NCBI GenBank assembly: GCA_035454625.1
Contig: DATIGP010000098.1
Location: 9,391 to 73,390, forward strand
Length of the DNA: 64,000 nt
Reading direction: 5' to 3'
Origin: Nitrospira sp.
Lineage (GTDB): Bacteria; Nitrospirota; Nitrospiria; Nitrospirales; Nitrospiraceae
In this document: piece by piece, positions 1 through 64,000 of the stretch
Position numbering within the stretch: the stretch's first letter is position 1
How the letters are laid out: each line of letters opens with the position of its first letter
The notes under the pieces: model-generated
The model's input: the letters and a program-made list of their open reading frames with translations, nothing else
Told to the model about the DNA's origin: nothing
Databases searched by the model: none
Program-made: the position numbers and the translations under genes

Positions 1-1738
1 TCTCAACTCGTTGCCCGACCGGCGCCCGCAGGACGATGCGGAACTGACTCTCATCGGAAACCGGCAGGAACTCCGTCCCGATCATCGGAATCAAGGTAAG
101 TGACCCGACAAAGATCAGCAGCACCATGGTAATAAAGATCCGCCGATGTCCCAGAACCCACTGCAACGCCTCCTCGTAGCCTCTATCGAGAGACTCATAT
201 CGACGACGGCTCCACTCCATCATTGCGATAAACCAAGCCGGCATGGTCCGCCTTACGTCTTGTTCAGCCTTGAGGAACTTGTAGCAGAGCGCCGGCGTGA
301 CCGTTCGTGAGACCAGGAAAGAAGTAAAGAGCGCAATGGCAATCGTCACGGTGAGCGGTATCAACAACAGACGCGCGACCCCGACGACGAAGAACATCGG
401 GAGGAAGACCACCACGGTGGTGACGGTTGAAGCAAAGATCGGCATCGCCACTTCTCGGGCCGCGTCGAGAATGCCGTTCCACCGGTTGGGATTTGCATTG
501 AGGTGGCGCTGGATGTTCTCCAGCTCCACGATGGAATCGTCGACAAGCCGGCCGATCCCAAGCGCGAGTCCGCCGAGGGTGAAGACGTTGAGAGTCTGAC
601 CCGTAAAATAGAGCACAATAAATGTGACGAGCATGGAAAGAGGAATGGCTACGGAGATGATCGCGGTACTCGTGAGATTGCGCAAGAAGATCAGAATGAC
701 GGCCGCGGCCAACAGCGAACCGTGAAGAGCCTGTTCGATCAGATTGTTGATAGATTGACGGATATAGAGGGACTGATCGAATGAAATGCCGAGTTTGACT
801 CCTTCCGGGATGCCGAACATCCTGGGGATGGCCGCGCGCAGGGCGTCCACGACCTCGACCGTGTTGGCAATCGGTTGCTTGTTCACACGAAGAAACACCG
901 ATCTGGCTCCATCGGCATGGACGATGTTTGTTTGGATATCGGACGAGTCCGTCACGGTCCCGATGTCGCGCACGCGGACCGGATTGCCTTGCTGATTCAC
1001 CTTGACGATGACGTCTTGGATGGGCTCCACTGTCCGAAACTGGTTGTTCGTAAACACATTGTAGTCGAGGTTGCCGGCTTTGATGTCGCCGGAGGGCAGG
1101 ATCACATTGGCGGCTTTGACGGATCTCACAACGTCCAAAATGGAGAGCCCGCGGGCGCTGAGGAGCGCCGGATCGAGGTTGATATTGATCTGACGGATCT
1201 TGCCTCCTTCGACGGTTGCCGCTGCAACGTTGGCGATCTGCTCAATCTGCGGGGCGATCGTGTTGTAGGCGAGGTCGTACAGCGCCCGTTCGTCGAGCGC
1301 ATCACTTGAGACCGAAACGATCGAAACGGGTATGTTCGAGACATCGAACTTGACGATAAAGGGTTGGAGAATGCCGGGTGGGAGACTGTTTAGAATCTGG
1401 GTGATCCGCTGCATCACCTCCATTTGACCGACATTAATATCGGTCCCCCAGTTGAACCAGATCTGCACGGCTCCGAGGCCTTGTTTACTGAACGATTCGA
1501 CATGTTCCACATTCGACGCTGAACTGACGGCTTTTTCGATCGGGTATACTACGCTCTGTTCGATGTCCAGCGGAGGCGCTCCCTTATAAATGACACCGAC
1601 GAAAGCGACCGGAACCTGGATTTGCGGGAAGAGGTCAACCGGCAAGCGTTGGAGAGACGTCAGCCCCAATACCACCAGCGCGAGCGACAGCATCAGGATG
1701 CCGATGCGATTGCGTAATGCGAGTAGAGTCAGCCACAT
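1..1738 (-). CDS. RND efflux permease (AcrB/CusA/MdtB family), N-terminal part; runs off the window start
   Basis: Manual minus-strand translation from ATG 1738: MWLTLLALRNRIGILMLSLALVVLGLTSLQRLPVDLFPQI...GRLVDDSIVELENIQRH (RND TM4 D-D motif). Lies downstream of an MFP gene. Not in the ORF track because the stop is outside the window. Confidence 0.93.
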   Translation of the reverse strand, partial: MWLTLLALRNRIGILMLSLALVVLGLTSLQRLPVDLFPQIQVPVAFVGVIYKGAPPLDIEQSVVYPIEKAVSSASNVEHVESFSKQGLGAVQIWFNWGTDINVGQMEVMQRITQILNSLPPGILQPFIVKFDVSNIPVSIVSVSSDALDERALYDLAYNTIAPQIEQIANVAAATVEGGKIRQININLDPALLSARGLSILDVVRSVKAANVILPSGDIKAGNLDYNVFTNNQFRTVEPIQDVIVKVNQQGNPVRVRDIGTVTDSSDIQTNIVHADGARSVFLRVNKQPIANTVEVVDALRAAIPRMFGIPEGVKLGISFDQSLYIRQSINNLIEQALHGSLLAAAVILIFLRNLTSTAIISVAIPLSMLVTFIVLYFTGQTLNVFTLGGLALGIGRLVDDSIVELENIQRHLNANPNRWNGILDAAREVAMPIFASTVTTVVVFLPMFFVVGVARLLLIPLTVTIAIALFTSFLVSRTVTPALCYKFLKAEQDVRRTMPAWFIAMMEWSRRRYESLDRGYEEALQWVLGHRRIFITMVLLIFVGSLTLIPMIGTEFLPVSDESQFRIVLRAPVGQRVE

Positions 1739-1747
1739 ATCTGAAGA

Positions 1748-1820
1748 TCGTGAAACGTTAAACGTGCAACGTGCAACGCGGCAATAAGGTGCGAACTGCG
1801 TTGCGGTTCACGGTTTACGA
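1748..1820. repeat. Intergenic inverted repeat built of degenerate heptamers (GTGAAAC/GTTAAAC/GTGCAAC x2, with complementary units on the right arm)
   Basis: tcgtgaaacgttaaacgtgcaacgtgcaacgc ... gcgttgcggttcacggtttacga, between the MFP stop and the RND start. Confidence 0.6.
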
Positions 1821-1835
1821 ATAACAAGTTAGGCC

Positions 1836-3002
1836 TTATAACGGCTGGGTTTGAACCGGTGTGCCGTCATGTACGAGGTCTTTCCCTGCGACGATGACCC
1901 GTTCATCACCCGTCAAACCTTTGGTGATTTCTACGCGATTGCCGCTAAGGGCCCCGATCTCGACATCCACTCGACGGGCTTTCCCCTCTCGGACGACATA
2001 GACATATTGTGTATCTTCCAGCCGGCTGACGGCATCAATGGGAATCTGCAACGCTTGGCGATGAGTTCCCACCATCACGTCGACCCGGGCGAACATTCCG
2101 CCTTTTAGCCGGCGATCCCGGTTAGGTAAGTCAATTTCCACGGTCATTGTACGTGTCGCGCGATTCAAAGCCTGGACGATGCGCGTGACGGTACCTTCGA
2201 ACAGGTGGTCCGGATACGCTTCCGCACGGAGCTCTGCCTTCTGGCCTATCTTTACCAGAGGAATGTCCCGCTCTACGACTTCGATCAACACCCGGACCGT
2301 ATTGATGTCGTGCAGACTCATGATGCCCCGCGACATTGTCGAGGTACTTGCGGTGGCGCTGCTTACATAGGCTCCGGTATCTAAGTTTCGCTCTGCGATA
2401 TAACCGGAAAATGGAGCTCGGATGTAAGAGTACGCTAAGTTCGTCTCCGCCTGGGCTAGGGCCACCTTCATTTGATCGACCTGCGCCTGCAGGGATTCGT
2501 GTGCGGCTTTGGCGGCGTCGAAGTTCACCTCCGCATTATCCAGGTCTTGCTGGGAGACGAATTGGTCCTTAATCAGGGCCTGCATGCGATCGAACGTAAT
2601 TTTGGCGTTGCGAACCACCGCATCCTGTTGCGAGACCTTGGCTTTGGCGGCCGAAAGGTTGGCTTTTGCCTGATTGACGGCATGTTGATAGTCGGTATGG
2701 TCGATTTCAACGAGCAACTGATTCGCCTTGACGAAATCACCCTTATCGACATGCAGTTTGGCGATGTATCCATCGACCCGGGAAAAAATATTGACCACTT
2801 GATTAGGGGAGATGTCCGCCGTGTAGGTTAGCCGAATATCCAGATCTTGCCGTAGGGCGGACATAGTGCCTACCGTGATAAGTCGTGTCTTCTTCGTGTC
2901 GCTTTTTGCACCCGTACTCAGGCGAAAGACTACAAGCGCCATGATCGAGATGAAGATGACAACCCCAAGCGTTAGAAACGGGTGTCGGACGAGTCGACTC
3001 AT
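1836..3002 (-). CDS. RND efflux periplasmic adaptor (membrane fusion protein)
   Basis: 388 aa ORF. N-terminal TM, lipoyl half-motifs (SRVDGYIAKLHVDKGDFVKANQLL; IRAPFSGYI), coiled hairpin, beta-barrel. Confidence 0.93.
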   Translation of the reverse strand: MSRLVRHPFLTLGVVIFISIMALVVFRLSTGAKSDTKKTRLITVGTMSALRQDLDIRLTYTADISPNQVVNIFSRVDGYIAKLHVDKGDFVKANQLLVEIDHTDYQHAVNQAKANLSAAKAKVSQQDAVVRNAKITFDRMQALIKDQFVSQQDLDNAEVNFDAAKAAHESLQAQVDQMKVALAQAETNLAYSYIRAPFSGYIAERNLDTGAYVSSATASTSTMSRGIMSLHDINTVRVLIEVVERDIPLVKIGQKAELRAEAYPDHLFEGTVTRIVQALNRATRTMTVEIDLPNRDRRLKGGMFARVDVMVGTHRQALQIPIDAVSRLEDTQYVYVVREGKARRVDVEIGALSGNRVEITKGLTGDERVIVAGKDLVHDGTPVQTQPL

Positions 3003-3021
3003 GTGGTGCCTGTCGGATCAG

Positions 3022-3664
3022 TTAGAAATCCGGCGGCTGCCGGACGAACCCGCCGAGGAAAAGAGACACATATTGGATCACTGTGGCTTCATGGGACAGG
3101 TGCATGGGTAATCCGAAGATATCATGCAGTAGCCGATGGTGGAGGATGACACCAAAGAAGGCTTTGGCGGCAAGCACGGGGTCGACTGGGCGGAACGCGC
3201 CATCCTCGATGCGTCGGCGAATGTAGCCGACTAAGTGATCGTGAAAGACACGATATTGCTGAAAAAACTTGTTGGAACAGCTCATGTCCTTCCAAGGTAC
3301 TGAAAAGGAGGAGGCGAAACAATGCCGGACCTGCCCCCCTCCTTACTCGATAGTCGGCGAGCAACGTGAAGAGCCGTTCGTCATCTCGTCTCTTGGTAGC
3401 TTCTTCGACAGCTTCCCGCAGCCCGGAATATTGAGCCTTTTCTGCAAGAATTGCGGTGTACAATGCCTGCTTGGTCGGAAAGTGTTTGAAGCGCAGTGCC
3501 TCACTGCCACCGGCTGCCTTGGTGATTTGGTTCGTGGTCGTTCCGGTAAAGCCGTTTGCGGCAAACACCGATGTCACAGCACTGATCAGGCTGGCTTGCC
3601 GCTCATGACCTGAGGTTCGTGAGGGTTGACGCCGTTGAGGGGATGATATCCGTGTTCTACCCAC
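3022..3664 (-). pseudogene. TetR/AcrR-family regulator split by a +1 frameshift
   Basis: The HTH (GFTGTTTNQITKAAGGSEALRFKHFPTK) is in ORF 3122..3718. The C-terminal domain (SNKFFQQYRVFHDHLVGYIRRRIEDGAFRPVDP) is in ORF 3022..3285 in a shifted frame. Junction ~3262-3278. Confidence 0.8.
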
Positions 3665-3669
3665 GGTGA

Positions 3670-3718
3670 GTAAGTAATTACTGACCACAAAGTAGCATGA
3701 GACTTGTATCAATGACAA
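3670..3718 (-). promoter_or_regulatory. Putative sigma70 promoter (TTGTCA-N18-TACTTT, extended -10) with a downstream palindromic TetR-type operator
   Basis: -35 at 3718-3713 and -10 at 3694-3689. Near-palindrome GTAAGTAATTACTGAC at 3670-3685 just upstream of the GTG at 3664. Confidence 0.45.
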
Positions 3719-3876
3719 GGTAAGTGGATTAAACGCGGATTCGAAGGGTCGGGGTACGAAAGCCTTAGAAAAGGACAGAACATTGTGTGGCCTTATGGCG
3801 TTCAGGTGGCATCATCCTCAGCACCTTACTCATGGTGACATTTCCAGTCATCAGGAGGTGGTCGGCCATCAAACGA

Positions 3877-4314
3877 TTAGACCTGGGCCACTGATTGGGC
3901 GCAGAGATACGCCCGCATCCGATCACAATCACAGCGGCTCGCTTCCTTGAACTCCACACCAAATAGAGATCCCGCTGTCCAGGCGACCGTTGCTTCCGAA
4001 ACGAACAGGGGTTCCTCATCGTTCGGCAGATACAAAAACAAGGTTAGTTCCATACCCACGTTCACCGGACAATTTCCACGGATCCCCAACCCGCATTCGG
4101 ATAGGTCGACAACGCTACCGTCTCCAATGAGAACATCCTCCCCATGGACACCTGAGTACATAAGGCCAAGGGAGACACAAGTTCTGCCCATTCTACGGCG
4201 CTCGATTGATTGAGATGAGTGAATTGATTCCGATAGCCCTAAGTGCTTCTTGTGTTTCATCGCTCCACCTCCTGTCTGCAGGCCTATTTCGATTGGATTG
4301 CGATCCTCGGTCAT
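3877..4314 (-). CDS. PilZ-domain protein (c-di-GMP receptor)
   Basis: RRMGR (RxxxR) and DLSECG (D/NxSxxG) motifs, with a beta-barrel-like C-terminus (VAWTAGSLFGVEF). Confidence 0.8.
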   Translation of the reverse strand: MTEDRNPIEIGLQTGGGAMKHKKHLGLSESIHSSQSIERRRMGRTCVSLGLMYSGVHGEDVLIGDGSVVDLSECGLGIRGNCPVNVGMELTLFLYLPNDEEPLFVSEATVAWTAGSLFGVEFKEASRCDCDRMRAYLCAQSVAQV

Positions 4315-4613
4315 AATTGGCCAAGCACCAGTTCATCAAAATCTGGCAGCTTGCGTCTTCGGTCTGAAAAACGGTTCCTTTAGTTAGAGATTTCGTATGG
4401 ATGAAGGCTAGCGCTTAGAGTCAGTCTTGCCTTCCCACTGGAGGAGGGGGAGCGCACAATTCAGAAGGGGGGAGTATAGAGGATAAAAGAGAGTAACTCC
4501 ACGTGTCATGTAGCTGCTTTGAAGAATGGCTCTATACACAGTATGCCATGGCAAGCCTGTTCCTAGAAAGAACCCTGGCGATGTAGGCAGTGCACAATGG
4601 GGAGGACGTTGGA

Positions 4614-5021
4614 CTACATTAGTCGGAATCGGGTTCGTTGATCACTCACGGTGTTGTGGGAGATGCTTTTCCAAATGAAGGATTGCAGCCGCTTTCGGTG
4701 CTCTCGGGTCAGATCCATGAATCGGACAGAAAACTGACAACCTGACACCCACACAACATGCGCCGATTTCAATATAAGTTGGGGTAATCCATCGGGAAGT
4801 GCAATCGTAAGGGTCAATAATGTTCCCCGCGTCACTGGGCGGTCGCTGACGACATGGCACCCAGAAACAGATATGTTTTTTGTGAGGCCTTCGCCTTGGT
4901 GAGGTTGCGTCGGAACTTCCCCGACATAGCGCACTCGACACGTGACAGCGACACGTTCTGCATAACGGTTATCTAAAGGCACATAGGGTTTTCGGCCGTT
5001 CATCGTCAGTTTCACCATCAT
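4614..5021 (-). CDS. PilZ-domain protein
   Basis: RYAER and NISVSG motifs; VVWVSGCQFSVRF. Confidence 0.82.
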   Translation of the reverse strand: MMVKLTMNGRKPYVPLDNRYAERVAVTCRVRYVGEVPTQPHQGEGLTKNISVSGCHVVSDRPVTRGTLLTLTIALPDGLPQLILKSAHVVWVSGCQFSVRFMDLTREHRKRLQSFIWKSISHNTVSDQRTRFRLM

Positions 5022-5153
5022 ATCCTTGTCTACAATCTTTTCCCACCCAATTCAGCAATATGGTTCGGCCACGAGGAGCGACCTGATACACGATCTATGA
5101 AGAAAAGAATATCTTCGCAGGCGGGAGTGGTACTTCCGTACGATGAAAACAAA

Positions 5154-6872
5154 TTACTGCCGGATCTTTGCCCAGGCTTTTTGGTATTCCTCGAAGGAAT
5201 CGACCTCCATCCATCCCTTGAAAATCGGTACAGCTTGGGTGTGATGGCCCTGGTCAATCAGCTCTTGCAGCATATCAGTAAAAGAGGCTTTGGACAGGCT
5301 TGCTGATTCGTGGAACGGGGATGACTCATGTTGTTTCTGGACGCGGTGATAGCACTCGCGAAGGGCTTGAGTTCCTTTCTCCGAGAACATGGCCATACCG
5401 ATGAATTCCCCATGCGCCTGTTCGCGCGGAAGTTGTTGGCCGATCTTCACCACCTGGTGCTCACCTTCCGGCATGACAAATCGGGACAAATAACTTTTGC
5501 CGGGTGGGGTGGCCAGTGAGACAAGGTCCGGATTAAGATGAGTCGGTTGAATATTCCGTTGTTCCTGATCAAACCAGGCTAAATCAACAACCAACGCAAT
5601 GTCGGCGGGGCTCTTGAGCAATTTCTCAAGAATCGAGGTATCAAAGATGATATCGCCGTACAGGACGATGGTCCGCCCGCGCAACTCATTTTCGGCACAA
5701 AAGAGCGAAACGAGCTCGCCCGTTTCCTCGTAACGGTCGTTATCGTAGTAGCGGATGTTGGGGAGCGAAATGGCTTCTTTTTTATACCCGCGAACCAAGG
5801 CGATTTCTTTGATGTCGCATTCGTTGAGCGCGCTGACCTGGCGATCGAGGATCGTTCGCCCTTTAATGTCGAGCAAGCACTTCGGCTTGTCTTCGATCAA
5901 CGGCAGGAGCTGTTTTTCGAATCCGGCGGCGGCGATAATCGCCGTAATTCGTTCGCTACCCATCGGCAAGAACCGTTTCTCATCTTGCTCCATTTCCGGG
6001 ACGCCGACGATGTCGTACACTTGAGGTAGCGTGACGATTCGGTCGTTGGCCGCGCCGGGGCGCGAGTCCTTCTTGATGAGATCCAACGTGTCCGTCATTG
6101 CTTGAATTGCGGCCCGTACCGGTTGGTTGGCATAGATAATGATCTTCGCACCGGCTTCTTCCATTTCCGCCGCAGTGGTCTGATCGAAAATCGTCGGAAC
6201 AACGACCAGCGGGACGCGTCCGGACCACATTTTGTACACGGCCTTCAGCTCGTCGAATTTTTTCGATTTCGAATGGATCAGGATTGCGTCCGCTCCCGCG
6301 TCGGCATACGCTTCGGCCCGCCTCAAGGCTTCCTCTTGTCCCCAACCGGCGATGAGAGCCTCCGTCCTGGCGATAACCATGAACTCCGGGGAAGTTTGAG
6401 CGGCTTTGGCCGCTCGAATCTTGCCGCAGTGTTCCTCAATGGGGATCAATTCGCGTCGAACGCCCGCGTAGAAACTGCAGCGTTTTGGATAGACGTTGTC
6501 TTCAATACAAATGGCAGCCACGCCGGCTCGCTCACGGTCTGTGACGGTCCGCATGACGTTCAGCGCGTTGCCGTAACCGGTGTCGCAGTCCGCGATCACG
6601 GGAATGCTCACGGCCTCAACGATATTGCGTTCGATGTCGAGCTGCTCGCTCGAAGTGATAAAACTGGCGTCAGGGATGCATTTAAGCGAGGCGGAAATGG
6701 CAAAGCCGCTCGCCCAGACACCGTCGAAGCCGGCGCGTTCGATGAGACGGGCGCTGAGTGCATCGTGCGCACCGACTACTCTCAAGGCCCCCGGCTTTTT
6801 TAATGCAGCTCGAAGTTTTGCGGCGTTGGTCATCAAGGACAACATGATGGGAAAGCGTGTGGCTGTTGTCAA
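5154..6872 (-). CDS. PEP mutase / isocitrate-lyase superfamily enzyme fused to a C-terminal nucleotidyltransferase domain (probable start 6833)
   Basis: GAHDALSA, WASG, ADCDTGYG, ARTEALIAGWG, DAILIHSK, VPT and YANQ match the PepM/phosphonopyruvate hydrolase clade. The C-terminal half has IIAAAG..KPKCLL..KG, YGDIIF and WMEVDSFEEY. Confidence 0.88.
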   Translation of the reverse strand: MTTATRFPIMLSLMTNAAKLRAALKKPGALRVVGAHDALSARLIERAGFDGVWASGFAISASLKCIPDASFITSSEQLDIERNIVEAVSIPVIADCDTGYGNALNVMRTVTDRERAGVAAICIEDNVYPKRCSFYAGVRRELIPIEEHCGKIRAAKAAQTSPEFMVIARTEALIAGWGQEEALRRAEAYADAGADAILIHSKSKKFDELKAVYKMWSGRVPLVVVPTIFDQTTAAEMEEAGAKIIIYANQPVRAAIQAMTDTLDLIKKDSRPGAANDRIVTLPQVYDIVGVPEMEQDEKRFLPMGSERITAIIAAAGFEKQLLPLIEDKPKCLLDIKGRTILDRQVSALNECDIKEIALVRGYKKEAISLPNIRYYDNDRYEETGELVSLFCAENELRGRTIVLYGDIIFDTSILEKLLKSPADIALVVDLAWFDQEQRNIQPTHLNPDLVSLATPPGKSYLSRFVMPEGEHQVVKIGQQLPREQAHGEFIGMAMFSEKGTQALRECYHRVQKQHESSPFHESASLSKASFTDMLQELIDQGHHTQAVPIFKGWMEVDSFEEYQKAWAKIRQ

Positions 6873-6910
6873 TGAAAACTTTTTCCGGTCCTGGAGTAAG
6901 CAGCGTCGAA

Positions 6911-7435
6911 CTACTCCGCGGAATCGGTAATGTCATCGTTGAACCGTGGGGCGAGCGTGCGACTATCGAGGAAAATATAGCCACGCTCTGTGCCGCCCTG
7001 ATAGGTGAGGTTGATTTCAGTGTCGCTTCCACGCCAGTTGTACTGCTGGGTGAGGCCGCGCGCCATTTGTCCGGGAACGCGCTCGAGCCGACCGAATCGA
7101 CTTTCCAAGAAGCTCAGCATCTGCCGATGGACTTGGTCTCCTTGATATCGAATGATGACGCGCGCGAATTGGTCGTCCACCGCGACATAGAGAACGTTGC
7201 TCGTTTCGATTCCCGCGAAAGATGACGGTTCGGTCTTGCGGAGATATTCCGCGATATGCGGACCTGCGTGTAGCGGTTCCAGATCAGGACGCATGGACAG
7301 GGAGGATCCCCAAGGAATATCGTGAAATCCTTTCGGGTCATTCGTCATAGGGACCGCCCATACTGGGCTGATCAGAGCCGCGATCATCATGACGAACGGC
7401 CACGTATGGGATGCTGATCGGATGGGCTCGATCAT
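6911..7435 (-). CDS. Hypothetical exported protein
   Basis: 195 aa ORF, likely start MIEPIRS. Hydrophobic signal-like stretch (FVMMIAALISPVWA) followed by a soluble domain (NDPKGFHDIPWG). Confidence 0.65.
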   Translation of the reverse strand: MIEPIRSASHTWPFVMMIAALISPVWAVPMTNDPKGFHDIPWGSSLSMRPDLEPLHAGPHIAEYLRKTEPSSFAGIETSNVLYVAVDDQFARVIIRYQGDQVHRQMLSFLESRFGRLERVPGQMARGLTQQYNWRGSDTEINLTYQGGTERGYIFLDSRTLAPRFNDDITDSAE

Positions 7436-7511
7436 CTCAGCTGGAGCTTCCTTTGTGTACAGGTATTTAACGCTAACATGCGAGGGAAGCCAACACAACG
7501 GCGAATCTTTC

Positions 7512-7541
7512 TTGAGAAGCTCGCTGAACGTATCTTATAAT
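7512..7541 (+). promoter_or_regulatory. Putative sigma70 promoter of the decarboxylase/aminotransferase/cytidylyltransferase operon
   Basis: TTGAGA (7512-7517), 18-nt spacer, perfect TATAAT (7536-7541). Confidence 0.55.
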
Positions 7542-7586
7542 GCGCCGATTTTTACGGGCTGTACCAATATCCCAGGGGAAATCCCA

Positions 7587-8084
7587 ATGATGGAAAGTGA
7601 CGTGTTCGTGCAATCTATGCAAGACATGGGGGTCAATTTTTTCACCGGCGTACCGGATTCGATCCTGGGCGGAATCATTGCGGAACTCATGAACCGCCGA
7701 CTCTATACCCCCGCGGTTCGGGAGGATGAAGCGGTCGGTATGGCTGCGGGCGCGTATATGGCCGGAAAAACCCCCGCCGTGCTGATGCAGAATTCGGGAC
7801 TCGGCACCTCTCTCAATACGCTCATTTCTCTTAACGTGATCTATAAACAACCCTGCATCCTGATCGTTTCATGGCGGGGCCAAGGAGGCAAGGATGCGCC
7901 TGAACATTTGGTGATGGGAGAAGTGATGCCGCAATTGCTCGATACCGTCAAAATCCCGCATCGTACCTTGACTGAAAAAACGGCCATTGAAGATTTCAGG
8001 TGGGTGGCTCAGACGTTCATGCAGCGACAGATTCCCGTCGCGTTGTTCATCACCAAGGGGGTCGTGAAGGGGTTGCATCCGTGA
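7587..8084 (+). CDS. Phosphonopyruvate/sulfopyruvate decarboxylase alpha subunit (Ppd-N / ComD-like)
   Basis: FFTGVPDS, REDEAVGMAAG, MQNSGLG, WRG..DAPEH motifs. Confidence 0.88.
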   Translation: MMESDVFVQSMQDMGVNFFTGVPDSILGGIIAELMNRRLYTPAVREDEAVGMAAGAYMAGKTPAVLMQNSGLGTSLNTLISLNVIYKQPCILIVSWRGQGGKDAPEHLVMGEVMPQLLDTVKIPHRTLTEKTAIEDFRWVAQTFMQRQIPVALFITKGVVKGLHP

Positions 8085-8662
8085 GGCCCGAGCAAGGCAC
8101 ATTGATCAGCCGGGCCCAGGCCATGGCGGCCTTGCTGGAGTTGCTGACCGATCAACCCGTCGTTATCTGCAACGGGTTTCCCTCGCGCGAGGCTCACAAG
8201 GTCGCGGATCGACCCACCCATTTCTACATGATCGGCTCCATGGGGAACGCCCCCGCGATCGCGCTCGGTGTCGCACTCGCCAAACCGAATAAACAGGTGA
8301 TCACCTTCGATGGCGACGGAAATGTATTGATGGGAATGGGGACGCTCGCAACGGTGGGTGCCTTGAAACCGAAGAATTTCATCCACGTCGTACTCGACAA
8401 CGAAGTGTACGGAACGACCGGAAACCAGCCGACAATCTCCAACGTGGTACCGCTGGAGAAAGTGGCGATGTCGGCGGGCTACGTGAATGTGGAGCGGGTG
8501 CGTGATCGCGACGATCTGGTCTACGAGTTCAGAAACATGCTGAAAAAAGACGGCCCCAGCATGTTGCTCATCAAGGTGAACGAATTTGTGGAAGATGCCG
8601 GCCGGGTCCTGCTCGATCCGCCGGACATCACCCGCCGGTTCATGAAAGCGATTGAGCGATAG
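8081..8662 (+). CDS. Phosphonopyruvate/sulfopyruvate decarboxylase beta subunit (TPP-binding; Ppd-C / ComE-like)
   Basis: FYMIGSMG, TPP motif DGDG...LDN and TTGNQPT. GTG start overlaps the alpha-subunit stop. Confidence 0.88.
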   Translation: MRPEQGTLISRAQAMAALLELLTDQPVVICNGFPSREAHKVADRPTHFYMIGSMGNAPAIALGVALAKPNKQVITFDGDGNVLMGMGTLATVGALKPKNFIHVVLDNEVYGTTGNQPTISNVVPLEKVAMSAGYVNVERVRDRDDLVYEFRNMLKKDGPSMLLIKVNEFVEDAGRVLLDPPDITRRFMKAIER

Positions 8663-8809
8663 GAAGCCCGATAGGCTTTCGTCGTACTCGTCGACCGCGC
8701 ACGATTCGGGCAAGACGGATCCCGGCGACGCGGGTGGAATGAGCGTGCTCGGTCATGCGCGCAATAAGGGACGCGCATTGCGCTTCCTGAGGATGAAGAA
8801 GGAAGAAAA

Positions 8810-9892
8810 GTGATTCTCCTCAATCCCGGTCCTGTGAATGTCTCTGAACGGATACGGCAGGCTTTGGTGAAGCCCGATATCTGCCATCGGGAAGATGAAT
8901 TCTACGAATTGCTTCACCGCATCCAAGCCAAGCTGCTCAAGGCCTTTGTCCCAGGAGCTGAGTCGGACTACGTCGCCGTCGTGATGACGGGATCGGGGAC
9001 GGCCGCCGTCGAAGCGGCCTTGATGTCGTCACTCCCTCACGGCCGCCGTATGCTCATCCTCAATAACGGCGTCTATGGTGAACGGATGTCTCAAATCGTG
9101 GGGCTCAATCGTCTGGGGGTGAGCGAGTTGAAGTATGAATGGACGAGTCGTCCCGATCCGGAAAAATTGCTTCTTGCCTTGCGACAGCACCAGGAAGTGC
9201 ATGCCGTCGGCATGGTGCATCATGAGACCACCACCGGCCTCCTCAATCCCGTCCACGAGATCGCCGAAATCGTCGATAATCAAAATCGGGTATTCGTGCT
9301 CGATGCCGTCAGCGCTCTGGCGGGCGAGACGATCGACATTGCACGGTCGCACATCTATATGGTGGCGGGGACGGCCGGAAAGTGTATCCAGGGGTTTCCA
9401 GGGGTCTCCTTCGTGCTCGTGCGGAAGGGGTTCATCGAGAAAATGCGCTCGTACCCGAAGCGCTCGTGGTATCTCCATCTCACCCATTACATCGACAACG
9501 ACGGGCGAGGCACGATTCCTTTCACGCCCGCGGTACAGGTCTACTATGCTTTCGACGAAGCGCTCGACGAGCTTCTCGAAGAAGGCGTGGCCAATCGCAT
9601 CCAACGGTACAAAAAGATGGCGGCCCTGATCCGTGAACGAATGGCTAAGCTTGGTGTCAAGGCCCTTCTTCCGGCGGACCGGCAATCGAATACCATCACG
9701 GCCTATCACCTGCCGGATGGTATGTCCTACCGGACGTTACATGACCGCCTCAAGCAGCAGGGGTATGTCATTTATGCCGGTCAAGGCAACTTGGAAAACA
9801 AGATCTTCCGCGTGGCCAATATGGGGGCTTTATCCGAGGCGCAGTTCGGCGGGTTCCTCGACGCCTTCGAGCACGTGTGCAAATCATCATGA
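8810..9892 (+). CDS. Class V PLP aminotransferase, 2-aminoethylphosphonate transaminase-like (AepZ/PhnW family)
   Basis: LLNPGPV, GSGTAAVE, NNGVYGER, HHETTTG, DAVS, PLP lysine in GKCIQGFPG, PFTP, IYAGQG. Confidence 0.88.
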   Translation: MILLNPGPVNVSERIRQALVKPDICHREDEFYELLHRIQAKLLKAFVPGAESDYVAVVMTGSGTAAVEAALMSSLPHGRRMLILNNGVYGERMSQIVGLNRLGVSELKYEWTSRPDPEKLLLALRQHQEVHAVGMVHHETTTGLLNPVHEIAEIVDNQNRVFVLDAVSALAGETIDIARSHIYMVAGTAGKCIQGFPGVSFVLVRKGFIEKMRSYPKRSWYLHLTHYIDNDGRGTIPFTPAVQVYYAFDEALDELLEEGVANRIQRYKKMAALIRERMAKLGVKALLPADRQSNTITAYHLPDGMSYRTLHDRLKQQGYVIYAGQGNLENKIFRVANMGALSEAQFGGFLDAFEHVCKSS

Positions 9893-10608
9893 AGGCCGTC
9901 ATCCTTGCAGCGGGGGTCGGAAAACGTCTGTGGGAGGTCACCCAACACCGTCCGAAATGTCTCATCGAGATCGGGGGGCGTTCGCTCCTGCGGCGCTACT
10001 TGGAGTCGCTAGCCTCCGTCGGCATTCGCCGCGCGGAGATCGTCGTCGGGTACAAACAGGAGATGATTCGTGCGGCGGTCGAGCAGGATGCGTGCGGTGT
10101 CAAGGTCACGTTCTTGGTCAACGAACAATTTCACAGAGGCAGTATTTCGTCACTGTGGATTGCCCGAACGGCGCTCGATGACGATATCATCGTGATGGAC
10201 GCCGACGTGCTGTTTCATCCGGAGATCCTCCGGCGTCTGGTGTCCTCGCCCTCTGAAAATGCGTTGTTGATGGATGAGACGGTAAAGCAGACCGGAGAAG
10301 AATGCATGGTGGTCGTGGCGGGGGGGCGAGTGATCGCACTGACAAAGAACATGCCGGAACAGTATGACCATGCCGGTGAAGGGGTGGGATTTCTTCGGGT
10401 TCGGCATGCCGACACGCCTCGCGTCGTCTCATCGCTCCGAAGCTGCATCGACAGAGGCTCGTGGGATATGGAGTACGAAGACGCGCTGCGGCAGTATTTT
10501 CAGGACGTGCGGGTCGGTTATGAACGGATCGGGGGACTGCCTTGGACCGAGATCGATTTTATCGAAGACGTAAGAAAAGCGGAATTGGAAGTTTTGCCAA
10601 GATTATGA
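9889..10608 (+). CDS. Phosphocholine/phosphonate cytidylyltransferase-family nucleotidyltransferase (LicC/PntC-like)
   Basis: MKAVILAAGVGKRL...PKCL, MDADV, GEGVG, WTEIDFIED. ATGA overlap with the aminotransferase. Confidence 0.87.
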   Translation: MKAVILAAGVGKRLWEVTQHRPKCLIEIGGRSLLRRYLESLASVGIRRAEIVVGYKQEMIRAAVEQDACGVKVTFLVNEQFHRGSISSLWIARTALDDDIIVMDADVLFHPEILRRLVSSPSENALLMDETVKQTGEECMVVVAGGRVIALTKNMPEQYDHAGEGVGFLRVRHADTPRVVSSLRSCIDRGSWDMEYEDALRQYFQDVRVGYERIGGLPWTEIDFIEDVRKAELEVLPRL

Positions 10609-10629
10609 GAAAGTCATCAACATGGTAGG

Positions 10630-12132
10630 ATGTCCGAGAAAACGAAATCTGCGCAAGGGACCACCGGGCCAGCAGACACAGTTGTCGATGGAACCATGAG
10701 TAAGAGCGTCCTTCAACGGAAGGCCGAAATCCAAGGACTGGCGACGGCGATTCTGTTGCCGTCTGAAGGGGTCTTCGGCGGTCCGACCGACCAACCCGTA
10801 GGCGACGTGGGGCCCCTAACAAGCGTCGTGGGGATCGGGCTCTTTCAACGAACCGTGCTCACGTTGCAACGGGCCGGGATTCGCCAATTAATCGTCCTTT
10901 CCGGTTCGGAGGAGGAGCAGCTGAAACAAGCGCTCGGCAAAGGGCCGCGCGTCACGATTCCCGTCCGCTGGATGCCGATCCGTGAATTTCCCCTCGATGA
11001 TCCTCGGACATGGGAAGCCTTGGCGGCCGAAGTGCATGGCTTTGCGCTGATTACGGGCGTCAATAGCGTGTTCTCTCGAGGGCTGATCGAACAGCTGCGA
11101 CGCGACGTGCAGGACGGCCAGGCCATCGTGGTCTCCCAAGCCTCACCGGAGCAGGTCGATCGGGTCATGGTGCAAGGCGTGCGATCGAAAGTCCGGTCCG
11201 GTCGCCCGGCGGCCCTCGCTCTTCCTTGTTTCGACGATCCGGCCCTGCGTGTCGCTGAGCTGGTCGTCGTGCCGGCAAGCCTGATGAGCAACGCCAGTCA
11301 AGCGGCGAGCGAGAAGGGAGGCCCCCCGATCCGCCAGTGGCTGGACCGGGCCGCGGCGGATGGTCGAGTGCGTATTGTCTCGGCTGGAGAAAAGCGGGGG
11401 AATTGGTATCACGCAGTCCGGACCAGGGCCGACGTCCAAACGGCCGAAAAGAAGTTGTTCAGTTCGCTCAAAGGTGAATTCGAAGGCTTTGTCGATCGCT
11501 ATTTCAATCGCAAGGTCTCTCGCTGGTTCACGCGCCTCTTTCTCGTCATGGGGCTCTCCCCCAATTCCATCACGGTCCTCGCCGGATTGATCGGTTTGGT
11601 TGCCGCCGCCGGCTTTGGAATGGGTACGTACAGCACCGGTATCATGGCCGCCCTCTTGTTTCAATTGGCGGCTGTCATCGATTGTTGCGACGGAGAAGTC
11701 GCGCGGTTGACCTTTACCGAATCGCCCTTCGGTGCCTGGCTCGATATTGTCTTGGACAACATCGTGCACATGGCGATTTTTGGCGGCATTGCCGTGGGAC
11801 TTTATACGGCCCACATCGGACAGGCAGATGACTGGGTCCCTCTCGCGCTGGGTGTGGCGGCGGTGTTCGGCAACGGCCTCTCATTTTTACTTGTCGAAAG
11901 AGCGCAAAAGGTTAAATCGCTGAATGGCTGGAGAAGCCCGGCCCATGCCGCGTGGGCGGACGTCATGTTGAAAAATGTCGCCAGCCGGGATTTCTCAGCG
12001 GCCTTACTGGGCTTTGCCCTGTTCGATCAGCTCTATTGGTTTCTACTCTTTGCAGCAGCAGGCTCCTGGCTGTTTGCCGGCGCCATGATATGGGTCATCC
12101 GCCCATCTGCCGTCTCATCTCCTCGGCCATAA
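10630..12132 (+). CDS. CDP-alcohol phosphotransferase with a large N-terminal nucleotidyltransferase-like domain
   Basis: Signature DCCDGEVAR-x8-GAWLDIVLD, GFVDRYFNR and SPNSIT, with multiple TM helices. N-terminal VVGIGLFQRTVLTLQRAGIRQLIV resembles a degenerate NTase. Confidence 0.85.
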   Translation: MSEKTKSAQGTTGPADTVVDGTMSKSVLQRKAEIQGLATAILLPSEGVFGGPTDQPVGDVGPLTSVVGIGLFQRTVLTLQRAGIRQLIVLSGSEEEQLKQALGKGPRVTIPVRWMPIREFPLDDPRTWEALAAEVHGFALITGVNSVFSRGLIEQLRRDVQDGQAIVVSQASPEQVDRVMVQGVRSKVRSGRPAALALPCFDDPALRVAELVVVPASLMSNASQAASEKGGPPIRQWLDRAAADGRVRIVSAGEKRGNWYHAVRTRADVQTAEKKLFSSLKGEFEGFVDRYFNRKVSRWFTRLFLVMGLSPNSITVLAGLIGLVAAAGFGMGTYSTGIMAALLFQLAAVIDCCDGEVARLTFTESPFGAWLDIVLDNIVHMAIFGGIAVGLYTAHIGQADDWVPLALGVAAVFGNGLSFLLVERAQKVKSLNGWRSPAHAAWADVMLKNVASRDFSAALLGFALFDQLYWFLLFAAAGSWLFAGAMIWVIRPSAVSSPRP

Positions 12133-12156
12133 TGGCGCGTCCGCCATTCGACTAAC

Positions 12157-13164
12157 GTGTTGCGCTACATTTTACTGGCCCTTGGCCTCATCGTCCTGAG
12201 CCTTCTCGTCTGGCATATCGGTCCCGCCAATATTTACGAGGCCGCGACACGACTCGGTCCTACTGCCTTGCTCGCCGTCCTCATCCCCTCGGTCGTCATG
12301 TATTCCGTTGAAGCCTATGGGTGGAAAGTCGTGTTGGGACGAGCCGCCCGTGGAATTCCGTTTTGGCGACTGCTGACGATTCGGACCGCCGGCGAGGTGG
12401 TGAATATGACGACTCCGACGGCCTATCTGGGAGGCGAACCGCTGAAAGCCTATCTGCTCAAAAGACACGACGTGCCCATGGCGGAGGGAGCCGCGTCGGT
12501 CGTGATTGCGAAGACGACCATGACGATCGCCGAAGTGTTCTATATCCTCACGGGTATCGCCCTAGCTTTTTGGATTTTGGGGGCCGGCAGCTCCGCGGGG
12601 CAGACGATCACGGCGGCACTGCTGAGTGTTGGATTGCTCGTGTGTTCAATCGCGGGATTTGTTTTTATCCAACAGCGCGGGCTTTTTGCATCGATTCTGT
12701 CATTGGTGAAGAAACTGGGCGTACGAATCCAGTTTCTGGAAACGCAGGAGGAACACCTGCGCTCGATCGACCAGACGATCCGGAATTTCTACAGCCACCA
12801 TCAAAAAGCCTTTTATGCTTCGATGGGGGTGTACTTTTTGGGTTGGATGGCAGAATCGTTGGAGGTGTTCGGGATCATCTACTTGCTCGGCGGTTCGGTC
12901 AGCATCTTGTCCGCCCTCTCCATCGGTGCGCTCGCGGTGTTCATCAAGGGCGGCTCTTTCTTCATCCCCGGCAGTTTGGGCGCTCAGGATGCCGGCAATC
13001 TCCTGCTGCTCCAGGCTTTCGGCTACAGTGACGTGACAGGCATCACGTTTGCGCTGCTGCGGCGGTTTCGTGAGCTGGTGTGGATCGGCATCGGGCTGTT
13101 GTGCTTGGCAATGGTAGGAAAAGCCCGGATACCGCAGGCTCAAGAAGGGGAAAATTCTTCCTGA
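12157..13164 (+). CDS. Lysylphosphatidylglycerol-synthase TM / flippase-like protein (UPF0104/AglD2 family)
   Basis: Polytopic membrane ORF with GEVVNMTTP..LGGEPLKAYLL, IPGSLGAQD and LLRRFRELVW. Confidence 0.8.
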   Translation: MLRYILLALGLIVLSLLVWHIGPANIYEAATRLGPTALLAVLIPSVVMYSVEAYGWKVVLGRAARGIPFWRLLTIRTAGEVVNMTTPTAYLGGEPLKAYLLKRHDVPMAEGAASVVIAKTTMTIAEVFYILTGIALAFWILGAGSSAGQTITAALLSVGLLVCSIAGFVFIQQRGLFASILSLVKKLGVRIQFLETQEEHLRSIDQTIRNFYSHHQKAFYASMGVYFLGWMAESLEVFGIIYLLGGSVSILSALSIGALAVFIKGGSFFIPGSLGAQDAGNLLLLQAFGYSDVTGITFALLRRFRELVWIGIGLLCLAMVGKARIPQAQEGENSS

Positions 13165-13625
13165 GCAATGGTCCGAAGCCGTTCGAGCATGCGATCCCAC
13201 ACAAAGCCGTGGAGCCGAAAATCCGCCGCCCGCTCCACCTTGTGAAACTGAAGTCCCATTCGATTCCCCAGGACCCATCGGACCTCCGCCTCTTCAACCG
13301 GGAGTGACTGTGTTTGATCGGGGAGGATCAGCCGTATACGGAGTGTGGTCCGCTGCGGCGCGGCACCGTCACACTCGATCGCACAGCCGAATACCGTGAG
13401 ATTCATCACCTTCCCTTCCGCGATCGTTTCCGCATCGGAAAACATCACGGGATACTGCACGGCGAGAGGGACTCGGTAGTGATTTCGAAAATAAGGACGT
13501 GTGGGTTCCACGGTGGCCCAGTCTAGTCGGCCTCGCGCGGCAGAATGAATCCCCCTTTCGCGGGGACAAGCAGCGTTTCTCGGAGTTGCCCGGAGCCTTA
13601 CACGATGAAGGGCGCGCCCATTCAC
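13140..13625 (-). CDS. PilZ-domain protein
   Basis: RNHYR and NLTVFG motifs; AEVRWVLGNRMGLQF. Confidence 0.75.
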   Translation of the reverse strand: MNGRALHRVRLRATPRNAACPRERGIHSAARGRLDWATVEPTRPYFRNHYRVPLAVQYPVMFSDAETIAEGKVMNLTVFGCAIECDGAAPQRTTLRIRLILPDQTQSLPVEEAEVRWVLGNRMGLQFHKVERAADFRLHGFVWDRMLERLRTIAQEEFSPS

Positions 13626-14020
13626 GCCGAGTAGTGCTTATTCAGGAGTTCACGTTGGAATTGGATGATATGCCTGATCAGCAGTTCTCGATCTTGATTG
13701 GCTATCCTGACGAAGCGTCCGTGGAGGCGGTAGGTGTTGGATGGATAGGTGATGGGATCGACGCGCAGCACCTCAAGAGACGACTTGAAGAGCACTTGGC
13801 CGGGAAGGAGCAGGGTGCAGGTGAGGATTGCGCCCACCTCGAAGACTTGGTTTAGGGTGATGCCGATGCCGCCTCCGCTGATGTTGACGGACCGCTGGAG
13901 GAGCGTGGCCTCCGCCTCGTCGCCCTCAACCTGAAGACAGATCGGCAAGGGAACGGTGATGCGATAAAACTCTCGACGATCTTTTGGAGACGGCTGCGGA
14001 GGCGGGGGATCCGATGGCAT
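13622..14020 (-). CDS. PilZ-domain protein
   Basis: REFYR and NISGGG motifs. Stop overlaps the next PilZ start. Confidence 0.8.
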   Translation of the reverse strand: MPSDPPPPQPSPKDRREFYRITVPLPICLQVEGDEAEATLLQRSVNISGGGIGITLNQVFEVGAILTCTLLLPGQVLFKSSLEVLRVDPITYPSNTYRLHGRFVRIANQDRELLIRHIIQFQRELLNKHYSA

Positions 14021-14207
14021 GGTGCGGAGGAGTATAGCAAAAAGCAGGATGATTAGAACGGGCCCGTTGATTGAAGGCGTACGCTCGGCTATTCGTCATT
14101 ATCAGGACCCGGCAAAGTCACAGGAATTGGGCATCTATATCTGCGGCGATCCAGGTGGGCCAGAGTGTGAAGGATTTGTATCTTAAAATTGCTGTAACGG
14201 GTATGCA

Positions 14208-14481
14208 AGTTTCTTGAAGTCGACGCATTCGCATTAATGTTTCGCCACTGATCCACTCTCATCGAGCTGGCATGAAAGGAGTAATCAATGGGTCGTTCTT
14301 TATCCTGGGGGCCAAGTCAGACATAGTGGTAAGAAATCCCTTTGACGCGTAGTTGCCCTGAAAAACACCTATCAATGCTCTCACATCATGGGCTGTCACC
14401 AAATGGACAGGCTTAAGGCTGTGTTTGATCAATGATTCGGACCCTTCCTAAGCCATAGTTTATAGCGATTATGTCCCGGCC
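14208..14481 (-). pseudogene. Decayed fragment of an Mrr-like (PD-(D/E)xK, QxK type) restriction endonuclease C-terminus
   Basis: Manual translation: GRDIIAINYGLGRVRIIDQ / frameshift ~14424 / KPVHLVTAHDVRALIGVFQGNYASKGFLTTMSDLAPRIKNDPLITPFMPAR*EWISGETL, with an internal TGA at 14261-14259. AT-richer than the flanks. Confidence 0.65.
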
Positions 14482-14578
14482 ATGTGTTGCTCGCTGTCCT
14501 AGGTCCCTCGCGCTCGCCCACCTAACGGGTCCCATGAATCACACGAAAAGATGAATGGTCCGTGGTGAGCCGTGGTGG

Positions 14579-15896
14579 CTACGGCTGATGCCCCACCCGA
14601 CGGCCGATGACGTCCATCATGGGTTTGATGAGGGGTAGTTCTTGGAAGAGTTCGTGGGAAATCGGTTCGACGTCCCGCGCCTCCTTGAGCGGCTTCATAA
14701 AGAGGACGGTCACGGCGAGGCGCAGAAGACCCGAGGCCAAAAAGATGACCGGGAGGTTCGAAGCGAAATGCACCTCGAAGGATCCGATAATTATTTCGGG
14801 CGTGAGCACGGTACTGAGCCATCCGCCAAGCATGGTCCCCATAAACGTGCTCGTCGCAATAACACCATTGCTCAGGGCGACCGCGCCGGCCCGCTCTTCA
14901 CTCTTCACGAGGTCGTAGACGATGTTCTGAAGCCCGAGACTGAAGCCGGACCAGAGCATGCCCGCCAAGCCATTGATCACGATGAGCCACCACACGTCTT
15001 CTGTCGTGAGGTAAAGCAACGGCAGGATCGGCAGTCCGGAACCCGGTCGTCATCAGCAGTTTGCGATTTCCGTACAGATCGCCGATGCGGCCCCAACCGT
15101 TAATGGTGAGAAATCCCCCGATGACCGAGGCTGCGGCCCACAGGGAATATTCCATGTACGACAGATGCAAATCGCGAAGCAGGTAGACGGCGAAGTAGGG
15201 ACCGGCGAGCAGGGCGCTGATATGCATGAAGCCGGAAAACAGCAGAAAGCGCATGAAGGCTTCGTGTCGCCCCGCCACGACAAAGTCTTTGAAGCGAAGG
15301 CTCAGGTGCTCAGTGACCGGCCCATCGGATTCATCGAGTCGCTGAAGATAATGGGCTGCAAGGCCACGGGCAACCGCAGCAAGCAGGAACAGGATGGTAA
15401 ACCCGACCCAGGTCGCTTGCAGGTGTTCGGTCCAGCTCAACAGCAGTCCTCCCCCGATCAAGGCGGTAAAGCTTATGGCCGACGTGATACGGGCGCGCTT
15501 GGCGAAATATGTCCCACGGGTGTCGGGATTGAGCAGGTGGGTGATCAAACTGTTCCAGGCTGGAATGGAGAAATGCCCTACGACGACGAGCGGCACGGCG
15601 CAGGCGATAACGAGGGTGGCGCCGTATTCCGGAAAGATAAATGGAAGGATGAGCAGCGGCAGCCAGAGGGCGGCCTGTGCCGCGGCTCCGGCGACGACGA
15701 TCAAGCGCCGGTGATCGAACCAACGCAACCACATGACGGATCCGAATTGAGCAAAGGTGCCGACAAAGGCCGGTAACGCATTCAACATCCCGATCTGGGA
15801 GGTGGTGGCATTGAATGTGAGGGAGAAGGCGGTGAAGAAATTTTCCCCGGCTCCCTGCATGACTGCCGTGCAAGCGCCGCCGGACGGCAGCGGCAT
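14579..15896 (-). pseudogene. MFS transporter split by a frameshift
   Basis: ORF 14898..15896 (VMQGAGENFF..., WGRIGDLYGNRK motif A) continues in a shifted frame at ~15039 (GF/GLPILPLLYLTTE) into ORF 14579..15019. Confidence 0.75.
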
Positions 15897-16050
15897 CCGA
15901 TTGCGGGATGTCCTGCGGAGTCATCGAGATACTGTCCGAACAATTATCGAAGGTAGACATTGTTGCCACCATACCCAGTGATGCGGTTCTTGGCAACCTT
16001 CATGTGGGGAAATGACAGTACAGCCGGGTGATTGTGGTACTATGCCGCCC

Positions 16051-18054
16051 ATGAAGATCGCCTCCATGCTTTGGTTCGTCCTGTCGATATTCGGGGCCTT
16101 TGCCCTGGCTCAGGTTGCAGGGTTTATCAACCCACAGGAGAAGGTGAACGGTCTCTGGTTGGTCGTGGCGGCGGCGTGCATCTATGTGCTGGCCTATCGA
16201 TTCTATGGCAGGTGGATTGCCGGGCGAGTCGTCGAACTGAACAACCAGCACGTGACGCCGGCCGTGCGGTTGAATGACGGCGTGAATTTTCATCCGACCA
16301 ACAAGGCCGTGCTCTTCGGCCACCACTTTGCGGCCATTGCAGGGGCGGGACCCCTGCTCGGTCCGGTACTGGCCGCGCAGTTCGGATTCATGCCCGGATT
16401 TCTCTGGCTGGTGATCGGGGCCGTGCTGGCGGGAGCCGTTCAGGACTTCATCATTCTGGTGGCTTCCATGCGACGCAATGGGCGTTCGCTCCCCGAGATT
16501 GCCCATGATGAATTAGGCTCGATCACTGGCACGGCGACGGCGACGGCGGTGCTGTTTATTGTTGTGGTGGCGTTGGCGGGGTTGGGCTTCGCCGTCGTGA
16601 ACGCGCTCTACCACAACGCTTGGGGTACGTTTACGATCGCCATGACAATTCCGATCGGCCTGCTCATGGGTTTTTATCTCCAGAAATTTCGTCCCGGCGC
16701 CGTGGCGGAAGTGTCGGTGCTTGGCGTGGTTCTGCTGATTGCGGCGGTGCTGTTCGGTCGTGTCGTCGCCCAGTCCTCCTATGCCCGGCTCTTCGAGTTC
16801 GACAAGCCGTCGCTGGTGTGGCTCCTGGCGGGCTATGGCTTTCTCGCCTCGGTGCTGCCGGGCTGGATGCTGCTGGTGCCGCGCGGCTATCTTTCGACCT
16901 TTATGAAACTCGGCGTGGTGTTTCTGCTTGGGTTCGGTGTCATCTTTATGGCGCCCACCATGGAGATGCCTCGCGTGACGACGTTTGCCGGAGGAGGCGG
17001 GCCGATTATTCCCGGTACGCTCTTTCCCTTTCTCTTCATCACGATTGCCTGCGGAGCGATCTCGGGCTTTCACTCGCTGGTGTCATCCGGCACGACGCCG
17101 AAGATGATCGAGCAAGAGTCGCAGGCGGTGGTGGGGTATGCAGCGATGCTGCTCGAGAGCTTTGTCGGCGTGATGGCGTTGATTGCGGCATCGGTGCTGA
17201 TTCCCGGAGATTATTTGGCGATCAATACGACATTGGGTTCTGATGCGCTCGCGGCCATGGGGTTCGCGCCGTCGCGGATTACCGAGTTGTCACAACTCGT
17301 CGAGGTGGATGTGGCCGGACGTCCCGGTGGAGCGGTGTCGCTGGCGGTCGGCATGGCCTCCATCTTTTCAGCGTTGCCGGGCATGGCCGGTCTCATGGCT
17401 TATTGGTATCAGTTTGCACTGGTGTTCGAGGCGCTGTTCATTCTCACGACCATCGATACCGGAACACGCGTAGCGCGGTATCTCATTCAAGAAATGGCCG
17501 GACGGGTCTATGCCCCCTTTCGCCGGATGAACTGGGCGCCGGGTGTCATGTTGAGCAGTGGCCTGGTCGTGGGAGCCTGGGGTTATTTGATCGGGACGGG
17601 GAGCATCTCGACGATTTGGCCGATGTTCGGCGCTGCGAACCAACTGCTCGGCATGCTGGCACTCTGCATTGGCACTACGGTATTGATCAAGATGTCGAAG
17701 TCCTCCTATCTCTGGGTGACGGCGCTGCCGATGCTGTTTGTGGGCGTGATTACATTGACCGGATCGTATGAGATGTTTTGGATGTTCTTGAAAAAAGCCG
17801 GAAGCTTGGAGGCGGGACAGGCCTTCGCCCTCTATCTGGACGGGGCGTTGGTGGCGCTGGTGGCGGTGATGGGCGTGATCGTGCTGAGCGACAGTATCAG
17901 GCAATGGTACGGCTACGTAGTCTTGAAGAAGCCGTTTACATCAAGCGAAGTCGTCGTGATGGCGGGCGGCGGGACTGCTGGACGGATGCGCACGGTGATT
18001 CATTCTGATGAGGGGAAGACGTTTAAGTTGCCGCATGGAACGGGGTGTTGTTGA
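16051..18054 (+). CDS. cstA: Carbon starvation protein A (peptide/pyruvate transporter)
   Basis: TPAVRLNDGVNFHPT, FGHHFAAIAGAGPLLGP, PRGYLSTF, ITIACGAISGFH, IWPMFGAANQLL. Confidence 0.95.
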   Translation: MKIASMLWFVLSIFGAFALAQVAGFINPQEKVNGLWLVVAAACIYVLAYRFYGRWIAGRVVELNNQHVTPAVRLNDGVNFHPTNKAVLFGHHFAAIAGAGPLLGPVLAAQFGFMPGFLWLVIGAVLAGAVQDFIILVASMRRNGRSLPEIAHDELGSITGTATATAVLFIVVVALAGLGFAVVNALYHNAWGTFTIAMTIPIGLLMGFYLQKFRPGAVAEVSVLGVVLLIAAVLFGRVVAQSSYARLFEFDKPSLVWLLAGYGFLASVLPGWMLLVPRGYLSTFMKLGVVFLLGFGVIFMAPTMEMPRVTTFAGGGGPIIPGTLFPFLFITIACGAISGFHSLVSSGTTPKMIEQESQAVVGYAAMLLESFVGVMALIAASVLIPGDYLAINTTLGSDALAAMGFAPSRITELSQLVEVDVAGRPGGAVSLAVGMASIFSALPGMAGLMAYWYQFALVFEALFILTTIDTGTRVARYLIQEMAGRVYAPFRRMNWAPGVMLSSGLVVGAWGYLIGTGSISTIWPMFGAANQLLGMLALCIGTTVLIKMSKSSYLWVTALPMLFVGVITLTGSYEMFWMFLKKAGSLEAGQAFALYLDGALVALVAVMGVIVLSDSIRQWYGYVVLKKPFTSSEVVVMAGGGTAGRMRTVIHSDEGKTFKLPHGTGCC

Positions 18055-18194
18055 GGGCGGCATGGTTCATCTCTTGGTCGCGCCCGCATACTGGATCTAT
18101 TGAATTAAAAAATCACGGCGGTGCTCAGTGCATACGCAGTGAAAGATCATCATACCGCCCTTCCTGGGGGGGACGAGAAAAGAAGGAGGATATT

Positions 18195-18692
18195 GTGGCG
18201 GATCAGTTTTCATTCGACGTGGTGTCAGAAGTCAACATGCAGGAACTGAAGAACGCACTGGATCAGGCGACGAAGGAGATCAAGCAGCGATTCGATTTCA
18301 AGGACACGAAGACCGAGATCACGTTGAAGGAGAAAGAAAAAGAGGTAGTGGTCATTTCCGACGACGAGTACAAGCTGAAGGCGGTGCAGGAAATTATCAA
18401 GGCCAAGTGTGTGAAACGCGGCGTGTCGCTGAAAGCGTTCACACAAGGCGCGATCGAGCCGGCGTTGAGCGGGACGGTGCGGCAAGTAGCGAAGATTCAA
18501 AGCGGCTTGGCATCGGACAAGGCCAAGGAGATCACGAAGGCCGTCAAGGATTCAAAATTGAAAGTGCAGGCGCAGATTCAGGGCGAGCAAGTGAGGGTGT
18601 TGGGCAAGAGCAAGGATGAATTGCAGTCCGCGATCACATTCTTGAAGGGCAAGGATTTCGGGATCGATCTACAGTTCACGAACTATCGATAA
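18195..18692 (+). CDS. yajQ: YajQ-family nucleotide/c-di-GMP-binding protein
   Basis: SFDVVSEVNMQELKNALDQA..RFDFK, KVQAQIQGEQVRV, LQFTNYR. AAGGAGG RBS before the GTG at 18195. Confidence 0.95.
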   Translation: MADQFSFDVVSEVNMQELKNALDQATKEIKQRFDFKDTKTEITLKEKEKEVVVISDDEYKLKAVQEIIKAKCVKRGVSLKAFTQGAIEPALSGTVRQVAKIQSGLASDKAKEITKAVKDSKLKVQAQIQGEQVRVLGKSKDELQSAITFLKGKDFGIDLQFTNYR

Positions 18693-18716
18693 ATAGGGGG
18701 TATGTGCATCGGCTTC

Positions 18717-19727
18717 ATGAAGATTCTGCTCCCTCTCCTCTTTCTCGCGACCTCTCTGACCGGCTGTAACCGCAGCGATCCGATCGTTCTCATCCAGCTC
18801 CATCCGAAGAATCCGGATATCATCTACGTTGCGACGAACGACTATATCTATAAGAGCCGTGATGCCGGCCGGACATGGACGAACCTTTCTCAAGGAATGA
18901 GCTATTCCCGTGTGATCGCCATGGCCATCGATCCTGTGTATCCCGCGACGGTGTATGCCGGGACGAAGGGTGATGCCGTCTACAAGAGCCATGACGGCGG
19001 GCAGCGGTGGATATCGATGCGCGCGGGACTTGATGATGCCACTATCACTTCCGTGGTGAATCAGTTCCTCTTCGATCCTGCCGATGCGCAGCATATCTTT
19101 CTTGCCACAACGATGGGCGTGTTTGAGACCAAGAATGGGGGCGAACAATGGAGCAAGAGAATGGAGGGCATGAAAGAAGTGCTGATGGTCGTGACGCTAG
19201 GGATGGATCCTACGAGACCCTCCGTTCTCTACGCCGGAACCAGTGGTGGTGTGTACAAGTCACTCGATCAGGCCGGTAATTGGGAGAAGGTCAACAACGG
19301 ATTGGTGCCACCCGGGATGTTGAAAACATCGAGGGCTCTGAACGTCACGTCGGTCCTGGTCGATCCGTATGAACCCGACACCGTGTACGCCGCCACGCTG
19401 GCCGGGATGTACAAATCAACGGATGCGGCTCGATCCTGGAATCGAATGGGCGCGTCGCTCCCCGATCAAATGATCGTTGCGATGATTCTTGATCGAACGC
19501 GCAAAGGTGTCATCTACATTACCGGGCGAGACGGAGTGCATCGGAGCGAAGATAGCGGCATGACCTGGAAGCCGATCAATCGCGGCCTGGCGACCACCAA
19601 TATCAGGGCGATTGCTCAAAGCATGACCGATCCGAATTTGTTCTATGCCGGCACAAATGGGAGCGGTCTGTATCGCAGCACAGATGGGGGAGAGACGTGG
19701 GAGCCGATGCCGGCGGTTGGGAAGTGA
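18717..19727 (+). CDS. BNR/Asp-box repeat beta-propeller lipoprotein (YCF48/sortilin-like)
   Basis: Lipobox SLTGC and seven S/T-x-D/N-x-G/A-x-x-W Asp-boxes (SRDAGRTW, SHDGGQRW, TKNGGEQW, SLDQAGNW, STDAARSW, SEDSGMTW, STDGGETW). Confidence 0.85.
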   Translation: MKILLPLLFLATSLTGCNRSDPIVLIQLHPKNPDIIYVATNDYIYKSRDAGRTWTNLSQGMSYSRVIAMAIDPVYPATVYAGTKGDAVYKSHDGGQRWISMRAGLDDATITSVVNQFLFDPADAQHIFLATTMGVFETKNGGEQWSKRMEGMKEVLMVVTLGMDPTRPSVLYAGTSGGVYKSLDQAGNWEKVNNGLVPPGMLKTSRALNVTSVLVDPYEPDTVYAATLAGMYKSTDAARSWNRMGASLPDQMIVAMILDRTRKGVIYITGRDGVHRSEDSGMTWKPINRGLATTNIRAIAQSMTDPNLFYAGTNGSGLYRSTDGGETWEPMPAVGK

Positions 19728-19738
19728 TAACGATGGCA

Positions 19739-20845
19739 CTAACGTCTTCGGCTGTTCAGGTCGGAATCTCCGATGGAGGCACCGGCCCCGCGCCGCGTGA
19801 GTGTAGAAGTTCCCTCACGGTTTTGAGCATTGTCGACTTCGAACCCCGTGCTGCTGGGCAGGGAAGTGTCTTGTATATCCGTTCCCGGCCGATGGGGAAT
19901 GTTGCTTTGATGGATGTCTTCACCACGTCGCGGTCGCAGTGATTCACTGACAGTACTGTAGGGCATAAGAAAGTTGATGTCCGCTCCGAAGTGAGAATTC
20001 AGCTTGGTGTCTTCGATTTCTCCTCCAATTCGTGATTGCAAAGTCGTGTCTTGAATTTCCATCCCGGTTGGTGCAGATGACGGCGGCCGTTTGGCTTTAA
20101 AGTCTTTCCTGATCGCTTCCTCCTCCTCTTGAATCTGCACCTTGGCCCGGCCGCTGGTTTCGTAGTCCACTTCAGCGAGACCTCGCTGCGCCTCGTTCAA
20201 TTTATCAAGGCGCTCCTTGAGTCGAAACAGGTCCGCACGGGCGTGTGCAACCGTTCGGACAATTTCGCTGAGCGTGAATTGTCGAGCGAACGTCCCGAGC
20301 TTCGGACCTTGTGCGGCACCACCGCCCAAGCCTCCATTTCCGGACCCCACACCGAACCCGGCGGAATTGAAGATGCCTTTTTGTTGGACAGCTTTGAGGA
20401 TGTGGTTGGCTTCATCGATCAAATCAACGATTTCTGTCGGTGCGTCGTTGTCCGTCAAGCAGCATGAGAGAAACTTTCGATAGCGATCTGAAAATTTGGA
20501 GGCCACATTCTGCATCTCTACGATCATTATCGGATCGCGCTCGGGGAGATCGAACCCCTGTTTGCGTGCTCGCTCCCTGAAAGATTCCATCGCCTGTTGA
20601 TCGTAGAGTGGCTCACAATCAGAGCTTTTTTTCGTCGAAATCTGCTGGTCCGGTGTCTTGCTGGAGCACCAATAAACCGGCGCCGGTTGATTGAGATGGT
20701 TATCAGGATTGAATTCCTTTGCATAAGCCTGGCCACAGCAAAAGAATGAAACCATGAGGCACAGAGATGGTCTTGTGTGCGGGGAGTTCAAATAGGTTTT
20801 GCACATGAAAACATTCTCTAATCGAAATGTTCTTAAGTCAACCAA
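19739..20845 (-). CDS. Hypothetical, probably exported protein with Cys-rich N-terminus, coiled coil and C-terminal 13-aa repeats
   Basis: 368 aa ORF; true start likely downstream (MVSFFCCGQAYA). Repeats of type G-x-E/D-I-Q/E-D-T-x-L. Confidence 0.7.
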   Translation of the reverse strand: MVDLRTFRLENVFMCKTYLNSPHTRPSLCLMVSFFCCGQAYAKEFNPDNHLNQPAPVYWCSSKTPDQQISTKKSSDCEPLYDQQAMESFRERARKQGFDLPERDPIMIVEMQNVASKFSDRYRKFLSCCLTDNDAPTEIVDLIDEANHILKAVQQKGIFNSAGFGVGSGNGGLGGGAAQGPKLGTFARQFTLSEIVRTVAHARADLFRLKERLDKLNEAQRGLAEVDYETSGRAKVQIQEEEEAIRKDFKAKRPPSSAPTGMEIQDTTLQSRIGGEIEDTKLNSHFGADINFLMPYSTVSESLRPRRGEDIHQSNIPHRPGTDIQDTSLPSSTGFEVDNAQNREGTSTLTRRGAGASIGDSDLNSRRR

Positions 20846-20983
20846 ACTATTCGAGTTAGTAACCGAATGGGTCGGTAGTCATTTCCGATATCCAACCCAA
20901 AAGATATTATTGCTGCTACATGTGGAGGACAATCTCTTCTCCGGCGCTTCATGTAGTGGCCCTCTAAGTAACTGAAAAGTCTG

Positions 20984-21011
20984 TTGACAACCAAAAATGC
21001 GAGAGTATACT
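20984..21011 (+). promoter_or_regulatory. sigma70 promoter of the dcw operon
   Basis: TTGACA (20984-20989), 16-nt spacer, TATACT (21006-21011). Confidence 0.7.
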
Positions 21012-21021
21012 TCCGTCTGGC

Positions 21022-21047
21022 GTGGGGAAAAGTGGAGTTAAGTGGGT
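21022..21047 (+). promoter_or_regulatory. MraZ-type operator: three direct GTGG(G/A)N boxes at 10-bp period
   Basis: GTGGGG-aaaa-GTGGAG-ttaa-GTGGGT at 21022, 21032 and 21042, just downstream of the -10 element. Confidence 0.7.
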
Positions 21048-21060
21048 AGACATATTTTAC

Positions 21061-21966
21061 ATGCATATTTCAGTACTTGGTCAGGAAATCTGTTTTTGGC
21101 TACTTTATGAGCGACCCATCATTATTTTGGATTGCACGGTGGGGTATGGTGGACATGCGGAAATGCTTCTGGCATCCAGCCAGGCTGAAACCACGGTCAT
21201 AGGGCTAGACCAGGATTCGCAAGCAATTCATTTCTGTCGGCAACGTCTGAGTCGATTTGGAGATCGTATTGTGTTGCGGCAAGGAAATTATCGGGACTTG
21301 AAGTGGCACCTCGCTGAAACAGGTGTCACGACGGTCGATGGCGTGCTTTTCGATTTGGGAATTTCCTCTCCACAGTTGGAGGATGCGTCACGAGGTTTCA
21401 GCTTTCAGCAAGAAGGCCCGCTTGATATGCGCATGGACCAAGCGATCGGGCAAACTGCCGCGGATCTGGTGAACTGTAGCCCCGAACACGCGATCGCGGA
21501 CATCATTTTTCAGTATGGAGAGGAACGATATGCCAGGCGAATTGCTCGAGCCATCGTGCAGGAACGGCAACATCGCGCCATTGAGACCACAGGGACACTT
21601 GCTTCCATCATTGCTCGGTCCGTGCCGGCGTCGTATCGCCACGGACGCATTCATTGTGCAACGCGGACATTTCAGGCGCTTCGTATTGCGGTGAATCACG
21701 AACTGGAGTTCTTGGAGTCGTCGCTTCGCGATGCAACCGATGTCCTGAACTCGAGAGGAAGGATCTGCGCGATCTCTTTCCATTCTCTCGAAGATCGCAT
21801 CGTCAAACATACGTTCAGATCCCTCTCGCAAGGGCCTGCAGCCAGCCTTTCGATACTCACCAAGAAACCGGTGCTTCCTTCCGAGTCGGAATGTGAAGCG
21901 AATCCCCGATCACGAAGCGCTAAATTACGAGTTGCTGAACGCCAACCGAGGATGGAGCTTTTATGA
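21061..21966 (+). CDS. rsmH: 16S rRNA m4C1402 methyltransferase
   Basis: MHISVL, DCTVGYGGH, FDLGISSPQL, GPLDMRM, TRTFQALRIAVN, SFHSLEDRIVK, NPRSRSAKLR. Confidence 0.97.
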   Translation: MHISVLGQEICFWLLYERPIIILDCTVGYGGHAEMLLASSQAETTVIGLDQDSQAIHFCRQRLSRFGDRIVLRQGNYRDLKWHLAETGVTTVDGVLFDLGISSPQLEDASRGFSFQQEGPLDMRMDQAIGQTAADLVNCSPEHAIADIIFQYGEERYARRIARAIVQERQHRAIETTGTLASIIARSVPASYRHGRIHCATRTFQALRIAVNHELEFLESSLRDATDVLNSRGRICAISFHSLEDRIVKHTFRSLSQGPAASLSILTKKPVLPSESECEANPRSRSAKLRVAERQPRMELL

Positions 21967-22295
21967 AGACTCTCGCCGTTTTTGTAGGACTCTGTCTCAT
22001 ATTCGTGTTTGTTTGGGAGCGCGTAGACGTCGTTCGAGTGGGCTACCACATTGAGCGCTTGAAACGCGAGAAGACGGTGCTGGAACGTCAACGGGACGAG
22101 TTCCGGGTCAAGCTTTCAGCATTGAGCGCCTCCGATCGGATCGCAAAATTGGCGATCGAAAAACTGGGCATGAGTCCGCCTCAACAAGGACAGATCATCG
22201 TGGTTCAATCCAGGCCAGGCGATATCCATCCCCCGAGTGTTGCGTCGGTTGAGCTGAAGGTCGCCAGGAACTATCTTCCCAGCGGGAGGTTCTAA
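21963..22295 (+). CDS. ftsL: Cell division protein FtsL
   Basis: Single TM plus leucine-zipper, between rsmH and ftsI. Confidence 0.85.
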   Translation: MKTLAVFVGLCLIFVFVWERVDVVRVGYHIERLKREKTVLERQRDEFRVKLSALSASDRIAKLAIEKLGMSPPQQGQIIVVQSRPGDIHPPSVASVELKVARNYLPSGRF

Positions 22296-24013
22296 TGGCC
22301 GACTCGTTTTCGCGCAGTCGTCGGTATGTCTTGCTGCTGCTGTTGTTGAGTGGTTTTGGATTAGTTCTGTTCCGTCTGGTCACGTTGCAAGTGTTCCAGG
22401 CGGCTGAACTTTCCGTCAGGGCGGATCGGCAGCATCAGAAGACAGTCTCATTGGAAGGAGCACGCGGCACGATTGTCGACCGACACGGCAAGATTCTGGC
22501 CATGAATGTGGAAGTGCCGTCCGTATTCGGAGTCCCGAACTCATTAGAGAGCCCTCTCAAGACCGCGCGTCAGTTGTCGCCGATTCTGCATGTGAGGACC
22601 GATGAGTTGGAGCGGAAACTTCGGCAGGATCGGAGTTTCGTGTGGCTGGCTCGAAAGCTCGATCCTGAGCAGGGGCGCCGACTCGATCTCCTGTCGCTGG
22701 ATGGAATCGGGGTTGTCATGGAAGGGAGGCGATTCTATCCCAAAGGACCGCTTCTGGCTCATGTGTTGGGATTTTCCGGAATGGACGGTGAGGGTTTGGA
22801 AGGCCTAGAGCATCGCTACGAATCGTACTTGCGCGGCGAGAAGCGGATGATGGTGCTGCAGCGTGATGCCTTTGGGCGAACGGTGTTCCCCAAGGGAATG
22901 ACGGAACGGAGCCCGACGCCCGGCCGTAGTCTCGTGCTGACGATCGATGAGGTGATTCAGTATCTCGCTGAGAGAGAGCTGGAGGAAGCGGTCAACCGCG
23001 CCCAGGCCAAGTCGGGAACGATGATTGTGCTTGATCCAAAGACCGGAGCGGTGTTGGCTATGGCGGTCAGCCCGCGATTCGACCCCAATACCGTGTCGGC
23101 TCTCAGTGCGGATCGTTGGCGAAACAGGGCGCTTACAGATGCGTATGAGCCGGGGTCGACCATGAAGGCGATGATGGCTGCGGCAGCCATTGAGGAACGA
23201 GTGGTAAGGCCGAATACGATGGTGTTCGGAGAGCATGGTCATATGACGGTCGCGAACACCGTGATTCATGACCATGAGCGACTGGGATGGGTTTCGTTTG
23301 CCCAAGTCATTCAGAAATCAAGCAACATCGGGGCGGCGAAGACTGGCATGGCGCTGGGAGAACAGCGGCTCTATCGATACCTCCAGGCGTTCGGTTTCGG
23401 ACAGCGAACGGAAATCGATCTTCCGGGAGAGGGAGTCGGCTTGGTTCGAAATACAAAAGATTGGGGACGTCGTTCGGTCGCGTCTATTTCTATGGGGCAA
23501 GAGATCGGTGTCACACCGCTTCAAATGGTAGCTGCGATTGCGGCCATCGCAAACGGAGGTGTATTGATGAAACCTCACGTGGTTTCGGAAATACGAGATG
23601 CGGACGGCCACATTCTGAAGCAAGTATCTCCTCAAGCCAGGCGACGAGTCGTTTCTCCGGAAACGGCACGCAGCGTCACGAAAATTCTAGAGGGTGTGGT
23701 TACGGATGGAACTGGGACGAAGGCCGCCATCCCGGGGTTCCGAGTAGCTGGGAAGACCGGTACGGCTCAAAAGATCGACCCCCGAACCGGTGCCTATTCG
23801 ACCTCCAGGTTTGTTGCGTCTTTCGCCGGGTATGTGCCTGCCGACAACCCGCAGCTTGCCATGATTGTGATCATCGATGAACCCCAGGGTGATGTGTGGG
23901 GCGGGGCTGTCGCCGCTCCTTTGTTCAGTCGTGTCGGAGGACAGGTGTTAAGTTACTTAGGCGTGCCATCGCATGAGCCTGTGACGTTGGCGATGGCTTC
24001 GCGGAAATCGTGA
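22295..24013 (+). CDS. ftsI: Septal transpeptidase PBP3
   Basis: RGTIVDR, YEPGSTMK (SxxK), SSN, KTGTAQK. Confidence 0.95.
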   Translation: MADSFSRSRRYVLLLLLLSGFGLVLFRLVTLQVFQAAELSVRADRQHQKTVSLEGARGTIVDRHGKILAMNVEVPSVFGVPNSLESPLKTARQLSPILHVRTDELERKLRQDRSFVWLARKLDPEQGRRLDLLSLDGIGVVMEGRRFYPKGPLLAHVLGFSGMDGEGLEGLEHRYESYLRGEKRMMVLQRDAFGRTVFPKGMTERSPTPGRSLVLTIDEVIQYLAERELEEAVNRAQAKSGTMIVLDPKTGAVLAMAVSPRFDPNTVSALSADRWRNRALTDAYEPGSTMKAMMAAAAIEERVVRPNTMVFGEHGHMTVANTVIHDHERLGWVSFAQVIQKSSNIGAAKTGMALGEQRLYRYLQAFGFGQRTEIDLPGEGVGLVRNTKDWGRRSVASISMGQEIGVTPLQMVAAIAAIANGGVLMKPHVVSEIRDADGHILKQVSPQARRRVVSPETARSVTKILEGVVTDGTGTKAAIPGFRVAGKTGTAQKIDPRTGAYSTSRFVASFAGYVPADNPQLAMIVIIDEPQGDVWGGAVAAPLFSRVGGQVLSYLGVPSHEPVTLAMASRKS

Positions 24014-24025
24014 GCATACTTCGAG

Positions 24026-25534
24026 ATGTCGATGACCTTGGCTAACCTGCTCCAGGCGTTAGAAGGACAAGTGAAGATTATCGACCGACAGGGGGATTGG
24101 GACGTGTCTGTGGACGCGATTACCGATGATTCCCGAGCCGTCTCATCCCATAGTCTCTTTGTCGCGGTGAAAGGCGAGCGGGTCGATGGGCATGATTTTA
24201 TTCCGGCGGCCGTGAGAGGAGGCATGGTGGCGTTGGTGTCGCAGCAGCCGGTGGAGGGGGTATCCGTTCCATTTGTCCGTGTCGAGGACTCCCGAAAGGC
24301 GCTCGGTCTATTGGGAAGCCGCTTTTATGAGGACCCGTCATCGCGTATTCGGATGATCGGTGTGACGGGAACGAACGGTAAAACCACCACGACCTATGTC
24401 TGCAAAACCCTGCTGGAAGCCTTGGGGCACCCAGTAGGGATGATCGGGACCGTCGCTTATCAGGTCGGTGAGCGCTCGATGCCGGCAACGCACACGACAC
24501 CCGGCTCTCTTGAATTGCAACAGCTGCTGGCCACCATCGTCGCCGCCGGGTGCAGGACTGCGGTGATGGAGGTGTCTTCTCATGCCCTGGCGCAGGATCG
24601 CACGAGCGGATGCGAATATGACGTGGCGGTTTTTTCGAATCTGACTCAGGATCATCTTGATTATCACAAGACCATGGAGGCGTACTTTCAAGCTAAACTA
24701 AGACTTTTTACAGGCTTGAAGAGCAGAGTGAAAGGGAATAAGCGAGCGATCGTCAACATCGATGACCCCTATGGCCATCGTATTATCGAGCAGTGCACGG
24801 CCCCGGTTTGGACCTATGCACTAAAGACTAAGGCGGACCTATGCGCTAAATCGGTGCGGTTGTCTCTTCAGGGGACGAACTTTACCGCCGCGACACCGGT
24901 CGGGAGCTTCCCCATCGAGAGTCACCTGGTCGGCGAACACAATGTCTACAATTTACTCGCTGCCATCGGGGTGGCGCTTCACGAAGGGGCTACACCCGCT
25001 CAGATCCGTGAGGCTGTGACGACACTCAGTAACGTGCCGGGACGCTTCGAACGTCTGATCGCCGGTCAGCCGTTTACGGTGGCCGTAGACTACGCCCATA
25101 CCGAAGACGCGCTGGTCCGCTTGCTGACGGCGGCGCAAGCGCTGAAGACCGGCCGCATCATCACGGTCTTTGGCTGCGGTGGAGATCGGGACCGGGGGAA
25201 AAGGCCGAAAATGGGAGAAGCGGCCGTGCGCTACAGTGACGTCGTGATATTGACCTCGGACAATCCCAGAACGGAGGATCCCATCTCCATTCTGGAACAC
25301 GTCGAAACCGGCGTGATCGAGGCGATGCGGCAGCGACCGCATGTACTGTACCGGAAAGTGCCTGATCGGCGAGAAGCCATCGAGACGGCGGTGCGGGAGG
25401 CCCATAGAGGAGATATCGTTTTGATCGCCGGTAAGGGACACGAAGATTACCAGATCATCGGTACGAAGAAGGTTCATTTCGACGATCGCGAGGTGGCGCG
25501 CAACGCCATCGAGCGACTCGGAATCCGTGTTTAG
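24026..25534 (+). CDS. murE: UDP-MurNAc-tripeptide synthetase (meso-DAP type)
   Basis: GVTGTNGKTT, MEVSSH, NLTQDHLD, DYAHT, DNPR (meso-DAP specificity motif). Confidence 0.97.
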   Translation: MSMTLANLLQALEGQVKIIDRQGDWDVSVDAITDDSRAVSSHSLFVAVKGERVDGHDFIPAAVRGGMVALVSQQPVEGVSVPFVRVEDSRKALGLLGSRFYEDPSSRIRMIGVTGTNGKTTTTYVCKTLLEALGHPVGMIGTVAYQVGERSMPATHTTPGSLELQQLLATIVAAGCRTAVMEVSSHALAQDRTSGCEYDVAVFSNLTQDHLDYHKTMEAYFQAKLRLFTGLKSRVKGNKRAIVNIDDPYGHRIIEQCTAPVWTYALKTKADLCAKSVRLSLQGTNFTAATPVGSFPIESHLVGEHNVYNLLAAIGVALHEGATPAQIREAVTTLSNVPGRFERLIAGQPFTVAVDYAHTEDALVRLLTAAQALKTGRIITVFGCGGDRDRGKRPKMGEAAVRYSDVVILTSDNPRTEDPISILEHVETGVIEAMRQRPHVLYRKVPDRREAIETAVREAHRGDIVLIAGKGHEDYQIIGTKKVHFDDREVARNAIERLGIRV

Positions 25535-25573
25535 CTCACGGGAACGGGGGCCGTCGGTGCACGGAATCTCCAG

Positions 25574-27022
25574 ATGACGCTGTTTACCGTCGAAGAATTA
25601 CGCGAGGTAATCAAGGCGACAGTTCTGGCCGGCGAAGGGACCGCTTGGACGCGGCGCCGTATCCGACGAATCAGCCTTGATACTCGGTCTCTTCGGCCGG
25701 GTGATCTCTTTCTGGCGCTGCAGGGAGATCGATTCGACGGCCACGACTTTGTGGCCACCGCGCTGGCGCGCGGGGCGGTGGGAGCCATTGTGCGTGATTC
25801 CTTTGACATATCGGGGCTTGCTTTCAAGCGTAGACCAAGGCGGGCCCAGCCGTTTGTCCTCAGCGTCAGCGATCCACTCTCTGCTTACCAGCAGCTGGCT
25901 GCGTATCACCGAAGCCGATTTCACATTCCTGTCGTTGCCGTTACGGGAAGCAACGGCAAGACCACGACGAAAGAAATGGTCGCCGGGGTCCTGTCTCATC
26001 GACGGAAAATTCTCAAGACGGAAGGCAACCTCAACAACCGTGTAGGCGTTCCACAGACCTTGCTCCGCCTCAACGATCACCATAAGGGAGCGGTCGTTGA
26101 GATGGGAGTCGATAATCTCGGCCAGACCGCCAAGCTCTGTGAAATAGCCCGACCCACGATCGGAATCATTACGAACATCGGCCCCGACCACTTGGAATTT
26201 TTCGGGACGATGGAAGCGTCGGCCCAAGCCAAGGCGGAGTTGCTCGATCTTCTTCCTCACGATGGGACGGCCGTCCTGAACGCAGATGACTCGTATTACC
26301 ACTATCTTGCCGCGCGAGCCCGTTGTCGTGTGGTATCGTTCGGCCTTTCGACAAAGGCCGACGTGCGTGCGACGGATGTCAAGTCCGACGGGCGCAACGG
26401 GACGATCTTTCGTCTTCTGCTCCCGAGAACAGCACGCCACACCGTGGTCCATATTCGGGTCCAAGGCGAGCACAACGTCGCCAATGCCTTGGCCGCAGGC
26501 GCGGTCGGGTCTATCCTGGGCTTATCCGGTGGGGCCATCGCTCAAGGGCTGTCCCGATTCCGGCCAGCTGCCATGCGGTCGCAGGTACGGGTCAATCAAG
26601 GCGTGAAGCTGATCATCGACTGCTACAATGCCAATCCCGCTTCCATGAAAGCCGCGGTGCAGCTGCTCGCACAAACAGCAACGAAACGAAAGAAAATTGC
26701 CGTTCTTGGAGACATGCTGGAATTAGGTCCGAATGCCCCTCAGATGCACGAGGAAGTTGGCGGATTCTTGGCACGCCAAGGCATCGATCACCTCGTAGCT
26801 TGCGGCGTACTAGGGCGAAATCTCGCGACGGGGGCGAAGCAGGCCGGGCTTGACCCATCGCGTGTGATCGAAGTGCCAGATGCACGGGCGGCGGCTTCCG
26901 CCGTAAAAACGGTCGTGAAACCGGGTGATGCCGTGTTGATCAAAGCGTCGCGCGGTATGAAATTGGAGCTCGTCGCTGACGCACTCCAAAAAGCCAAACG
27001 TACGGGAAAGAGGGCCTTGTGA
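25574..27022 (+). CDS. murF: UDP-MurNAc-pentapeptide synthetase
   Basis: TGSNGKTTTKE, GNLNN, DCYNANP, LGDMLELG, KASRG. Confidence 0.97.
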   Translation: MTLFTVEELREVIKATVLAGEGTAWTRRRIRRISLDTRSLRPGDLFLALQGDRFDGHDFVATALARGAVGAIVRDSFDISGLAFKRRPRRAQPFVLSVSDPLSAYQQLAAYHRSRFHIPVVAVTGSNGKTTTKEMVAGVLSHRRKILKTEGNLNNRVGVPQTLLRLNDHHKGAVVEMGVDNLGQTAKLCEIARPTIGIITNIGPDHLEFFGTMEASAQAKAELLDLLPHDGTAVLNADDSYYHYLAARARCRVVSFGLSTKADVRATDVKSDGRNGTIFRLLLPRTARHTVVHIRVQGEHNVANALAAGAVGSILGLSGGAIAQGLSRFRPAAMRSQVRVNQGVKLIIDCYNANPASMKAAVQLLAQTATKRKKIAVLGDMLELGPNAPQMHEEVGGFLARQGIDHLVACGVLGRNLATGAKQAGLDPSRVIEVPDARAAASAVKTVVKPGDAVLIKASRGMKLELVADALQKAKRTGKRAL

Positions 27023-27038
27023 CGGTCATCTAGCCGCT

Positions 27039-28115
27039 ATGCTGTATATCTGGCTCTATCCGCTCCATACGGAATTCTCGTTTCTGAATGTGTTTCGATA
27101 TCAGAGCTTTCGCATCATTTATGCCGCCGTCACGGCGTTTCTGATCGCATTCGTACTTGCGCCGTGGGTGATTCGCAAGCTCCAAGAAATCAAGCTGGGA
27201 CAACAGATACGTGATGATGGACCCCAACGGCATCTTGCCAAAAGCGGGACGCCCACAATGGGCGGTATCCTCATTATCTTTGCGGTCACGCTGTCCACGC
27301 TGCTCTGGGCCGACATCTCTCGTCCCCATATCTGGCTGGTTCTTGCCGCGACGCTCGGATTTTGTGCCATCGGGTTTGCGGACGACTATCTCAAATTCAT
27401 CAAGGCCCGATCGAAAGGCCTTTCGGCATCGCAGAAGTTTACGGCTCAGATAGTGGTCGCGCTCATCGTTGCGCTGATCTTGTATTCGTTGCCGGGCTAC
27501 AATACGAGACTCAGTGTGCCGTTTTTCAAGAATTTCATGCCGGACTTAGGATGGTTTTATGTGGTCTTCGCCGTCCTGGTCATCGTCGGAAGTTCCAATG
27601 CCGTCAATCTCACCGACGGCCTCGATGGGCTGGCCATCGGCCCGGTGATGATCGCTGCATTGGCGTACACCGTCGTCGCTTATGTCACGGGGCACCGTTT
27701 GATGTCGGAATATCTCTTGATCCAGCACATCGACGGAGCGGGTGAGCTGGCGGTCTTTACGGCCGCCATCCTGGGGTCGAGCCTTGGCTTCCTGTGGTTC
27801 AATACCTATCCGGCCTCGGTGTTTATGGGTGATGTCGGTTCGCTTCCGCTTGGGGCGGCCCTGGGTACGGTCGCGGTCATCAGCAAGCACGAGCTGTTGT
27901 TGCTGATGGTCGGCGGTGTCTTCGTGATCGAGGCCGTGTCGGTCATTTTCCAAGTCGCCTCATATAAATCCCGAGGGAAGCGGATCTTCCTTATGGCTCC
28001 GATTCACCATCATTTCGAGATGAAAGGATGGGAAGAGCCGAAAGTCGTCGTGCGCCTGTGGATCATCGCCATTTTGCTGGCGCTGTTGAGCCTGAGTACC
28101 CTCAAGTTGAGGTAG
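27039..28115 (+). CDS. mraY: Phospho-N-acetylmuramoyl-pentapeptide transferase
   Basis: [40 protein letters not shown]. Confidence 0.98.
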
Positions 28116-28120
28116 TGGGG

Positions 28121-29530
28121 ATGGTAGGACTGGATGCCACGCAGCTGATGGGAGCCCGCGTCACAGTCGTCGGGCTGGCGCGAAGCGGCGTAGCGGCTGC
28201 GCGCTTACTGCAGGAAGCAGGCGCATCGGTGACGGTGGCGGACCGGAAGAATCGCGAAGAACTGCTCAGTGTGCTCGGATCTCTGGATCAATCGGCCACC
28301 CGACTCGTTCTGGGGCGCGATTACGAGTCGGCTCTCGACCAGGCCGAGCTCGTGGTGATCAGCCCGGGCGTGCCCTATCGGTCGGAAGCCCTTGAACGTG
28401 TTCGGCGCCGAGGTGTGAAGGTCATCAGTGAACTGGATCTAGCCTCGCGGTTTGTTTCAGCCCCGATCCTGGCCGTGACCGGCACCAATGGGAAGAGCAC
28501 GACGGTCACCCTAATAGGACAGATGTTGCAGGCGAGCGGCAAGCGGACATTTGTCGGCGGGAATCTGGGCACGGCGATCAGTGAGGCGGCCGTACAGTCG
28601 CTGCAAGCCTTGAAAATGGGCCGTTCATGCCCGTACGACGCCTTGGTGGTGGAAGTATCCAGTTTTCAGCTCGAAACAATCGAACAGTTTCGCCCATGGA
28701 TTGCCGCGATTCTCAACGTGACGGTGGACCATCAGGATCGCTATGAGTCGATCGACGAATACGTCGCCGCCAAAAACAGAATATTCGAGAACCAAACTCC
28801 GTCCGACTACGCCCTCTTCAATCTGGACGATTCGAGGGTGGCGCCTCTGAGACGACACACCAAGGCAAGCGTGCTGGGTTTCACGAGGACCGCGACGTTG
28901 CCTACCGATCTGGCAGGAGGAACCTATCTCGATCGCGACCGGATCATGACGACCGTCGGAGGCCGGCCTCAGGAGATCTGTGTGAGAAGTGAGGTCAAAA
29001 TCATCGGCAACCACAACCTCGAAAACGCCATGGCGGCTGCAACGTACGCGCTCTTGAGCGGGTGCTCTCTGAACATCATTCGTCAAGTCCTCAGAGAATT
29101 CCCCGGCTTGGAACATGCGTTGGAGACAGTTCATGAGCGGCGGGGTATACGGTTCATCAACGACTCCAAAGGAACCAATGTCGATGCGACACTGAAGGCA
29201 TTGGAGAGTATCGATCAACCGATTTGGTTGATCGCCGGTGGACGCGATAAGGGGGGCGATTTCTCTCGGCTGGCCCCCGCTGTTCGTCGGAGAGTGAAGC
29301 GGCTCATTTTGATCGGAGAGGCGGCGCCGTTGATGGCGAAGGCGATGGAAGGTTATCGGGAAATTGAACGGGCCGACACATTGAAGCAGGCCGTTGAATG
29401 GGCGGCATCGGGAGCGGACGCGGGCGATGTGGTGCTGTTGTCTCCGGCCTGCGCGAGTTTCGACATGTTTACGGATTATCAGGATCGAGGGCGCCAGTTT
29501 AAAGCTCTCGTGCGATCTTTGCCGGAGTAA
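28121..29530 (+). CDS. murD: UDP-MurNAc-L-Ala:D-Glu ligase
   Basis: [41 protein letters not shown]. Confidence 0.97.
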
Positions 29531-29566
29531 TCGACGGCAAGGCCAGAGGAGCATTGACGCTGAAAG

Positions 29567-30772
29567 ATGTCACAGAGAACAGCAGGGACCTTGGCATTGC
29601 CGTGGTCTACGGCCAGCCCGCGCACTCCGAAGCCGGTAGGGATGGATCATGTTTTGCTTTGTGTGACGATCACGTTGACGTTGATCGGTCTTGTGATGAT
29701 ATTCAGCGCAAGCGCGGTGGTGGCCGGTCAGAAACACCACGATTCCTGGTATTTCGTGAAGCGGCAATTGGCATGGTTGACGTCCGGTTTGATGCTCCTA
29801 CATGTGATGTCCCGCGTAGACTATGTGTGGTGGAAACGATTGGTACTCCCTCTTCTTGGCCTCGTCTTGGCACTCTTGGTGATGGTCTTGGTCCCCTCGG
29901 TCGGTGTAATGAGGCACGGAGCTCGACGCTGGCTGGATCTGAAGCTGATTTCCATTCAACCGGCCGAAATAGCGAAGTTGCTCGCGGTGATCTATCTCGC
30001 CGCGTATCTCGCGAAAAAGGAAGACAGGCTCCAGCACTTTTCCACCGGGCTGCTGCCTCCGCTGCTGGTCATCGGTCTCCTCAGCGGGTTGATCCTCTTG
30101 GAGCCGGATCTGGGTACCGTGGTGGTATTGGGGCTGGTGACCGGAGGACTTCTGTTTGTCGGCGGTGCGCGCCTGTCGCATCTCTCAACCCTGGCGTTAT
30201 CTGCTGTGCCGATCGGACTTGCACTCGTTCTGTCGTCCGGCTACCGGCGCCAGCGGCTGATGGCGTTTCTAGAGCCATGGCGGGATGCGTCGGATACGGG
30301 ATTTCAAATCACGCAATCGTTCTTGGCATTCGGCAGCGGGGGACTCTTCGGGGTCGGATTGGGAGGAGGAAAGCAGAAACTGTTCTTTCTGCCGGAAGCG
30401 CATACCGACTTTGTGTTGGCACTCGTCGGCGAAGAGCTTGGTTTCGTCGGAACGGGAATCATCGTTCTTTTCTTTGCGCTTTTCGTGATCCGGGGATTTC
30501 AGATCTCTACTCGAGCACGAATGCCGTTTGGCCGCTACCTGGGAATCGGTATCACGACGCTCATCGGTATCCAGGCGCTGATCAATGCTTGCGTCGTGAC
30601 GGGTTTGTTGCCGACCAAAGGTCTCACATTGCCGTTCGTCAGTTATGGCGGATCTTCCCTGGTGATGAGCCTGACCGGAGTAGGAATTTTGCTGAACATC
30701 TCGCGGGATCGGCAGGCGGGACGAGAAGGTACGAGACAGCAGAGCGAACGAGGATGGGCGAGTCGACGATGA
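29567..30772 (+). CDS. ftsW: SEDS glycosyltransferase FtsW
   Basis: GARRW, IQPAEIAK, EPDLG, FLPEAHTDF, LPTKGLTLPFVSYGGSS. Confidence 0.97.
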   Translation: MSQRTAGTLALPWSTASPRTPKPVGMDHVLLCVTITLTLIGLVMIFSASAVVAGQKHHDSWYFVKRQLAWLTSGLMLLHVMSRVDYVWWKRLVLPLLGLVLALLVMVLVPSVGVMRHGARRWLDLKLISIQPAEIAKLLAVIYLAAYLAKKEDRLQHFSTGLLPPLLVIGLLSGLILLEPDLGTVVVLGLVTGGLLFVGGARLSHLSTLALSAVPIGLALVLSSGYRRQRLMAFLEPWRDASDTGFQITQSFLAFGSGGLFGVGLGGGKQKLFFLPEAHTDFVLALVGEELGFVGTGIIVLFFALFVIRGFQISTRARMPFGRYLGIGITTLIGIQALINACVVTGLLPTKGLTLPFVSYGGSSLVMSLTGVGILLNISRDRQAGREGTRQQSERGWASRR

Positions 30773-31896
30773 CGATTGTCATTGCCGCAGGAGGGACGGG
30801 TGGGCATCTCTATCCGGCTGTCGCGCTGGCCCGAGAGTTTCTGTGCCGCGATCCTTCCACGAACATTGTCTTCGTCGGCACGGTGCGCGGGGTCGAGTCC
30901 AGGGTGCTCGCCCATGAGGGATTCGAGCTGACATTGATTACCGCGAAGCCCGTCATGGGAAAGGGACTGCTGGAAGTCGTAATGGGAGTACTTTCTGTGC
31001 CTATTGGGATCCGGCAATCACTGAACATTCTCAATCGGCGGCAGGCTGATTTAGTGATCGGCGTAGGGGGCTATACGAGTCCGGCCGTGTTGGTCGCTGC
31101 TGCCTTGAAAGGAATTGCCCGGGTGATTCTGGAGCCGAATGCCTATCCCGGATTGGCCAACAAGGTGGTCGCTCCGTTTGCGCAGCGGATCTTTTTGGCC
31201 TTTGAGTCGGCCGGGACCTCCTTTAACCGGCGAAAGGTGCGTGTTGTGGGGACGCCGATTCGACGGGAGTTCTTAGTGCGACCGGACGACAGCGTGTCGA
31301 CCAAGCAGGATGGCCGGCACCTGCTGATTTTCGGTGGAAGCCAGGGCGCCAGGGCCATCAACAGCGCGGTGTTAGAAGGATTACCCCTACTGACCCAACG
31401 ACTCCCCGGCCTGACCATCACGCATCAGACCGGGGAGGGAGATTTTGAACGAGTCAGTGCGGTGTACCGAACATCAGGCATTCAAGCCAAGATCGTTCCC
31501 TTTCTCTACGATATGCCTGCCGTGCTTCGCACGGCCGATCTGGTGGTGGCTCGTGCCGGTGCGATGACCATCGCCGAACTGACGGCCTGCGGGAAAGCCG
31601 CGATTCTGATTCCGCTGCCGACGGCCATCTATGATCACCAGATGAAGAATGCGCGAGCGATGGAAGCGGCGGGAGGCGCCATTGTTCTTCCACAAGCGGA
31701 CCTCACCGGCGTGAAACTGGCTGAGATGATCGAAACGACGTTATCGGACCCGCAGCGGTTGGGGAGGATGCAACAAAAAAGTTTCGAGATGAGACGAGTT
31801 GATGCCGGCGAGGTGATCGTCGGCGAATGTTACGCGCTCATGGGAGTGACATATGACATCAACCAATCTACTGGAGCGACCGGAGGGTGGTGTTGA
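30769..31896 (+). CDS. murG: Undecaprenyl-PP-MurNAc-pentapeptide GlcNAc transferase
   Basis: [38 protein letters not shown]. This is the C-terminal part of listed ORF 29554..31896. Confidence 0.97.
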
Positions 31897-31948
31897 GGAA
31901 CGGCGAATTCGATCCCAGACTACCGTAGGGCGACAAAGGCTCGGCCGT

Positions 31949-33340
31949 ATGACGCATTTTCGCAAGATACAGCAGATTCATCTCGTCGGGATCGGCGGAG
32001 CCGGTATGAGCGGCATTGCGGAAGTCCTCCTCACGATGGGATACAAAGTGACCGGTTCAGATCTGCATGCTTCGGAAACGACGAAGCGACTGGAAGAGCT
32101 CGGTGGGAAAGTTTTTATCGGTCATCAGGAGTCCAATGTGGGAGAGGCGCAGGTAGTGGTCATTTCTTCCGCTGTGGCGACGAGCAACCCCGAAGTCGCG
32201 GAGGCAAAGTCCAAGCAAATTCCCGTGATTCCTCGGGCGGAGATGTTGGCGGAACTGATGCGTCTAAAGTTTGGGGTGGCCATCGCCGGCGCTCACGGGA
32301 AAACCACCACCACGTCGATGGTCGCGAACGTCTTGGCCCAGGGTGGCCTCGACCCCACGATGGTGATCGGGGGCAAAGTGAACGCGTTAGGCAGCCATGC
32401 CCGGCTCGGACGAGGGGACTTGCTCGTGGCGGAGGCGGACGAAAGTGATGGATCGTTTCTTCGCCTCTCCCCGACCATCGTTGCGGTGACGAATCTGGAC
32501 CGCGAGCACCTGGACCATTACGGATCGATGGAGCGTATCAGCGAAAGCTTCCTGGAGTTCATCAACAAAATCCCGTTTTATGGGTTGGCGGTCTTGTGCG
32601 CCGATGACGATCAATTGGCCGCACTGTTCCCTCGCCTGGTCAAACGGTATCACACCTATGGCCTTCGGGATCGGGCCGGGATGGCGCCTGATTTTAAGGC
32701 GACCGACATCAGTCTGAGACAATGGGGTGCCGAGTTCCGAGCGTATTTCCGCGGAAAGAACCTTGGCCCCTTCCGATTGGCCGTGCCGGGCATTCACAAC
32801 GTCTCCAATGCGTTGGCGGCCGTGGCCATCGGCGTCGAGCTGGAGATTCCCGTAGATCTGATCCGCAAAGGGTTGGCGGCTTTCACGGGAGTCGAACGGC
32901 GATTCCATTTGCGGGGCGAAGCCGGCGGCATCATGGTGGTCGACGACTATGGCCACCATCCCACCGAAGTGAAAGCGACCCTCGCCGCCGCCAAACAGGG
33001 TTGGGATCGTCGATTGGTGGTCCTTTTCCAGCCGCATCGATACAGCCGGACAAGGGATTGCATCGGAGACTTCGCGCATGCCTTTGATCACGCGGACGTG
33101 CTGTTCACGACGGAAATCTATCCGGCCGGTGAATTGCCCATTCCAGGAGTGTCCGGATCCGCCCTCGCTGAAACGGTCAAGGCGACAGGCCATCCGTCGG
33201 TGACCTTCATCGAGCACAAAGAAACGCTTCCTGACCAAGTACTGCCTCATTTGAGACCGGGTGACCTCGTGATCACGTTGGGGGCCGGTGATATCTGGAA
33301 GGCGGGAACGGGGATTCTTGCACGGCTTGAGTCTGCGTGA
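31949..33340 (+). CDS. murC: UDP-MurNAc:L-Ala ligase
   Basis: [46 protein letters not shown]. Confidence 0.97.
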
Positions 33341-34290
33341 TGGCGCATGACGCATCGAGGGCAAAGGATGGAACGAAGGGACGAGCAATGCGGGCACAGG
33401 GCAGATTGGAATCGGCTGTGGCCGGCGTTCGTGGGGCGGTTCGTTTCGATGCCCCGCTCAAAGAGTACACGTCCTTCCACATCGGTGGTCCGGCCGATGT
33501 GTTGGTGGAACCGGCAGACGTGGAGGACGTCGTCCGCCTTGCCACGCAGACGCATGAACAGAAACTGCCGATCTTCGTCTTGGGAGGCACCAACCTCCTC
33601 GTTCGGGACAAAGGCATTCGAGGTGTGGTGGTCAGTTTGGCAAGATTACGCGCGATCAAGGAAGAGCCGGGATCCGTTTTGTATGCCGAAGGAGGCGTCG
33701 GTATGCCGACGCTGATCGCCCATGCTATCCGCAGGTCTTTGGCGGGACTGGAGTGGGCGGCCGGTATTCCCGGTACTGTGGCCGGTTGTGTCGTGATGAA
33801 CGCGGGGACACGACTCGGTGAGATGAAGGACTCGGTGAAAGCCGTACGGATCGTATCGCCCAAAGGCGTGCTCATGGACTGTCGAGCAGAAGTAATCGAA
33901 TTTGGATATCGGCGGGCGACATTGCCTCCGGGTATCGTGGTCGGTGTATGGCTGCAGCTGCGACGGGGAGTGCGGGCGGACATTGAAAAGGTCGTGAAAA
34001 CCTATCTCCATTACCGCCGTGATACGCAGCCGCTTACGCTACCGAGCGCCGGCTGTGTATTCAAGAACCCGCTCAACGATTCGGCGGGACGAGTCGTCGA
34101 AGCGGCAGGACTCAAAGGAACATCAGTCGGTGACGCACAGGTTTCGACTAAGCATGCCAATTTTATCGTGAATCAAGGGCAGGCCAGTGCCGCCGACGTG
34201 CTTGCGCTGATCAAGAAGCTGCGCACGCAAATCGCGCGAAAGACGGGGATTAAATTGGAATTGGAATTGAAAGTCGTGGGCGAAGCATAG
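33337..34290 (+). CDS. murB: UDP-N-acetylenolpyruvylglucosamine reductase
   Basis: [39 protein letters not shown]. Confidence 0.96.
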
Positions 34291-34311
34291 CGAAAGGGAA
34301 TAGGCAGAACA

Positions 34312-35295
34312 ATGGGTCGACTGACCAGTGCCCGGATCGGCGTGCTCATGGGAGGACGTTCCTCAGAGCGGGATATTTCTCTGAAGACCGGTCAGGCTGT
34401 CCATCAGGCGCTGATCCGTCGAGGATACGATGCGGTGACTATCGACGTCACCGATCATCTGTCTCGAGATTTGAAGGATCACAAAGTCGCCATCGCCTTT
34501 CTCTCGCTGCATGGACCGGGCGGCGAAGATGGAACCGTACAGGGATTTCTCGAGACAGTGGGAATTCCTTACACAGGATCCGGTGTGCGTGCGAGTGCCG
34601 TGGGGATGCATAAGGCGACTACAAAAGCGCTCTTAGCCGCACATGGTATTCCGCTGCCTGCAGGAACCGTCGTGCGGGGGTGCGACAGACCGTCATTGGG
34701 AGGGATCCTGAGACAGACAAAGCTCAAGTTGCCGATTATCGTCAAGCCGGTTTCACAGGGGTCAACGATCGGAGTCACCATCGTGCGTCGACCCGGCCAA
34801 TGGAAAGAGGCTCTGGACCTGGCTCATCGCTATGATTCCGAGGTGATGGTGGAGACGTACATTCCCGGACACGAAGCTGCTGTGTCCATTCTGGGGTCAA
34901 CAGCGGAGGGAACAAAGGTACTTCCAGCTATCGAGATCGTGGCACCCGATGGGTTTTATGACTTCTCGGCAAAATATCAGAAGGGCAAGACCCGGTATCT
35001 CTGTCCCGCTCCGCTCCCACCCAAGGTGGTTTACCGGATCAGTGAGCTGGCGAGGCGAACCTATGAGGTGTTGGGGTGCGAAGGAGCCGCTCGCGTCGAT
35101 TTTCGTATCACGCCGAGGGGGCGCCCGTATGTCCTGGAAATAAATACAGTCCCCGGCATGACGGAGACGAGTCTTCTACCTATGGCCGCAGCGCAAGCAG
35201 GAATTGCGTATGACGACTTAGTTGAACAAATTTTAAAGTCTGCGCTCGATCGTGTGAGTCGCGTTGCAGGGGGAGCTCCGAAGGAGTCAGTGTGA
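34312..35295 (+). CDS. ddl: D-Ala-D-Ala ligase
   Basis: GGRSSERDISL, LHGPGGEDG, KP..QGST, YDFSAKY, RVDF, EINTVPGMT. Confidence 0.97.
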   Translation: MGRLTSARIGVLMGGRSSERDISLKTGQAVHQALIRRGYDAVTIDVTDHLSRDLKDHKVAIAFLSLHGPGGEDGTVQGFLETVGIPYTGSGVRASAVGMHKATTKALLAAHGIPLPAGTVVRGCDRPSLGGILRQTKLKLPIIVKPVSQGSTIGVTIVRRPGQWKEALDLAHRYDSEVMVETYIPGHEAAVSILGSTAEGTKVLPAIEIVAPDGFYDFSAKYQKGKTRYLCPAPLPPKVVYRISELARRTYEVLGCEGAARVDFRITPRGRPYVLEINTVPGMTETSLLPMAAAQAGIAYDDLVEQILKSALDRVSRVAGGAPKESV

Positions 35296-36152
35296 TGGGA
35301 TTCTTGGGAAGAAAGCGGCAACTCCCTCCAGTGCAGCCACGAAAGAATCAGTGGAAGGACCCACAAGGAGAACGGGCTGCGAAAGAACTCAGCCTGGTGA
35401 AAACAGCCAGGCTGAAGCCTCTTTCTCGATGGGTCGGATTGGCGACCGGTACGGGGCTGGTGGCCTGGTTCGCGGCGATGGGCGCGCAGTATTCAGGCCC
35501 TGCTCTCGAAACGTTACTGGAAATTAAGACCATCACAGTCGAAGGGGATCACTACATCGACAAACAAAAGGTGCTCGAGCTTGCCAAAGTGAAACCCGGT
35601 ACCGGGCTCCATCATATTGTCACGGAAGCCATCAAGGAACATCTGGAATCTCATCCGTGGGTCAAAGAGGCCGAAGTGACCCGCGTTCCGCTTCATGAGC
35701 TGCGCATATCTCTGGTTGAACGAATACCAGCCGCCGTCATCCGTGCCGACTCACAAAACTTTCTGACTGATGCGGAGGGGCATGTGCTAACTAGGCTGGG
35801 TCAGGCCGATAATGACGCGTTGCCGCTCGTGACGGGAATCGATTCCAAAGGTCTGTTGGAGGGGGCCGAATCGGTGAGACGGGTTATTGCGTCGGGCATC
35901 AAGCTTGCCAAATTGGTCGGGCAAACATTCGATGGCCGGCTGCAAGTGAGCGCCGAAAATCCGTCTAACCTTGTCGCCCTCGTACAGGGAGTGCGATTTC
36001 AGTTCGGGGAAGAAGCGGTAGGAGAGCAGTGGACACGCTTCCGACGCGTCAAACCGACTCTGAAAACTCTGAACTTTGGCGGTCACGGCCTCGGAGTCAA
36101 CGAAGTAGATCTCCGGTACGAGAATCGGATCGTCGTACGGGAAGGGGGGTGA
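35292..36152 (+). CDS. ftsQ: Cell division protein FtsQ/DivIB
   Basis: Single TM, POTRA domain (HPWVKEAEV), C-terminal VDLRYEN; lies between ddl and ftsA. Confidence 0.9.
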   Translation: MMGFLGRKRQLPPVQPRKNQWKDPQGERAAKELSLVKTARLKPLSRWVGLATGTGLVAWFAAMGAQYSGPALETLLEIKTITVEGDHYIDKQKVLELAKVKPGTGLHHIVTEAIKEHLESHPWVKEAEVTRVPLHELRISLVERIPAAVIRADSQNFLTDAEGHVLTRLGQADNDALPLVTGIDSKGLLEGAESVRRVIASGIKLAKLVGQTFDGRLQVSAENPSNLVALVQGVRFQFGEEAVGEQWTRFRRVKPTLKTLNFGGHGLGVNEVDLRYENRIVVREGG

Positions 36153-36157
36153 TTGCG

Positions 36158-37390
36158 GTGCCGAAACGGGATCAAATTCTGGTCGGGCTCGACATTGGAA
36201 CCACGAAGATTTGTGCGATCGTGGCGGAGATGACCGACGCCGGGGGGCTCAGCATTATCGGCGTCGGATCGAGTCCCTCCCGCGGTCTGCGCAAAGGAGT
36301 CGTCGTTGATATCGAAAGCACCGTAGAATCCATCAAGAAAGCGGTCGAAGAAGCGGAATTAATGGCTGCCGTCCAGATCAACTCGGTTTACACCGGCATT
36401 GCGGGCAGCCACATCTCGGCTGAAAACTGCAAGGGGGTCGTGGCGCTGAAACGGGCCGAGGTGACACGCGAAGATATCCAACGGGCTATTGAAAGCGCGC
36501 GTACGCTCGCCGTGATCCCCCATGAACGCAGAATTCTTCACGTGTTGCCACGGGAATTTATGGTGGATGGGCAGGAAGGTGTGCGGGAGCCGTTGGGTCT
36601 CTCGGGTAATCGTTTGGAAGTCAACGTGCACGTCATCACCGGCGCCGTGACCTCCGCCCAGAACATCGTGAAGAGTGTGAATCGGGCCGGACTCGACGTC
36701 GTCGACATTATTCTCCAGCCGCTGGCGTCCAGCGAGGCGGTGTTGAGCCAGGAGGAACGGGACCTCGGTGTGGCGATGGTTGACCTAGGAGGAGGGACGA
36801 CGGACCTGGCTATCTTTCTGGACGGCAGTATCCGTCACTCCGCGGTCCTTCCCATCGGTGGCCAAAATTTGACGAAGGATTTGGCGATCGGCCTCCTTAC
36901 CTCGCAGACCGAGGCGGAGAAAATCAAGACGCAATATGGCGTCGCGCGGACCGAGCTGGTAACCGGACATCAGATCGTCGAAGTGCCCTCGGTCGGGGAT
37001 CGGCCCGCTCGTACCTTTTCCAGGCGGGATATTGCGGAGATTTTGGAGCCGCGTGTCGATGAGATGTTTGAGCTCGTGCGAAGGGAAATTGTGCGTGCCG
37101 GCTATGAAGGGATGCTGGGTGCCGGGGTCGTCATCACCGGCGGCACGTCCTTACTGGACGGCATGCCCGATGCCGCTGAGACGGTCTTGAACCTACCGGC
37201 ACGCCGGGGCCTGCCTTCCGGTGTCGGAGGGTTGCGCGATATTGTCGGCCATCCCAGTCATTCGACCGGGGTCGGTCTGTTGTTGCATGCCCGGCGACAT
37301 GTCGATGAACTGGAGACAGCCGGGCTTCGCAACGGGGGAACGTGGGCCAAAATGCGTGGATGGACGAAGCGGGTGTTGGAGGTCTTTTAA
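36158..37390 (+). CDS. ftsA: Cell division protein FtsA
   Basis: GLDIGTTKI, VDLGGGTTD, VITGGTS, C-terminal amphipathic helix. Confidence 0.97.
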   Translation: MPKRDQILVGLDIGTTKICAIVAEMTDAGGLSIIGVGSSPSRGLRKGVVVDIESTVESIKKAVEEAELMAAVQINSVYTGIAGSHISAENCKGVVALKRAEVTREDIQRAIESARTLAVIPHERRILHVLPREFMVDGQEGVREPLGLSGNRLEVNVHVITGAVTSAQNIVKSVNRAGLDVVDIILQPLASSEAVLSQEERDLGVAMVDLGGGTTDLAIFLDGSIRHSAVLPIGGQNLTKDLAIGLLTSQTEAEKIKTQYGVARTELVTGHQIVEVPSVGDRPARTFSRRDIAEILEPRVDEMFELVRREIVRAGYEGMLGAGVVITGGTSLLDGMPDAAETVLNLPARRGLPSGVGGLRDIVGHPSHSTGVGLLLHARRHVDELETAGLRNGGTWAKMRGWTKRVLEVF

Positions 37391-37453
37391 CCTTTAAAAC
37401 CCTTGCGGACGGCAGATGGGTCGTCGTGCGGGGTGATCTGAGGAGGTGCCCCA

Positions 37454-38650
37454 ATGTTCTCATTTCAAGACGATATACTGTCTCCGGTCCGTATCAAGGT
37501 GATCGGGATCGGCGGCGCCGGGTGCAACGCCATCAACACAATGATCACCTCCGGACTCGCGCGGGTCGATTTTATTGCGAGTAACACCGACCTCCAGGCG
37601 CTTGATCGGTCGTTGGCACCCTATAAGATCCAACTCGGGCCGGAACGAACCCGCGGATTGGGTGCGGGTGCAAAGCCGGAGATCGGGCGAGATGCCGCGC
37701 TTGAGAGTAAGGAACACATTCGAGAATGTCTGGAAGGGGCGGACATGGTCTTCGTCACGGCCGGGATGGGAGGCGGGACCGGCACCGGAGCCGCCCCGAT
37801 TGTGGCTAGCATCGCTCGCGAAATGGGCATCCTCACGGTAGGCGTGGTCACAAAACCGTTTCAGTATGAGGGCCAACGGCGACACAAGCACGCAGAAGAA
37901 GGAATCCGAGACTTGCGTCGGCACGTCGATACATTGCTCGTCATTCCGAACCAGCGGTTGCTGGGGATCGTCGATAAATCGACCCCGCTTCTCGAAGCAT
38001 TCAAAGTGGCGGATGACGTGCTTCGGCAAGCGATCCAAGGAATCGCCGACGTCATTACGACCACAGGACATGTGAACGTCGATTTTGCCGATGTCCGTAC
38101 CGTGATGTCACACACCGGACGTGCGGTCATGGGCATGGGCGTTTCTTATGGACCCAACCGGGCGATCGAAGCGGCTCAAAAGGCCATGTGCAGTCCTCTC
38201 CTCGAGGAAGGGAGCGTAGAGGGGGCCCGTGGCGTCCTTCTGAACATTACGGGAGGCCCCAGCATGTCGCTACACGAGATCGAAGAAGCCGCCTCGATCA
38301 TCCAACAGACGGCAGATCCAGAAGCCAACATCATTGTCGGCCAAGTTATCAACCCGGACATGGGCGAAGAACTTATCATTACGGTGATCGCAACGGGGTT
38401 TGAACGAGAAGAGGACTCGGCGGCAGCCATGATCGGATCTGATAGAGGAGCGAGTCGACCGGGCAAACCCGCCGCATCAGTGTTGGCCGGTATGGGGGCG
38501 TCACTGGGGGTCGATCGCCCGATGAAGGATCTCGATCGCCCAGCCTTTTTGAGGAGAATGAACGATGTGCGAGAGTCGATGGACCGGGCGGTGTTGACCG
38601 CCGAGGATGAATGGGACGTCCCGACGTTTCTTCGCAAGCAAACAGATTGA
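37454..38650 (+). CDS. ftsZ: Cell division protein FtsZ
   Basis: GGGTGTG tubulin motif, NVDFAD, C-terminal DVPTFLRK. Confidence 0.99.
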
Positions 38651-38691
38651 TCTCGTGCATATCTTTACGTGATGCGGTATTACACTGAACT

Positions 38692-39435
38692 ATGACCAGC
38701 GCATCGATCATTACCGTGCCGGAGTTTGCACATGCGGGGAGTCAGGTCCGACATTTTTTCGGGACTCGTCGGCATGCCATGGGTCTTGGTCTTGAAGCCG
38801 GGATTCCGCGAAGGGGTATGGTAGGCGTGGTGGGGTCATCATGGATACTCTCCGTGACACAAGTTCATGGAACAGAAGCGCTGGTGGTGGACCGTACCTT
38901 GATCCCGACGGACCGGTTCGTGGGTGGCTGGGATGCTTTGGTCACTGATCAACCCGGGATCATGGTGGCGGTGCGTACGGCAGATTGTGTGCCAATCTTG
39001 ATGCATGATCCTCAGTGTCGTGTAGTAGCCGCTGTCCATGCGGGCTGGCGAGGGGCTCTTGCCGGCATTGTCCCCAAAACGCTGGCACTATTGGAGTCTC
39101 GCTTCGGCTCGCATCCTGAGCACATACGGGTCAGTATCGGCCCATCGGCCGGAGCCTGCTGCTATGAGGTCGATGAGCCGGTTCTCGACCGTCTGCGCCG
39201 GGGATTCCCAGATTGGAACAAAGTGGTACGAGAGAGAAGAAACGGAAAAGCCCACCTAGATTTGAAGGCGCTCGTCAAAGAACAGGCACAGGCGCACGGG
39301 GTAGACCCGAAATCCATCTCGACCGTCAACCTGTGCACCATTTGCCGCAGCGAACTCTTTTTCTCCTATCGGCGAGAGGGGAAAGTGATCGGGACTATGG
39401 TGAGCGCCGTCGGGTTGCGGATGAGGCGAAGATGA
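38692..39435 (+). CDS. pgeF: Peptidoglycan editing factor / purine nucleoside phosphorylase-like (YfiH/YlmD)
   Basis: QVHG, TADCVPI, HAGWRG, IGPS..CCYEV, CT..FFSYRR. Confidence 0.93.
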   Translation: MTSASIITVPEFAHAGSQVRHFFGTRRHAMGLGLEAGIPRRGMVGVVGSSWILSVTQVHGTEALVVDRTLIPTDRFVGGWDALVTDQPGIMVAVRTADCVPILMHDPQCRVVAAVHAGWRGALAGIVPKTLALLESRFGSHPEHIRVSIGPSAGACCYEVDEPVLDRLRRGFPDWNKVVRERRNGKAHLDLKALVKEQAQAHGVDPKSISTVNLCTICRSELFFSYRREGKVIGTMVSAVGLRMRRR

Positions 39436-39519
39436 ATCAGACTCTGCCAATTCAGCGGTTCTTCCGCTAGAATATAGGGGACGGTTCGCTGCGGGGGCGG
39501 CCGCAACTCAGTGAGGACG

Positions 39520-40230
39520 ATGGAGCCGCTCATTCAAGAAGCAATAGCGAACCGCGTTCAATGGGTTCTGAGGAAAATCCGGTCGGCGGAAGAAAAAGCC
39601 GGACGTCCTTCCGGTACCGTGCGGCTCGTGGCGGCGACGAAGACGGTGACGGTCGAACGCATTGCGGAAGGTGTGCGTGCCGGTTTGTCCATCTTGGGAG
39701 AAAATCGGGTCCAGGAAGCGCTTCCCAAGATAGCCGCCTTTACCCAGACACCGGTTCACTGGCATTTTATTGGACAACTGCAACGAAGGAAGGTTCGGTC
39801 GGTGATCGGTCTATTCGACATGATTCATTCAGTGGATAGTCTTGAACTGGCCCAAGAAATCAATCGCCGTGCCGGTGAAGCCGGACTTCGGCAGAATATT
39901 TTGTTGGAACTGAATATCGGCAGAGAGCCGACAAAGGCCGGGTTTCTACCCGAAGACGTGGTGCGATCGGTACCCATGATGGCTCAACTCCCCCATACGT
40001 GTATTAAAGGCTTAATGGCGATTCCTCCGCGGACCGTTGATCCAGATTCGGCCAGGCCGTATTTCCGCAAACTTTACGATCTGGCCAGGCAGATCGTGAC
40101 ACTGGACTTGCCGACCGTGAAGATGGATGAACTGTCGATGGGAATGTCACAGGATTATGAAGTAGCCATTGAGGAGGGGGCGACACTGGTCCGTGTGGGT
40201 ACCGCGATCTTTGGTACACGCCATGTCTAG
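39520..40230 (+). CDS. yggS: PLP homeostasis protein (YggS/YlmE)
   Basis: LVAATKT, GENRVQE, WHFIGQLQ, LSMGMSQD, VRVGTAIFG. Confidence 0.96.
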   Translation: MEPLIQEAIANRVQWVLRKIRSAEEKAGRPSGTVRLVAATKTVTVERIAEGVRAGLSILGENRVQEALPKIAAFTQTPVHWHFIGQLQRRKVRSVIGLFDMIHSVDSLELAQEINRRAGEAGLRQNILLELNIGREPTKAGFLPEDVVRSVPMMAQLPHTCIKGLMAIPPRTVDPDSARPYFRKLYDLARQIVTLDLPTVKMDELSMGMSQDYEVAIEEGATLVRVGTAIFGTRHV

Positions 40231-41041
40231 TTTAACGTATACACGAAAGCTTTCGTTTGTTGGTGGTGGCCGGATAGCAGAAGCTTTGATCAGCGGGGTG
40301 CTTTCTTCGGGACTTTACAAAGCCGAGCAGATCCATGTTGCCGATCCGAATACAGCTAGGCTGGATCATCTCAAGAGACAGTACGGCGTTCAGGTTGATG
40401 CCAACAATCATGATGCCGTGGTTTCCGGAGATGTCGCCGTGCTGGCTGTGAAACCCCAGGTCGCGGCCGAAGTCCTCAATGAAATCGGTCATGTGTTGGC
40501 GCAGCAGCTCGTGATTTCGGTGATTGCAGGAGTGCAACTCAGTAAAATCAGTGAAGCATGTGCGCCGCAGACCCGTGTTATTCGAGCCATGCCGAACACA
40601 CCGGCGATGGTCGGCGAAGGAATGACCGCCTTGGCGATCGGTGCCGGGGTAGGGGACAATGAAGTGGCATGTGCGCGGCAGATTTTCCAATCAGTCGGAC
40701 GAGTGGTGTCCGTGGACGAGCGGTTCATGGATGCGGTAACCGGGTTGAGCGGAAGCGGGCCGGCCTACGTCTTCCTCATGATAGAAGCGATGGCCGATGG
40801 TGGCGTCAAGATGGGTTTATCGCGCGAGACGGCCGGTCTGCTGGCGGCGCAGACCGTGTTGGGTGCGGCACGGATGGTGTTAGAAACCGGACAGCATCCG
40901 GCGAGTCTCAAGGATCAGGTGGCGTCTCCCGGGGGAACCACGATGGCGGGTCTGCATCGGCTGGAACAAGGAGGCCTTCGCGGTGTGTTGATGGAGGCCG
41001 TTGAGGCTGCGACGAGGCGTTCTCAGGAGCTGAGAGGCTGA
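40223..41041 (+). CDS. proC: Pyrroline-5-carboxylate reductase
   Basis: FVGGG, LAVKPQ, RAMPNTP, GSGPAY, VASPGGTT. Confidence 0.96.
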   Translation: MSSLTYTRKLSFVGGGRIAEALISGVLSSGLYKAEQIHVADPNTARLDHLKRQYGVQVDANNHDAVVSGDVAVLAVKPQVAAEVLNEIGHVLAQQLVISVIAGVQLSKISEACAPQTRVIRAMPNTPAMVGEGMTALAIGAGVGDNEVACARQIFQSVGRVVSVDERFMDAVTGLSGSGPAYVFLMIEAMADGGVKMGLSRETAGLLAAQTVLGAARMVLETGQHPASLKDQVASPGGTTMAGLHRLEQGGLRGVLMEAVEAATRRSQELRG

Positions 41042-41337
41042 TGTTTGTGGTGGGGAACACTTTGTTAGGATTCGCTACGGTACTGGACTATGCGCTGACC
41101 TTCTATACTTGGATCGTCATCGCTCGGGCTCTGATTTCATGGGTGAACCCGGATCCGTGGAATCCAATCGTTCAATTCCTCACTCGTGCCACTGAGCCAG
41201 TCTTGGTCCCAATCCGGCGGCGGTTGGGCTTGAGCATGGGCGTGGATTTGTCGCCGTTGGTCGTTATCGTGGCAATCTGGTTCTTGCAGATCGCGGTCGT
41301 GCAGTCGATTAAGGATCTCGCGATACGGATGAATTGA
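41041..41337 (+). CDS. yggT: YggT-family membrane protein
   Basis: ISWVNPDPWNPIVQFL..ATEPVL, DLSP. Confidence 0.92.
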   Translation: MFVVGNTLLGFATVLDYALTFYTWIVIARALISWVNPDPWNPIVQFLTRATEPVLVPIRRRLGLSMGVDLSPLVVIVAIWFLQIAVVQSIKDLAIRMN

Positions 41338-41357
41338 CTCAACCAATGGGGGATGCC

Positions 41358-41870
41358 ATGAAAATCACACCGCTCGACATTCAGCAGACGGTCTTTCAGG
41401 TCAAGCTTCGCGGCTATGATCGTGAAGAGGTCAACCGCTTTTTGGAAGAAATTGCACAAACCGTCGAACTGTTGAACCGTGACAATGCCTTGTTGCGAGA
41501 CCGAACTATGTCGCTGGAACAGCAGGTATCGGAGTTGAAGCGGACTGAAGCGACCTTGTCTGCCACATTGGTCTCGGCGCAATCCTTGGCCGAGGATGTC
41601 AAGCGAAGCGCGCAACGCGATGCCGAACTGATCGTGAAAGAAGCGGAATTAAAAGCCGGTGAACTGATCAGACAGGCGCGGGTCGAGCTGGGAAATACAC
41701 AGCGGGACTTGGCTGTGCTGCAGAAGCAGCGAATGCTCATGGTAGAGCGGATGCGGGCGACGCTCCATACTTTCGAGCGGATGTTGGATGTGGAAGCAAG
41801 TGAAGCGTACCAAGATCACGGCGTCCTGGAGGTAGAAAAACTGGAAGGGGAATCCAGTCCTACCCGATGA
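41358..41870 (+). CDS. divIVA: DivIVA-family coiled-coil protein
   Basis: MKITPLDIQ..F..KLRGYDREEVNRFL followed by a coiled coil. Confidence 0.92.
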   Translation: MKITPLDIQQTVFQVKLRGYDREEVNRFLEEIAQTVELLNRDNALLRDRTMSLEQQVSELKRTEATLSATLVSAQSLAEDVKRSAQRDAELIVKEAELKAGELIRQARVELGNTQRDLAVLQKQRMLMVERMRATLHTFERMLDVEASEAYQDHGVLEVEKLEGESSPTR

Positions 41871-41946
41871 CCTTTCCGATCCATGCACCGTCGCTCCGTA
41901 GTGCTCGATCGTTCTTCTGAGCATCTTCCTTCGATCAATCGTCCTC

Positions 41947-43083
41947 ATGCCCGATTTCAGTGTCATCCAATCAGCGCTCGATCGAGCCGTAACCGAGGGG
42001 GTCTTCCCAGGAGCGGTATTGGCGGTGCGGTGCGGAGATAAACCGATTTCTCGCTTTCATGCAGGCCTGCTTTCCACAATCCCGCCCGGACCTCCGGTCA
42101 GCAGCTCTACGATTTATGACCTTGCTTCGTTGACGAAACCGTTGGCGACGGTTACGGCTCTCGTTCTATTGATGCAGAAAGGCCGTTGTCGGCTTAATGA
42201 CCGCGTGGCCGATCACCTATCGGAGTGTGCCGATACCGCCATCGGTTCTGCGACAATTCGTCACCTGCTGACGCATTCCTCCGGATTGCCTGGTTGGCGT
42301 GGATTCTACGAACGCCTCAGTCCGGATGGGGTAATCCCTTCGTCGGCTGAAGGGAGAGCGCGGGCCAAACTGGCTATGCTCCACCTCATCCGGTCTGAGG
42401 CGCCGGTGTATGAACGAGGTACACGCAGTCTCTACAGCGATCTTGGGTTCATGTTGCTCGGTCTTATTATTGAACGAAGCAGCCAGCAAACGATGCACGA
42501 CTACTTTCTTGATCACATTGCGCGCCCGCTAGGAGTGCGACGAATAGGGTTTGTCTTGCCGGATCGGCACTCTGTACTTTCCGACGGTGGAATCGACGAT
42601 ACCGGCGATGTGGCACCGACTGAGACGGATCGATGGCGAGGACGTCTCCTGTGTGGAGAAGTGCACGATCAGAATGCTGCTGCGTTGGGGGGTGAAGCGG
42701 GCCACGCCGGGCTCTTTGGGACGGCCGACTCGGTTTTGGCGATTTCAGGGGAGTGGTTGCGGGCCTATCAGGGGCGATCGACGATCATTGATCGGGCAAT
42801 GGCTCAGGAATTTACAGAACGACAGAATCCGGAACGATCATCAAGTTGGGCGCTTGGATGGGATACACCTTCAGAGCCGTCCTCCGCAGGACGCTACTTC
42901 AAGGCCCGGTCCTTCGGTCACCTAGGCTATACGGGAACTTCGATCTGGGTTGAGCCGGTTCAAGAATTGGAGGTGGTACTTCTTTCGAATCGCGTGCATC
43001 CCTCGAGTAGGAATGAAGCGATCCGAAAATTCCGTCCCGTGATTCATGATTTGGTGTACCAGGAATTCCTCGGCACGACTTAA
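41947..43083 (+). CDS. Serine hydrolase, beta-lactamase class C/AmpC-like family
   Basis: DLASLTK (SxxK), LLTHSSGL, YSDLG, GHAGLF, FGHLGYTG, LLSNRVHP. Confidence 0.9.
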   Translation: MPDFSVIQSALDRAVTEGVFPGAVLAVRCGDKPISRFHAGLLSTIPPGPPVSSSTIYDLASLTKPLATVTALVLLMQKGRCRLNDRVADHLSECADTAIGSATIRHLLTHSSGLPGWRGFYERLSPDGVIPSSAEGRARAKLAMLHLIRSEAPVYERGTRSLYSDLGFMLLGLIIERSSQQTMHDYFLDHIARPLGVRRIGFVLPDRHSVLSDGGIDDTGDVAPTETDRWRGRLLCGEVHDQNAAALGGEAGHAGLFGTADSVLAISGEWLRAYQGRSTIIDRAMAQEFTERQNPERSSSWALGWDTPSEPSSAGRYFKARSFGHLGYTGTSIWVEPVQELEVVLLSNRVHPSSRNEAIRKFRPVIHDLVYQEFLGTT

Positions 43084-43397
43084 GATCGATCGGGGTAATC
43101 GAGCCATGTTTCCTTTTCGGCAAGATACCGTGTCCCTTTGAAATTGGCCCGCGTTCTCATGCGAGTGAACCCCGATTCTTGTAATTTATCTACTAATTCC
43201 TTCACCGCCGCGGCAATGGTAGAGTGCGACCGGCTCTCAACGACGAACGCTTCATACGTAATTTTGGCGGTGTATCCGGATGGGATCCGATTGACCAGGA
43301 TAGTGCGATTGAAATATCGATCGCTCGGATCGACCCCTTCAAGCTGATGTTTCTCCACCAATCCTTCTTTCTTGAATATCAGTGGCAACGTACTCAT
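43080..43397 (-). CDS. Hypothetical protein
   Basis: ORF 43080..43517, likely start MSTLPLIFKKEGLVEKHQ. Fills the gap between convergent and divergent neighbours. Confidence 0.6.
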   Translation of the reverse strand: MSTLPLIFKKEGLVEKHQLEGVDPSDRYFNRTILVNRIPSGYTAKITYEAFVVESRSHSTIAAAVKELVDKLQESGFTRMRTRANFKGTRYLAEKETWLDYPDRS

Positions 43398-43546
43398 GCT
43401 CTCTCCATCCTCCAAAACTACAATGAGCAACAGGTTCGCTCGATTATAAAAGGTCATCTGTACAGCGTGCAACTCGTTGACAAGCGTGGCTGCCGTTACT
43501 ATGATGCCTCCCTTCATTCAGTCAGAGGCCTGTCCAGCTCCATCCC

Positions 43547-44089
43547 ATGAACATTCCCAATAGCCTCACGATTCTTCGTATTCTCTTGGTCCCGGTCTAC
43601 ATAGGATTCATGACGTATGGCTCCTATGGCTTCGCACTCCTGACACTACTCGTCGCAGGACTGACGGATGCCATCGACGGTCATCTCGCACGGAAACTGA
43701 ATCAGCGGACACGATTGGGAACCTTACTCGATCCCCTTGCGGACAAGCTTCTATTGACGTCGAGCTTTATCTCATTGGCGATGCTGCATCTGGTGCCGTC
43801 CTGGCTGGTCATCTTGGTCGTGAGCCGGGACATTATACTCTTACTGGGAACGGTGGTGGCTCACGTCACCAGTACGCCAATCAATGTAACTCCGACGCTT
43901 TTGGGAAAAGGCACGACCCTCCTTCAATTGAGCTATGTCCTTTTGATTGTCTTCTTGACATGGCGAGGACTCGACCGCTCCCTACTGGCTCCATTCGTCG
44001 TCGTCATGGTGGGATTCACCCTTGCCTCAGGATTACATTATCTCTATAGAGGGTATCGAGACACGAATGCGGCTCCTCCCCTGGCTTAG
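43547..44089 (+). CDS. pgsA: CDP-diacylglycerol--glycerol-3-phosphate phosphatidyltransferase family
   Basis: NIPNSLTILR, DAIDGHLAR..GTLLDPLADK. Confidence 0.85.
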   Translation: MNIPNSLTILRILLVPVYIGFMTYGSYGFALLTLLVAGLTDAIDGHLARKLNQRTRLGTLLDPLADKLLLTSSFISLAMLHLVPSWLVILVVSRDIILLLGTVVAHVTSTPINVTPTLLGKGTTLLQLSYVLLIVFLTWRGLDRSLLAPFVVVMVGFTLASGLHYLYRGYRDTNAAPPLA

Positions 44090-44149
44090 CGACTCCGTAG
44101 CGCCTGCGAAGTCCGACATCTTCGCAGCTCGGCAAATATTTCAATTGTT

Positions 44150-44178
44150 TTGACAGCTTCTCGACCCGCCAGTAGACT
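44150..44178 (+). promoter_or_regulatory. sigma70 promoter upstream of pilC
   Basis: TTGACA (44150-44155), 17-nt spacer, TAGACT (44173-44178). Confidence 0.7.
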
Positions 44179-44235
44179 CGCTTCGTAGTCCTAGCTTCAT
44201 CGCTAGGCTCAGGAAGCCAAAACAGGACGAGAAGT

Positions 44236-45450
44236 ATGGCCACATTTGCATATGTCGGGCGCACCAGATCTGGAGCGGTGAAAAAAGGGGAACTCGTCGC
44301 GAAGTCACGCGATGAAGCCGTGGAGCAACTACGGAAACAAAGCGTGGTGGTGACCAGTCTCGAAGAGAGGGCCGCCAGAGAGGGATTCCGCTTTAAGCTT
44401 GGAACCGGGGTGAGCGAAAAGGACTTGGTCGTATTTACCAGGCAATTTGGGACCATGATCAATGCCGGCTTGCCGTTGATTCAATGCCTGGAAATCTTAT
44501 CGACGCAATCGGAAAATGCGACCCTCAGGAAATCCGTAGGCGAGATTAAAGTCCAGGTCGAGGGAGGCTCGACCTTTTCCGATGCGCTCCGGAAACATCC
44601 CAAAATCTTTGATGACTTGTACGTCAATATGGTTCATGCCGGTGAAGTGGGGGGGTTGCTCGATACCATTCTTGGCCGTCTCTCGAAACATATCGAGAAA
44701 GCCATGAAGCTAAAGGGACAGATCAAAAGCGCATTGGTCTATCCTGCCGCCATCGTCGGTATTGCCGCCATCGTGATCACCGTCCTTATGATCTGGGTTA
44801 TACCCGTGTTTGAAAAAATGTTTAAAGAGATGTCCGGCGGCAAGATGGCGCTTCCAGGGCCGACACAACTGGTCATCGACATGAGTAATTTTGCACAAGG
44901 ATATTGGTACGTCATTCTTGGAGTGATCGTAGCCACAGTAGTCGGTGTCAAAAAATACTACGCGACCCCCCAAGGCAGGCTGGCTATTGACAAGATTCTG
45001 CTGAAACTCCCGGTATTCGGAGATCTCATCAGGAAGGCCTCGGTGGCCAAATTCACACGGACGCTTGGAACGTTGCTGGCCAGCGGTGTTCCGCTGCTTG
45101 AAGCTTTGACTATTTGCGCGAAGACTTCCGGAAATAAGGTCGTAGAAGGGGCGCTTCTCGATGCGAAGGTCAGCATCAGCGGCGGCAAGACAATCTCAGA
45201 GCCGTTGGCCAAGAGCGGCACGTTCCCGAAGATGGTCACGCATATGATTTCCGTCGGAGAGTCGACTGGCGCACTGGACAGTATGCTCGGAAAAATCGCG
45301 GATTTCTACGAAGACGAAGTCGACCAGGCTGTGACGAACCTCACGGCTCTTTTGGAGCCGATGATGATGGTGTTTTTGGGGGTAACAGTCGGCTTTATCG
45401 TCGTCGCGATGTATTTGCCTATTTTTACGATGGCGTCCGCAATCGGTTAG
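44236..45450 (+). CDS. pilC: Type IV pilus inner-membrane platform protein (T2SS F family)
   Basis: FTRQFGTMINAGLPL, GEVGGLLD, ALVYP, GESTGALD, EP..MYLPIF. Confidence 0.95.
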   Translation: MATFAYVGRTRSGAVKKGELVAKSRDEAVEQLRKQSVVVTSLEERAAREGFRFKLGTGVSEKDLVVFTRQFGTMINAGLPLIQCLEILSTQSENATLRKSVGEIKVQVEGGSTFSDALRKHPKIFDDLYVNMVHAGEVGGLLDTILGRLSKHIEKAMKLKGQIKSALVYPAAIVGIAAIVITVLMIWVIPVFEKMFKEMSGGKMALPGPTQLVIDMSNFAQGYWYVILGVIVATVVGVKKYYATPQGRLAIDKILLKLPVFGDLIRKASVAKFTRTLGTLLASGVPLLEALTICAKTSGNKVVEGALLDAKVSISGGKTISEPLAKSGTFPKMVTHMISVGESTGALDSMLGKIADFYEDEVDQAVTNLTALLEPMMMVFLGVTVGFIVVAMYLPIFTMASAIG

Positions 45451-45573
45451 GCCAATTAACGACTGAATTGAGCAGCGGTTTCCTTCCTCCGGATAGTTGG
45501 GCGTGAAGCCGTTGTCTTCCGGCGAACTTCTTCGTCGTTACGATCACCATCGACCCACTCCCAAGACACGCCG

Positions 45574-47337
45574 GTGAGATGGAACCCTCACGAAGTTAAA
45601 TTGGACGTGATGGTGGAATCTCCTCTAGGCGAGCTTCAGTTTGTGGAAGATATCAAAGCCAGAATCTACTGGTTGATGGGGTGGCGAGTCGTTATCGTCA
45701 CCTTGCTACTTGGGCTTTCCCTCGCATTTCAGGTCACGAAGGGCGAACGAGTTGAAACGTTCTATGCTCTGATCATCTTCACTTATGCGGTCACCATCCT
45801 TTACGTGTTCGTTTTGAGGTCGCTCACCACCCCGCGCGTTCTCGCGCAATTCGCGTGGACACAGATCGGGGTCGACTTCCTGCTCGAGACCGTCCTCATC
45901 GCGAGAACGGGGGGAATCGAAAGTCCGTTTGCTGTGCTGTATGTAATCAGTGTGACCGTCGCAAGTTTGGTTCCGCGTCGCCGTGTAGGACTCTTGACGG
46001 CCAGCCTCTGCATCATTTTGTTTGGCATTCTGACCAATGTGCAACTCTACGGCCTTGCAGAAGTATGGGGATGGTTGCCCCGTGCTCATCTCAGCGCCGC
46101 TGAAACACTCCATGCGTTCGGTGTCTACGGACTGGCGTTTCTGGTCGTCGGGTTTCTGAGCGGTGCCCTGGCGGATCAGCTTCGACTGGCCGATCAATCG
46201 ATTCGTGAAAAAGAGCAGGGACTGAGTCGGCTTCAGGCGTTCCATGAGAATATCCTCCACAGCATCAGTAGCGGCGTGTTTGCCACCGATGAGAATGGAC
46301 GAATTACGTCTTTCAATCCTGCCGCCCAGGAAGCCACGGGCTACAGCTTTGAGCAAGTACAGGGGCGTCCTTGGCGGGAAGTGTTTAACTGGCGACCAGT
46401 TCAGCAAGACGAGGATTGCATGCACGATGCGTCCGCCAACATTCGGTTCGAAGTGGAGTGCAAGCGGTCCGATGGTAATCGGCTGATTCTCGGTATGACG
46501 CTTGCGCCTTTACACGAGCGAGGAGAAAGAACGGGGCTGGTTGGAGTGTTCAAAGATCTTACCCAGATCCGTGATCTCGAAGAAGAAATGCGACGCAAGG
46601 AGTGGTTGGCCAGCCTCGGAGAGATGTCGGCGGGGATGGCGCACGAAATCAGGAATCCTTTGGGCGCACTGGCCGGCGCGATGCAAATGCTTCGGAAAGA
46701 TCTTCAAGGCGATGATACCAGCCAACGCTTGATGGACATCGCGGTTCGGGAAGCGACCCGGTTGGACGCCATCATCACGGAATTTCTCCAGTACGCCAGA
46801 CCGCCTGCACTGAATTTGGCTGAGTGCGATTTAAACAAAGTCCTTGCTGAGACTCTTGATCTGGTACAACATGAAGCACGAAGCCGAACGAACATCACCA
46901 TCGTGGCTGCTCCCTGCATCGGGGTTTTGCCTGCGCAAGTGGATCAGGATCAAATGAAACAAGTGTTCTGGAATCTGGCGACGAACGCCTTCGATGCCAT
47001 GCCCAACGGCGGACAACTGACGATTGCAACCGGGTGTCGGAAGGTCGACGTCGCCGGGCGAAAGGCGGAGGTGGTAGAGGTCTCATTTCAGGATACCGGG
47101 GAAGGCATTCCCAAGGACCATCTCGGGAAAGTTTTTCTTCCGTTTTTTACCACCAAAAAACACGGCTCTGGATTGGGGTTGGCCGCAGTTCATCGCATCG
47201 TCGATCTTCACGGGGGGTGGATCAAAGTGGACAGCCAGCAAGGTCATGGGACACGATTTGGAGTGTGCTTGCCTCGTACGACACATTCAGGCGTGCGACT
47301 TTGGCATGAAGGTAGAGAACCGTGGAAAAGATCCTAG
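45574..47337 (+). CDS. pilS: PilS-type sensor histidine kinase (6 TM + PAS + HisKA + HATPase)
   Basis: TGGIESPF, AHEIRNPLG, NLATNAFDAM, DTGEGI, FFTTK..GSGLGL. Confidence 0.88.
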   Translation: MRWNPHEVKLDVMVESPLGELQFVEDIKARIYWLMGWRVVIVTLLLGLSLAFQVTKGERVETFYALIIFTYAVTILYVFVLRSLTTPRVLAQFAWTQIGVDFLLETVLIARTGGIESPFAVLYVISVTVASLVPRRRVGLLTASLCIILFGILTNVQLYGLAEVWGWLPRAHLSAAETLHAFGVYGLAFLVVGFLSGALADQLRLADQSIREKEQGLSRLQAFHENILHSISSGVFATDENGRITSFNPAAQEATGYSFEQVQGRPWREVFNWRPVQQDEDCMHDASANIRFEVECKRSDGNRLILGMTLAPLHERGERTGLVGVFKDLTQIRDLEEEMRRKEWLASLGEMSAGMAHEIRNPLGALAGAMQMLRKDLQGDDTSQRLMDIAVREATRLDAIITEFLQYARPPALNLAECDLNKVLAETLDLVQHEARSRTNITIVAAPCIGVLPAQVDQDQMKQVFWNLATNAFDAMPNGGQLTIATGCRKVDVAGRKAEVVEVSFQDTGEGIPKDHLGKVFLPFFTTKKHGSGLGLAAVHRIVDLHGGWIKVDSQQGHGTRFGVCLPRTTHSGVRLWHEGREPWKRS

Positions 47338-48707
47338 TCGTTGATGACGAACAAAGTTTGCGCGACGTACTGACCATCATGCTCAAACGAGCCGGATATG
47401 CCGTGACCAGCGCCATAGACGGCGAAGAAGCCATCGAGTTGCTGAACAGGGAAATCTTTGATCTGGTCATCACCGATTTGAGGATGCCGAAGATCGATGG
47501 AATGGAGGTCCTCAAGGCCGTAAAGTCTGCCTCGCCGGAAACCGTCGTACTGATCATCACGGCCTTTGCGACCGCGGATTCCGCCGTCGAAGCCATGAAA
47601 CAGGGCGCGTACGACTATCTGACGAAACCGTTTCAAGTCGATGAAGTCCAGCTGATCATCCGAAACGCACTAGAAAAGCGGCGCCTTACGACCGAAAACA
47701 TGCTTCTCAAGCGGGAGATGGCCAGCCAGTCGTCATTCGCACAGCTGGTCGGTCAAAGCGAGGCGATGCAGAAGGTGTTTGACGTCGTGAGGAAAGTCGC
47801 TGACTCGAAAAGCAATGTCCTCATCTGCGGCGAAAGTGGAACGGGGAAAGAGCTGGTGGCGCGAGCGATTCATTACAACAGCACCAGAAGCGCTCTTCCG
47901 TTTGTGGCCGTGAACTGCAGTGCAGTGCCAGAAACGTTGCTGGAGAGTGAGCTGTTCGGCCACATGAAGGGATCGTTCACCGGAGCGATCTCGAACAAAG
48001 CGGGGTTGTTCGAGATCGCCGACGGAGGCACCATTTTTCTCGATGAGATCGGCGATACGACCCCGACGATTCAAGTGAAACTGTTGCGCGTCATTCAAGA
48101 GCGGGAATTCCGACGGGTGGGCGGGCATCAAGACATCAAGGTCGACGTACGTGTGGTGGCCGCCACGAATAAGGAACTCGAGAAGGCGGTCGCGGAAGGC
48201 TCGTTTCGAGAAGATCTCTACTATCGTTTGGATGTGATTCCCATACGGCTTCCACCTTTGCGTATGCGTACAGGGGATATTCCTTTGTTGGTCAATCATT
48301 TTCTGGAGCGCTTTTCGAAGGAGAGCGGAAGGCCAAAACCCGTGATCAGCCCGGAGGCCATGCAGGTCTTGCTGGGGCATGAATGGCGCGGCAATGTCCG
48401 TGAGTTGGAAAATCTCATCGAACGGGTCGTCGCCTTTTCGACGGAAGGGCCGGTGACCGACGTCGAGGTGCACGGATGGCTTCATCGACCCGCGACGCAT
48501 CCGTCACAACCGGCGATGCCGCTGGATCTGACGGAGGAAGGGGTGGATCTCGAGGGGCTTATCAACGGAATCGAGAAGGATCTATTGCTGAAGGCTCTTG
48601 AACGATCGAAGTGGGTCAAGAAAAAGGCGGCGCGGATGCTCCGTCTCAACACCAGATCGTTTCGGTATCGCTTGGAGAAGTATGCTATAAAAGGGGGTCG
48701 TGACTAA
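47322..48707 (+). CDS. pilR: PilR-type sigma54-dependent response regulator
   Basis: REC domain, GESGTGKE, ESELFGH, GSFTGA, RFD-like LYYRL, W.GNVRELEN, Fis HTH. Confidence 0.88.
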   Translation: MEKILVVDDEQSLRDVLTIMLKRAGYAVTSAIDGEEAIELLNREIFDLVITDLRMPKIDGMEVLKAVKSASPETVVLIITAFATADSAVEAMKQGAYDYLTKPFQVDEVQLIIRNALEKRRLTTENMLLKREMASQSSFAQLVGQSEAMQKVFDVVRKVADSKSNVLICGESGTGKELVARAIHYNSTRSALPFVAVNCSAVPETLLESELFGHMKGSFTGAISNKAGLFEIADGGTIFLDEIGDTTPTIQVKLLRVIQEREFRRVGGHQDIKVDVRVVAATNKELEKAVAEGSFREDLYYRLDVIPIRLPPLRMRTGDIPLLVNHFLERFSKESGRPKPVISPEAMQVLLGHEWRGNVRELENLIERVVAFSTEGPVTDVEVHGWLHRPATHPSQPAMPLDLTEEGVDLEGLINGIEKDLLLKALERSKWVKKKAARMLRLNTRSFRYRLEKYAIKGGRD

Positions 48708-49614
48708 CTCCGCTTCCCGAGCGACCCTCTTGCCTGCTTCGCTTACCGTTTTCGCACCCGCCAAAATCAACCTAGTTCTTCGTATTCTCGACCGTCGGTC
48801 CGACGGTTATCACAACCTCTGGTCTCTGATGCATACCGTGCAGTTGGAGGACGAGCTCTCGCTTTCCTTTAGCGAAAGCCATTCGACCATCACTTTGCGA
48901 TGCGATGAACCTTCCTTGAAGACGGATCCTTCCAACCTGGTGTGTCGTGCGGCGGAGGCGGTTCTCGGTGCCTGTCGCCGAACCGTCGGATTGGACATGG
49001 TCCTCGCAAAGCGAATTCCAATCGGCGCGGGATTGGGAGGGGGTAGCAGCGATGCCGCAGCCACTATTATCGGATTGAACCGGCTGTTGAATTTAGGATG
49101 GTCAAGAGAAAAGATGGCCCAGGTCGGTCAAACACTCGGAAGCGATGTCCCGTTCTTTTTTTTCGCTCCTTCCGCAATCGTGGAAGGGCGTGGCGAAAAG
49201 GTGGCACCTGTGCGAATTACGGGCACCCGATGGATCGTTCTCGTCAATCCTGGATTTTCAGTCGAAACAAAGTCGGCGTATCAACAACTTTCTGTAAGCC
49301 GGACAGGGATACAGCCGCTGTCAGCTGTCCATTCGAGGCTGGGGATGGCATCTGAGCTGTCATGGCCCGAGGTGCTCCAGGCGGCCGAGAATGATTTTGA
49401 AGCTACGGTGTTCAAGACTCACCCCGTCCTTCACGGGATCAAACACAAACTTCTTGCTGAAAGAGCAGAGACGGCTCTGCTTTCAGGGAGCGGCGCAACG
49501 GTCTTTGGTGTATTTCGTGACGAGCCATCAGCACGGCAGGCCCATTCACACTTACAGACTGATCCTCATCTCAGGGTGCATACCGTTTCAACTCTCCCTG
49601 TCCTCGGGTGGTAA
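48700..49614 (+). CDS. ispE: 4-diphosphocytidyl-2-C-methyl-D-erythritol kinase
   Basis: APAKINL, KRIPIGAGLGGGSSDAA, GSDVPFF, NDFE, LSGSGATVFG. Confidence 0.97.
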   Translation: MTNSASRATLLPASLTVFAPAKINLVLRILDRRSDGYHNLWSLMHTVQLEDELSLSFSESHSTITLRCDEPSLKTDPSNLVCRAAEAVLGACRRTVGLDMVLAKRIPIGAGLGGGSSDAAATIIGLNRLLNLGWSREKMAQVGQTLGSDVPFFFFAPSAIVEGRGEKVAPVRITGTRWIVLVNPGFSVETKSAYQQLSVSRTGIQPLSAVHSRLGMASELSWPEVLQAAENDFEATVFKTHPVLHGIKHKLLAERAETALLSGSGATVFGVFRDEPSARQAHSHLQTDPHLRVHTVSTLPVLGW

Positions 49615-49637
49615 CGCACGATACGCGATGGTGTTTC

Positions 49638-49667
49638 TTGACAGAGCCCCGTGATTTCCGATACAGT
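49638..49667 (+). promoter_or_regulatory. Putative sigma70 promoter for prs-rplY-pth-ychF
   Basis: TTGACA (49638-49643), 18-nt spacer, TACAGT (49662-49667). Confidence 0.55.
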
Positions 49668-49807
49668 TTCATCTCTTGATCGGCTTCACCAGTGGTGTGT
49701 GCAACGAACGAGAGGATCTTCCTACAGAAGGCCACGCCACTCACCGGATAAGAACCACGCGAAAATCCAACACGTTATAGATAAAGACGACGGTTCAGGA
49801 AAGTTTG

Positions 49808-50749
49808 ATGAACAGGGAACTGAAAATTTTCTCTGGCAACGCCAATCTTGCGCTTGCGCATGAGATCTGCGCTTATCTTGGGCAGAAATTGGGTGAAGCC
49901 ACGGTTTCATCCTTCAGCGACGGAGAGATCCGGGTCAAGATCGACGAAAATGTGCGTGGCGCCGATGTGTTCGTGGTGCAGTCCTGCTGTCAACCGGTCA
50001 ACGATTCCTTGATGGAATTGCTGATCATCATCGATGCCTTGAAACGTTCTTCGGCCAACCGTATCACGGCCGTCATCCCTTATTTCGGATATGCTCGTCA
50101 GGATCGCAAGGATCAACCGCGCGTCCCCATCACCGCAAAGCTGGTCGCAGATTTGATGACCACTGCCGGAGCCGATCGTGTGTTATCGATGGATCTTCAC
50201 GCAGGACAGATCCAGGGGTTTTTCAACGTGCCGGTCGATCACTTGTATGCTCTCCCGGTTCTGCTGGATTATATCGTGAAAAAGCAAATTCCCGACTTGG
50301 TCGTGGTCTCTCCAGATGCCGGCGGCGTGGAACGAGCCAGGGCCTTTGCCAAGCGGCTTCAGGCGAACCTGGCCATCATCGACAAGCGACGCGAAGGTCC
50401 GAACCAAGCGCAAATTATGAACATCATCGGGGATGTGAAAGGGAAAAGCGTGTTGCTCCTCGATGACATGATCGATACGGCAGGCACCATTGTACAAGGG
50501 GCTCAGGCCTGTCTCGATCACGGGGCTCGAGAGGTGATCACGGCCTGCACGCACGCAGTGTTGTCAGGGCCGGCTTTGGAACGATTACAGGGGTCCTGTC
50601 TCTCCCAAGTGGTGGTAACCAATACGATCCCATTGCGAGGGAAAGAGTTGGCCTGTCCGAAGTTGCATCAATTGTCGGTTGCGCCTCTGCTGGGCGAAGC
50701 TATCAGACGGATCCATGAAGACGAGTCAGTGAGTTCACTATTCGCTTAA
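49808..50749 (+). CDS. prs: Ribose-phosphate pyrophosphokinase
   Basis: [43 protein letters not shown]. Confidence 0.98.
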
Positions 50750-50795
50750 GCGTATCGAGCGGACTCTGCGTAAGCAGAGGAGACGGAGGAGGATC

Positions 50796-51578
50796 ATGAA
50801 ATTCGATTTGGCAGTGGCAGTAAGAGAGCGAGCGGGGAAAGGGGCCGCACGGTCTATGCGGCGGGCGGGAAAGATTCCGGCCGTGCTCTACGGCCAAGGG
50901 GAGTGTCTCTTGCTGACCGTCAATCCGGACGAACTAGTCAAGATTCTCAAGTCTCACGCGGGGAGCACCGCATTGATTTCGCTCACCGTGGACGGAGCAC
51001 AGTCCAAGCAGAACCGCACGGCTCTGTTACGCGACTATCAGGTTGACCCGGTGACCGGCGCTGTTCTGCACGCGGATCTCTTTGAAATTTCCATGAGCAA
51101 GCCAATTCGGGTGAAAGTTCCGATTAAGGTTATCGGGGGTGTTCCAGCCGGTGTGAAGGAAGGTGGCGTGCTGCACCATAACATGCGCGATGTGCACGTA
51201 GAATGCCTTCCGGCTGCATTGCCGGATCATATCGAAGTCGATGCGTCGGTATTGACCATCGGCAGCGGCATTCATGTGAAAGAACTCGGAACACGCGAAG
51301 GAGTTCGATTTTTGGATGATGCCGACCAGATGGTTGTCAGCGTCGCGGCACCGATGTCGGACGCCAAACTCGAAGCCTTGCTCACCAGTACCGCGGGAGC
51401 GCCGGGAGAGCCGGAAGTCCTGGCCAAGGGCAAGGAAGTAGCCGGGGCTGAGGGGGCGGGCGTCGAGCCGGCCAAAGCCGGTGCAGCTGCGCCGGCGGGT
51501 GATGCGAAGGGCGGCGAAAAGAAAGAGGCTGCTGCAGCGCCGAAAGCTGAAAAGAAAGAAGCTGAAAAGAAGAAGTAA
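50796..51578 (+). CDS. rplY: 50S ribosomal protein L25/Ctc with Ala/Glu/Lys-rich tail
   Basis: GKGAAR..R..GKIPAVLYG, LHADL, GVKEGG, LPDHIEVD. Confidence 0.96.
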   Translation: MKFDLAVAVRERAGKGAARSMRRAGKIPAVLYGQGECLLLTVNPDELVKILKSHAGSTALISLTVDGAQSKQNRTALLRDYQVDPVTGAVLHADLFEISMSKPIRVKVPIKVIGGVPAGVKEGGVLHHNMRDVHVECLPAALPDHIEVDASVLTIGSGIHVKELGTREGVRFLDDADQMVVSVAAPMSDAKLEALLTSTAGAPGEPEVLAKGKEVAGAEGAGVEPAKAGAAAPAGDAKGGEKKEAAAAPKAEKKEAEKKK

Positions 51579-51580
51579 CG

Positions 51581-52174
51581 TTGCATCTGCTCGTTGGACT
51601 GGGCAATCCCGGAAAAACCTACGCCCGGACCCGTCACAATGTCGGCATGTGGGTCATCGAGCGGGCCGCCGCTCGATGGTCGATCCGACTCTCACCGCGC
51701 GATACAGCTCAACGAGGTTCCGGACGGCTGGGAGGGAAGTTAATAGAGCTGGCCGGCCTGCTCGATTGGATGAATGTTTCCGGCCCTCCGCTGAAGGGAC
51801 TCTTGCGGGAATTCGGTCTCACCGCCAGCGAACTCATCGTTGTGCACGACGATCTCGACTTGGAGCCCGGGAGACTCCGGATCAAGCTTACCGGTGGTCC
51901 CGGGGGACATAACGGGATCAAATCCATCATCGAGGCGCTCGGAACTCCACACTTCGTGAGATTGAAAATAGGGATTGGTCGTCCAGCCCCAGGCCAAGAT
52001 TCTGCCGAGTATGTTTTGGAGCCGGTGACCAAAGAGGAGTTGACTGTTTTTGAGCCGTGCCTGGAGCAAGCCGTCGACGCGCTGGAATGTCTGATTCATC
52101 GCGGACCGGAAGCGGCGATGAACCGATTTCATGTAAGACAAAAGGTCGCCGACCAAGGAGAGGGTGAAAGCTAG
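51581..52174 (+). CDS. pth: Peptidyl-tRNA hydrolase
   Basis: GLGNPG..Y..TRHNVG, MNVSG, HDDLD, GGHNG, RLKIGIGRP. Confidence 0.97.
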   Translation: MHLLVGLGNPGKTYARTRHNVGMWVIERAAARWSIRLSPRDTAQRGSGRLGGKLIELAGLLDWMNVSGPPLKGLLREFGLTASELIVVHDDLDLEPGRLRIKLTGGPGGHNGIKSIIEALGTPHFVRLKIGIGRPAPGQDSAEYVLEPVTKEELTVFEPCLEQAVDALECLIHRGPEAAMNRFHVRQKVADQGEGES

Positions 52175-53266
52175 ATGGGGCTCTGCTGCGGAATGATCGG
52201 TCTCCCGAACGTCGGCAAAACGACGGTCTTCAATGCGCTTACCGGCGGTGGCGCCCTGGCGGCGAACTATCCGTTCGCGACCGTCGATCCGAACACCGGC
52301 ATTGCTTTGGTACCGGACCCGCGCCTCGTCAAACTGACCGACATCTTCAGCTCGAAGAAAACCACCTACAGCACGTTGGAAGTGCGGGACATCGCCGGAC
52401 TTGTTGAAGGAGCCAGCAAAGGCGAGGGGCTCGGCAATCAATTTCTTGGTCACATTCGAGAAGTGGACGCCCTCCTTCACGTGGTGCGCTGTTTTCAAGG
52501 TACCGATGTGGTTCATGTCAGCGGCGGAATTGATCCGCTCCGTGACATCGGCGTGATTGAAACCGAACTCATGCTGTCCGATCTCGAGACACTCGACCGA
52601 CGGAAACAGAAGACGGAAAAGAAGATTCGGGCTGGCGATAAGAAAGCCGCGTTTGAAGCGGAGTTTCTAACTAAGCTCATCGGATTCCTCGACAAGGGCG
52701 AATGGTTGGGCAATCGAGAATATACTCCTGAAGAACGGGTGATCCTCAACGAGTGTCAGCTGCTCTCCGCCAAGCCGGTCCTGTTCGTGGCGAACGTGTC
52801 GGAGGGAAAGAATGCCGACGAAGCCATGGTCCAGACCGTGCGGGAGTTTGCCGCCAAGCGCGGAGCCCGCGTCGTGACCATCTGCGGGCAGCTCGAGGCC
52901 GAGCTGGCATCATTGCCTGAGAGCGAACGGGCGGACTTCCTGAACGAAATGGGACTGACCGAATCGGGACTCGTCCGATTGACGCGCGAGGCCTATACCT
53001 TGCTGGATCTGATTACTTTCTTCACCGCCGGCGAGACCGAATCTCGCGCCTGGCCGATTCCGAGAGGCACCAAGGCGCCGCAAGCAGCGGGTAAAATCCA
53101 CTCCGACATGGAGCGGGGTTTCATCCGTGCCGAGGTCTACCACTACGACGATCTACTTGTCTGTGGGTCGGAGGCCAAGGTAAAGGAGAAGGGGCTGTTT
53201 CGCCTCGAAGGCAAGGACTACGTCATTAAAGAAGCGGATATCATGTATTTTAGGTTTAACGTTTAG
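52175..53266 (+). CDS. ychF: Redox-regulated ATPase YchF
   Basis: GLPNVGKTT, ANYPFAT, DIAGLV..GEGLGNQFL, IHSDMERGFIRAEV, EGKDYV. Confidence 0.98.
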   Translation: MGLCCGMIGLPNVGKTTVFNALTGGGALAANYPFATVDPNTGIALVPDPRLVKLTDIFSSKKTTYSTLEVRDIAGLVEGASKGEGLGNQFLGHIREVDALLHVVRCFQGTDVVHVSGGIDPLRDIGVIETELMLSDLETLDRRKQKTEKKIRAGDKKAAFEAEFLTKLIGFLDKGEWLGNREYTPEERVILNECQLLSAKPVLFVANVSEGKNADEAMVQTVREFAAKRGARVVTICGQLEAELASLPESERADFLNEMGLTESGLVRLTREAYTLLDLITFFTAGETESRAWPIPRGTKAPQAAGKIHSDMERGFIRAEVYHYDDLLVCGSEAKVKEKGLFRLEGKDYVIKEADIMYFRFNV

Positions 53267-53392
53267 TCTTCCTCAATAACCGCGGGGACACATCAGCCTC
53301 TTAGCAATGGGTCGGAGACCGGAGTACCATGCTGCCTTGACGGGAGCGTTCACGATGAGCGATCCTCTCGCTGAGTCCTCAGTCTAAGGCAT

Positions 53393-54154
53393 GTGGCCCA
53401 AGTCACACCAATGCTCGACTCGCTCGCGAATGCGTTTGCGTGGAAAGGGATCGCCGTCTATTGGGGAATCGGCCTGCTTTTTTTCGCGGCAGAGTATTGG
53501 TGGCCCACACGTCTGATCCCCTATAGTCAAGTATTCCTGCAGGATCTGGGGGCACTCACCACGTATCAGGTCTTCTTTGTCTTTGCGGCACAACTGGCCG
53601 ATCGAATCCCTTCTCCTTATTACTCCTACTGGCGGTGGCAAGCACTTCCATTCGCTTTCAAGCTGGTGGTATTTCTGTTGGTCATTGACGGACTCGCATA
53701 TTGGATGCATCGGCTTTGGCATACGTCGGGGGGCTGGCCGATCCATCGATGGCACCATGCGCCCACCGAACTTTACTGGCTGGCAGGTGTCCGGGCGAGC
53801 TTTCCACAAATCGTCCTTGCGAATATCCCTTATCTGTTGGCCTTCCCACTCCTCAAACCGGTGCCGGCACTTTTCTTTCCGATCTATGGCTATATGCTGG
53901 TCCTCACCAATAACTGGATGCACATGAACGTGACCTGGCAATCGCGAAAACTGGAATGGCTCTTCGTCACGCCTCGCTACCATCGCGTGCATCACCTAAG
54001 AGAGATCGGGAGGGCTGGGGCGAACTTCGGGGTCCTCTTTACCGTGTGGGATCGGTTGTTCGGAACATATGTCGATCCTGAGCTGGTGGATTTGAAAGGG
54101 CCGTACGGGATTCAGGAAACGGTCCATCCAGTCCGCATGGCAGTCGGGGTCTGA
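53393..54154 (+). CDS. Sterol desaturase / fatty-acid hydroxylase family protein
   Basis: His boxes YWMHRLWH, HRWHH, WMH and HRVHH; NFG...WDRLFGT. Confidence 0.88.
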   Translation: MAQVTPMLDSLANAFAWKGIAVYWGIGLLFFAAEYWWPTRLIPYSQVFLQDLGALTTYQVFFVFAAQLADRIPSPYYSYWRWQALPFAFKLVVFLLVIDGLAYWMHRLWHTSGGWPIHRWHHAPTELYWLAGVRASFPQIVLANIPYLLAFPLLKPVPALFFPIYGYMLVLTNNWMHMNVTWQSRKLEWLFVTPRYHRVHHLREIGRAGANFGVLFTVWDRLFGTYVDPELVDLKGPYGIQETVHPVRMAVGV

Positions 54155-54362
54155 ATCGGAGAAGTGATTCTTGATCAACCGAGACCCGCGATCTCTGCGT
54201 TTTTCCCTCTATCCGATGTGAAGCCCGCAAAGCTGTTAGCTCTGCCGTTTGTCCAACCGCGACCAATGCCACCCGGTCATCGATCGCAGCATCCGGCCGA
54301 GGATCTCGTGAGACAGGGTCCAAGATATCGCCCTACCTCAGGCAGATACCATATGAACGGAC

Positions 54363-54400
54363 TTGCCGAGAGTGCCAGCGCCTGCTATTGTCTATACAAT
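54363..54400 (+). promoter_or_regulatory. TA promoter TTGCCG-N17-TATTGT overlapped by palindrome ATTGT-N4-ACAAT
   Basis: Read directly at 54363-54400, upstream of the antitoxin ATG at 54421. Confidence 0.5.
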
Positions 54401-54420
54401 TGCCATACAGGTGGAGAGAC

Positions 54421-54702
54421 ATGAGTTCAACTAATCTGCTCAGAAATGCTAAGCCGGTTACTGTGCGAGAGGCTCAAGCCCAACTTTCTAAGTTGATTCG
54501 CTCAAAATCGCCTTCCATGGTGCTCTCCCATGGCAAGCCGGTCTCTTTTCTGGTCCCCTATGACGATATGCTCGATCTGGTCGAAGCCCTCGATGAGCTG
54601 AAAGATCAGCAGTTGCTCAAAGAAATCGAGCGAGCACGGACCGAATATGTGCGAGGTGGAGCAGTTCCCGCCGAACGACTCTTTAAAAAAATGGGACTCT
54701 AG
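54421..54702 (+). CDS. Type II antitoxin, Phd/YefM family
   Basis: VTVREAQAQLSKLI..P.MVLSHGKPVSFLVPYDD and an acidic C-terminus; directly upstream of a RelE-like toxin. Confidence 0.8.
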   Translation: MSSTNLLRNAKPVTVREAQAQLSKLIRSKSPSMVLSHGKPVSFLVPYDDMLDLVEALDELKDQQLLKEIERARTEYVRGGAVPAERLFKKMGL

Positions 54703-55002
54703 TTGGGGTACGGGGTCGTCTTTCCCAGCGAACGAGTCGAGCGGTCATTCCAGAAAGCGCTATCCAAGATTCCGGCCGACTATCAAGCTGCCATCGTTGC
54801 GGCGATCAGGGCTTTGGGCGCCAACCCACGGCCTGAAGGGAAACGGACAAATAGGCTCACGGGCCAGATCATCATCTCACGGTTCACGGCAGAGTATCGT
54901 TTGAGAATCGGTCCATATCGTGTGCTCTATGATGTCGATGACCAGAATAAGAAAGTGGTGTTGCTCAAACTAGCGAAGCGAGACGAGCAGACCTACCGGT
55001 GA
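54703..55002 (+). CDS. Type II toxin, RelE/ParE family
   Basis: NPRPEG, YRLRIGPYRVLYDVDD, LAKR..Y. TTG start abuts the antitoxin stop. Confidence 0.85.
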   Translation: MGYGVVFPSERVERSFQKALSKIPADYQAAIVAAIRALGANPRPEGKRTNRLTGQIIISRFTAEYRLRIGPYRVLYDVDDQNKKVVLLKLAKRDEQTYR

Positions 55003-55133
55003 TGGTATATCAGGAGATGGCGAGCTTCCGTTGTAGTCGGTGTGCGGGTAGTTCAGGCCATGCACGATTCAAGGCCCGCCCGCATTAATCGAGAGCCTTG
55101 CGGCGCTTATTCCTCAAATAGGAATCATCCCTG

Positions 55134-55700
55134 ATGAATGAGCGCTACTACAAACTAAAGAAAACGGTTCTCTTGACTGGTGCGGGGTTTTCAAAACCTT
55201 TTGGAGGATTCTTGGCTAGCGAAATGTGGTCTATCTTCTTTAACCGCCTCAGCTCCCCGGATCATTTGGGAATGCGGCATATCCTTCGTGGAAACTTGAA
55301 CTACGAGCTTGCTTATGCAGAGGTCATCGCGGGTGAATATGCTCAAAGCGAGAAAGAATATTTCACCAAATGTCTAATGGAAGCCTATGCTGATCTGGAT
55401 CGTTCCTTATGTGAGATAACCTATAACAAGCGAGCATTTATTCAGCCGCTCCGCACGTTTATCGATTTGTTTGCTGGAGAGGATAGAGAAAGAGGATTTA
55501 TCTTCACTCTTAATCAGAATCTTCTCATTGAAAGATTTTATAGCAATCACAACTTTCTGCTTCAAATTCCCTCACTACATCATACAGATTGGTTTCGGGG
55601 CACGATGGACCGGGCTGATCTTCCCCAAGTCGATATGCCACCGAATCAACAACTTGATAGAGATAAAGGGGAATTCTGGGCAAAAGGAAAGAGCACGTGA
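55134..55700 (+). pseudogene. Truncated SIR2-like (SIR2_2) domain protein
   Basis: VLLTGAGFS...FIFTLNQNLLIER Rossmann/SIR2 N-half. Ends at 188 aa before the usual KLHGS motif. AT-rich. Confidence 0.55.
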
Positions 55701-55883
55701 CTTCATAACCCGACTCCTGGTTATTGCTCTTCCAAAATTTGAGATCCATCGTCTTCGTTACTTCGCCATTGATGGAATTATGCCCCTTTGCCGGTCAGCG
55801 GACGGGGTCTCCGTCGAAATGCCGGTTTCTTTGAGACGCTGCGGTCGTTCGCGATTGTGTGAGCTACGCGATATATGAGCTTC

Positions 55884-56456
55884 CTATGCGGCGAGTTTGT
55901 CGAGGATGGTCTTTGAGAGAGCCGTATCGGCCTTCAGGGTCTCGCGCATGTGTTCGAGTGCGGAGCGGTTGGCATGGGGATCGATGGATACGGTGCAGTC
56001 GGCCGGGACTGCCACGTGGAAGTTCCGCATGTAGGCATCGGCCGCGGTGAAGAGCACACAGTTGTCGCCCGCAACCCCGGTGAGGATGACTTGCTGGACG
56101 TTAAGATAACGGAGCAACAGCTCCAACGGGGTCGCAAAAAATCCTGAGTGCTTGGGTTTCAAAACGAAGTAGTCGTCTTCCTCCGGCGTCAAGACCTCCG
56201 CGATGCGTCTCCCTCGGCAGTCGCCCTCCAAACACCGGTCCACAAGCGTGCGGAAATCCGACCGCCACTTGCCGAAGTTGTCGTTCACATACAAGACCGG
56301 CCACCCTGCGGCCTTGACGCGTTGTTTGAGCGTCGCGATGTTCCGGGCGGTCTGTTCGATGGCTGGAAAGAATTTCTCGGCACCGTCGAACGTGAACTCA
56401 TTAATCATGTCGATGATGAGTAAACATGCCTGAGTGTGATCCGGTTGGCGAGGCAT
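55884..56456 (-). CDS. Isochorismatase-family cysteine hydrolase
   Basis: LLIIDMIN (Asp), KPKHSGF (Lys), GDNCV (Cys) triad. Confidence 0.92.
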   Translation of the reverse strand: MPRQPDHTQACLLIIDMINEFTFDGAEKFFPAIEQTARNIATLKQRVKAAGWPVLYVNDNFGKWRSDFRTLVDRCLEGDCRGRRIAEVLTPEEDDYFVLKPKHSGFFATPLELLLRYLNVQQVILTGVAGDNCVLFTAADAYMRNFHVAVPADCTVSIDPHANRSALEHMRETLKADTALSKTILDKLAA

Positions 56457-57100
56457 TATGAAGCCGCCTGTGTCTGGAGAAATTGCTTGATTCGTTTCAG
56501 ATCATCGATGAAGCGGCGATATTCTTCTTCACGCTGCGCCGCTTCCAGATGTCGAAGAATGGCCGATGGGTGGACGGTCACAAAGACGTTCGAGGCGATG
56601 GATGTGTCCCAAGGTCGTCCTCGCAGTTCATTCAAACGAACCGCCTTCCTAAACACGGATTGGGCGGCCGTCACGCCCAGGCATACGACGACACGCGGTT
56701 TCACGACCTGCACCTCGGCCTCAAGCCAAGGGCGACAGGCGGCGATTTCGGAAGCAGAAGGTTTCTTGTGTTTGCGGCGCTTGCCGAGCGGTTCCCATTT
56801 GAAATGCTTCACGGCATTCGTGACATACAGGCTCTCCCGCACCATTCCCACATCTGCCAATGCCTGGTCCAAGATCTTGCCGGCCGGTCCGACAAAAGGA
56901 TGGCCCACCTGATCTTCCTGATCGCCCGGTTGCTCCCCGACCAACATAATCGCCGTGTGAGCCGCGCCCTCTCCAAACACAGTTTGTGTGGCTCGTTTAT
57001 ACAAATCGCAACCGGTACAAGCCGAGGCGGCTTGTTGCAGGTGTGGGATGGTCAGTTTGATGGGAATGAATTGGGCGGCTGATCTGGCAAGGCGTCGCAT
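56456..57100 (-). CDS. udgX: UdgX-like family-4 uracil-DNA glycosylase / uracil-binding protein
   Basis: CTGC Fe-S ligands, GEQPGDQED..PFVGPAG, NAVKHFKW..GKRRKHKKP (R-loop), ACRPWL, TVHPSAILR. Confidence 0.85.
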   Translation of the reverse strand: MRRLARSAAQFIPIKLTIPHLQQAASACTGCDLYKRATQTVFGEGAAHTAIMLVGEQPGDQEDQVGHPFVGPAGKILDQALADVGMVRESLYVTNAVKHFKWEPLGKRRKHKKPSASEIAACRPWLEAEVQVVKPRVVVCLGVTAAQSVFRKAVRLNELRGRPWDTSIASNVFVTVHPSAILRHLEAAQREEEYRRFIDDLKRIKQFLQTQAAS

Positions 57101-60100
57101 GATTGACCATACCGCGTTTCTTGCATAAGGGGCAGCGGGTGATTTCCCTCGTCCGTCGATTCCAGCAGGTGCAGATCCGACACAGTCAGGGTAACGACTC
57201 CGAACGTTTCTTCCACCAGCCCGCGGACCACATAGGGCCGGTTGGGTGAGAGCAGATGGCAGCAGCGGCGATAGACGTCGGGAAACAGGGTGGCATCGTA
57301 GAGGGCTGTGACATCTTCGAGGGTAATGAATTCCATGGCGTGGCCGTGCTTGGTCTCCGCTGACTTCTCTGTGATCAGTAACCCGACCATGATGATGCGC
57401 TGATCGACGAATCGATGCATCTGGGAGGCCGGCACCGGCCGTAGCCGTTCGATCTGTTTACGGTAGAGGGCCAGCGGATGGCAGGTGGCCAGGAAGCCGA
57501 ACGACTCAACCTCATGGGCTCGCTTCTGAACGGCTGAATAGTCGTCCGGAATCGGTAAGGAACGTGAAGTGACATCGTTTCCCGCATACACCCGCCACAT
57601 CAAGGCCGGTCTGGTCAGCTCGCCGGCGATGGAATCACAGCAGCCGGCGCGGATTAATGCTTGGGCAAGAGACGGCTCCGGCTTCACACGCCGCAGAAAG
57701 TCCTGAAACGACCGGTACGGACCATTCTGTGCACGTTCTTCGACGATCCTCTTGCCGAGTTCTTCCGGGATTGTCTTCACTTGCATCAAGCCCATCCTCA
57801 GCCGCTCGCCTTCGCCTCGGTAGGCCCAATCGCTTTCATTGATGTCCGGAAGGAGAACGGCCAATCCCATGCGCCTGGCTTCCGAGACGTACGCGAAGGT
57901 CGAATAAAAGCCGCCTCGATTGCTGATGACGGCGCCAATGAATTCCGCTGGGTAGTGAGTGCGGAGATACGCGGACTTGAACGACACCTGCGCATAGCTT
58001 GCCGAATGGGGCTTGCAAAAGCTGTAACCGGCAAAACTCATAATCATCTCCCAAATTCTACGGATTACTTCCGGTGATGCATGATTCTTTTCTGCTCCGC
58101 GGCAAAACTGATGATAATAGTCCCGCAGTTGCCGTTGCTTGTGCTTTTTACTGATGATCTTGCGCAGCTGATCTGCATCCTCGACGGAAAAATCCGCCAA
58201 CGCCATCGCCACCTTCGAAACGTCTTCCTGGTAGGTCATGATGCCGTGTGTTTCATCCAAAACTCCCTTCAGCTTAGGATGCCAAGATGCGCAGGAACCT
58301 GCTTGCGCTAGACGAATAAATTTTTCGACGAAGGGATTGGTGGCGGGCCTGACTAACGATGAGACCATGACGAGATAGTTGAAGACATCAGCCTCCGCGC
58401 GGCGACGCGGCGGCATGCCGGTCCACAGTTTTCTTAATAAAAGACGGGTGGCGGGTGATTCGATGTAGAAGCAGCCGATCGTGTCACCGCGTCGGATCGC
58501 GTCTTGCGTGGCGGCATCGTTCAGCGGGTCCCAGGTGGCATAGTCGATCTGCCGGCCCGTATGTTTGGCGATGGCCGCGAGAGCATCTCGAATCACGGCA
58601 AGCGATCGGTTGCCCAAGATGTCGATCTTCACGAGCCCGGCATCTTCCGTCTGGTCCTTTTCCCATTGGATAACGGGCAGCCCTTTCGCCGTGATCTCGA
58701 TCGGCACGTAGCGCCGGATCTCATCCGGTACGATAACGACTCCACCGCAGTGCATGGAAAGATGGCAGAAATGATTTTGGGCCTTCAATGCCGAGGCAAG
58801 GATCTCAGGCCAGGGCTCTTTCAATTTCAGCACCTGCGAGAGACGACAGAGCCATTGTGCGTTGGTCGGTGGACTAGAAAATCCGAGGAGAGTTTTTTGA
58901 CGTACAACAAGTGAAGACATCTTTCCGATCTCTTCAGCCGGCATACCGTACACCTTGGCGACTTCGCGAATGGCCGCCCTGAAGCCGAGGCTGTTCTGGT
59001 TCGCCACCATGGCGGCCTGGCGCTCGCCGTATTGGCCGAACACCCAGCTCAAAATGTCGTCGCGCTCGTCCCAGGCAAAATCGATGTCGATGTCCGGCGG
59101 ATCTTTCCGGCCGGGATTGAGAAATCGCTCGAAGAAGAGGTTGTGTTTGATCGGATCGACATGGGTGATGTTCAGGCAGTATGAAACGATCGAGGCTGCA
59201 ACCGAACCGCGTCCGCAGGTGGTTCGTTTTAATGCCGTGACTATTTCCTCCACGACGAGAAAATAGTGAGCGAAGCGTTTTCCTCGGATGATCGCCAGTT
59301 CTTTTTCAATCCGGTCACGAACTCCTCGCGTGATGACGCCGTATCGATTCTGTGCGCCGGCATAGGTTTTTCCTTTGAGCGTCATGAAGGCTTCTTCGTC
59401 GGTCAGTCGGCGAAAGGCAGGAAAGATTGTCTCGCCAAAACGCCAGTCGCTGTGACAGGCCTCGGCAATGCGGATGCTGTTTTCCAAGGCATCCGGAACG
59501 TGGGGGAACCGGGAGGCCATGAGCGCGGACGGCATGAGCCATTGGCTGGGTGTACAACACGCCTCTTCCCGCAGCCGTGACAGAGTCGTGTTCAGAGCAA
59601 TCGCGCGCAGGAGACGATGCGTGGCAAAGTCGTCCGCACGAGAAAAGTACACCCGATTGGTGGCGACAGGCGGGAGATCGATTCGGCGGCTGAAGCAAAG
59701 TGTATCGTGCATAGCCGGCCCTGGTGTCAACTCAACATAAAGATCTTGCCGCGAGTCTTTGGCCCAAGCGATGAGTGCCGGTTCATCGTCCGTGAAGACG
59801 ATCAGTCCGTCGCGATAGCGGGAGACTGACGAGAGGAAGTCGAATGAGGGATTACAGTGGCGTTCCGACAGAAGGCGACAAAGGTTCGCATAGCCGTCCG
59901 GTGTTTTGGCCAGCAAGACGGTGCGATGGTCCTCGGTCGTCAACTCGGCGCCGAGAATCGGCCGGAGACCCTGTTGCTTGGCCTGCTCGACAAATCGGAT
60001 CGCTCCGTACAATCCGTTCGTATCGGTCAATGCTATGGACGGCGATCCTTGTCGCTGGGCCGTGAGGCAAAGTTCTTCCAGTGGCGATACGCCGCGCATC

Positions 60101-60168
60101 GGCGAGTAATCCGAATGGACATGGAGGTGGACGAACTGGGCCGTCTTCATTTTACGCGTATTATTCAT
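57052..60168 (-). CDS. dnaE2: Error-prone DNA polymerase III alpha (DnaE2/ImuC-like)
   Basis: PHP domain HLHVHSDYS, RGS..AS, PPDIDIDF, KIDILG, F..YSFCKPH, OB fold. About 1040 aa without a tau-binding tail, adjacent to imuB. Confidence 0.9.
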   Translation of the reverse strand: MNNTRKMKTAQFVHLHVHSDYSPMRGVSPLEELCLTAQRQGSPSIALTDTNGLYGAIRFVEQAKQQGLRPILGAELTTEDHRTVLLAKTPDGYANLCRLLSERHCNPSFDFLSSVSRYRDGLIVFTDDEPALIAWAKDSRQDLYVELTPGPAMHDTLCFSRRIDLPPVATNRVYFSRADDFATHRLLRAIALNTTLSRLREEACCTPSQWLMPSALMASRFPHVPDALENSIRIAEACHSDWRFGETIFPAFRRLTDEEAFMTLKGKTYAGAQNRYGVITRGVRDRIEKELAIIRGKRFAHYFLVVEEIVTALKRTTCGRGSVAASIVSYCLNITHVDPIKHNLFFERFLNPGRKDPPDIDIDFAWDERDDILSWVFGQYGERQAAMVANQNSLGFRAAIREVAKVYGMPAEEIGKMSSLVVRQKTLLGFSSPPTNAQWLCRLSQVLKLKEPWPEILASALKAQNHFCHLSMHCGGVVIVPDEIRRYVPIEITAKGLPVIQWEKDQTEDAGLVKIDILGNRSLAVIRDALAAIAKHTGRQIDYATWDPLNDAATQDAIRRGDTIGCFYIESPATRLLLRKLWTGMPPRRRAEADVFNYLVMVSSLVRPATNPFVEKFIRLAQAGSCASWHPKLKGVLDETHGIMTYQEDVSKVAMALADFSVEDADQLRKIISKKHKQRQLRDYYHQFCRGAEKNHASPEVIRRIWEMIMSFAGYSFCKPHSASYAQVSFKSAYLRTHYPAEFIGAVISNRGGFYSTFAYVSEARRMGLAVLLPDINESDWAYRGEGERLRMGLMQVKTIPEELGKRIVEERAQNGPYRSFQDFLRRVKPEPSLAQALIRAGCCDSIAGELTRPALMWRVYAGNDVTSRSLPIPDDYSAVQKRAHEVESFGFLATCHPLALYRKQIERLRPVPASQMHRFVDQRIIMVGLLITEKSAETKHGHAMEFITLEDVTALYDATLFPDVYRRCCHLLSPNRPYVVRGLVEETFGVVTLTVSDLHLLESTDEGNHPLPLMQETRYGQSCDALPDQPPNSFPSN

Positions 60169-60232
60169 GAGCGGTTCTGCTGCAATCGTGGATTCGCGGC
60201 TGCGACAAGCTGGCATGCGGCTCCACGGCATG

Positions 60233-61540
60233 TCAGCAGGCGGGCTCGCCGCTCGGTCGGTCAACATACTGTTTCGAGTATGTCTCCTTCCCTCCCGGAT
60301 TCACGCGCCTGTCTCGCCTGGCGACTTCGCGATTTCGCGACGAACCGTCATGAATAGTGCGGGTTAACGTCCTTCCCCAGGACAGGGCCTGTTCGCCGAA
60401 TTTTGCGCGAACCTGATCCAGTGCCAGCGAGAGGCGGTGAGAGCGGGAAAGCACGACGGATTCAGACTGGTCGAAGAGCGAAAGCTGCCGGGCCGGTAAT
60501 TCCAGCCGACTGACCTGAAGCGTCAACCGTGTAAGGCGCACCCGTCTGCGAAAACATCGGTAGAACAGGTCTGTCAGCACAGGCTGGAGATCGATCTCCC
60601 AGTAGGTGCCGTGAAGCAGTGTCTCATGAACGGTCTGCTCGACATGGTCGCTATGACGAACGGTCAGCGAGATATGGCGACACATCCGCTGCCGTTGTCG
60701 AAGCGTGGCGCAAATCTGCTCCGATAATCGGTAGAGCCGACCGAACAAGAGCCGATCATCCACTTCATCCGGGTCGAGATGAATGGAGCATTCGATCATC
60801 GGTTGCGCGATCGGTGGGTGTACCGGGGAGGGATCGATCCCCAGGGCCCAGTCGTGCAGCAGGTTGGCAGGAGTGCCGAGGACGACCCGGAGATGTGCCA
60901 ACGAGACCGAGGCAATCGCGCCGAGAGTAAGGAGGTTTAAATCCTCCAACCGCTGCAAAATCCGTGGGGTGTGAGCACGGTGAAGGCCGGGAAGCAACAT
61001 GGTCGGCAACGGGGCGAGGAAAGGTTGCTCGCATCCGGAGTGGATCGACAACACTTGCAGTGGTTTCATGAGTGTCGTTGCGGCCAATTGCGAGACCAGC
61101 TTGTTTCCCGCCAATCCGATCGTACTCGGCCATCCTTGCCGATGTGCCAGCTCTCGACTGATACGGGTTGCCGTATCGAGGGGAGGACCAAACAGTCGAG
61201 TTGTGCCGGTGAGGTCCAAGAAGAGCGAACCGGGCCTGATCGATTCCCAAGCCGGTGCAAAAGATGAGATATGGTGTTGCAGCTCGCGATGGGCGGCTTG
61301 AGAGAGTGATGAATCCGGAGGGATTATCCGTAGACCGGGGCAGATCAGACGCGCCAGATCCGTCGGCATCCCCGGGTGTAGGCCCTCGTGAAACGCTTCC
61401 ATAGAAATCTCTCGAATGACCGCACGCGGCGTATGCATGGGTGCCACGGCCACCGGTCTGTTCCGCAGCCTGCTATCAGCGGCACGGGCCAATACGATGC
61501 TAAAAGCAGGAATCTGTAGACAGACAATATGGCGATCCAT
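60233..61540 (-). CDS. imuB: ImuB-like catalytically inactive Y-family polymerase
   Basis: Y-family fold (RPVAV, GLHPGM..A..ICP, IGLAGNKLVSQLA). Catalytic acids are replaced (CLQIPAF; SIRPGSLFLD). Beta-clamp motif QLSLF. Confidence 0.85.
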   Translation of the reverse strand: MDRHIVCLQIPAFSIVLARAADSRLRNRPVAVAPMHTPRAVIREISMEAFHEGLHPGMPTDLARLICPGLRIIPPDSSLSQAAHRELQHHISSFAPAWESIRPGSLFLDLTGTTRLFGPPLDTATRISRELAHRQGWPSTIGLAGNKLVSQLAATTLMKPLQVLSIHSGCEQPFLAPLPTMLLPGLHRAHTPRILQRLEDLNLLTLGAIASVSLAHLRVVLGTPANLLHDWALGIDPSPVHPPIAQPMIECSIHLDPDEVDDRLLFGRLYRLSEQICATLRQRQRMCRHISLTVRHSDHVEQTVHETLLHGTYWEIDLQPVLTDLFYRCFRRRVRLTRLTLQVSRLELPARQLSLFDQSESVVLSRSHRLSLALDQVRAKFGEQALSWGRTLTRTIHDGSSRNREVARRDRRVNPGGKETYSKQYVDRPSGEPAC

Positions 61541-61550
61541 CTCAATTAAG

Positions 61551-61565
61551 GTAACCAATGGTTAC
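61551..61565. promoter_or_regulatory. Perfect palindrome GTAACC-N3-GGTTAC immediately upstream of imuB (candidate repressor operator)
   Basis: Seen at 61551-61565. A -35-like TTGACG on the minus strand (61586-61581) places the -10 region over it. Confidence 0.55.
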
Positions 61566-61631
61566 AGTAAAATTGGCCTCCGTCAAGTACGTAGAAAAAC
61601 GGAGCCGGAGGCTGGCGTCAGCCTGCCTTGA

Positions 61632-61661
61632 TTGACAGCCATTTCAGCCCTGTGCTACCGT
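61632..61661 (+). promoter_or_regulatory. sigma70 promoter of the rpsF operon
   Basis: TTGACA (61632-61637), 18-nt spacer, TGc-TACCGT extended -10. Confidence 0.6.
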
Positions 61662-61740
61662 CCACCGTTCTCTACGCCACATAGGCACCTACACCTCGCT
61701 CCCGACCCGTTCGGGGGCCTTTGTCCAGGAGGATCGCTGC

Positions 61741-62088
61741 ATGGAACTCTACGAGTCTCTGTTTATCATTCGTCCGTCCGTTTCCGACGAGGAGACCAAG
61801 GCGCTCATCGATAAGATGAAAAATGTCGCCGACAAGACCGGCGCGCAATTCATCAAAGCCGAAAATTTGGGAAAGAAAAAACTCGCCTATGAGGTGCGCC
61901 GCGAGCGGAAGGGGACCTACGCCTATTTCTACTTTAAGGCGCCGAACAACACGGTGGGTGAGCTCGAACGGGCGTATCGCTTGGAAGACAACATCATCAA
62001 ATTTTTGACGGTTCACCACGAGAAGCCTTTGGTGGAGCGACGCCCGGTGGAAGCCTCGACACAGGAGTCAGACGGTGGCCGGATTTAA
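61741..62088 (+). CDS. rpsF: 30S ribosomal protein S6
   Basis: MELYESLFIIRP, GKKKLAYEV, G.Y, IIKFLTV. Confidence 0.97.
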   Translation: MELYESLFIIRPSVSDEETKALIDKMKNVADKTGAQFIKAENLGKKKLAYEVRRERKGTYAYFYFKAPNNTVGELERAYRLEDNIIKFLTVHHEKPLVERRPVEASTQESDGGRI

Positions 62089-62470
62089 CAAAGTCATACT
62101 GATGGGAAACCTCACTCGTAATCCTGAGCTTCGGTATACGCCGAGCGGGACGCCAGTGGCGAGTTTCGGCCTGGCGGTGAGCCGTCGGTTTAAGCAGGGC
62201 GATGATCTGAAGGAAGAGGTGTGTTTCGTCGATATCGTAGTGTTCGGCAGACAGGCGGAACATTGCGGACAGTATCTCAGCAAAGGGAACGGGGCCATCG
62301 TCGAAGGTCGGTTGCAACAGCGTCGTTGGGAGACTGAGGACGGTCAAAAGCGCAGTAAACATGAAGTGGTCGCGCAGACCGTGACGTTCATGCCCAAGCG
62401 TCAAGACGGTGGGGGGGCAGAACCTCCGATGCCCGACGAGCCCGGCTATGAAATTGGGGAAGAGGGTTAA
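62075..62470 (+). CDS. ssb: Single-stranded DNA-binding protein
   Basis: [29 protein letters not shown]. Confidence 0.97.
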
Positions 62471-62496
62471 CGGCACAGTATTATGAGGAGGCAGTC

Positions 62497-62745
62497 ATGG
62501 ACCGAAGCGATAACGAACGGGGCGGGGGGCGGTTATTCCAGCGAAGACGTCCCTGCAGATTCTGCCTGGAAAAGGCGCCGATCGATTTTAAAGACGCCGG
62601 GCTTCTTCGGAATTTTTTGACGGAGCGGGGGAGGATTGTTCCCCGCCGTATCTCCGGAAACTGCATGCGCCATCAGCGTGAACTGACGGTGGCCGTGAAG
62701 CGGGCTCGGCACATCGCCATCATCAGCTTTGCCGAGGAGCGATAA
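62497..62745 (+). CDS. rpsR: 30S ribosomal protein S18 (Zn-binding type)
   Basis: [34 protein letters not shown]. Confidence 0.97.
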
Positions 62746-62808
62746 CGAACGTGATCGGTGATCTCGATGCCGCCGGGGTGGGGCAGCGGTACGCTGCTGA
62801 GGATGACC

Positions 62809-63399
62809 ATGGATGTATTGACACCGAAAATCGCGGACATCACGGCAGAGGGTGTTTCGTTGTCGGGGGACCTGACTCGAGACGAGTTGGGACTGACGGA
62901 TACGGATGTATCCATTCGCGGAACCCTGTCGGTGGGACTGGATATCCGCGCGATCGAACGTACCATCTATGTGACCGGCGTCGTGGAAGGGACAGCGGTC
63001 AGGCAGTGTGTGCGGTGCCTCAAAGACTTTGACGATCCGCTGGCGTTTTCATTGCGAGTGGCCTATGAACGAGAAGCAAAAGCGGCGAATCCCGCAAAGC
63101 GAACCGATCCACGGAATAAAAGATCGACGACTCCGGTCGAGGTAGAGCCGGAAGAGCAGAACGATGATCTCTATTACTTTACGGGCGATCATCTTGAGCT
63201 GGCGCCGATGCTCAGAGAACAATTGATTCTTGCTTCTCCCATGCACCCTCTGTGTTCAGACGACTGTCTCGGTCTCTGCGCCCGATGTGGAAAAAATTTG
63301 AATGAAGGTCCCTGTCGTTGCGGAGAAGAGCCCACGGGAAGCCCATTTCAGGTGTTACGGACCATGAAGGACAGACTGAAGAACCCCGGTGAGCGCTGA
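62809..63399 (+). CDS. yceD: DUF177/YceD-family Zn-binding protein
   Basis: CVRCL and PLCSDDCLGLCARCGKNLNEGPCRC; upstream of rpmF. Confidence 0.9.
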   Translation: MDVLTPKIADITAEGVSLSGDLTRDELGLTDTDVSIRGTLSVGLDIRAIERTIYVTGVVEGTAVRQCVRCLKDFDDPLAFSLRVAYEREAKAANPAKRTDPRNKRSTTPVEVEPEEQNDDLYYFTGDHLELAPMLREQLILASPMHPLCSDDCLGLCARCGKNLNEGPCRCGEEPTGSPFQVLRTMKDRLKNPGER

Positions 63400-63434
63400 A
63401 CGGCGGTGCCCATTGAACAGGAAAAGGAGTCATC

Positions 63435-63620
63435 ATGCCCAATCCCAAACATAAACATTCACGGGCGAGACGCGATAAGCGCCGTACCCAAAAACTGCGC
63501 ATGACCCCTCCGGGGATGGCGGTGTGTCCACAGTGCCATGAGTTCAAGCTGCCGCACTACACCTGCTTGAACTGTGGCACCTATAAGGGCAAGGCAGTCA
63601 TTCAGGTCGAAGAGGCGTGA
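63435..63620 (+). CDS. rpmF: 50S ribosomal protein L32
   Basis: MPNPKHKHSRARRDKRR, CPQC..PH..C..CG.Y. Confidence 0.97.
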   Translation: MPNPKHKHSRARRDKRRTQKLRMTPPGMAVCPQCHEFKLPHYTCLNCGTYKGKAVIQVEEA

Positions 63621-63736
63621 GCGGCTTGTCCGAATCGGTCCATTGCGCGGGTTTCCCGGCACGTCGGACGTAAGCCCAGGGGGCGACGCGTGTTCAGCCA
63701 GTCTTTCCAACGCCATCCGTGAGTACACCGTCTCGC

Positions 63737-64000
63737 ATGAGGATCGCACTCGATGCCGTGGGGGGGGATCATGGCCCCGCGCCATGTGTCGAGGGCGCGC
63801 TTCAGGCGGTGAAAGCGTTTGACGTCGAGGTGATTCTCGTCGGTGACGAGTCCACCTTGAAACAGGAATGTGAGCGCCAGTCGAGTCACGATTCCCGCCT
63901 CACCATCCGGCATGCTTCGCAGGTCGTCGAAATGCATGAGTCGCCTGCCGCTGTGGCTCGGAAGAAGCGGGACTCGTCAATTTGGGTTGCCACAGAATTG
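63737..64000 (+). CDS. plsX: Phosphate acyltransferase PlsX, N-terminal part; runs off the window end
   Basis: Manual translation MRIALDAVGGDHGPAPCVEGA..ILVGD..VVEMHESP..RKKRDSS, in frame to the window end. Confidence 0.93.
   Translation, partial: MRIALDAVGGDHGPAPCVEGALQAVKAFDVEVILVGDESTLKQECERQSSHDSRLTIRHASQVVEMHESPAAVARKKRDSSIWVATEL

Follow-up and report, generated by a model that had tools for sequence, protein, structure and literature searches.

Nitrosopumilus maritimus, a nitrifier, makes methylphosphonate esters via PepM and Ppd. Ciliates synthesize lipids of 2-aminoethylphosphonate (AEP) from CMP-AEP through CDP-alcohol phosphotransferases of the EPT/CEPT type. Both systems use downstream enzymes (MpnS) that differ from those of the Nitrospira cluster described here and operate in different organisms. 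We are not aware of a characterised bacterial CMP-AEP:lipid transferase. Closer in gene content is Group 1 of Yu et al. 2013, equivalent to the ‘Burkholderiales_CDP-OH’ families of Li & Horsman 2022 (PMC8942020), which comprises predicted phosphonolipid clusters whose product has never been chemically identified. Its seven-gene core consists of a Ppm-PntC fusion, Ppd, AEPT, an alpha-ketoglutarate/Fe(II) oxygenase, a second PntC and two phospholipid genes (PMC8942020). A cluster of a lichen-associated Nostoc (PMC5987646, Fig. 7) combines genes for a CDP-alcohol phosphatidyltransferase, an NTP transferase, pepM, ppd, AEPT and hpnL with an oxoglutarate-Fe(II) oxidase. The criterion for a PepM in Yu 2013, Rice 2019, Li & Horsman 2022 and PMC12723261 is the gating-loop motif EDKX5NS. 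Within this loop, a change of Asn122 to Thr accompanies the divergence of phosphonopyruvate hydrolase from the mutase, according to the passage of PMC3266647 that cites Chen et al. 2006.

Organization of the Nitrospira cluster

The window is the whole stretch of 64,000 nucleotides that was analysed. Homologues with 88% identity are named Nitrospira sp. and the source shares its GTDB genus with Ca. N. inopinata, which bears out the attribution to a Nitrospira-like organism made in a preliminary description of this DNA. All the genes named in that description (a PEP-mutase family member, a split TPP decarboxylase, a class V aminotransferase, a nucleotidyltransferase, a CDP-alcohol phosphotransferase and a flippase-like protein) are found at 5154-13164, and the overlaps that it reported, GTGA at 8081-8084 and ATGA at 9889-9892, are read directly in the sequence. 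The pepM gene does lie on the strand opposite to the operon, as claimed, but it is not directly divergent from it: a 145-aa open reading frame, orfX (6911..7348, minus strand), intervenes. The open reading frames as listed were too long; the most likely starts are ATG 7587 for ppdA and GTG 8081 for ppdB. Two pairs of PilZ-domain genes (PF07238), all on the minus strand, bound the cluster on the left (3877-4314 and 4614-5021) and on the right (13140-13625 and 13622-14020), and these flanks are kept in relatives.

The orfX product, encoded on the same strand as pepM and upstream of it, is conserved in relatives (48-83% identity), which often carry two paralogues in tandem; all the loci in which it was found belong to Nitrospirota. 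It has no Pfam match, and its AlphaFold model (pLDDT 85.8) has no significant fold match in the PDB. A TTGAGA-18-TATAAT sequence (7512..7541, plus strand) matching at 11 of 12 positions lies 46 nt before the ppdA ATG; since promoter-like sites are not more numerous in the region than in shuffled sequences, we treat it as a candidate promoter only.

How does this locus compare with the published types? With Group 1 it shares the fusion of Ppm to a PF12804 nucleotidyltransferase, genes for Ppd, AEPT and a second PntC, and two phospholipid-type genes, one for a CDP-alcohol phosphotransferase and one for a membrane protein. Six of the seven core genes are thus present and the oxygenase is missing, which leaves the seven-gene core incomplete; a profile search found no alpha-ketoglutarate/Fe(II) oxygenase between or beside the PilZ flanks. 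The Nitrospira cluster further differs from Group 1 in its two-subunit Ppd, in the extra conserved orfX and in the Cys-containing loop of its PepM, which the EDKX5NS filter of the PMC8942020 census would have removed. The likeness extends to the Nostoc cluster, which shares the set listed above but possesses the oxidase that the Nitrospira cluster lacks. As the gene set is that of these published types, the architecture is not novel but a variant of a published predicted type.

A PepM-like protein with a cysteine in the gating loop

The pepM-like gene (5154..6872, minus strand) encodes a 572-aa fusion of a PEP mutase-like domain (PF13714, 200.6 bits) to a C-terminal NTP_transf_3 nucleotidyltransferase domain, here called NT1 (PF12804, 39 bits; residues ~306-572). 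The open reading frame opens at TTG 6872, but the start is probably ATG 6845, because orthologues align only from about residue 10-14. The protein shares its fold with the canonical PepMs of Streptomyces (5UNC, 52% identity) and Mytilus edulis (1M1B, 38%) and with the phosphonopyruvate hydrolase 2DUA (47%), and is 35% identical to a lyase-type relative. TIGR02320 is its best-scoring model (273.4 bits, against 265.7 for the hydrolase and 199.4 for PrpB), although the score lies under the equivalog cut-off of 319.55.

Alignment to 1M1B, 5UNC and 2DUA places the gating loop at E124-S133 (6474..6503, minus strand). Its sequence is EDNVYPKRCS, where PepM has EDKLFPKTNS and the hydrolase EDKTFPKDTS; the EDKX5NS motif is therefore absent. 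Cys132 (6477-6479) occupies the position of PepM Asn122 and of the catalytic Cys of the lyases; isocitrate and methylisocitrate lyases carry this Cys within a K-R-C-G-H loop. This sequence is invariant in 30 Nitrospiraceae orthologues (77-93% identity). All metal- and phosphoryl-binding residues but one are kept relative to the three structures: D58, D85, D87, E114, K120, S123, R159 and H190 of Mytilus PepM correspond to D68, D95, D97, E124, K130, S133, R169 and H200, and the equivalents of W44, S46 and G47 are also retained. The only substitutions among the compared sites are N122C, K116N, T121R, L124F and L48F. In a tree with an outgroup, the Cys-loop proteins fall beside lyase-type sequences with an EDQ..KRCG(H) loop, outside the canonical PepM clade. 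Given that the protein lacks the defining motif and scores below the NCBIfam equivalog cut-off, we argue the first step of the pathway from context and not from annotation.

Enzymes that would act after the PepM step

The two decarboxylase subunits, PpdA (7587..8084, plus strand; TPP_enzyme_N) and PpdB (8081..8662, plus strand; TPP_enzyme_C), overlap by GTGA and together cover the single-chain phosphonopyruvate decarboxylase model TIGR03297, at positions 1-156 (129.5 bits) and 169-358 (171.7 bits), respectively. They score about equally on the sulfopyruvate decarboxylase models, namely 114.2 bits for PpdA on TIGR03845 (alpha, ComD) and 183.5 for PpdB on TIGR03846 (beta, ComE), and stay below every cut-off (312.5 for TIGR03297, 221.5 for TIGR03846, and likewise for the ComD model). 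The genomic context favours Ppd over ComDE; PpdAB is the sole Ppd homologue in the genome. The class-V aminotransferase AEPT (8810..9892, plus strand) matches the PhnW-AepZ model TIGR03301 over its full length (348.8 bits, E 3.9e-104), a near miss of the cut-off of 360.8, and public annotations name its orthologues AEP-pyruvate transaminase. None of PepM, Ppd and AEPT reaches an equivalog cut-off.

NT2 (9889..10608, plus strand), whose gene overlaps aepT by ATGA, is a PntC-like cytidylyltransferase. Its best PDB match is PntC of T. denticola, Tde1415 (6PD1, E 4.7e-15; Rice et al. 2019, PMC6697681); LicC and IPCT come next. Identity to Tde1415 is low. NT2 keeps the canonical GVGKRL loop and the MEYE motif, in which E201 corresponds to Glu196, the residue contacting the AEP amine; Glu104 is replaced by Asp108, as in LicC. 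Tde1415 is fused to AEPT, whereas NT2 stands alone.

The next gene (10696..12132, plus strand) encodes a 478-aa fusion of a degenerate nucleotidyltransferase-fold domain to a CDP-alcohol phosphotransferase (PF01066, 40.5 bits, above cut-off); an alternative ATG lies upstream at 10630. The translation holds the signature Dx2DGx2ARx8Gx3Dx3D at 11680..11757 on the plus strand (DCCDGEVARLTFTESPFGAWLDIVLD). It is intact, with D329, D332, G333, A336, R337, G346 and D354 invariant and D350 present in at least 90% of 26 sequences that include other phyla. By sequence, its closest relatives of solved structure are AF2299 and IPCT-DIPPS of Archaeoglobus fulgidus. The predicted model (pLDDT 80.4) aligns with IPCT-DIPPS (4MND) over 472 columns with TM scores of 0.61/0.70 and also matches AF2299 (4O6M), while its N-terminal domain of ~245 aa adopts a nucleotidyltransferase fold matching RmlA and MurU. 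As in both relatives, a cytoplasmic nucleotidyltransferase fold precedes the six-helix CDP-alcohol phosphotransferase in this protein, which also has their catalytic signature. Unlike theirs, its N-terminal domain lacks the GxGxR...K nucleotidyltransferase signature and has no Pfam match, and is therefore probably non-catalytic. In contrast to IPCT-DIPPS, the active cytidylyltransferase would be the separate NT2, and the predicted donor is CMP-AEP, not CDP-inositol. Since DIPPS and AF2299 use soluble polyol substrates, this homology does not by itself point to a lipid acceptor. The last gene (12157..13164, plus strand) encodes an MprF-flippase/HpnL-like membrane protein (PF03706, 115 bits, cut-off 33.4) that exceeds the cut-off of TIGR00374 (62.8 against 43.2) and remains under that of the HpnL model TIGR03476 (163.7 against 195.65).

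Distribution of Cys-loop and canonical PepM

A motif scan of species-representative genomes located the Cys loop in at least 120 stretches, spanning about 14 phyla in the 80 stretches examined. A phosphonopyruvate decarboxylase homologue adjoins the Cys-loop pepM in 47 of 53 informative loci, and many loci outside Nitrospira also hold AEPT, NT2, the CDP-alcohol phosphotransferase and an HpnL-like gene. The preliminary description had named scattering of the genes in relatives as a reason for doubt. No such scattering is seen: Ca. N. inopinata, N. tepida and many Nitrospiraceae MAGs preserve the whole cluster, and other phyla preserve parts of it.

The cluster, scored by presence of the phosphotransferase, was found in 133 of 151 Nitrospiraceae genomes; in raw counts that ignore kinship, the Cys-loop PepM is the sole type in 74 of the 133 and a canonical PepM, encoded elsewhere, in 52, while one genome has both and six have neither. 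Five of these six genomes are less than 90% complete. Among genomes devoid of the phosphotransferase, 14 have neither type of PepM, and across all 151 genomes a canonical PepM occurred only together with the cluster. In six canonical-only genomes, orfX-PpdAB-AEPT-NT2-phosphotransferase-HpnL is intact between the same PilZ flanks; two of them retain stop-riddled remnants of the Cys-loop pepM, and in five of the six the cluster PpdAB is the only Ppd of the genome. In the genome from which the window derives, the Cys-loop protein of the cluster is the only PepM; the second PF13714 match there is PanB. The complementary distribution, intact clusters, remnants and sole Ppd make the two PepM types look interchangeable in Nitrospiraceae, as far as genome comparison can indicate.

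A model for AEP synthesis and attachment

Based on these observations, we propose that the cluster serves to make AEP and to attach it to a membrane-associated alcohol, with the Cys-loop PepM acting as an early-branching mutase, a reading that we hold to be rather probable. The PepM domain, a member of a lineage that has kept the lyase-like K-R-C loop, would convert PEP into phosphonopyruvate. Split PpdAB would then decarboxylate phosphonopyruvate to phosphonoacetaldehyde, thereby pulling the unfavourable mutase equilibrium forward, and AEPT would transaminate the aldehyde to AEP. The absence of an oxygenase in or beside the cluster leads us to predict AEP rather than 1-hydroxy-AEP. NT2 would activate AEP with CTP to CMP-AEP, possibly assisted by the PepM-fused NT1, and the IPCT-DIPPS-like phosphotransferase would transfer the aminoethylphosphonyl group to an acceptor hydroxyl. 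The acceptor would most likely be diacylglycerol or another membrane lipid, rather than another envelope or soluble alcohol. The product would be an analogue of phosphatidylethanolamine resistant to phosphatases and phospholipases, which the MprF/HpnL-like protein may move to the outer leaflet. The pathway to an AEP-headgroup lipid or envelope decoration that is flipped outward, as put forward in the preliminary description, thus agrees with the family assignments and the synteny, while its architecture is not novel, its first enzyme departs from the PepM motif and cut-off, and its lipid acceptor is a prediction. No account of C-P chemistry was found for any Nitrospira in the literature that could be searched.

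Which other readings could account for the same genes? AEP might be made and activated, but joined to a non-lipid acceptor instead of forming a diacylglycerol phosphonolipid; a polyol or sugar phosphate (yielding a soluble, DIPPS-like phosphonate solute), a hopanoid polyol and an envelope glycan or protein precursor are candidates. That the best structural and sequence relatives of the phosphotransferase act on soluble polyol phosphates speaks for such an acceptor, as does the resemblance of NT2 to IPCT. The last gene scores best on the HpnL model, which derives from hopanoid clusters, the genome encodes a squalene-hopene cyclase, and in Binatia a Cys-loop PepM adjoins a protein with a terpene-cyclase-like domain. 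However, AEP has no free hydroxyl for DIP-like diesters, a protein resembling MprF-type lipid flippases ends the cluster and co-occurs with the phosphotransferase in other phyla, and the gene set is classed, by prediction only, as phosphonolipid-type (PMC8942020, PMC5987646). We therefore regard a non-lipid acceptor as rather unlikely.

Another objection concerns the Cys-loop protein itself, which might not be a PEP mutase. It could instead cleave C-C or C-P bonds, hydrolyse phosphonopyruvate or form another 3-substituted pyruvate, for example a sulfonate precursor, in which case the decarboxylase and aminotransferase would act on sulfopyruvate or sulfoacetaldehyde or on other analogues. The missing EDKX5NS motif, the lyase character of K-R-C, the position in the tree beside lyase-type sequences and the slightly higher score of PpdB on the sulfopyruvate decarboxylase beta model (183.5 versus 171.7 bits) are consistent with this. 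Against it stand the 52 genomes in which the same cluster, minus the Cys-loop gene, is accompanied by a canonical EDK..NS PepM that never occurs without the cluster in the genomes sampled, and the five of six canonical-only genomes whose sole Ppd is that of the cluster. Moreover, the other phosphoryl- and metal-binding residues of PepM are all kept, the aminotransferase aligns with the whole of an AEP-specific model, the PntC that NT2 matches is likewise specific for AEP, and a hydrolase would be left with no source of substrate in genomes that have the Cys-loop protein only. A non-mutase function thus appears improbable. Finally, the cluster could be catabolic, processing imported AEP or phosphonoalanine with a degradative AEPT and no de novo synthesis. 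AEPT (PhnW) is reversible and its orthologues bear a catabolic name; yet phosphonatase, PhnA/PhnY, C-P lyase and phosphonate transporter are all absent from the cluster and its immediate neighbourhood, Ppd carries out an irreversible, biosynthetic decarboxylation, and the cytidylyltransferase, phosphotransferase and flippase are anabolic functions. We give this salvage scenario hardly any credence.

What are the implications of a Cys-loop mutase? There is, in our estimate, an even chance that proteins with an ED[NS]xxPK[RKV]CS loop are widespread, early-branching and catalytically competent PEP mutases, that phosphonate capacity has been undercounted, that Asn122 is non-essential and that Nitrospira carry AEP head-group lipids. 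The PepM of the present cluster lacks the EDKX5NS signature, so such clusters go uncounted in censuses that require it. If the proposal is correct, these censuses have discarded Cys-loop mutases and have systematically undercounted the capacity for phosphonate biosynthesis in Nitrospira, comammox included, Methylomirabilota, Planctomycetota, Myxococcota, Acidobacteriota, Actinomycetota and others. C-P bond formation would then not depend on Asn122, and globally abundant nitrifiers would bear AEP head-group lipids in their envelope. Cultured carriers of the cluster are Ca. N. inopinata and N. tepida, and N. japonica is a likely third.

Gene content and architecture of the cluster

ORF listing and profile searches bore out the gene set that had been proposed for this part of the window. 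A pepM-family gene (PEP_mutase family, 572 aa; 5154-6872, minus strand) is accompanied on the plus strand by ppdA (7587-8084) and ppdB (8081-8662), the two TPP-enzyme halves of a putative split phosphonopyruvate decarboxylase (PpdAB), a class-V aminotransferase gene (AEPT; 8810-9892), a gene for a stand-alone PntC-like nucleotidyltransferase, NT2 (9889-10608), a CDP-alcohol phosphotransferase gene (10696-12132) and a gene for an LPG_synthase_TM or flippase-like protein of the HpnL kind (12157-13164). The tight overlaps ascribed to the operon can be read directly in the sequence, GTGA at ppdA/ppdB and ATGA at the junction of the aminotransferase and NT2 genes. The pepM-family gene does lie on the opposite strand, as the preliminary description had it, but it is not a direct neighbour of the operon, as a 145-aa ORF, orfX (6911-7348, minus strand), intervenes. 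Similarly, its assignment to the PepM family stands, but a PF12804 nucleotidyltransferase domain, which we call NT1, makes up the C-terminal part of the protein. Public records annotate orthologues of the aminotransferase as 2-aminoethylphosphonate (AEP) transaminase, and the GTDB genus of the window organism includes a genome whose aminotransferase is CUQ65291.1 of Ca. Nitrospira inopinata.

The architecture is of a known type whose product is uncharacterised. Li & Horsman defined a seven-gene 'Burkholderiales_CDP-OH' core, which corresponds to the Group 1 phosphonolipids of Yu et al. and consists of a Ppm-PntC fusion, Ppd, AEPT, an alpha-KG/Fe(II) oxygenase, a second PntC and two phospholipid-biosynthesis genes; according to these authors no phosphonolipid has been characterised from such clusters (PMC8942020). 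A paper on Nostoc gives the same gene list, hpnL included (PMC5987646). The Nitrospira cluster shares six of the seven core genes but lacks the oxygenase, and the expected phosphonate is accordingly AEP, not 1-hydroxy-AEP. In the literature that we searched, no link between Nitrospira and phosphonate biosynthesis was found. What is new is a conserved and widespread PepM with a cysteine in its gating loop, which by comparative genomics looks interchangeable with canonical PepM and which motif-based censuses leave out.

A cysteine in the PepM gating loop

The gating loop of the window PepM is IEDNVYPKRCSFY. In the alignment, solved PepM enzymes carry EDKRFPKVNS or EDKLFPKTNS and phosphonopyruvate hydrolase carries EDKTFPKDTS; the substituted residue occupies the position of Asn122 (Mytilus PepM numbering), the site at which hydrolase and mutase differ. 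This position is also that of the catalytic cysteine (K-R-C-G-H) of isocitrate and methylisocitrate lyases. The lyase-type paralogues of Nitrospiraceae (three sampled stand-alone homologues, ~35% identity) have the loop EDQVWPKRCGH. All remaining PepM active-site residues align in the window protein. Its identity falls from 52% with 5UNC through 47% with the hydrolase and 38% with Mytilus PepM to 35% with a lyase-type relative. The protein scores below every NCBIfam equivalog cut-off; the top model is PEP mutase, at 273.4 bits where 319.55 would be needed. A review has ascribed the functional divergence of mutase and hydrolase to a single active-site substitution (PMC3266647). The pattern EDKX5NS has served as the criterion for calling PepM in Rice et al. 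2019 (PMC6697681), Li & Horsman 2022 (PMC8942020) and a 2025 survey of actinomycetes (PMC12723261), and Rice et al. discarded 22 fused proteins that did not have it (PMC6697681).

Several alternatives were considered and set aside. A sequencing error or a pseudogene is ruled out by the invariance of the Cys loop across 30 Nitrospiraceae orthologues of 77-93% identity and by its spread in other phyla. As to a canonical PepM hidden elsewhere, a profile search of the window's own genome (92% complete) returned no further PepM, the sole other PF13714 match being PanB. An arsenic analogue of the reaction, in which arsenoenolpyruvate is converted to arsonopyruvate as in the bisenarsan cluster, was rejected because the C-As step of bisenarsan is assigned to BsnN, a phosphoglycerate-mutase homologue, together with an EPSP-synthase homologue, and not to the ICL/PepM family; no genes of the BsnN-like or EPSP-synthase-like kind are found at this cluster.

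Distribution of Cys-loop PepM and its apparent exchange with the canonical enzyme

How far does the Cys loop extend? Among the best 150 representatives at 50%-identity clustering, 19 have cysteine at the Asn122 position, in the forms ED[NS]..K.CS (15), EDQ..KRC[GA] (3) and EDK..KRCS (1). When species-representative genomes were scanned with a degenerate DNA pattern of the loop, at least 120 stretches matched; the 80 of these loci that were examined represent ~14 phyla and include the cultured organisms Sorangium cellulosum So ce56, Sorangium So ce1099 and Minicystis rosea. Ppd subunits adjoin Cys-loop PepM in 47 of the 53 loci with enough flank, and many loci continue with AEPT, NT2, the phosphotransferase and the HpnL-like gene. 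Loci without Ppd, mainly from Binatia and Omnitrophota, carry the fusion alone.

Within 151 Nitrospiraceae genomes we encountered two kinds of PepM-NT fusion, the Cys-loop type (68-93% identity) and a canonical type (~36% identity) with the loop IEDKLFPKTNSF. The 133 genomes with the phosphotransferase divide into 74 with the Cys-loop type only, 52 with the canonical type only, one with both and six with neither, five of these six being less than 90% complete. The phosphotransferase is missing from the other 18 genomes: neither type occurs in 14 of them, the remaining four, all incomplete, carry the Cys-loop type, and the canonical type occurs in none. For the exclusivity of the two types the Fisher p is 6e-29, a value uncorrected for phylogeny. 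Both states are seen inside at least four genera, and several switches must therefore have taken place. Six canonical-only genomes have, inside the same PilZ flanks, an intact set of orfX, PpdAB, AEPT, NT2, phosphotransferase and HpnL genes but no pepM; in two of the six, remnants of a Cys-loop pepM survive, broken by in-frame stops and shortened by internal deletions. These pseudogenes (locus L161, 15012-15526; locus L162, 4681-4956) belong to two genomes of the same genus and lie in otherwise intact clusters. In five of the six genomes the PpdAB of the cluster is the sole Ppd homologue, so that there canonical PepM must feed the cluster in trans. The simplest reading is that Cys-loop and canonical PepM are isofunctional suppliers of phosphonopyruvate. 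Comparative evidence, namely selection, breadth and context, complementary distribution and decay in place, suggests that the Cys-loop protein behaves as a PEP mutase.

Quick maximum-likelihood trees group the canonical EDK..NS proteins, with Mytilus PepM, 5UNC and the hydrolase among them, in a single clade of strong support (SH-aLRT 97-99). Cys-loop and EDN..NS proteins fall outside it, and the lyase-type outgroups join the tree among them. This topology fits an ancestral, lyase-like character of the Cys loop, which we treat as a lead only because many inner branches are weak and the tree was not bootstrapped.

Some loci depart from the common arrangement. In one Nitrospiraceae genome that lacks the Cys-loop gene (L035, G132:C1:1333800-1353700; 289-10826) a canonical PepM-NT fusion lies beside a single-chain Ppd and exopolysaccharide export genes encoding two Poly_export/SLBB proteins, a GNVR/AAA_31 Wzc-like kinase and a Bac_transf sugar transferase, a neighbourhood that suggests a second, phosphonoglycan-type use of phosphonate in the family. 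Two Binatia MAGs encode the Cys-loop fusion without nearby Ppd (L058, 4508-5473; L077, 7031-7996); in L058 the fusion precedes a 321-aa protein that gives weak matches to squalene-hopene-cyclase domains, and L077 has a 321-aa ORF at the same position. This arrangement resembles the 'phosphonoterpene' speculation for Nitrosococcus (PMC8942020). A chimeric PepM-family gene adjoins the cluster in L169 (G113:C9:9700-10900): its first ~120 residues are near-identical to the Cys-loop type, while the remainder is unrelated in detail, carries the loop GIEDTLQPARFGH and lacks the NT domain, and it looks like a recombinant replacement.

Predicted activation and transfer of the aminophosphonate

The pathway from PEP through AEP and CMP-AEP to an outward-flipped head group, as initially interpreted, is upheld as a prediction for what is an already known cluster type. 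AEP synthesis by the cluster is highly probable. Among solved structures NT2 is closest to the AEP-specific PntC of T. denticola (6PD1), and it preserves both the canonical GVGKRL loop and the glutamate of MEYE, the residue in contact with the amine of AEP; at the second acidic position it has Asp, like LicC. In NT1 the resemblance to LicC is confined to the first ~108 residues and the GxGxR signature is absent, as it is from most PepM-fused domains, whether the PepM is canonical or not. Activation to CMP-AEP is a good probability, a little behind AEP synthesis itself.

The CDP-alcohol phosphotransferase has its signature intact and is a two-domain protein with an N-domain of nucleotidyltransferase fold. 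Its model (pLDDT 80.4) superposes on the bifunctional IPCT-DIPPS protein of A. fulgidus over 472 columns, and the N-domain matches the RmlA and MurU nucleotidyltransferases. This domain is probably non-catalytic, because neither a Pfam match nor the GxGxR...K signature is present in it. The Dx2DGx2ARx8Gx3Dx3D signature is conserved into other phyla, and by analogy with IPCT-DIPPS the enzyme would transfer the aminoethylphosphonyl group of CMP-AEP to an alcohol. Which alcohol is this? A lipid is suggested solely by the adjacent MprF/HpnL-type protein and the published classification, and the closest solved relatives of the phosphotransferase use soluble polyols; we regard a lipid acceptor as an even call. 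A hopanoid acceptor is also conceivable, as the window's genome encodes a squalene-hopene cyclase. Taken as a whole, the mechanism from PEP to head group is somewhat favoured.

Implications of a possible Cys-loop PEP mutase

If the Cys-loop lineage is functional, the known phosphonate producers would grow by entire phyla and by a guild central to nitrogen cycling, which matters for where environmental AEP comes from and for the redox cycling of phosphorus in the ocean, soils, freshwater and wastewater. Should the enzyme indeed work with cysteine in place of Asn122, the set of residues needed for phosphoryl transfer would have to be revised, and such a PepM could plausibly have stood between the lyases and the mutases in the evolution of the superfamily. 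An aminophosphonate lipid, resistant to phosphatases and phospholipases, could benefit slow-growing nitrifiers in biofilms. A diacylglycerol-AEP of this kind would be PE with one oxygen fewer in its head group. Since cultured carriers exist, the question of Cys-loop PepM is directly testable. Ca. N. inopinata and N. tepida carry the Cys-loop type, as N. japonica appears to do, judging from an AEPT that clusters at 90% identity with that of a carrier genome (G001).

Other features of the locus

Within the sampled loci orfX occurs in Nitrospirota only, at 48-83% identity among relatives. It is single in the window and frequently present elsewhere as two tandem paralogues of 30-45% mutual identity (L041, L056, L084, L105 and other loci). 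It has no Pfam match, and a Foldseek search with its model (pLDDT 85.8) gave no significant fold relative (best E 3.7e-3, TM at most 0.46), the weak resemblance being to PsbP/DcrB-like proteins. An Rfam scan of the intergenic regions of the cluster for riboswitches or other RNA elements returned nothing at E up to 0.1. Promoter and terminator scans gave counts not above those of shuffled sequence; one good sigma-70-like -35/-10 candidate, putative given that overall result, precedes ppdA.

On each side the cluster is bordered by a pair of stand-alone PilZ-domain genes (3877-5021 on the left and 13140-14020 on the right, minus strand), and both flanks are kept in relatives of the genus; the four genes hint at a c-di-GMP-linked neighbourhood. 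Beyond them, all on the minus strand, are genes for an HlyD/CusB-type membrane-fusion protein (1836-3002) and a TetR-family regulator (3122-3718) on the left and for an MFS transporter (14898-15896) on the right.

Follow-up and report, generated by a model that had tools for sequence, protein, structure and literature searches.

A fusion gene in the window (by which we mean the whole stretch of DNA analyzed, 64,000 nucleotides in length) encodes a homologue of phosphoenolpyruvate (PEP) mutase which carries a cysteine in its mobile active-site lid (hereafter Cys-type) and probably serves as an isofunctional PEP mutase (PepM) feeding the synthesis of 2-aminoethylphosphonate (AEP) phosphonolipids. 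As judged from sequence, Cys-type proteins are a distinct, multi-phylum subfamily whose lid is differently built.

A cysteine-containing lid on a PepM scaffold

The gene lies on the minus strand (5154..6833) and encodes a Cys-type PEP mutase / nucleotidyltransferase-like fusion of 559 aa: its reading frame is open up to a TTG at 6872, and the ATG at 6833 is the likely start because the homologues are 559 aa long. Residues 1-292 (5958..6833, minus strand) are the PEP-mutase domain of the ICL/PEPM superfamily, as indicated by PF13714, TIGR02320, the match to 5UNC and the structural model. The C-terminal MobA/LicC-like NTP-transferase domain (5154..5957, minus strand) has a degenerate signature, reading AAGFEKQL where the G-x-G-x-R of a PntC/LicC-type cytidylyltransferase is expected; of the 67 loci in which the signature was located by the scan, 62 have the same AAGFEKQL.

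Numbered from the ATG at 6833, the gating-loop motif (6468..6503, minus strand) comprises E111, D112, N113, V114, Y115, P116, K117, R118, C119, S120, F121 and Y122, corresponding to E114..H125 of Mytilus PepM; the Cys119 codon TGC (gca on the plus strand, 6477..6479) was read directly from the DNA letters. The loop, EDNVYPKRCSFY, lies within AAICIEDNVYPKRCSFYAGVRRE in the translation of 5154-6872 (minus strand) and differs from the canonical EDK-x5-NS by K116N and N122C (Mytilus numbering). The non-canonical loop that the preliminary description had reported at 6472-6503 is therefore real, as the translation there reads E-D-N-V-Y-P-K-R-C-S-F. In the alignments, Cys119 falls opposite Asn122 of canonical PepM, Thr118 of phosphonopyruvate hydrolase (PPH) and the catalytic Cys123 of methylisocitrate lyase. 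The reference loops, IEDKRFPKVNSF in Streptomyces PepM (5UNC), LEDKLFPKTNSL in Mytilus PepM, MEDKTFPKDTSL in PPH (2DUA) and EDQVGAKRCGHR in E. coli PrpB, were as that description had given them for PepM, PPH and methylisocitrate lyase, and its term "hybrid" was accurate: the loop has KRC as in the lyases, S as in PepM and PPH, and no GH.

The EDN..KRCS-type loop was kept in 120/120 close Nitrospira homologues, in 80/80 Nitrospirales genome loci (one of which reads EDS) and in 118 of the 119 homologues at 55-81% identity from other phyla, i.e., Myxococcota (Sorangium), Planctomycetota and Bdellovibrionota. Each loop codon varied synonymously with its residue fixed: for example, Cys was encoded by TGC in 73 cases and by TGT in 11, while Arg and Ser each used four codons. 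By these comparisons the loop lies far outside chance, sequencing error or sporadic mutation, and it appears to be under strong purifying selection, being fixed in four phyla despite synonymous codon drift.

The lid consensus of the Cys-type subfamily is ED-N-x-[FY]-P-K-R-C-S-[FL]-Y...R, whereas the canonical one is ED-K-x-F-P-K-x-N-S, and six lid-associated positions co-vary between the two types: K116N, T121R, N122C, H125Y, Q130R and L48F (the last being F44 of the Cys-type protein). Eight catalytic residues, D55, D82, D84, E111, K117, S120, R156 and H187 (D58, D85, D87, E114, K120, S123, R159 and H190 in Mytilus), were invariant across 64 Cys-type sequences and common to 87 canonical clusters, leaving the Mg2+ ligands and the phosphoryl-holding Arg/His unchanged.

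With none of the equivalog models did the window protein reach the trusted cut-off: it scored 273.4 bits against 319.55 for TIGR02320 (PepM), 265.7 against 374.4 for TIGR02321 (PPH), 199 against 354 for the prpB model and 147 against 420 for TIGR02319 (CPEP mutase); its PF13714 score was 200.6 bits. Under TIGR02320, Cys-type genes scored 267-303 bits and canonical Nitrospirales genes 383-396 bits. The top PDB match was PepM 5UNC (E 7e-89), followed by PPH and Mytilus PepM, and the predicted structure superimposed on 5UNC with a TM of 0.96, confirming the fold, with the mobile loop at lower confidence (pLDDT 72-80). In one tree the lyases formed an outgroup with support of 100/99; the window protein fell on the PepM/PPH side of the superfamily, and the Cys-type lineages lay near the base of the PepM/PPH radiation, beside an EDQ..KRCG clade. 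The Cys-type appeared as one clade in no bootstrap tree, and an AU test (p 0.052) did not clearly reject a single clade.

Canonical PepM (Ppm; TIGR02320; Mytilus edulis 1M1B/1PYM, Streptomyces platensis 5UNC) and the window protein have one fold (TM 0.93-0.96; 37-51% of the structurally aligned residues are identical). They also agree in the motif's ED, in their Mg2+ ligands and in the equivalents of K120, S123 and R159/H190, and the fused architecture matches the Ppm proteins with a C-terminal PF12804 domain (Rice et al. 2019). Thus the window protein has the PepM/PPH-type TIM barrel (PF13714, not lyase-type overall) and these PepM residues, but reads EDNVYPKRCS in place of the diagnostic E-D-K-x5-N-S. 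PPH (PalA; TIGR02321; 2DUA) showed a comparable likeness (E 1.5e-71) and the same ED...PK..S framework, and it too departs from PepM at position 122, with Thr (EDK..PKDTS) where the window protein has Cys; however, the PPH sequences held closely together in a clade of their own, which one tree placed inside the canonical EDK sequences and the others on an unresolved backbone, and never stood with the window protein. PrpB (TIGR02317) and the other lyases have K-R-C at equal loop positions and the same superfamily fold, but they carry EDQ, and GH after the Cys, where the window protein has EDN, and S-F after KRC, and their identity to it was just ~29-33%.

The adjoining AEP operon and exchange with canonical PepM

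An operon on the plus strand starts beside the divergent Cys-type gene. It encodes the alpha subunit of phosphonopyruvate decarboxylase (Ppd) (TPP_enzyme_N, 7587..8084; open from 7389, likely start M67, with orthologues of 165-170 aa), the beta subunit (TPP_enzyme_C, 8081..8662; GTGA start/stop overlap with alpha), a class V 2-aminoethylphosphonate aminotransferase (8810..9892; TIGR03301, 348.8 bits, below the cut-off at 360.8), a stand-alone PntC/LicC-like cytidylyltransferase with an intact GxGxR signature reading AAGVGKRL (9889..10608), a 500-aa membrane protein with a C-terminal CDP-alcohol phosphatidyltransferase domain (10630..12132) and an HpnL / LPG_synthase_TM flippase-like membrane protein (12157..13164). 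In the proposed pathway, the Cys-type enzyme would convert phosphoenolpyruvate to 3-phosphonopyruvate, and the two-subunit Ppd would drag this unfavourable equilibrium forward; the decarboxylation product would be transaminated to AEP, which the stand-alone cytidylyltransferase would activate with CTP and the CDP-alcohol-type transferase would load onto a membrane lipid.

This arrangement resembles the "Group 1 phosphonolipid" or "Burkholderiales_CDP-OH" ppm neighbourhood of Yu et al. 2013, as relayed by Li and Horsman 2022 (PMC8942020), in whose account a Ppm-PntC-like fusion, Ppd and AEP transaminase are accompanied by a second PntC and two phospholipid-type membrane genes including a CDP-alcohol transferase. 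Compared with the neighbourhood as relayed there, the Nitrospira cluster has a Cys-type first enzyme, a two-subunit Ppd and an HpnL-like last gene, and is without the 2OG/Fe oxygenase. Sulfopyruvate/coenzyme-M-like chemistry was also considered, since a two-subunit Ppd recalls ComDE and the sulfopyruvate model gave the beta subunit a slightly higher score, and was rejected: the transaminase is of the AEP type (349 bits), and the cytidylyltransferase and CDP-alcohol transferase require a phosph(on)ate.

Of the 80 Nitrospirales loci, 59-61 had the Cys-type gene in divergent orientation beside the genes for split Ppd, AEP transaminase and PntC (the count of ppd neighbours that the preliminary description had proposed as a check); a CDP-OH transferase gene was also present in 54 of them, and an HpnL-like one in 48. 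Where it did not adjoin Ppd, Ppd was found elsewhere in the genome (6/6 tested). The genomic coupling to Ppd and AEP transaminase that marks canonical Ppm is therefore found with the Cys-type as well. The pairing with Ppd and the AEP pathway also occurred in Sorangium cellulosum, a Bdellovibrionota MAG and N. moscoviensis, while a Planctomycete locus had no obvious Ppd close by. The Cys-type gene was the sole PepM-like gene above 200 bits in 8 of 9 genomes tested, and the only one in the complete N. moscoviensis genome (CP011801.1, 568635-569444 region); genome G005 carried both types.

The AEP-transaminase orthologue, with its conserved operon of split Ppd/AEP-transaminase/PntC/CDP-alcohol-transferase, was present in 41 of 201 Nitrospirota genomes. 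Exactly one PepM was found in 40 of these 41: 34 had a canonical fusion sited elsewhere in the genome (383-396 bits, EDKLFPKTNSF) and six had the Cys-type (267-277 bits). In the canonical-type genomes this operon and the PilZ flanks were still in place (65-93% identity), but the Cys-type gene was missing. For example, it was cleanly deleted at its site in G197, while pseudogene remnants of it survived in G044, where 107 bp from the PepM domain were left together with the gene's 3' end; reciprocally, the site of the canonical gene in G197 was empty in Cys-type genomes. On the AEP-transaminase tree the two PepM types were interleaved, with four changes by parsimony, at least two of them forced by well-supported branches. 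The very same split-Ppd operon in canonical-type Nitrospirales ruled out that the Cys-type had always co-evolved with split Ppd. In G073 the operon was present and no PepM of either type was detected; together with G005, this means that the one-or-the-other rule is not absolute. Cys-type and canonical PepM are thus interchangeable in evolution, and this natural swap is the decisive evidence for the Cys-type as an isofunctional PepM.

Candidate chemistries of the Cys-type enzyme

From its status as sole PepM and its reciprocal exchange with the canonical enzyme, we infer that the Cys-type protein catalyzes the interconversion of PEP and phosphonopyruvate. In its lid, Arg118, Arg127 and an apolar Cys119 would take over the roles of Lys116 and Asn122, and Cys119 is probably not a lyase-type acid/base, because the His partner (of KRCGH) is missing. 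Several points count against isofunctionality. Contact between Asn122 and the phosphoryl group has been reported, and the mutase-versus-hydrolase difference is mostly ascribed to position 122 (reviewed in PMC7916636), so a Cys there could alter the outcome; the scores short of every trusted cut-off, the exceptions G073 and G005 and the Planctomycete locus with no obvious Ppd close by also weigh against it. The same C-P bond might also be made by another mechanism or under other control, with the lid Cys taking part directly, whether by holding the phosphoryl group transiently as phospho-Cys, by shuttling protons or by acting as a redox-sensitive switch on the gating loop, giving an enzyme isofunctional in the pathway yet mechanistically unlike canonical PepM. 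We regard this as unlikely: Cys119 does coincide exactly with the catalytic Cys of the lyases, within the same K-R-C context, is absolutely conserved, co-varies with five further lid positions plus F44 and lies beside the transferring phosphoryl group (PMC7916636), but F/L stands in for the His of the lyase KRCGH, the phosphoryl holders of the accepted dissociative mechanism (R159 and H190) are intact, and the occasional Ser or Arg at the Cys position of related sequences (EDNAYPKRSS, KRRS) suggests that a thiol is not an absolute necessity. A related and rather unlikely proposal is that the Cys-type survives as an intermediate between C-C lyases (KRCGH) and PEP mutases (EDK..NS), in which C-P bond formation preceded the "diagnostic" Asn and the thiol still has a direct role (phosphoryl carrier, proton shuttle or redox gate); were it true, nitrifiers, myxobacteria and others would harbour a class of C-P bond formers with a mechanism of its own.

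Lyase or hydrolase chemistry (a PPH, a PEP-consuming hydrolase or a C-C lyase, in which the Cys acts as general acid on the enolate and C-P bonds are not made) would agree with the KRC triad of methylisocitrate lyase, the ED without K, the nearly equal scores of the PPH and PepM models (266 versus 273 bits) and the basal position beside the EDQ..KRCG clade. It is nevertheless very unlikely, given the missing GH of KRCGH and the biosynthetic neighbours (Ppd, AEP transaminase, cytidylyltransferase, lipid transferase): the context of PPH is catabolic (phosphonoalanine transaminase, transporter, LysR regulator), and neither palB/transport/LysR genes nor a prp operon are found at the window locus. 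Moreover, Cys-only genomes have no other phosphonopyruvate source for their conserved Ppd, and the reciprocal replacement was by canonical PepM, not by a lyase. Least probable, and hardly credible, is a dead or regulatory/scaffold paralogue beside an operon fed by imported AEP or phosphonopyruvate: the fused NTP-transferase domain already looks degenerate, and G073, which retains an AEP-transaminase orthologue without any PepM, implies that the operon may work without an endogenous one; on the other hand, the metal- and phosphoryl-binding residues are all invariant, selection on the loop is strongly purifying, and a dead enzyme would not be expected to exclude an active canonical PepM, and be excluded by it, as is seen in 40 of 41 genomes. 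Of the two possibilities that the preliminary description had left, the divergent PepM clade has thus gained support (best match to 5UNC, non-loop catalytic residues kept, sole PepM beside the Ppd/AEP pathway, swap with canonical PepM), and different chemistry is now a minority reading.

Phosphonate inventories and nitrifier membranes

A search of the literature for motif variants and for PepM in Nitrospira or Sorangium returned only a KO-based mention, in a lake study that already records pepM in Nitrospirota (PMC10734540), and no enzymology or phosphonate chemistry was found for either genus. Bacteriovorax stolpii, a maker of sphingophosphonolipids, was considered as validation and set aside: its Ppm passed the strict-motif filter of Li and Horsman (PMC8942020) and is therefore uninformative on the Cys-type.

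Inventories that use EDKx5NS as a hard Ppm filter (Rice 2019, PMC6697681; Li and Horsman 2022, PMC8942020) drop the Cys-type, a conserved multi-phylum subfamily which fails the motif yet acts genomically as PepM, and would therefore under-count phosphonate producers. The under-counting that had been suspected thus holds for strict-motif inventories, but not for KO- and context-based surveys, which already count the Cys-type; Acker et al., for instance, tolerated as many as two mismatches to the motif in sequences that adjoined Ppd. Among the organisms missed by the strict filter are no fewer than 80 species representatives of the Nitrospirales, as well as Nitrospira moscoviensis, Sorangium, Planctomycetes and Bdellovibrionota.

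N. moscoviensis, which has the Cys-type only, and S. cellulosum are both cultured. Position 122 is thought to help decide between mutase and hydrolase chemistry, and a natural Cys there offers a ready-made probe of lid requirements and of PepM evolution from lyase-like ancestors. Nitrospira are ubiquitous nitrifiers, and if their membranes bear phosphonate head groups, these would be a further input to the phosphonate pools of the environment.

The fused mutase gene and its loop

The ORF at 5154-6872 (minus strand) translates to a two-domain protein, for which the 559-aa length of close homologues points to ATG 6833 as the probable start. Residues 1-292 form a PEP_mutase domain (PF13714, 200.6 bits) and residues ~295-559 a MobA/LicC-like NTP-transferase domain (PF12804). 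The gating loop quoted in the preliminary description is real: in translation it reads C-I-E111-D-N113-V-Y-P-K117-R118-C119-S120-F-Y122, encoded at 6468-6509 (minus strand) with the Cys119 codon at 6477-6479 (minus strand). The protein scored below every NCBIfam equivalog cut-off (PepM, 273.4 vs. 319.55; phosphonopyruvate hydrolase (PPH), 265.7 vs. 374.4), and reached 199.4 and 147 with the PrpB and CPEP mutase models. Its matches at 83-94% identity carry Nitrospira names (N. moscoviensis, 87%), and the gene is labelled “phosphoenolpyruvate phosphomutase” at JGI and “isocitrate lyase/PEP mutase family protein” at NCBI.

The fused NTP-transferase domain (5154-5957, minus strand) lacks the GxGxR nucleotide-binding signature and reads AAGFEKQL, a sequence shared by 62 of the 67 Nitrospirales loci whose signature the scan located, whereas a stand-alone cytidylyltransferase (9889-10608), its GxGxR intact, reads AAGVGKRL. 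The fused domain may have no catalytic role or may act in another way. The mutase gene is followed downstream (2-3718, minus strand) by genes for a TetR regulator, a HlyD-type membrane-fusion protein and an AcrB-type RND pump, an order also present in N. moscoviensis (locus L140).

The loop was EDN[VM]YPKRCSFY in all 120 close homologues; a Cys loop was found in all 80 Nitrospirales species loci (once as EDS). When a 57%-identical representative served as query, 118 of the 119 proteins recovered (55-81% identity; from Sorangium cellulosum, Minicystis, Polyangiales, Planctomycetaceae and Bdellovibrionota) read EDN[IVS]FPKRCSFY. Every loop codon varied synonymously while the residues were fixed, indicating purifying selection on the loop. 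Two substitutions separate a Cys codon (TGY) from an Asn codon (AAY), and Ser occupies the position in a few lineages. Judged from these alignments, the Cys loop marks a subfamily (hereafter Cys-type) and is no accident. Of the best 150 50%-identity clusters in a 1.8-billion-protein library, 135 covered nearly the whole domain; the tally, which also counts the window protein and three close Nitrospira copies put in by hand, gave 87 EDK..NS, 18 EDN..CS, 14 EDN..NS and a few other loops, including PPH-like EDK..[TS]S. Further PepM-like clusters read EDN..PK[RT]NS (Lys lost, Asn retained: P0138, P0147, P0164, P0215, P0250 and others) or EDN..[HS]S, and both kinds interleave with the Cys-type at the tree base.

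Fold, lid and ancestry

Between 16 Cys-type and 87 canonical (EDK-x5-NS) clusters, seven positions discriminated. Five are in the gating loop (N113, R118, C119, Y122 and R127; Mytilus K116, T121, N122, H125 and Q130), F44 (Mytilus L48) is in the substrate-binding SG[LF] segment, and the seventh, R69, is weaker. On the other hand, the metal ligands and phosphoryl-binding residues were invariant (D55, D82, D84, E111, K117, S120, R156 and H187; Mytilus D58, D85, D87, E114, K120, S123, R159 and H190). The AlphaFold model (pLDDT 87.8, falling to 72-80 in the loop, as expected of a mobile lid) superposed on Streptomyces PepM 5UNC at TM 0.96, on Mytilus PepM at 0.92-0.95 and on PPH at 0.95-0.96, but less well on methylisocitrate lyase (~0.88). 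Together, the invariant catalytic residues and the superposition on PepM indicate, at the level of sequence and model, that barrel and catalytic floor are those of PepM and that rebuilding is confined to the lid.

PepM binds its substrate via Mg2+; R159 and H190 contact the phosphoryl group, as N122 and S123 hypothetically also do, and most authors ascribe the difference between PepM and PPH to N122T on the mobile lid (PMC7916636). The Cys-type lid would close through a different contact set, in which Arg118 and Arg127 could make up for the polar contacts of the missing Lys116 and Asn122, while Cys119, Tyr122 and Phe44 would exclude water. The missing KRCGH histidine speaks against a lyase-style activated thiol.

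Maximum-likelihood trees, with loop columns excluded, were rooted with six true lyases, namely PrpB of E. coli and five KRCGH proteins from Nitrospirota. The EDQ..KRC[GA] clade was sister to all remaining sequences (support 100/98, then 99/96); Cys-type and EDN..NS lineages occupied a poorly resolved basal region, and most EDK..NS sequences were nested deeper. Cys-type monophyly appeared in 0 of 200 bootstrap trees and was not clearly rejected by the AU test (p 0.052). Since K-R-C is the outgroup state whether or not the Cys-type forms a single clade, it is more economical to assume retention from an ancestor resembling the lyases than to have six co-varying changes arise repeatedly; we infer such retention from a sampling skewed to relatives of the window protein.

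Neighbourhood and exchange with canonical PepM

Divergent from the mutase gene is an operon encoding a two-subunit TPP decarboxylase of the phosphonopyruvate (Ppd) or sulfopyruvate decarboxylase type, a 2-aminoethylphosphonate (AEP) aminotransferase (TIGR03301, 348.8 bits), the stand-alone cytidylyltransferase, a 500-aa CDP-alcohol phosphatidyltransferase protein and an HpnL/LPG-synthase-TM-like protein, a layout matching the published “Group 1 / Burkholderiales_CDP-OH” phosphonolipid clusters (PMC8942020). Of 80 Nitrospirales loci, 59-61 retain the arrangement, and contig ends interrupt most of the others. In deep-branching Nitrospirales the fusion gene adjoins lpxC instead, with split Ppd elsewhere in the genome in all six tested. 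At loci L079/L080 of this group (8100-11677), it directly follows lpxC and a small ORF that carries no annotation, a long way from Ppd and next to an outer-membrane lipid A gene. Cys-type/Ppd pairing also occurs in Sorangium cellulosum So0157-2, a Bdellovibrionota MAG and N. moscoviensis; one Planctomycete locus had no obvious Ppd nearby. Four PilZ-domain (c-di-GMP receptor type) genes flank the phosphonate cluster (3877-5021 and 13140-14020, both minus strand) and are conserved in sister genomes regardless of PepM type; a regulatory link is possible.

Were the Cys-type not a PEP mutase, its carriers would need another source of phosphonopyruvate. No other PepM-like gene above 200 bits was present in eight of nine Cys-type genomes tested, nor on the complete N. 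moscoviensis chromosome; genome G005 is an exception carrying both types. Searching 201 Nitrospirota genomes with TIGR02320 and the window's AEP transaminase recovered transaminase orthologues (63-100% identity) in 41, 40 of which had a single PepM-like gene, namely a canonical PepM-NTP fusion in 34 (EDKLFPKTNSF[IL], 383-396 bits; ~38-40% identical to the Cys-type) and the Cys-type in six (267-277 bits), the split within the window's own genus being 13 to 6. The sole breaker of the rule among the 41, G073 (a 100% complete genome of the same family in 20 contigs), has the operon (transaminase 68% identical) and no PepM-like gene at E<=1e-5; it may salvage AEP, or the assembly may have a gap.

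Canonical-type genomes keep the PilZ-flanked PpdA-PpdB-AEPT-PntC-CDP-OH-HpnL operon at 65-93% identity to the window (CDP-OH and HpnL 41-46% in G096, the most distant), and the Cys-type gene was absent from the operon regions fetched. In G197 it is cleanly deleted. In G044, 107 bp of the Cys-type PepM domain (residues 214-262) abut the gene's last 43 codons (L113, G044:C29, 6681-6911), by sequence a decayed pseudogene in a sister Nitrospira that now relies on a canonical PepM elsewhere. The canonical gene of G197 sits between truA and cysE, a site empty in three Cys-type genomes including the window's. Among sampled genomes (L104-L111: G197, G203, G017, G160, G096, G167, G140) canonical fusions are 74-85% identical, and their neighbourhood differs from that of G197 (truA / cysE/ispF) in six of six others, suggesting relocation or repeated insertion; in G160 the fusion adjoins a second split Ppd pair (34-35% identity). 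On the AEP-transaminase tree (row G112 disregarded) the two states interleave, with four parsimony changes, at least two forced by well-supported branches. Such reciprocal, mutually exclusive retention of two distant homologues beside one conserved pathway is what functional redundancy predicts.

Meaning for phosphonate surveys

The preliminary description offered a divergent PepM or different chemistry, and sole-PepM status and the reciprocal swap support the former. From this genomic evidence, the window protein is most probably an isofunctional PEP mutase whose lid is built in an alternative way, its predicted activity feeding AEP-phosphonolipid synthesis. The gene itself was already known, being annotated, and a KO-based study already counts pepM in Nitrospirota. 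New are the conserved multi-phylum subfamily defined by the Cys loop and the genomic evidence, including the swap, for its equivalence to canonical PepM. Rice 2019 discarded 22 fused PF13714 proteins without the motif, Li and Horsman 2022 (PMC8942020) applied the same kind of filter, and Acker et al. accept up to two mismatches if the gene adjoins Ppd. Strict-motif inventories would drop the Cys-type gene, and the EDN..PK[RT]NS and EDN..[HS]S clusters would likewise fail a strict EDK filter.

What the first reader, a model, noticed from the sequence alone, without database searches (positions are those of the whole stretch)
55884..61565. imuB-dnaE2-udgX-isochorismatase: an ImuA-less mutasome wired to a uracil-trapping protein
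Seen: four co-oriented, overlapping or abutting genes: inactive Y-family ImuB with a QLSLF clamp motif, DnaE2 with intact catalytic Asp, UdgX-like protein and Cys-hydrolase. There is no imuA/sulA/recA-like gene or lexA, and DnaE2 lacks the usual C-terminal (S/T/G)R(D/N)F motif. Established: ImuABC performs damage-induced mutagenesis; mycobacterial UdgX excises uracil and stays covalently bound to the abasic site; UdgX genes usually sit with a radical-SAM/TIGR03915 pair, absent here. Inference: a dedicated module that caps uracil-derived abasic sites and bypasses them by translesion synthesis. This would suit a nitrifier exposed to nitrite/NO-driven cytosine deamination.
Basis: partly seen in the sequence, partly recalled or inferred. 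Interest (0 to 1): 0.7.

Follow-up and report, generated by a model that had tools for sequence, protein, structure and literature searches.

The report
SOS polymerase operon carrying UdgX
A Nitrospira operon under an SOS-type repressor joins an error-prone DNA polymerase pair to UdgX, an enzyme that removes uracil and bonds itself to the DNA. The same pairing recurs in another phylum, which gives a testable clue to UdgX's still unknown role.

Summary
All four genes are present as described. The "ImuB" is not a canonical ImuB. It is a 393-aa-type dead Y-family scaffold (QLSLF clamp motif, RecA-N-terminus-like tail, no ImuB-C domain) and is orthologous to the Nitrospira japonica "gbDinB2-like iPolY". 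The polymerase is a DnaE2B. The ImuA-less iPolY-DnaE2B-RecA class was already predicted in print (NAR 2019, 2026).

UdgX carries every class motif (GEQPG, KRRKH, HPSAILR). Its linkage is not sporadic:
- In 301 Nitrospiraceae genomes, at least 23 of about 36 orthologs lie directly after dnaE2. N. moscoviensis and N. japonica are among them.
- About half of the cassettes have lost udgX.
- The Cys-hydrolase occurs only behind udgX.
- In metagenomes, a separate UdgX clade labelled Acidobacteriota sits back-to-back with canonical imuA-imuB-dnaE2.

A conserved operator, TGTAACCATTGGWTAC, precedes the operon in every genome examined. It also precedes the only LexA-like gene, which encodes an XRE-HTH/S24 protein. 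In this genome that second operon also encodes a dead RadA-like ATPase, which is not an ImuA.

Best reading: a damage-induced cap-and-bypass module. No expression data could be obtained. The nitrifier-specific rationale is not supported.

The parts
61551..61566 (-). Operator TGTAACCATTGGTTAC. It overlaps the -10 position, 14 nt downstream of a TTGACG -35 box (61581-61586) and 10 nt upstream of the imuB-like ATG.
   Evidence: Sequence read. The 16-mer TGTAACCATTGGWTAC is conserved at the same place in 24 related loci from several genera, although the flanks have diverged. It is also present in N. moscoviensis. The same motif precedes the XRE-HTH/S24 repressor gene in the own genome and in 12 of 12 other genomes. 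A PWM scan of the own genome gives only these two strong sites.
60233..61540 (-). The homologous part is 60362-61540 (393 aa). It has a QLSLF clamp motif and a RecA-N-terminus-like tail and lacks an ImuB-C domain.
   Evidence: Pfam IMS + IMS_C. The DinB models score far below their cut-offs. Catalytic residues are replaced, and canonical ImuBs carry about 120 further residues. The tail matches the own RecA N-terminus, with 1 of 5000 shuffles scoring as high. It is 58.5% identical to the N. japonica protein classed as 'gbDinB2-like' in the supplement of PMC12926913.
60151..60364 (-). 214-nt insertion at the iPolY/dnaE2 junction, specific to this genome. It removes the usual iPolY stop codon and adds 42 codons.
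   Evidence: blastn against the closest relatives L009 and L020 shows the flanks contiguous there. No second copy exists in the genome.
57052..60267 (-). DnaE2B-type error-prone C-family polymerase. The likely true start is near 60147 (MKTAQF...).
   Evidence: Pfam PHP / DNA_pol3_alpha / finger / HHH_6. NF004225 'error-prone DNA polymerase' scores 576 bits against a cut-off of 939, whereas canonical DnaE2s score 1206-1230 bits. There is no C-terminal SHDFH. The replicative DnaE lies elsewhere on contig C81. The ortholog of N. japonica SLM47931 is classed as DnaE2B.
56456..57100 (-). UdgX: a uracil-excising glycosylase that crosslinks to the abasic site. Its start lies 49 nt inside dnaE2.
   Evidence: TIGR03914 scores 271 bits against a cut-off of 190. 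phmmer to the M. smegmatis UdgX structures gives E = 3e-52 with KRRKH aligned to KRRIH. GEQPG, K107-R109-H111 and HPS are invariant in 14 aligned sequences.
55884..56456 (-). Isochorismatase-family cysteine hydrolase, start-stop coupled to udgX (TAATG).
   Evidence: PF00857 scores 131 bits. The closest solved structure is 3eef, an N-carbamoylsarcosine-amidase-related protein, with the Asp and Cys motifs aligned. The junction was read. Orthologs sit only behind udgX: 12 of 12 loci that carry the hydrolase, against 0 of 9 cassettes without udgX.

Best explanation
This is a damage-inducible four-gene tolerance operon of Nitrospira.

Regulation. An autocleavable XRE-HTH/S24 (LexA-like) repressor binds TGTAACCATTGGWTAC over the -10 region. 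RecA-stimulated cleavage would derepress the operon.

Products:
1. A dead Y-family scaffold that binds the beta-clamp through QLSLF and RecA, or a RecA-like protein, through a RecA-N-terminus-like tail.
2. A DnaE2B polymerase. Together with the scaffold it forms the published ImuA-less 'iPolY-DnaE2B-RecA' mutasome class.
3. UdgX.
4. A cysteine hydrolase that occurs only together with UdgX.

Proposed mechanism. UdgX excises uracil and stays covalently bound to the abasic sugar through the KRRKH histidine. Uracil is expected to arise mainly in single-stranded or gapped DNA exposed by damage. The protein cap would shield the abasic site from strand cleavage. The capped site, or its remnant, would then be tolerated by the co-expressed mutasome and RecA. 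The hydrolase may process the adduct.

What is shown: gene identities, motifs, operon architecture, the conserved operator, and conserved and recurrent linkage.

What is inferred: induction by damage, crosslinking by this particular protein, cooperation between UdgX and the polymerase, and any role of the hydrolase.
For: Identities and motifs.

Published class: PMC6511836 and PMC12926913 with its supplement. The N. japonica exemplar is the ortholog, and udgX follows dnaE2 there too.

Linkage within Nitrospiraceae. About 36 stand-alone UdgX orthologs were found in 301 genomes. At least 23 lie 3.0-3.7 kb after the scaffold gene on the same strand. Most of the rest sit at contig ends. The same four genes occur in N. 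moscoviensis CP011801.1. Identities of the three proteins fall together across genera, which fits vertical co-inheritance.

Second architecture. Twelve further loci carry dnaE2-imuB-imuA on one strand and udgX on the other, with a canonical DnaE2 (NF004225, 1206-1230 bits). Close relatives of the L058 UdgX are labelled Candidatus Acidoferrum / Acidoferrales. Nine of 27 metagenome UdgX loci with at least 4.6 kb of upstream sequence have dnaE2 nearby. In the UdgX tree the two architectures fall in different clades.

Regulation. The repressor has VAAG/SP, GESM and a Lys.

Experimental precedent. In E. coli, UdgX + Ugi is toxic without recA, recB, ruvA/C, dinB or umuDC (PMC4787834).

Analogy. Genes for SRAP, another protein that crosslinks to abasic sites, neighbour translesion polymerase operons (PMC3765255). 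The own genome has no SRAP.
Against: - There are no expression or biochemical data.
- About half of the orthologous cassettes lack udgX, and one has a udgX pseudogene remnant (L034). The polymerase pair therefore works without it.
- The reverse also occurs. udgX + hydrolase stay intact where dnaE2 is largely deleted (L015) or the scaffold gene is absent (L036). udgX stands alone in L035 and L037.
- A whole-protein crosslink is a poor template for any polymerase, so bypass would need prior proteolysis or removal, for which nothing is shown.
- The hydrolase is absent from the cassettes of three genera (g2, g18, g30).
Confidence: 0.6

Rival explanations
1. UdgX and the hydrolase are merely fellow members of a small SOS regulon. 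They are induced together with the polymerases but act on their own. They might protect or repair uracil and abasic sites genome-wide under stress, or clean up dUMP put in by the error-prone polymerase, with no hand-over to DnaE2.
For: SOS control of UDG-containing repair operons (radical SAM + UDG) is reported for Verrucomicrobia, Alphaproteobacteria and Bacteroidetes. The authors of PMC8565304 conclude that UDGs may be a common SOS feature. The modules are lost independently in both directions (L015, L034, L035, L036, L037). Half of the cassettes lack udgX.
Against: In Nitrospiraceae udgX is not just in the regulon. It overlaps dnaE2 by 49 nt and has kept that position across genera. A different UdgX clade adjoins a different type of mutasome. 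In the own genome the regulon contains no other repair gene, and recA has no site.
Confidence: 0.25
2. The module is a mutation generator. UdgX turns uracils into non-instructive capped abasic sites on purpose. DnaE2 then inserts any base opposite them, raising C-to-N changes under stress, much as deaminase + glycosylase + translesion polymerase do in antibody hypermutation.
For: The search listed C-to-G base-editor papers that mention UdgX (for example 10.1101/2020.07.21.213827). I did not read them, so how UdgX is used there is not confirmed here. The linkage is to mutagenic polymerases in two architectures.
Against: No deaminase gene is in or next to the operon. UdgX acts once and is consumed, so it is an expensive mutator. 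There is no evidence on mutation spectra.
Confidence: 0.1
3. It is an ordinary ImuA-ImuB-DnaE2 system whose imuA simply lies elsewhere in the genome.
For: A RecA-superfamily protein with a degenerate P-loop (GHPAASK) is encoded in the repressor's operon on contig C206, under the same operator. Its model has a RadA/Rad51 core, with pLDDT above 90 over about residues 60-235 and Foldseek E = 5e-11. It is somewhat enriched in genomes with this cassette: 30 of 60 against 58 of 241, my hand count.
Against: The scaffold lacks the ImuB-C domain that contributes to binding ImuA and DnaE2 in the canonical model (PMC12926913). All 21 family members hit RadA/Rad51 models and none hits ImuA. Profile comparison with real ImuAs gives 8% probability. 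NF033429 finds only RecA in the genome. In the own genus 35 genomes have the scaffold without this protein and 14 have the protein without the scaffold.
Confidence: 0.03
4. The udgX extension is a specific adaptation of nitrite oxidisers to nitrite/NO-driven cytosine deamination.
For: Nitrous acid deaminates DNA bases, and nitrifiers produce it (PMC13705206). Acidified nitrite worsened UdgX-dependent toxicity in recA-deficient E. coli (PMC4787834).
Against: About half of the Nitrospiraceae cassettes have lost udgX. The pairing also occurs in contigs whose UdgX close relatives are labelled Acidobacteriota, which are not nitrifiers.
Confidence: 0.1

Closest known systems
iPolY(gbDinB2-like)-DnaE2B-RecA predicted mutasome (Timinskas & Venclovas 2019, PMC6511836; NAR 2026, PMC12926913; modelled example from Nitrospira japonica)
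   Same: The same two genes. The scaffold is 58.5% and the polymerase 68.6% identical to the N. japonica pair. Both have dead catalytic residues, a clamp motif and a RecA-NT tail, and both lack ImuB-C and ImuA.
   Different: The main texts of both papers contain no occurrence of 'uracil', and the 2019 paper none of 'glycosylase'. The udgX that overlaps dnaE2, the hydrolase and the operator are therefore not part of the described system. The class itself is computational only.
Canonical ImuA-ImuB-DnaE2 (ImuABC) SOS mutagenesis cassette
   Same: A dead Y-family scaffold plus a second Pol III alpha homolog, under an S24-type repressor.
   Different: There is no ImuA and no ImuB-C domain. DnaE2 scores below the NF004225 cut-off and lacks the C-terminal SHDFH. 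The regulator has an XRE-type HTH instead of the LexA winged helix.
Mycobacterium smegmatis UdgX (PDB 6AIL, 6AJO, 6IOD; PMC4787834, PMC10359453)
   Same: E = 3e-52. Motif A GEQPG, R-loop KRRxH with the crosslinking His, and motif B HPS(S/A)xxR are all present.
   Different: The papers read here describe no polymerase-linked genomic context for the mycobacterial gene. Its physiological role is stated to be largely unknown. Here the gene is the third cistron of a polymerase operon.
SRAP / YedK / HMCES abasic-site crosslinking proteins next to translesion polymerase operons (Aravind et al. 2013, PMC3765255)
   Same: A protein that bonds covalently to abasic sites, encoded beside SOS mutagenic polymerases. 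This is the closest functional parallel.
   Different: The fold and chemistry are unrelated (Cys thiazolidine against His-C1'). SRAP does not excise a base and can reverse its own link. The own genome has no SRAP.
SOS-regulated radical-SAM + TIGR03915/UDG pair (COG4277-COG1573; PMC8565304)
   Same: A UdgX-family domain under SOS control.
   Different: That pair is present elsewhere in this genome (contig C195). None of the strong operator sites lies on that contig. The operon copy is stand-alone, has no radical-SAM partner and is linked to polymerases.
Non-canonical S24 SOS repressors with minimal polymerase regulons (HdiR, UmuDAb, Bacteroidetes CI-like LexA; PMC8565304)
   Same: An HTH_3 + Peptidase_S24 repressor with an Ala-Gly site and a Ser/Lys dyad, controlling mainly error-prone polymerases.
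   Different: The lineage (Nitrospiraceae) and the operator differ. Binding and cleavage are not tested.

Membership tests
Canonical ImuB | Y-family fold with lost catalytic carboxylates | tested here: met
   Pfam IMS + IMS_C. D..D reads Q..P and DE reads GS against the genome's own DinB.
Canonical ImuB | Beta-clamp-binding motif followed by a RecA-NT motif | tested here: met
   QLSLF is present. The tail matches the RecA N-terminus with 1 of 5000 shuffles scoring as high.
Canonical ImuB | C-terminal ImuB-C beta-barrel domain | tested here: not met
   Orthologs end at 393-397 aa, right after the RecA-NT motif. Canonical ImuBs aligned here carry about 120 more residues.
Canonical ImuB | Partner ImuA encoded in the cassette or genome | tested here: not met
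   NF033429 finds only RecA. The RadA-like protein on contig C206 is not an ImuA.
gbDinB2-like iPolY / DnaE2B-iPolY-RecA system | Orthology to a published member and the same gene order | tested here: met
   The L019 scaffold starts with the stretch of N. japonica SLM47932 quoted in the supplement. It is 58.5% / 68.6% identical to the window's pair and syntenic beside rpsF-ssb.
DnaE2A (ImuC) error-prone polymerase | NCBIfam NF004225 above its cut-off, and the C-terminal S-x-D-F-H motif | tested here: not met
   576 bits against a cut-off of 939. Canonical examples score 1206-1230 bits. SHDFH is present in 5 of 5 canonical proteins and absent here and in 8 orthologs.
C-family polymerase, active | Catalytic Asp triad | tested here: met
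   PDIDIDF and KIDILG are present in the translation. The positions were assigned from knowledge of E. coli DnaE D401/D403/D555, not by a structural alignment.
UdgX | TIGR03914 above its cut-off | tested here: met
   271 bits against 190.
UdgX | Motif A GEQPG, R-loop KRRxH with His, motif B HPS(S/A)(L/V)(L/V)R | tested here: met
   All are aligned to the M. smegmatis UdgX structures and invariant in 14 sequences. The motif definitions come from PMC10359453.
UdgX | Covalent complex with DNA after uracil excision | not testable with these tools
   Needs a gel-shift assay of the purified protein on uracil-containing oligonucleotides.
Radical-SAM / TIGR03915-linked UdgX | Adjacent TIGR03916 radical SAM protein and a TIGR03915 domain | tested here: not met
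   Both are absent at this locus. They are present on contig C195 with a second, fused UdgX domain.
Isochorismatase-family cysteine hydrolase | PF00857 above its cut-off, with the Asp and Cys motifs of the catalytic triad | tested here: met
   131 bits against 27. IIDMINEF and GDNCV align with the same motifs of 3eef. The substrate is unknown.
LexA-type SOS regulon | Autocleavable S24 repressor whose operator precedes both its own gene and the target operon | tested here: met
   HTH_3 + Peptidase_S24, and TIGR00498 at 127 bits against 111. VAAG/SP, GESM and Lys are present. The operator is shared.
LexA-type SOS regulon | Induction by DNA damage, and binding of the repressor to the operator | not testable with these tools
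EMSA and RT-qPCR are needed.

The most novel reading that the evidence does not exclude
UdgX is a dedicated accessory of DnaE2 mutasomes in several phyla. It would be a suicide cap for uracil-derived abasic sites, playing the part that SRAP/HMCES plays elsewhere. The gene that follows it would be the missing release or processing factor for the otherwise irreversible UdgX-DNA bond. That gene is a Cys-hydrolase in Nitrospira and a DUF72 protein, predicted to resemble endonuclease IV, in the Acidobacteriota-type loci.
Probability: 0.25. Interest if true: 0.8.

Novelty: new variant of a known kind. Interest (0 to 1): 0.62.

Why it matters
UdgX is used as a tool for mapping uracil in DNA. Its role in the cell is nevertheless stated to be largely unknown (PMC10359453). 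A conserved operon that places it behind an SOS-controlled error-prone polymerase gives a concrete, testable role. The independent back-to-back pairing with canonical imuABC in another phylum supports the same reading. The proposed role is to cap uracil-derived abasic sites during replication stress and hand them to translesion synthesis or to RecA.

The finding also adds parts to a mutasome class known only from computation. These parts are a regulator with its operator, and two accessory genes. It names cultured strains that carry the whole operon, N. moscoviensis and N. japonica. The hydrolase occurs only behind udgX, and a DUF72 gene takes the same place elsewhere. This raises the question of whether enzymes exist that undo the UdgX-DNA link.

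Tried and rejected
1. ImuA elsewhere. NF033429 in the own genome hit only RecA. The RadA-like protein on contig C206 looked like a candidate. It failed the profile comparison with real ImuAs (8% probability). All members hit RadA/Rad51 models rather than ImuA. Its co-occurrence with the cassette is weak.
2. Small ORF between the repressor and the RadA-like gene as a stand-alone ImuB-C. It has no family hit. Its sequence looks helical to me by eye, not by prediction. It is conserved, at 45% identity with a distant relative, and its function is unknown.
3. Plasmid contexts of UdgX. The two inspected showed a radical-SAM pair in one and no polymerase in either, so they were not informative.
4. 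BLASTP of the scaffold tail against RecA found nothing. It was replaced by a local alignment with a shuffle test.
6. Literature. No paper in the library holds UdgX together with ImuB or DnaE2. Subscription journals are not covered, so this does not prove the pairing is unpublished.
7. Extra operator sites. The weaker PWM hits (C169, C96, C180) were not followed. The C169 site lies beside or within ORFs.

Full report
**Observation**

The window is contig C98 of a Nitrospira MAG (3.68 Mb, 92% complete). Four ORFs lie head to tail on the minus strand between 55884 and 61558.

- Pfam and NCBIfam name them as a Y-family polymerase homolog (IMS + IMS_C), a C-family polymerase, a UdgX-family protein (TIGR03914, 271 bits, cut-off 190) and an isochorismatase-family hydrolase.
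- udgX starts 49 nt inside dnaE2. The hydrolase start shares a base with the udgX stop (TAATG).
- Upstream, on the other strand, lie rpsF and ssb, so no imuA-like gene precedes the cassette.

- Aligned with the genome's own DinB, the scaffold has Q..P for D..D and GS for DE. It carries QLSLF.
- DnaE2 keeps PDIDIDF and KIDILG. It lacks the C-terminal SHDFH that five canonical DnaE2s fetched here all have.
- UdgX aligns with the M. smegmatis UdgX structures at E = 3e-52, with GEQPG, KRRKH and HPSAILR in register. These residues are invariant in 14 aligned sequences.

**What the polymerase pair is**

Orthologs of the "ImuB" are 393-397 aa and stop right after the clamp motif and a short tail. Canonical ImuBs carry about 120 more residues, the ImuB-C domain. 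The tail (HRLSLALDQVRAKFGEQAL) matches the N-terminus of the genome's own RecA, and only 1 of 5000 shuffles scores as high.

In the window itself a 214-nt insertion (60151-60364) removed the stop codon and added 42 codons. The insertion is absent from the closest relative and unique in the genome.

The polymerase scores 576 bits on the "error-prone DNA polymerase" model, whose cut-off is 939. Canonical DnaE2s score 1206-1230 bits.

This matches a published class. Timinskas & Venclovas (2019, PMC6511836) and the 2026 NAR survey (PMC12926913) describe ImuA-less systems of an inactive Y-family protein with a RecA-NT motif plus DnaE2B and RecA. The 2026 supplement models the Nitrospira japonica system, with the Y-family protein labelled "gbDinB2-like". 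Locus L019 starts with the stretch of that protein quoted in the supplement, so it is that genome's cassette. It is the ortholog of the window's cassette (58.5% and 68.6% identity, same place beside rpsF-ssb), and udgX follows dnaE2 there as well. The word "uracil" does not occur in the main text of either paper.

**Is there an ImuA elsewhere?**

NF033429 finds only RecA in the genome. The operator search then led to contig C206, which holds three genes in a row.

- An HTH_3 + Peptidase_S24 repressor (TIGR00498, 127 bits; VAAG/SP, GESM, Lys).
- A small conserved ORF.
- A protein of about 245 aa whose family is annotated only as hypothetical.

The model of that third protein has a RadA/Rad51 ATPase core, with pLDDT above 90 over about residues 60-235 and Foldseek E = 5e-11. 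Its P-loop is degenerate (GHPAASK).

It is not an ImuA.

- All 21 aligned members hit RadA/Rad51 models and none hits ImuA.
- Profile comparison with real ImuAs gives 8% probability.
- Across 301 Nitrospiraceae genomes it is present in 90, with only loose association to the cassette. In the own genus both genes occur in 16 genomes, this protein alone in 14, and the scaffold alone in 35 (my hand counts).

It is co-regulated with the cassette in this genome and could take the RecA-NT tail. It is an optional extra, not the missing subunit of a standard ImuABC.

**Regulation**

The 16-mer TGTAACCATTGGWTAC lies about 17 nt after a TTGAC(A) box and just before the scaffold gene.

- It is present at that place in all 24 related loci examined, from several genera, although the flanks have diverged completely. 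It is also present in N. moscoviensis.
- It precedes dnaE2 in a locus that has lost the scaffold gene (L036). It is mutated in a locus where both polymerase genes have decayed (L015).
- The same motif precedes the S24 repressor gene in the own genome and in 12 of 12 other genomes.
- The repressor ortholog is present in 17 of 18 genomes searched by handle, most of them single-contig assemblies. It is the only S24 protein that tblastn finds in the own genome.
- A PWM scan of the own genome gives two strong sites only, the two promoters. recA has none.

This is a minimal SOS-type regulon under a non-canonical S24 repressor. That kind is known from HdiR, UmuDAb and the Bacteroidetes repressors (PMC8565304).

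**Is the udgX linkage sporadic?**

It is not. Two searches of 301 Nitrospiraceae genomes give about 36 stand-alone UdgX orthologs with at least 61% identity.

- At least 23 lie 3.0-3.7 kb behind the scaffold gene on the same contig and strand.
- Most of the rest sit at contig ends.
- Two are clearly unlinked (L035, L037).

Fetched loci confirm the order scaffold-dnaE2-udgX in at least six genera. Identities of the three proteins fall together, which fits vertical co-inheritance.

About half of the orthologous cassettes lack udgX. One retains a udgX remnant (L034). This points to an old linkage with repeated loss.

The hydrolase follows udgX in 12 loci, among them N. moscoviensis CP011801.1. 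It is never present in the nine cassettes without udgX (L011, L013, L014, L028-L033). The three further hydrolase homologs whose contexts were looked up all sit in this position.

**Beyond Nitrospira**

A metagenome scan with a UdgX alignment returned the 80 best loci.

- Three are Nitrospira-type cassettes.
- Ten more show a different layout, with dnaE2-imuB-imuA on one strand and udgX diverging from it.
- Three long contigs found through homologs show the same layout, with 105-130 bp between imuA and udgX.

In these loci DnaE2 is canonical, ImuB has its C-terminal domain, and ImuA hits RecA and ImuA models. Close relatives of the L058 UdgX carry the labels Candidatus Acidoferrum and Acidoferrales.

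Of 27 loci with at least 4.6 kb of upstream sequence, nine have dnaE2. By my own rough estimate, random placement in a genome of several Mb would give a fraction of a percent.

In a UdgX tree the co-oriented copies form one Nitrospiraceae clade. The divergent copies form one main clade (99/89 support) plus two separate instances.

The intergenic regions of several of these loci carry GTTC-N7-GTTC. From my own recollection this is the LexA box type of Acidobacteria and Alphaproteobacteria. I did not check that.

In eight loci of the Acidobacteriota-type group, udgX is followed within 121 nt by a DUF72 gene. DUF72 is predicted by others to resemble endonuclease IV (PMC3828134).

**How it most likely works**

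*Shown.* The parts, their motifs, the operon structure, the shared operator and the conserved, recurrent linkage.

*Established elsewhere.*
- UdgX excises uracil and bonds through its loop histidine to C1' of the abasic sugar.
- In E. coli, UdgX complexes are tolerated only with recA, recB, ruvA/C, dinB and umuDC (PMC4787834).
- SRAP proteins, which also crosslink to abasic sites, are encoded beside translesion polymerase operons (PMC3765255). This genome has no SRAP.

*Inferred.* On damage the repressor cleaves itself. The operon then delivers a clamp- and RecA-tethered DnaE2B together with UdgX. UdgX caps uracil-derived abasic sites in exposed DNA so that they are not cut into breaks. The capped site or its remnant is bypassed or repaired with RecA. 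The hydrolase may act on the adduct.

I put this at 0.6. The main rival, at 0.25, is that udgX is only a fellow regulon member that acts independently. That fits the independent losses and the published SOS control of other UDG operons. A mutation-generator reading (0.1) and a standard ImuABC (0.03) are less likely.

The nitrifier rationale is not supported as the driver. Many Nitrospira have lost udgX, and the same pairing occurs in contigs whose UdgX relatives are labelled Acidobacteriota.

**Novelty**

The polymerase pair is a member of a published, computational class. UdgX is an ordinary family member by sequence. The new elements are the operonic extension with UdgX and a hydrolase tied to UdgX, the operator with its regulator, and the second, independent architecture.

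No paper in the searchable library holds UdgX together with ImuB or DnaE2. That library does not cover subscription journals.

Earlier notes of this scan report the same pairing in at least seven other genomes. I read them only after my own surveys. They agree with my results but are not independent proof.

Noticed in passing
window 60151-60364: A 214-nt insertion lies between the scaffold gene and dnaE2. It is absent from the closest relatives and has no second copy in the genome. It removes the scaffold's stop codon, adding 42 codons, and breaks the usual tight coupling of the two genes. Its origin is unknown, and a MAG assembly artefact is not excluded.
   Followed up: partly
G000 contig C206 (locus L008) 1602-3436: An operon under the same operator encodes three genes. 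They are an XRE-HTH/S24 LexA-like repressor (1621-2166), a small conserved ORF (about 2190-2434) and a RadA/Rad51-fold protein with a dead P-loop (about 2612-3436). The trio recurs in a distant relative (L017). The RadA-like family is annotated only as hypothetical and is present in 90 of 301 Nitrospiraceae genomes.
   Followed up: partly
Other Nitrospiraceae genomes, e.g. G125:C1:2500690-2502548 and G099:C1:2851563-2853297: A second, paralogous scaffold clade (42-47% identity, about 397 aa) has its own paralog of the S24 repressor immediately upstream. No UdgX ortholog (E <= 1e-40) lies beside any of the listed copies. The window's genome lacks this second cassette.
   Followed up: no
window 53384-55878: A stretch of about 2.6 kb lies between the operon's end and ychF, where N. 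moscoviensis has the two genes almost abutting. It holds a fatty-acid-hydroxylase-family gene (53393-54154), a Phd/YefM-ParE toxin-antitoxin pair (54388-55002) and a 188-aa ORF with no family hit (55134-55700).
   Followed up: partly
L058 6626-7513; L132 8683-9570; also L057, L071, L072, L100, L112, L117: In the Acidobacteriota-type loci udgX is followed within 121 nt by a DUF72 gene, which others predict to resemble endonuclease IV. One database protein (P0186) carries both UDG and DUF72 Pfam domains.
   Followed up: partly
L015 10001-13906; L012; L036 4667-9217: The module decays in both directions. L015 has a fragmented scaffold gene, a largely deleted dnaE2 and a mutated operator, yet udgX and the hydrolase are intact. 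L012 has a fragmented dnaE2. L036 has no scaffold gene, and the operator leads straight into dnaE2-udgX-hydrolase.
   Followed up: partly
G000 contig C195 (locus L005) 4773-7428: The genome also has the usual radical-SAM protein (TIGR03916, 543 bits) followed by a TIGR03915-UdgX fusion (466 aa). It therefore carries two UdgX-family domains. This pair appears in only about 9 of 301 family genomes.
   Followed up: partly
L132 1-2048: In one Acidobacteriota-type contig a LigD primase-polymerase gene and an ATP-dependent ligase gene follow dnaE2 on the same strand.
   Followed up: no
L132-L134, L067, L087 intergenic imuA/udgX: A conserved GTT(T)CGCTTTTT(G/C)TTC(G/T)CC element of GTTC-N7-GTTC type lies in the short region between imuA and udgX, nearer to imuA. 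A conserved TTGTCAA lies nearer to udgX.
   Followed up: no
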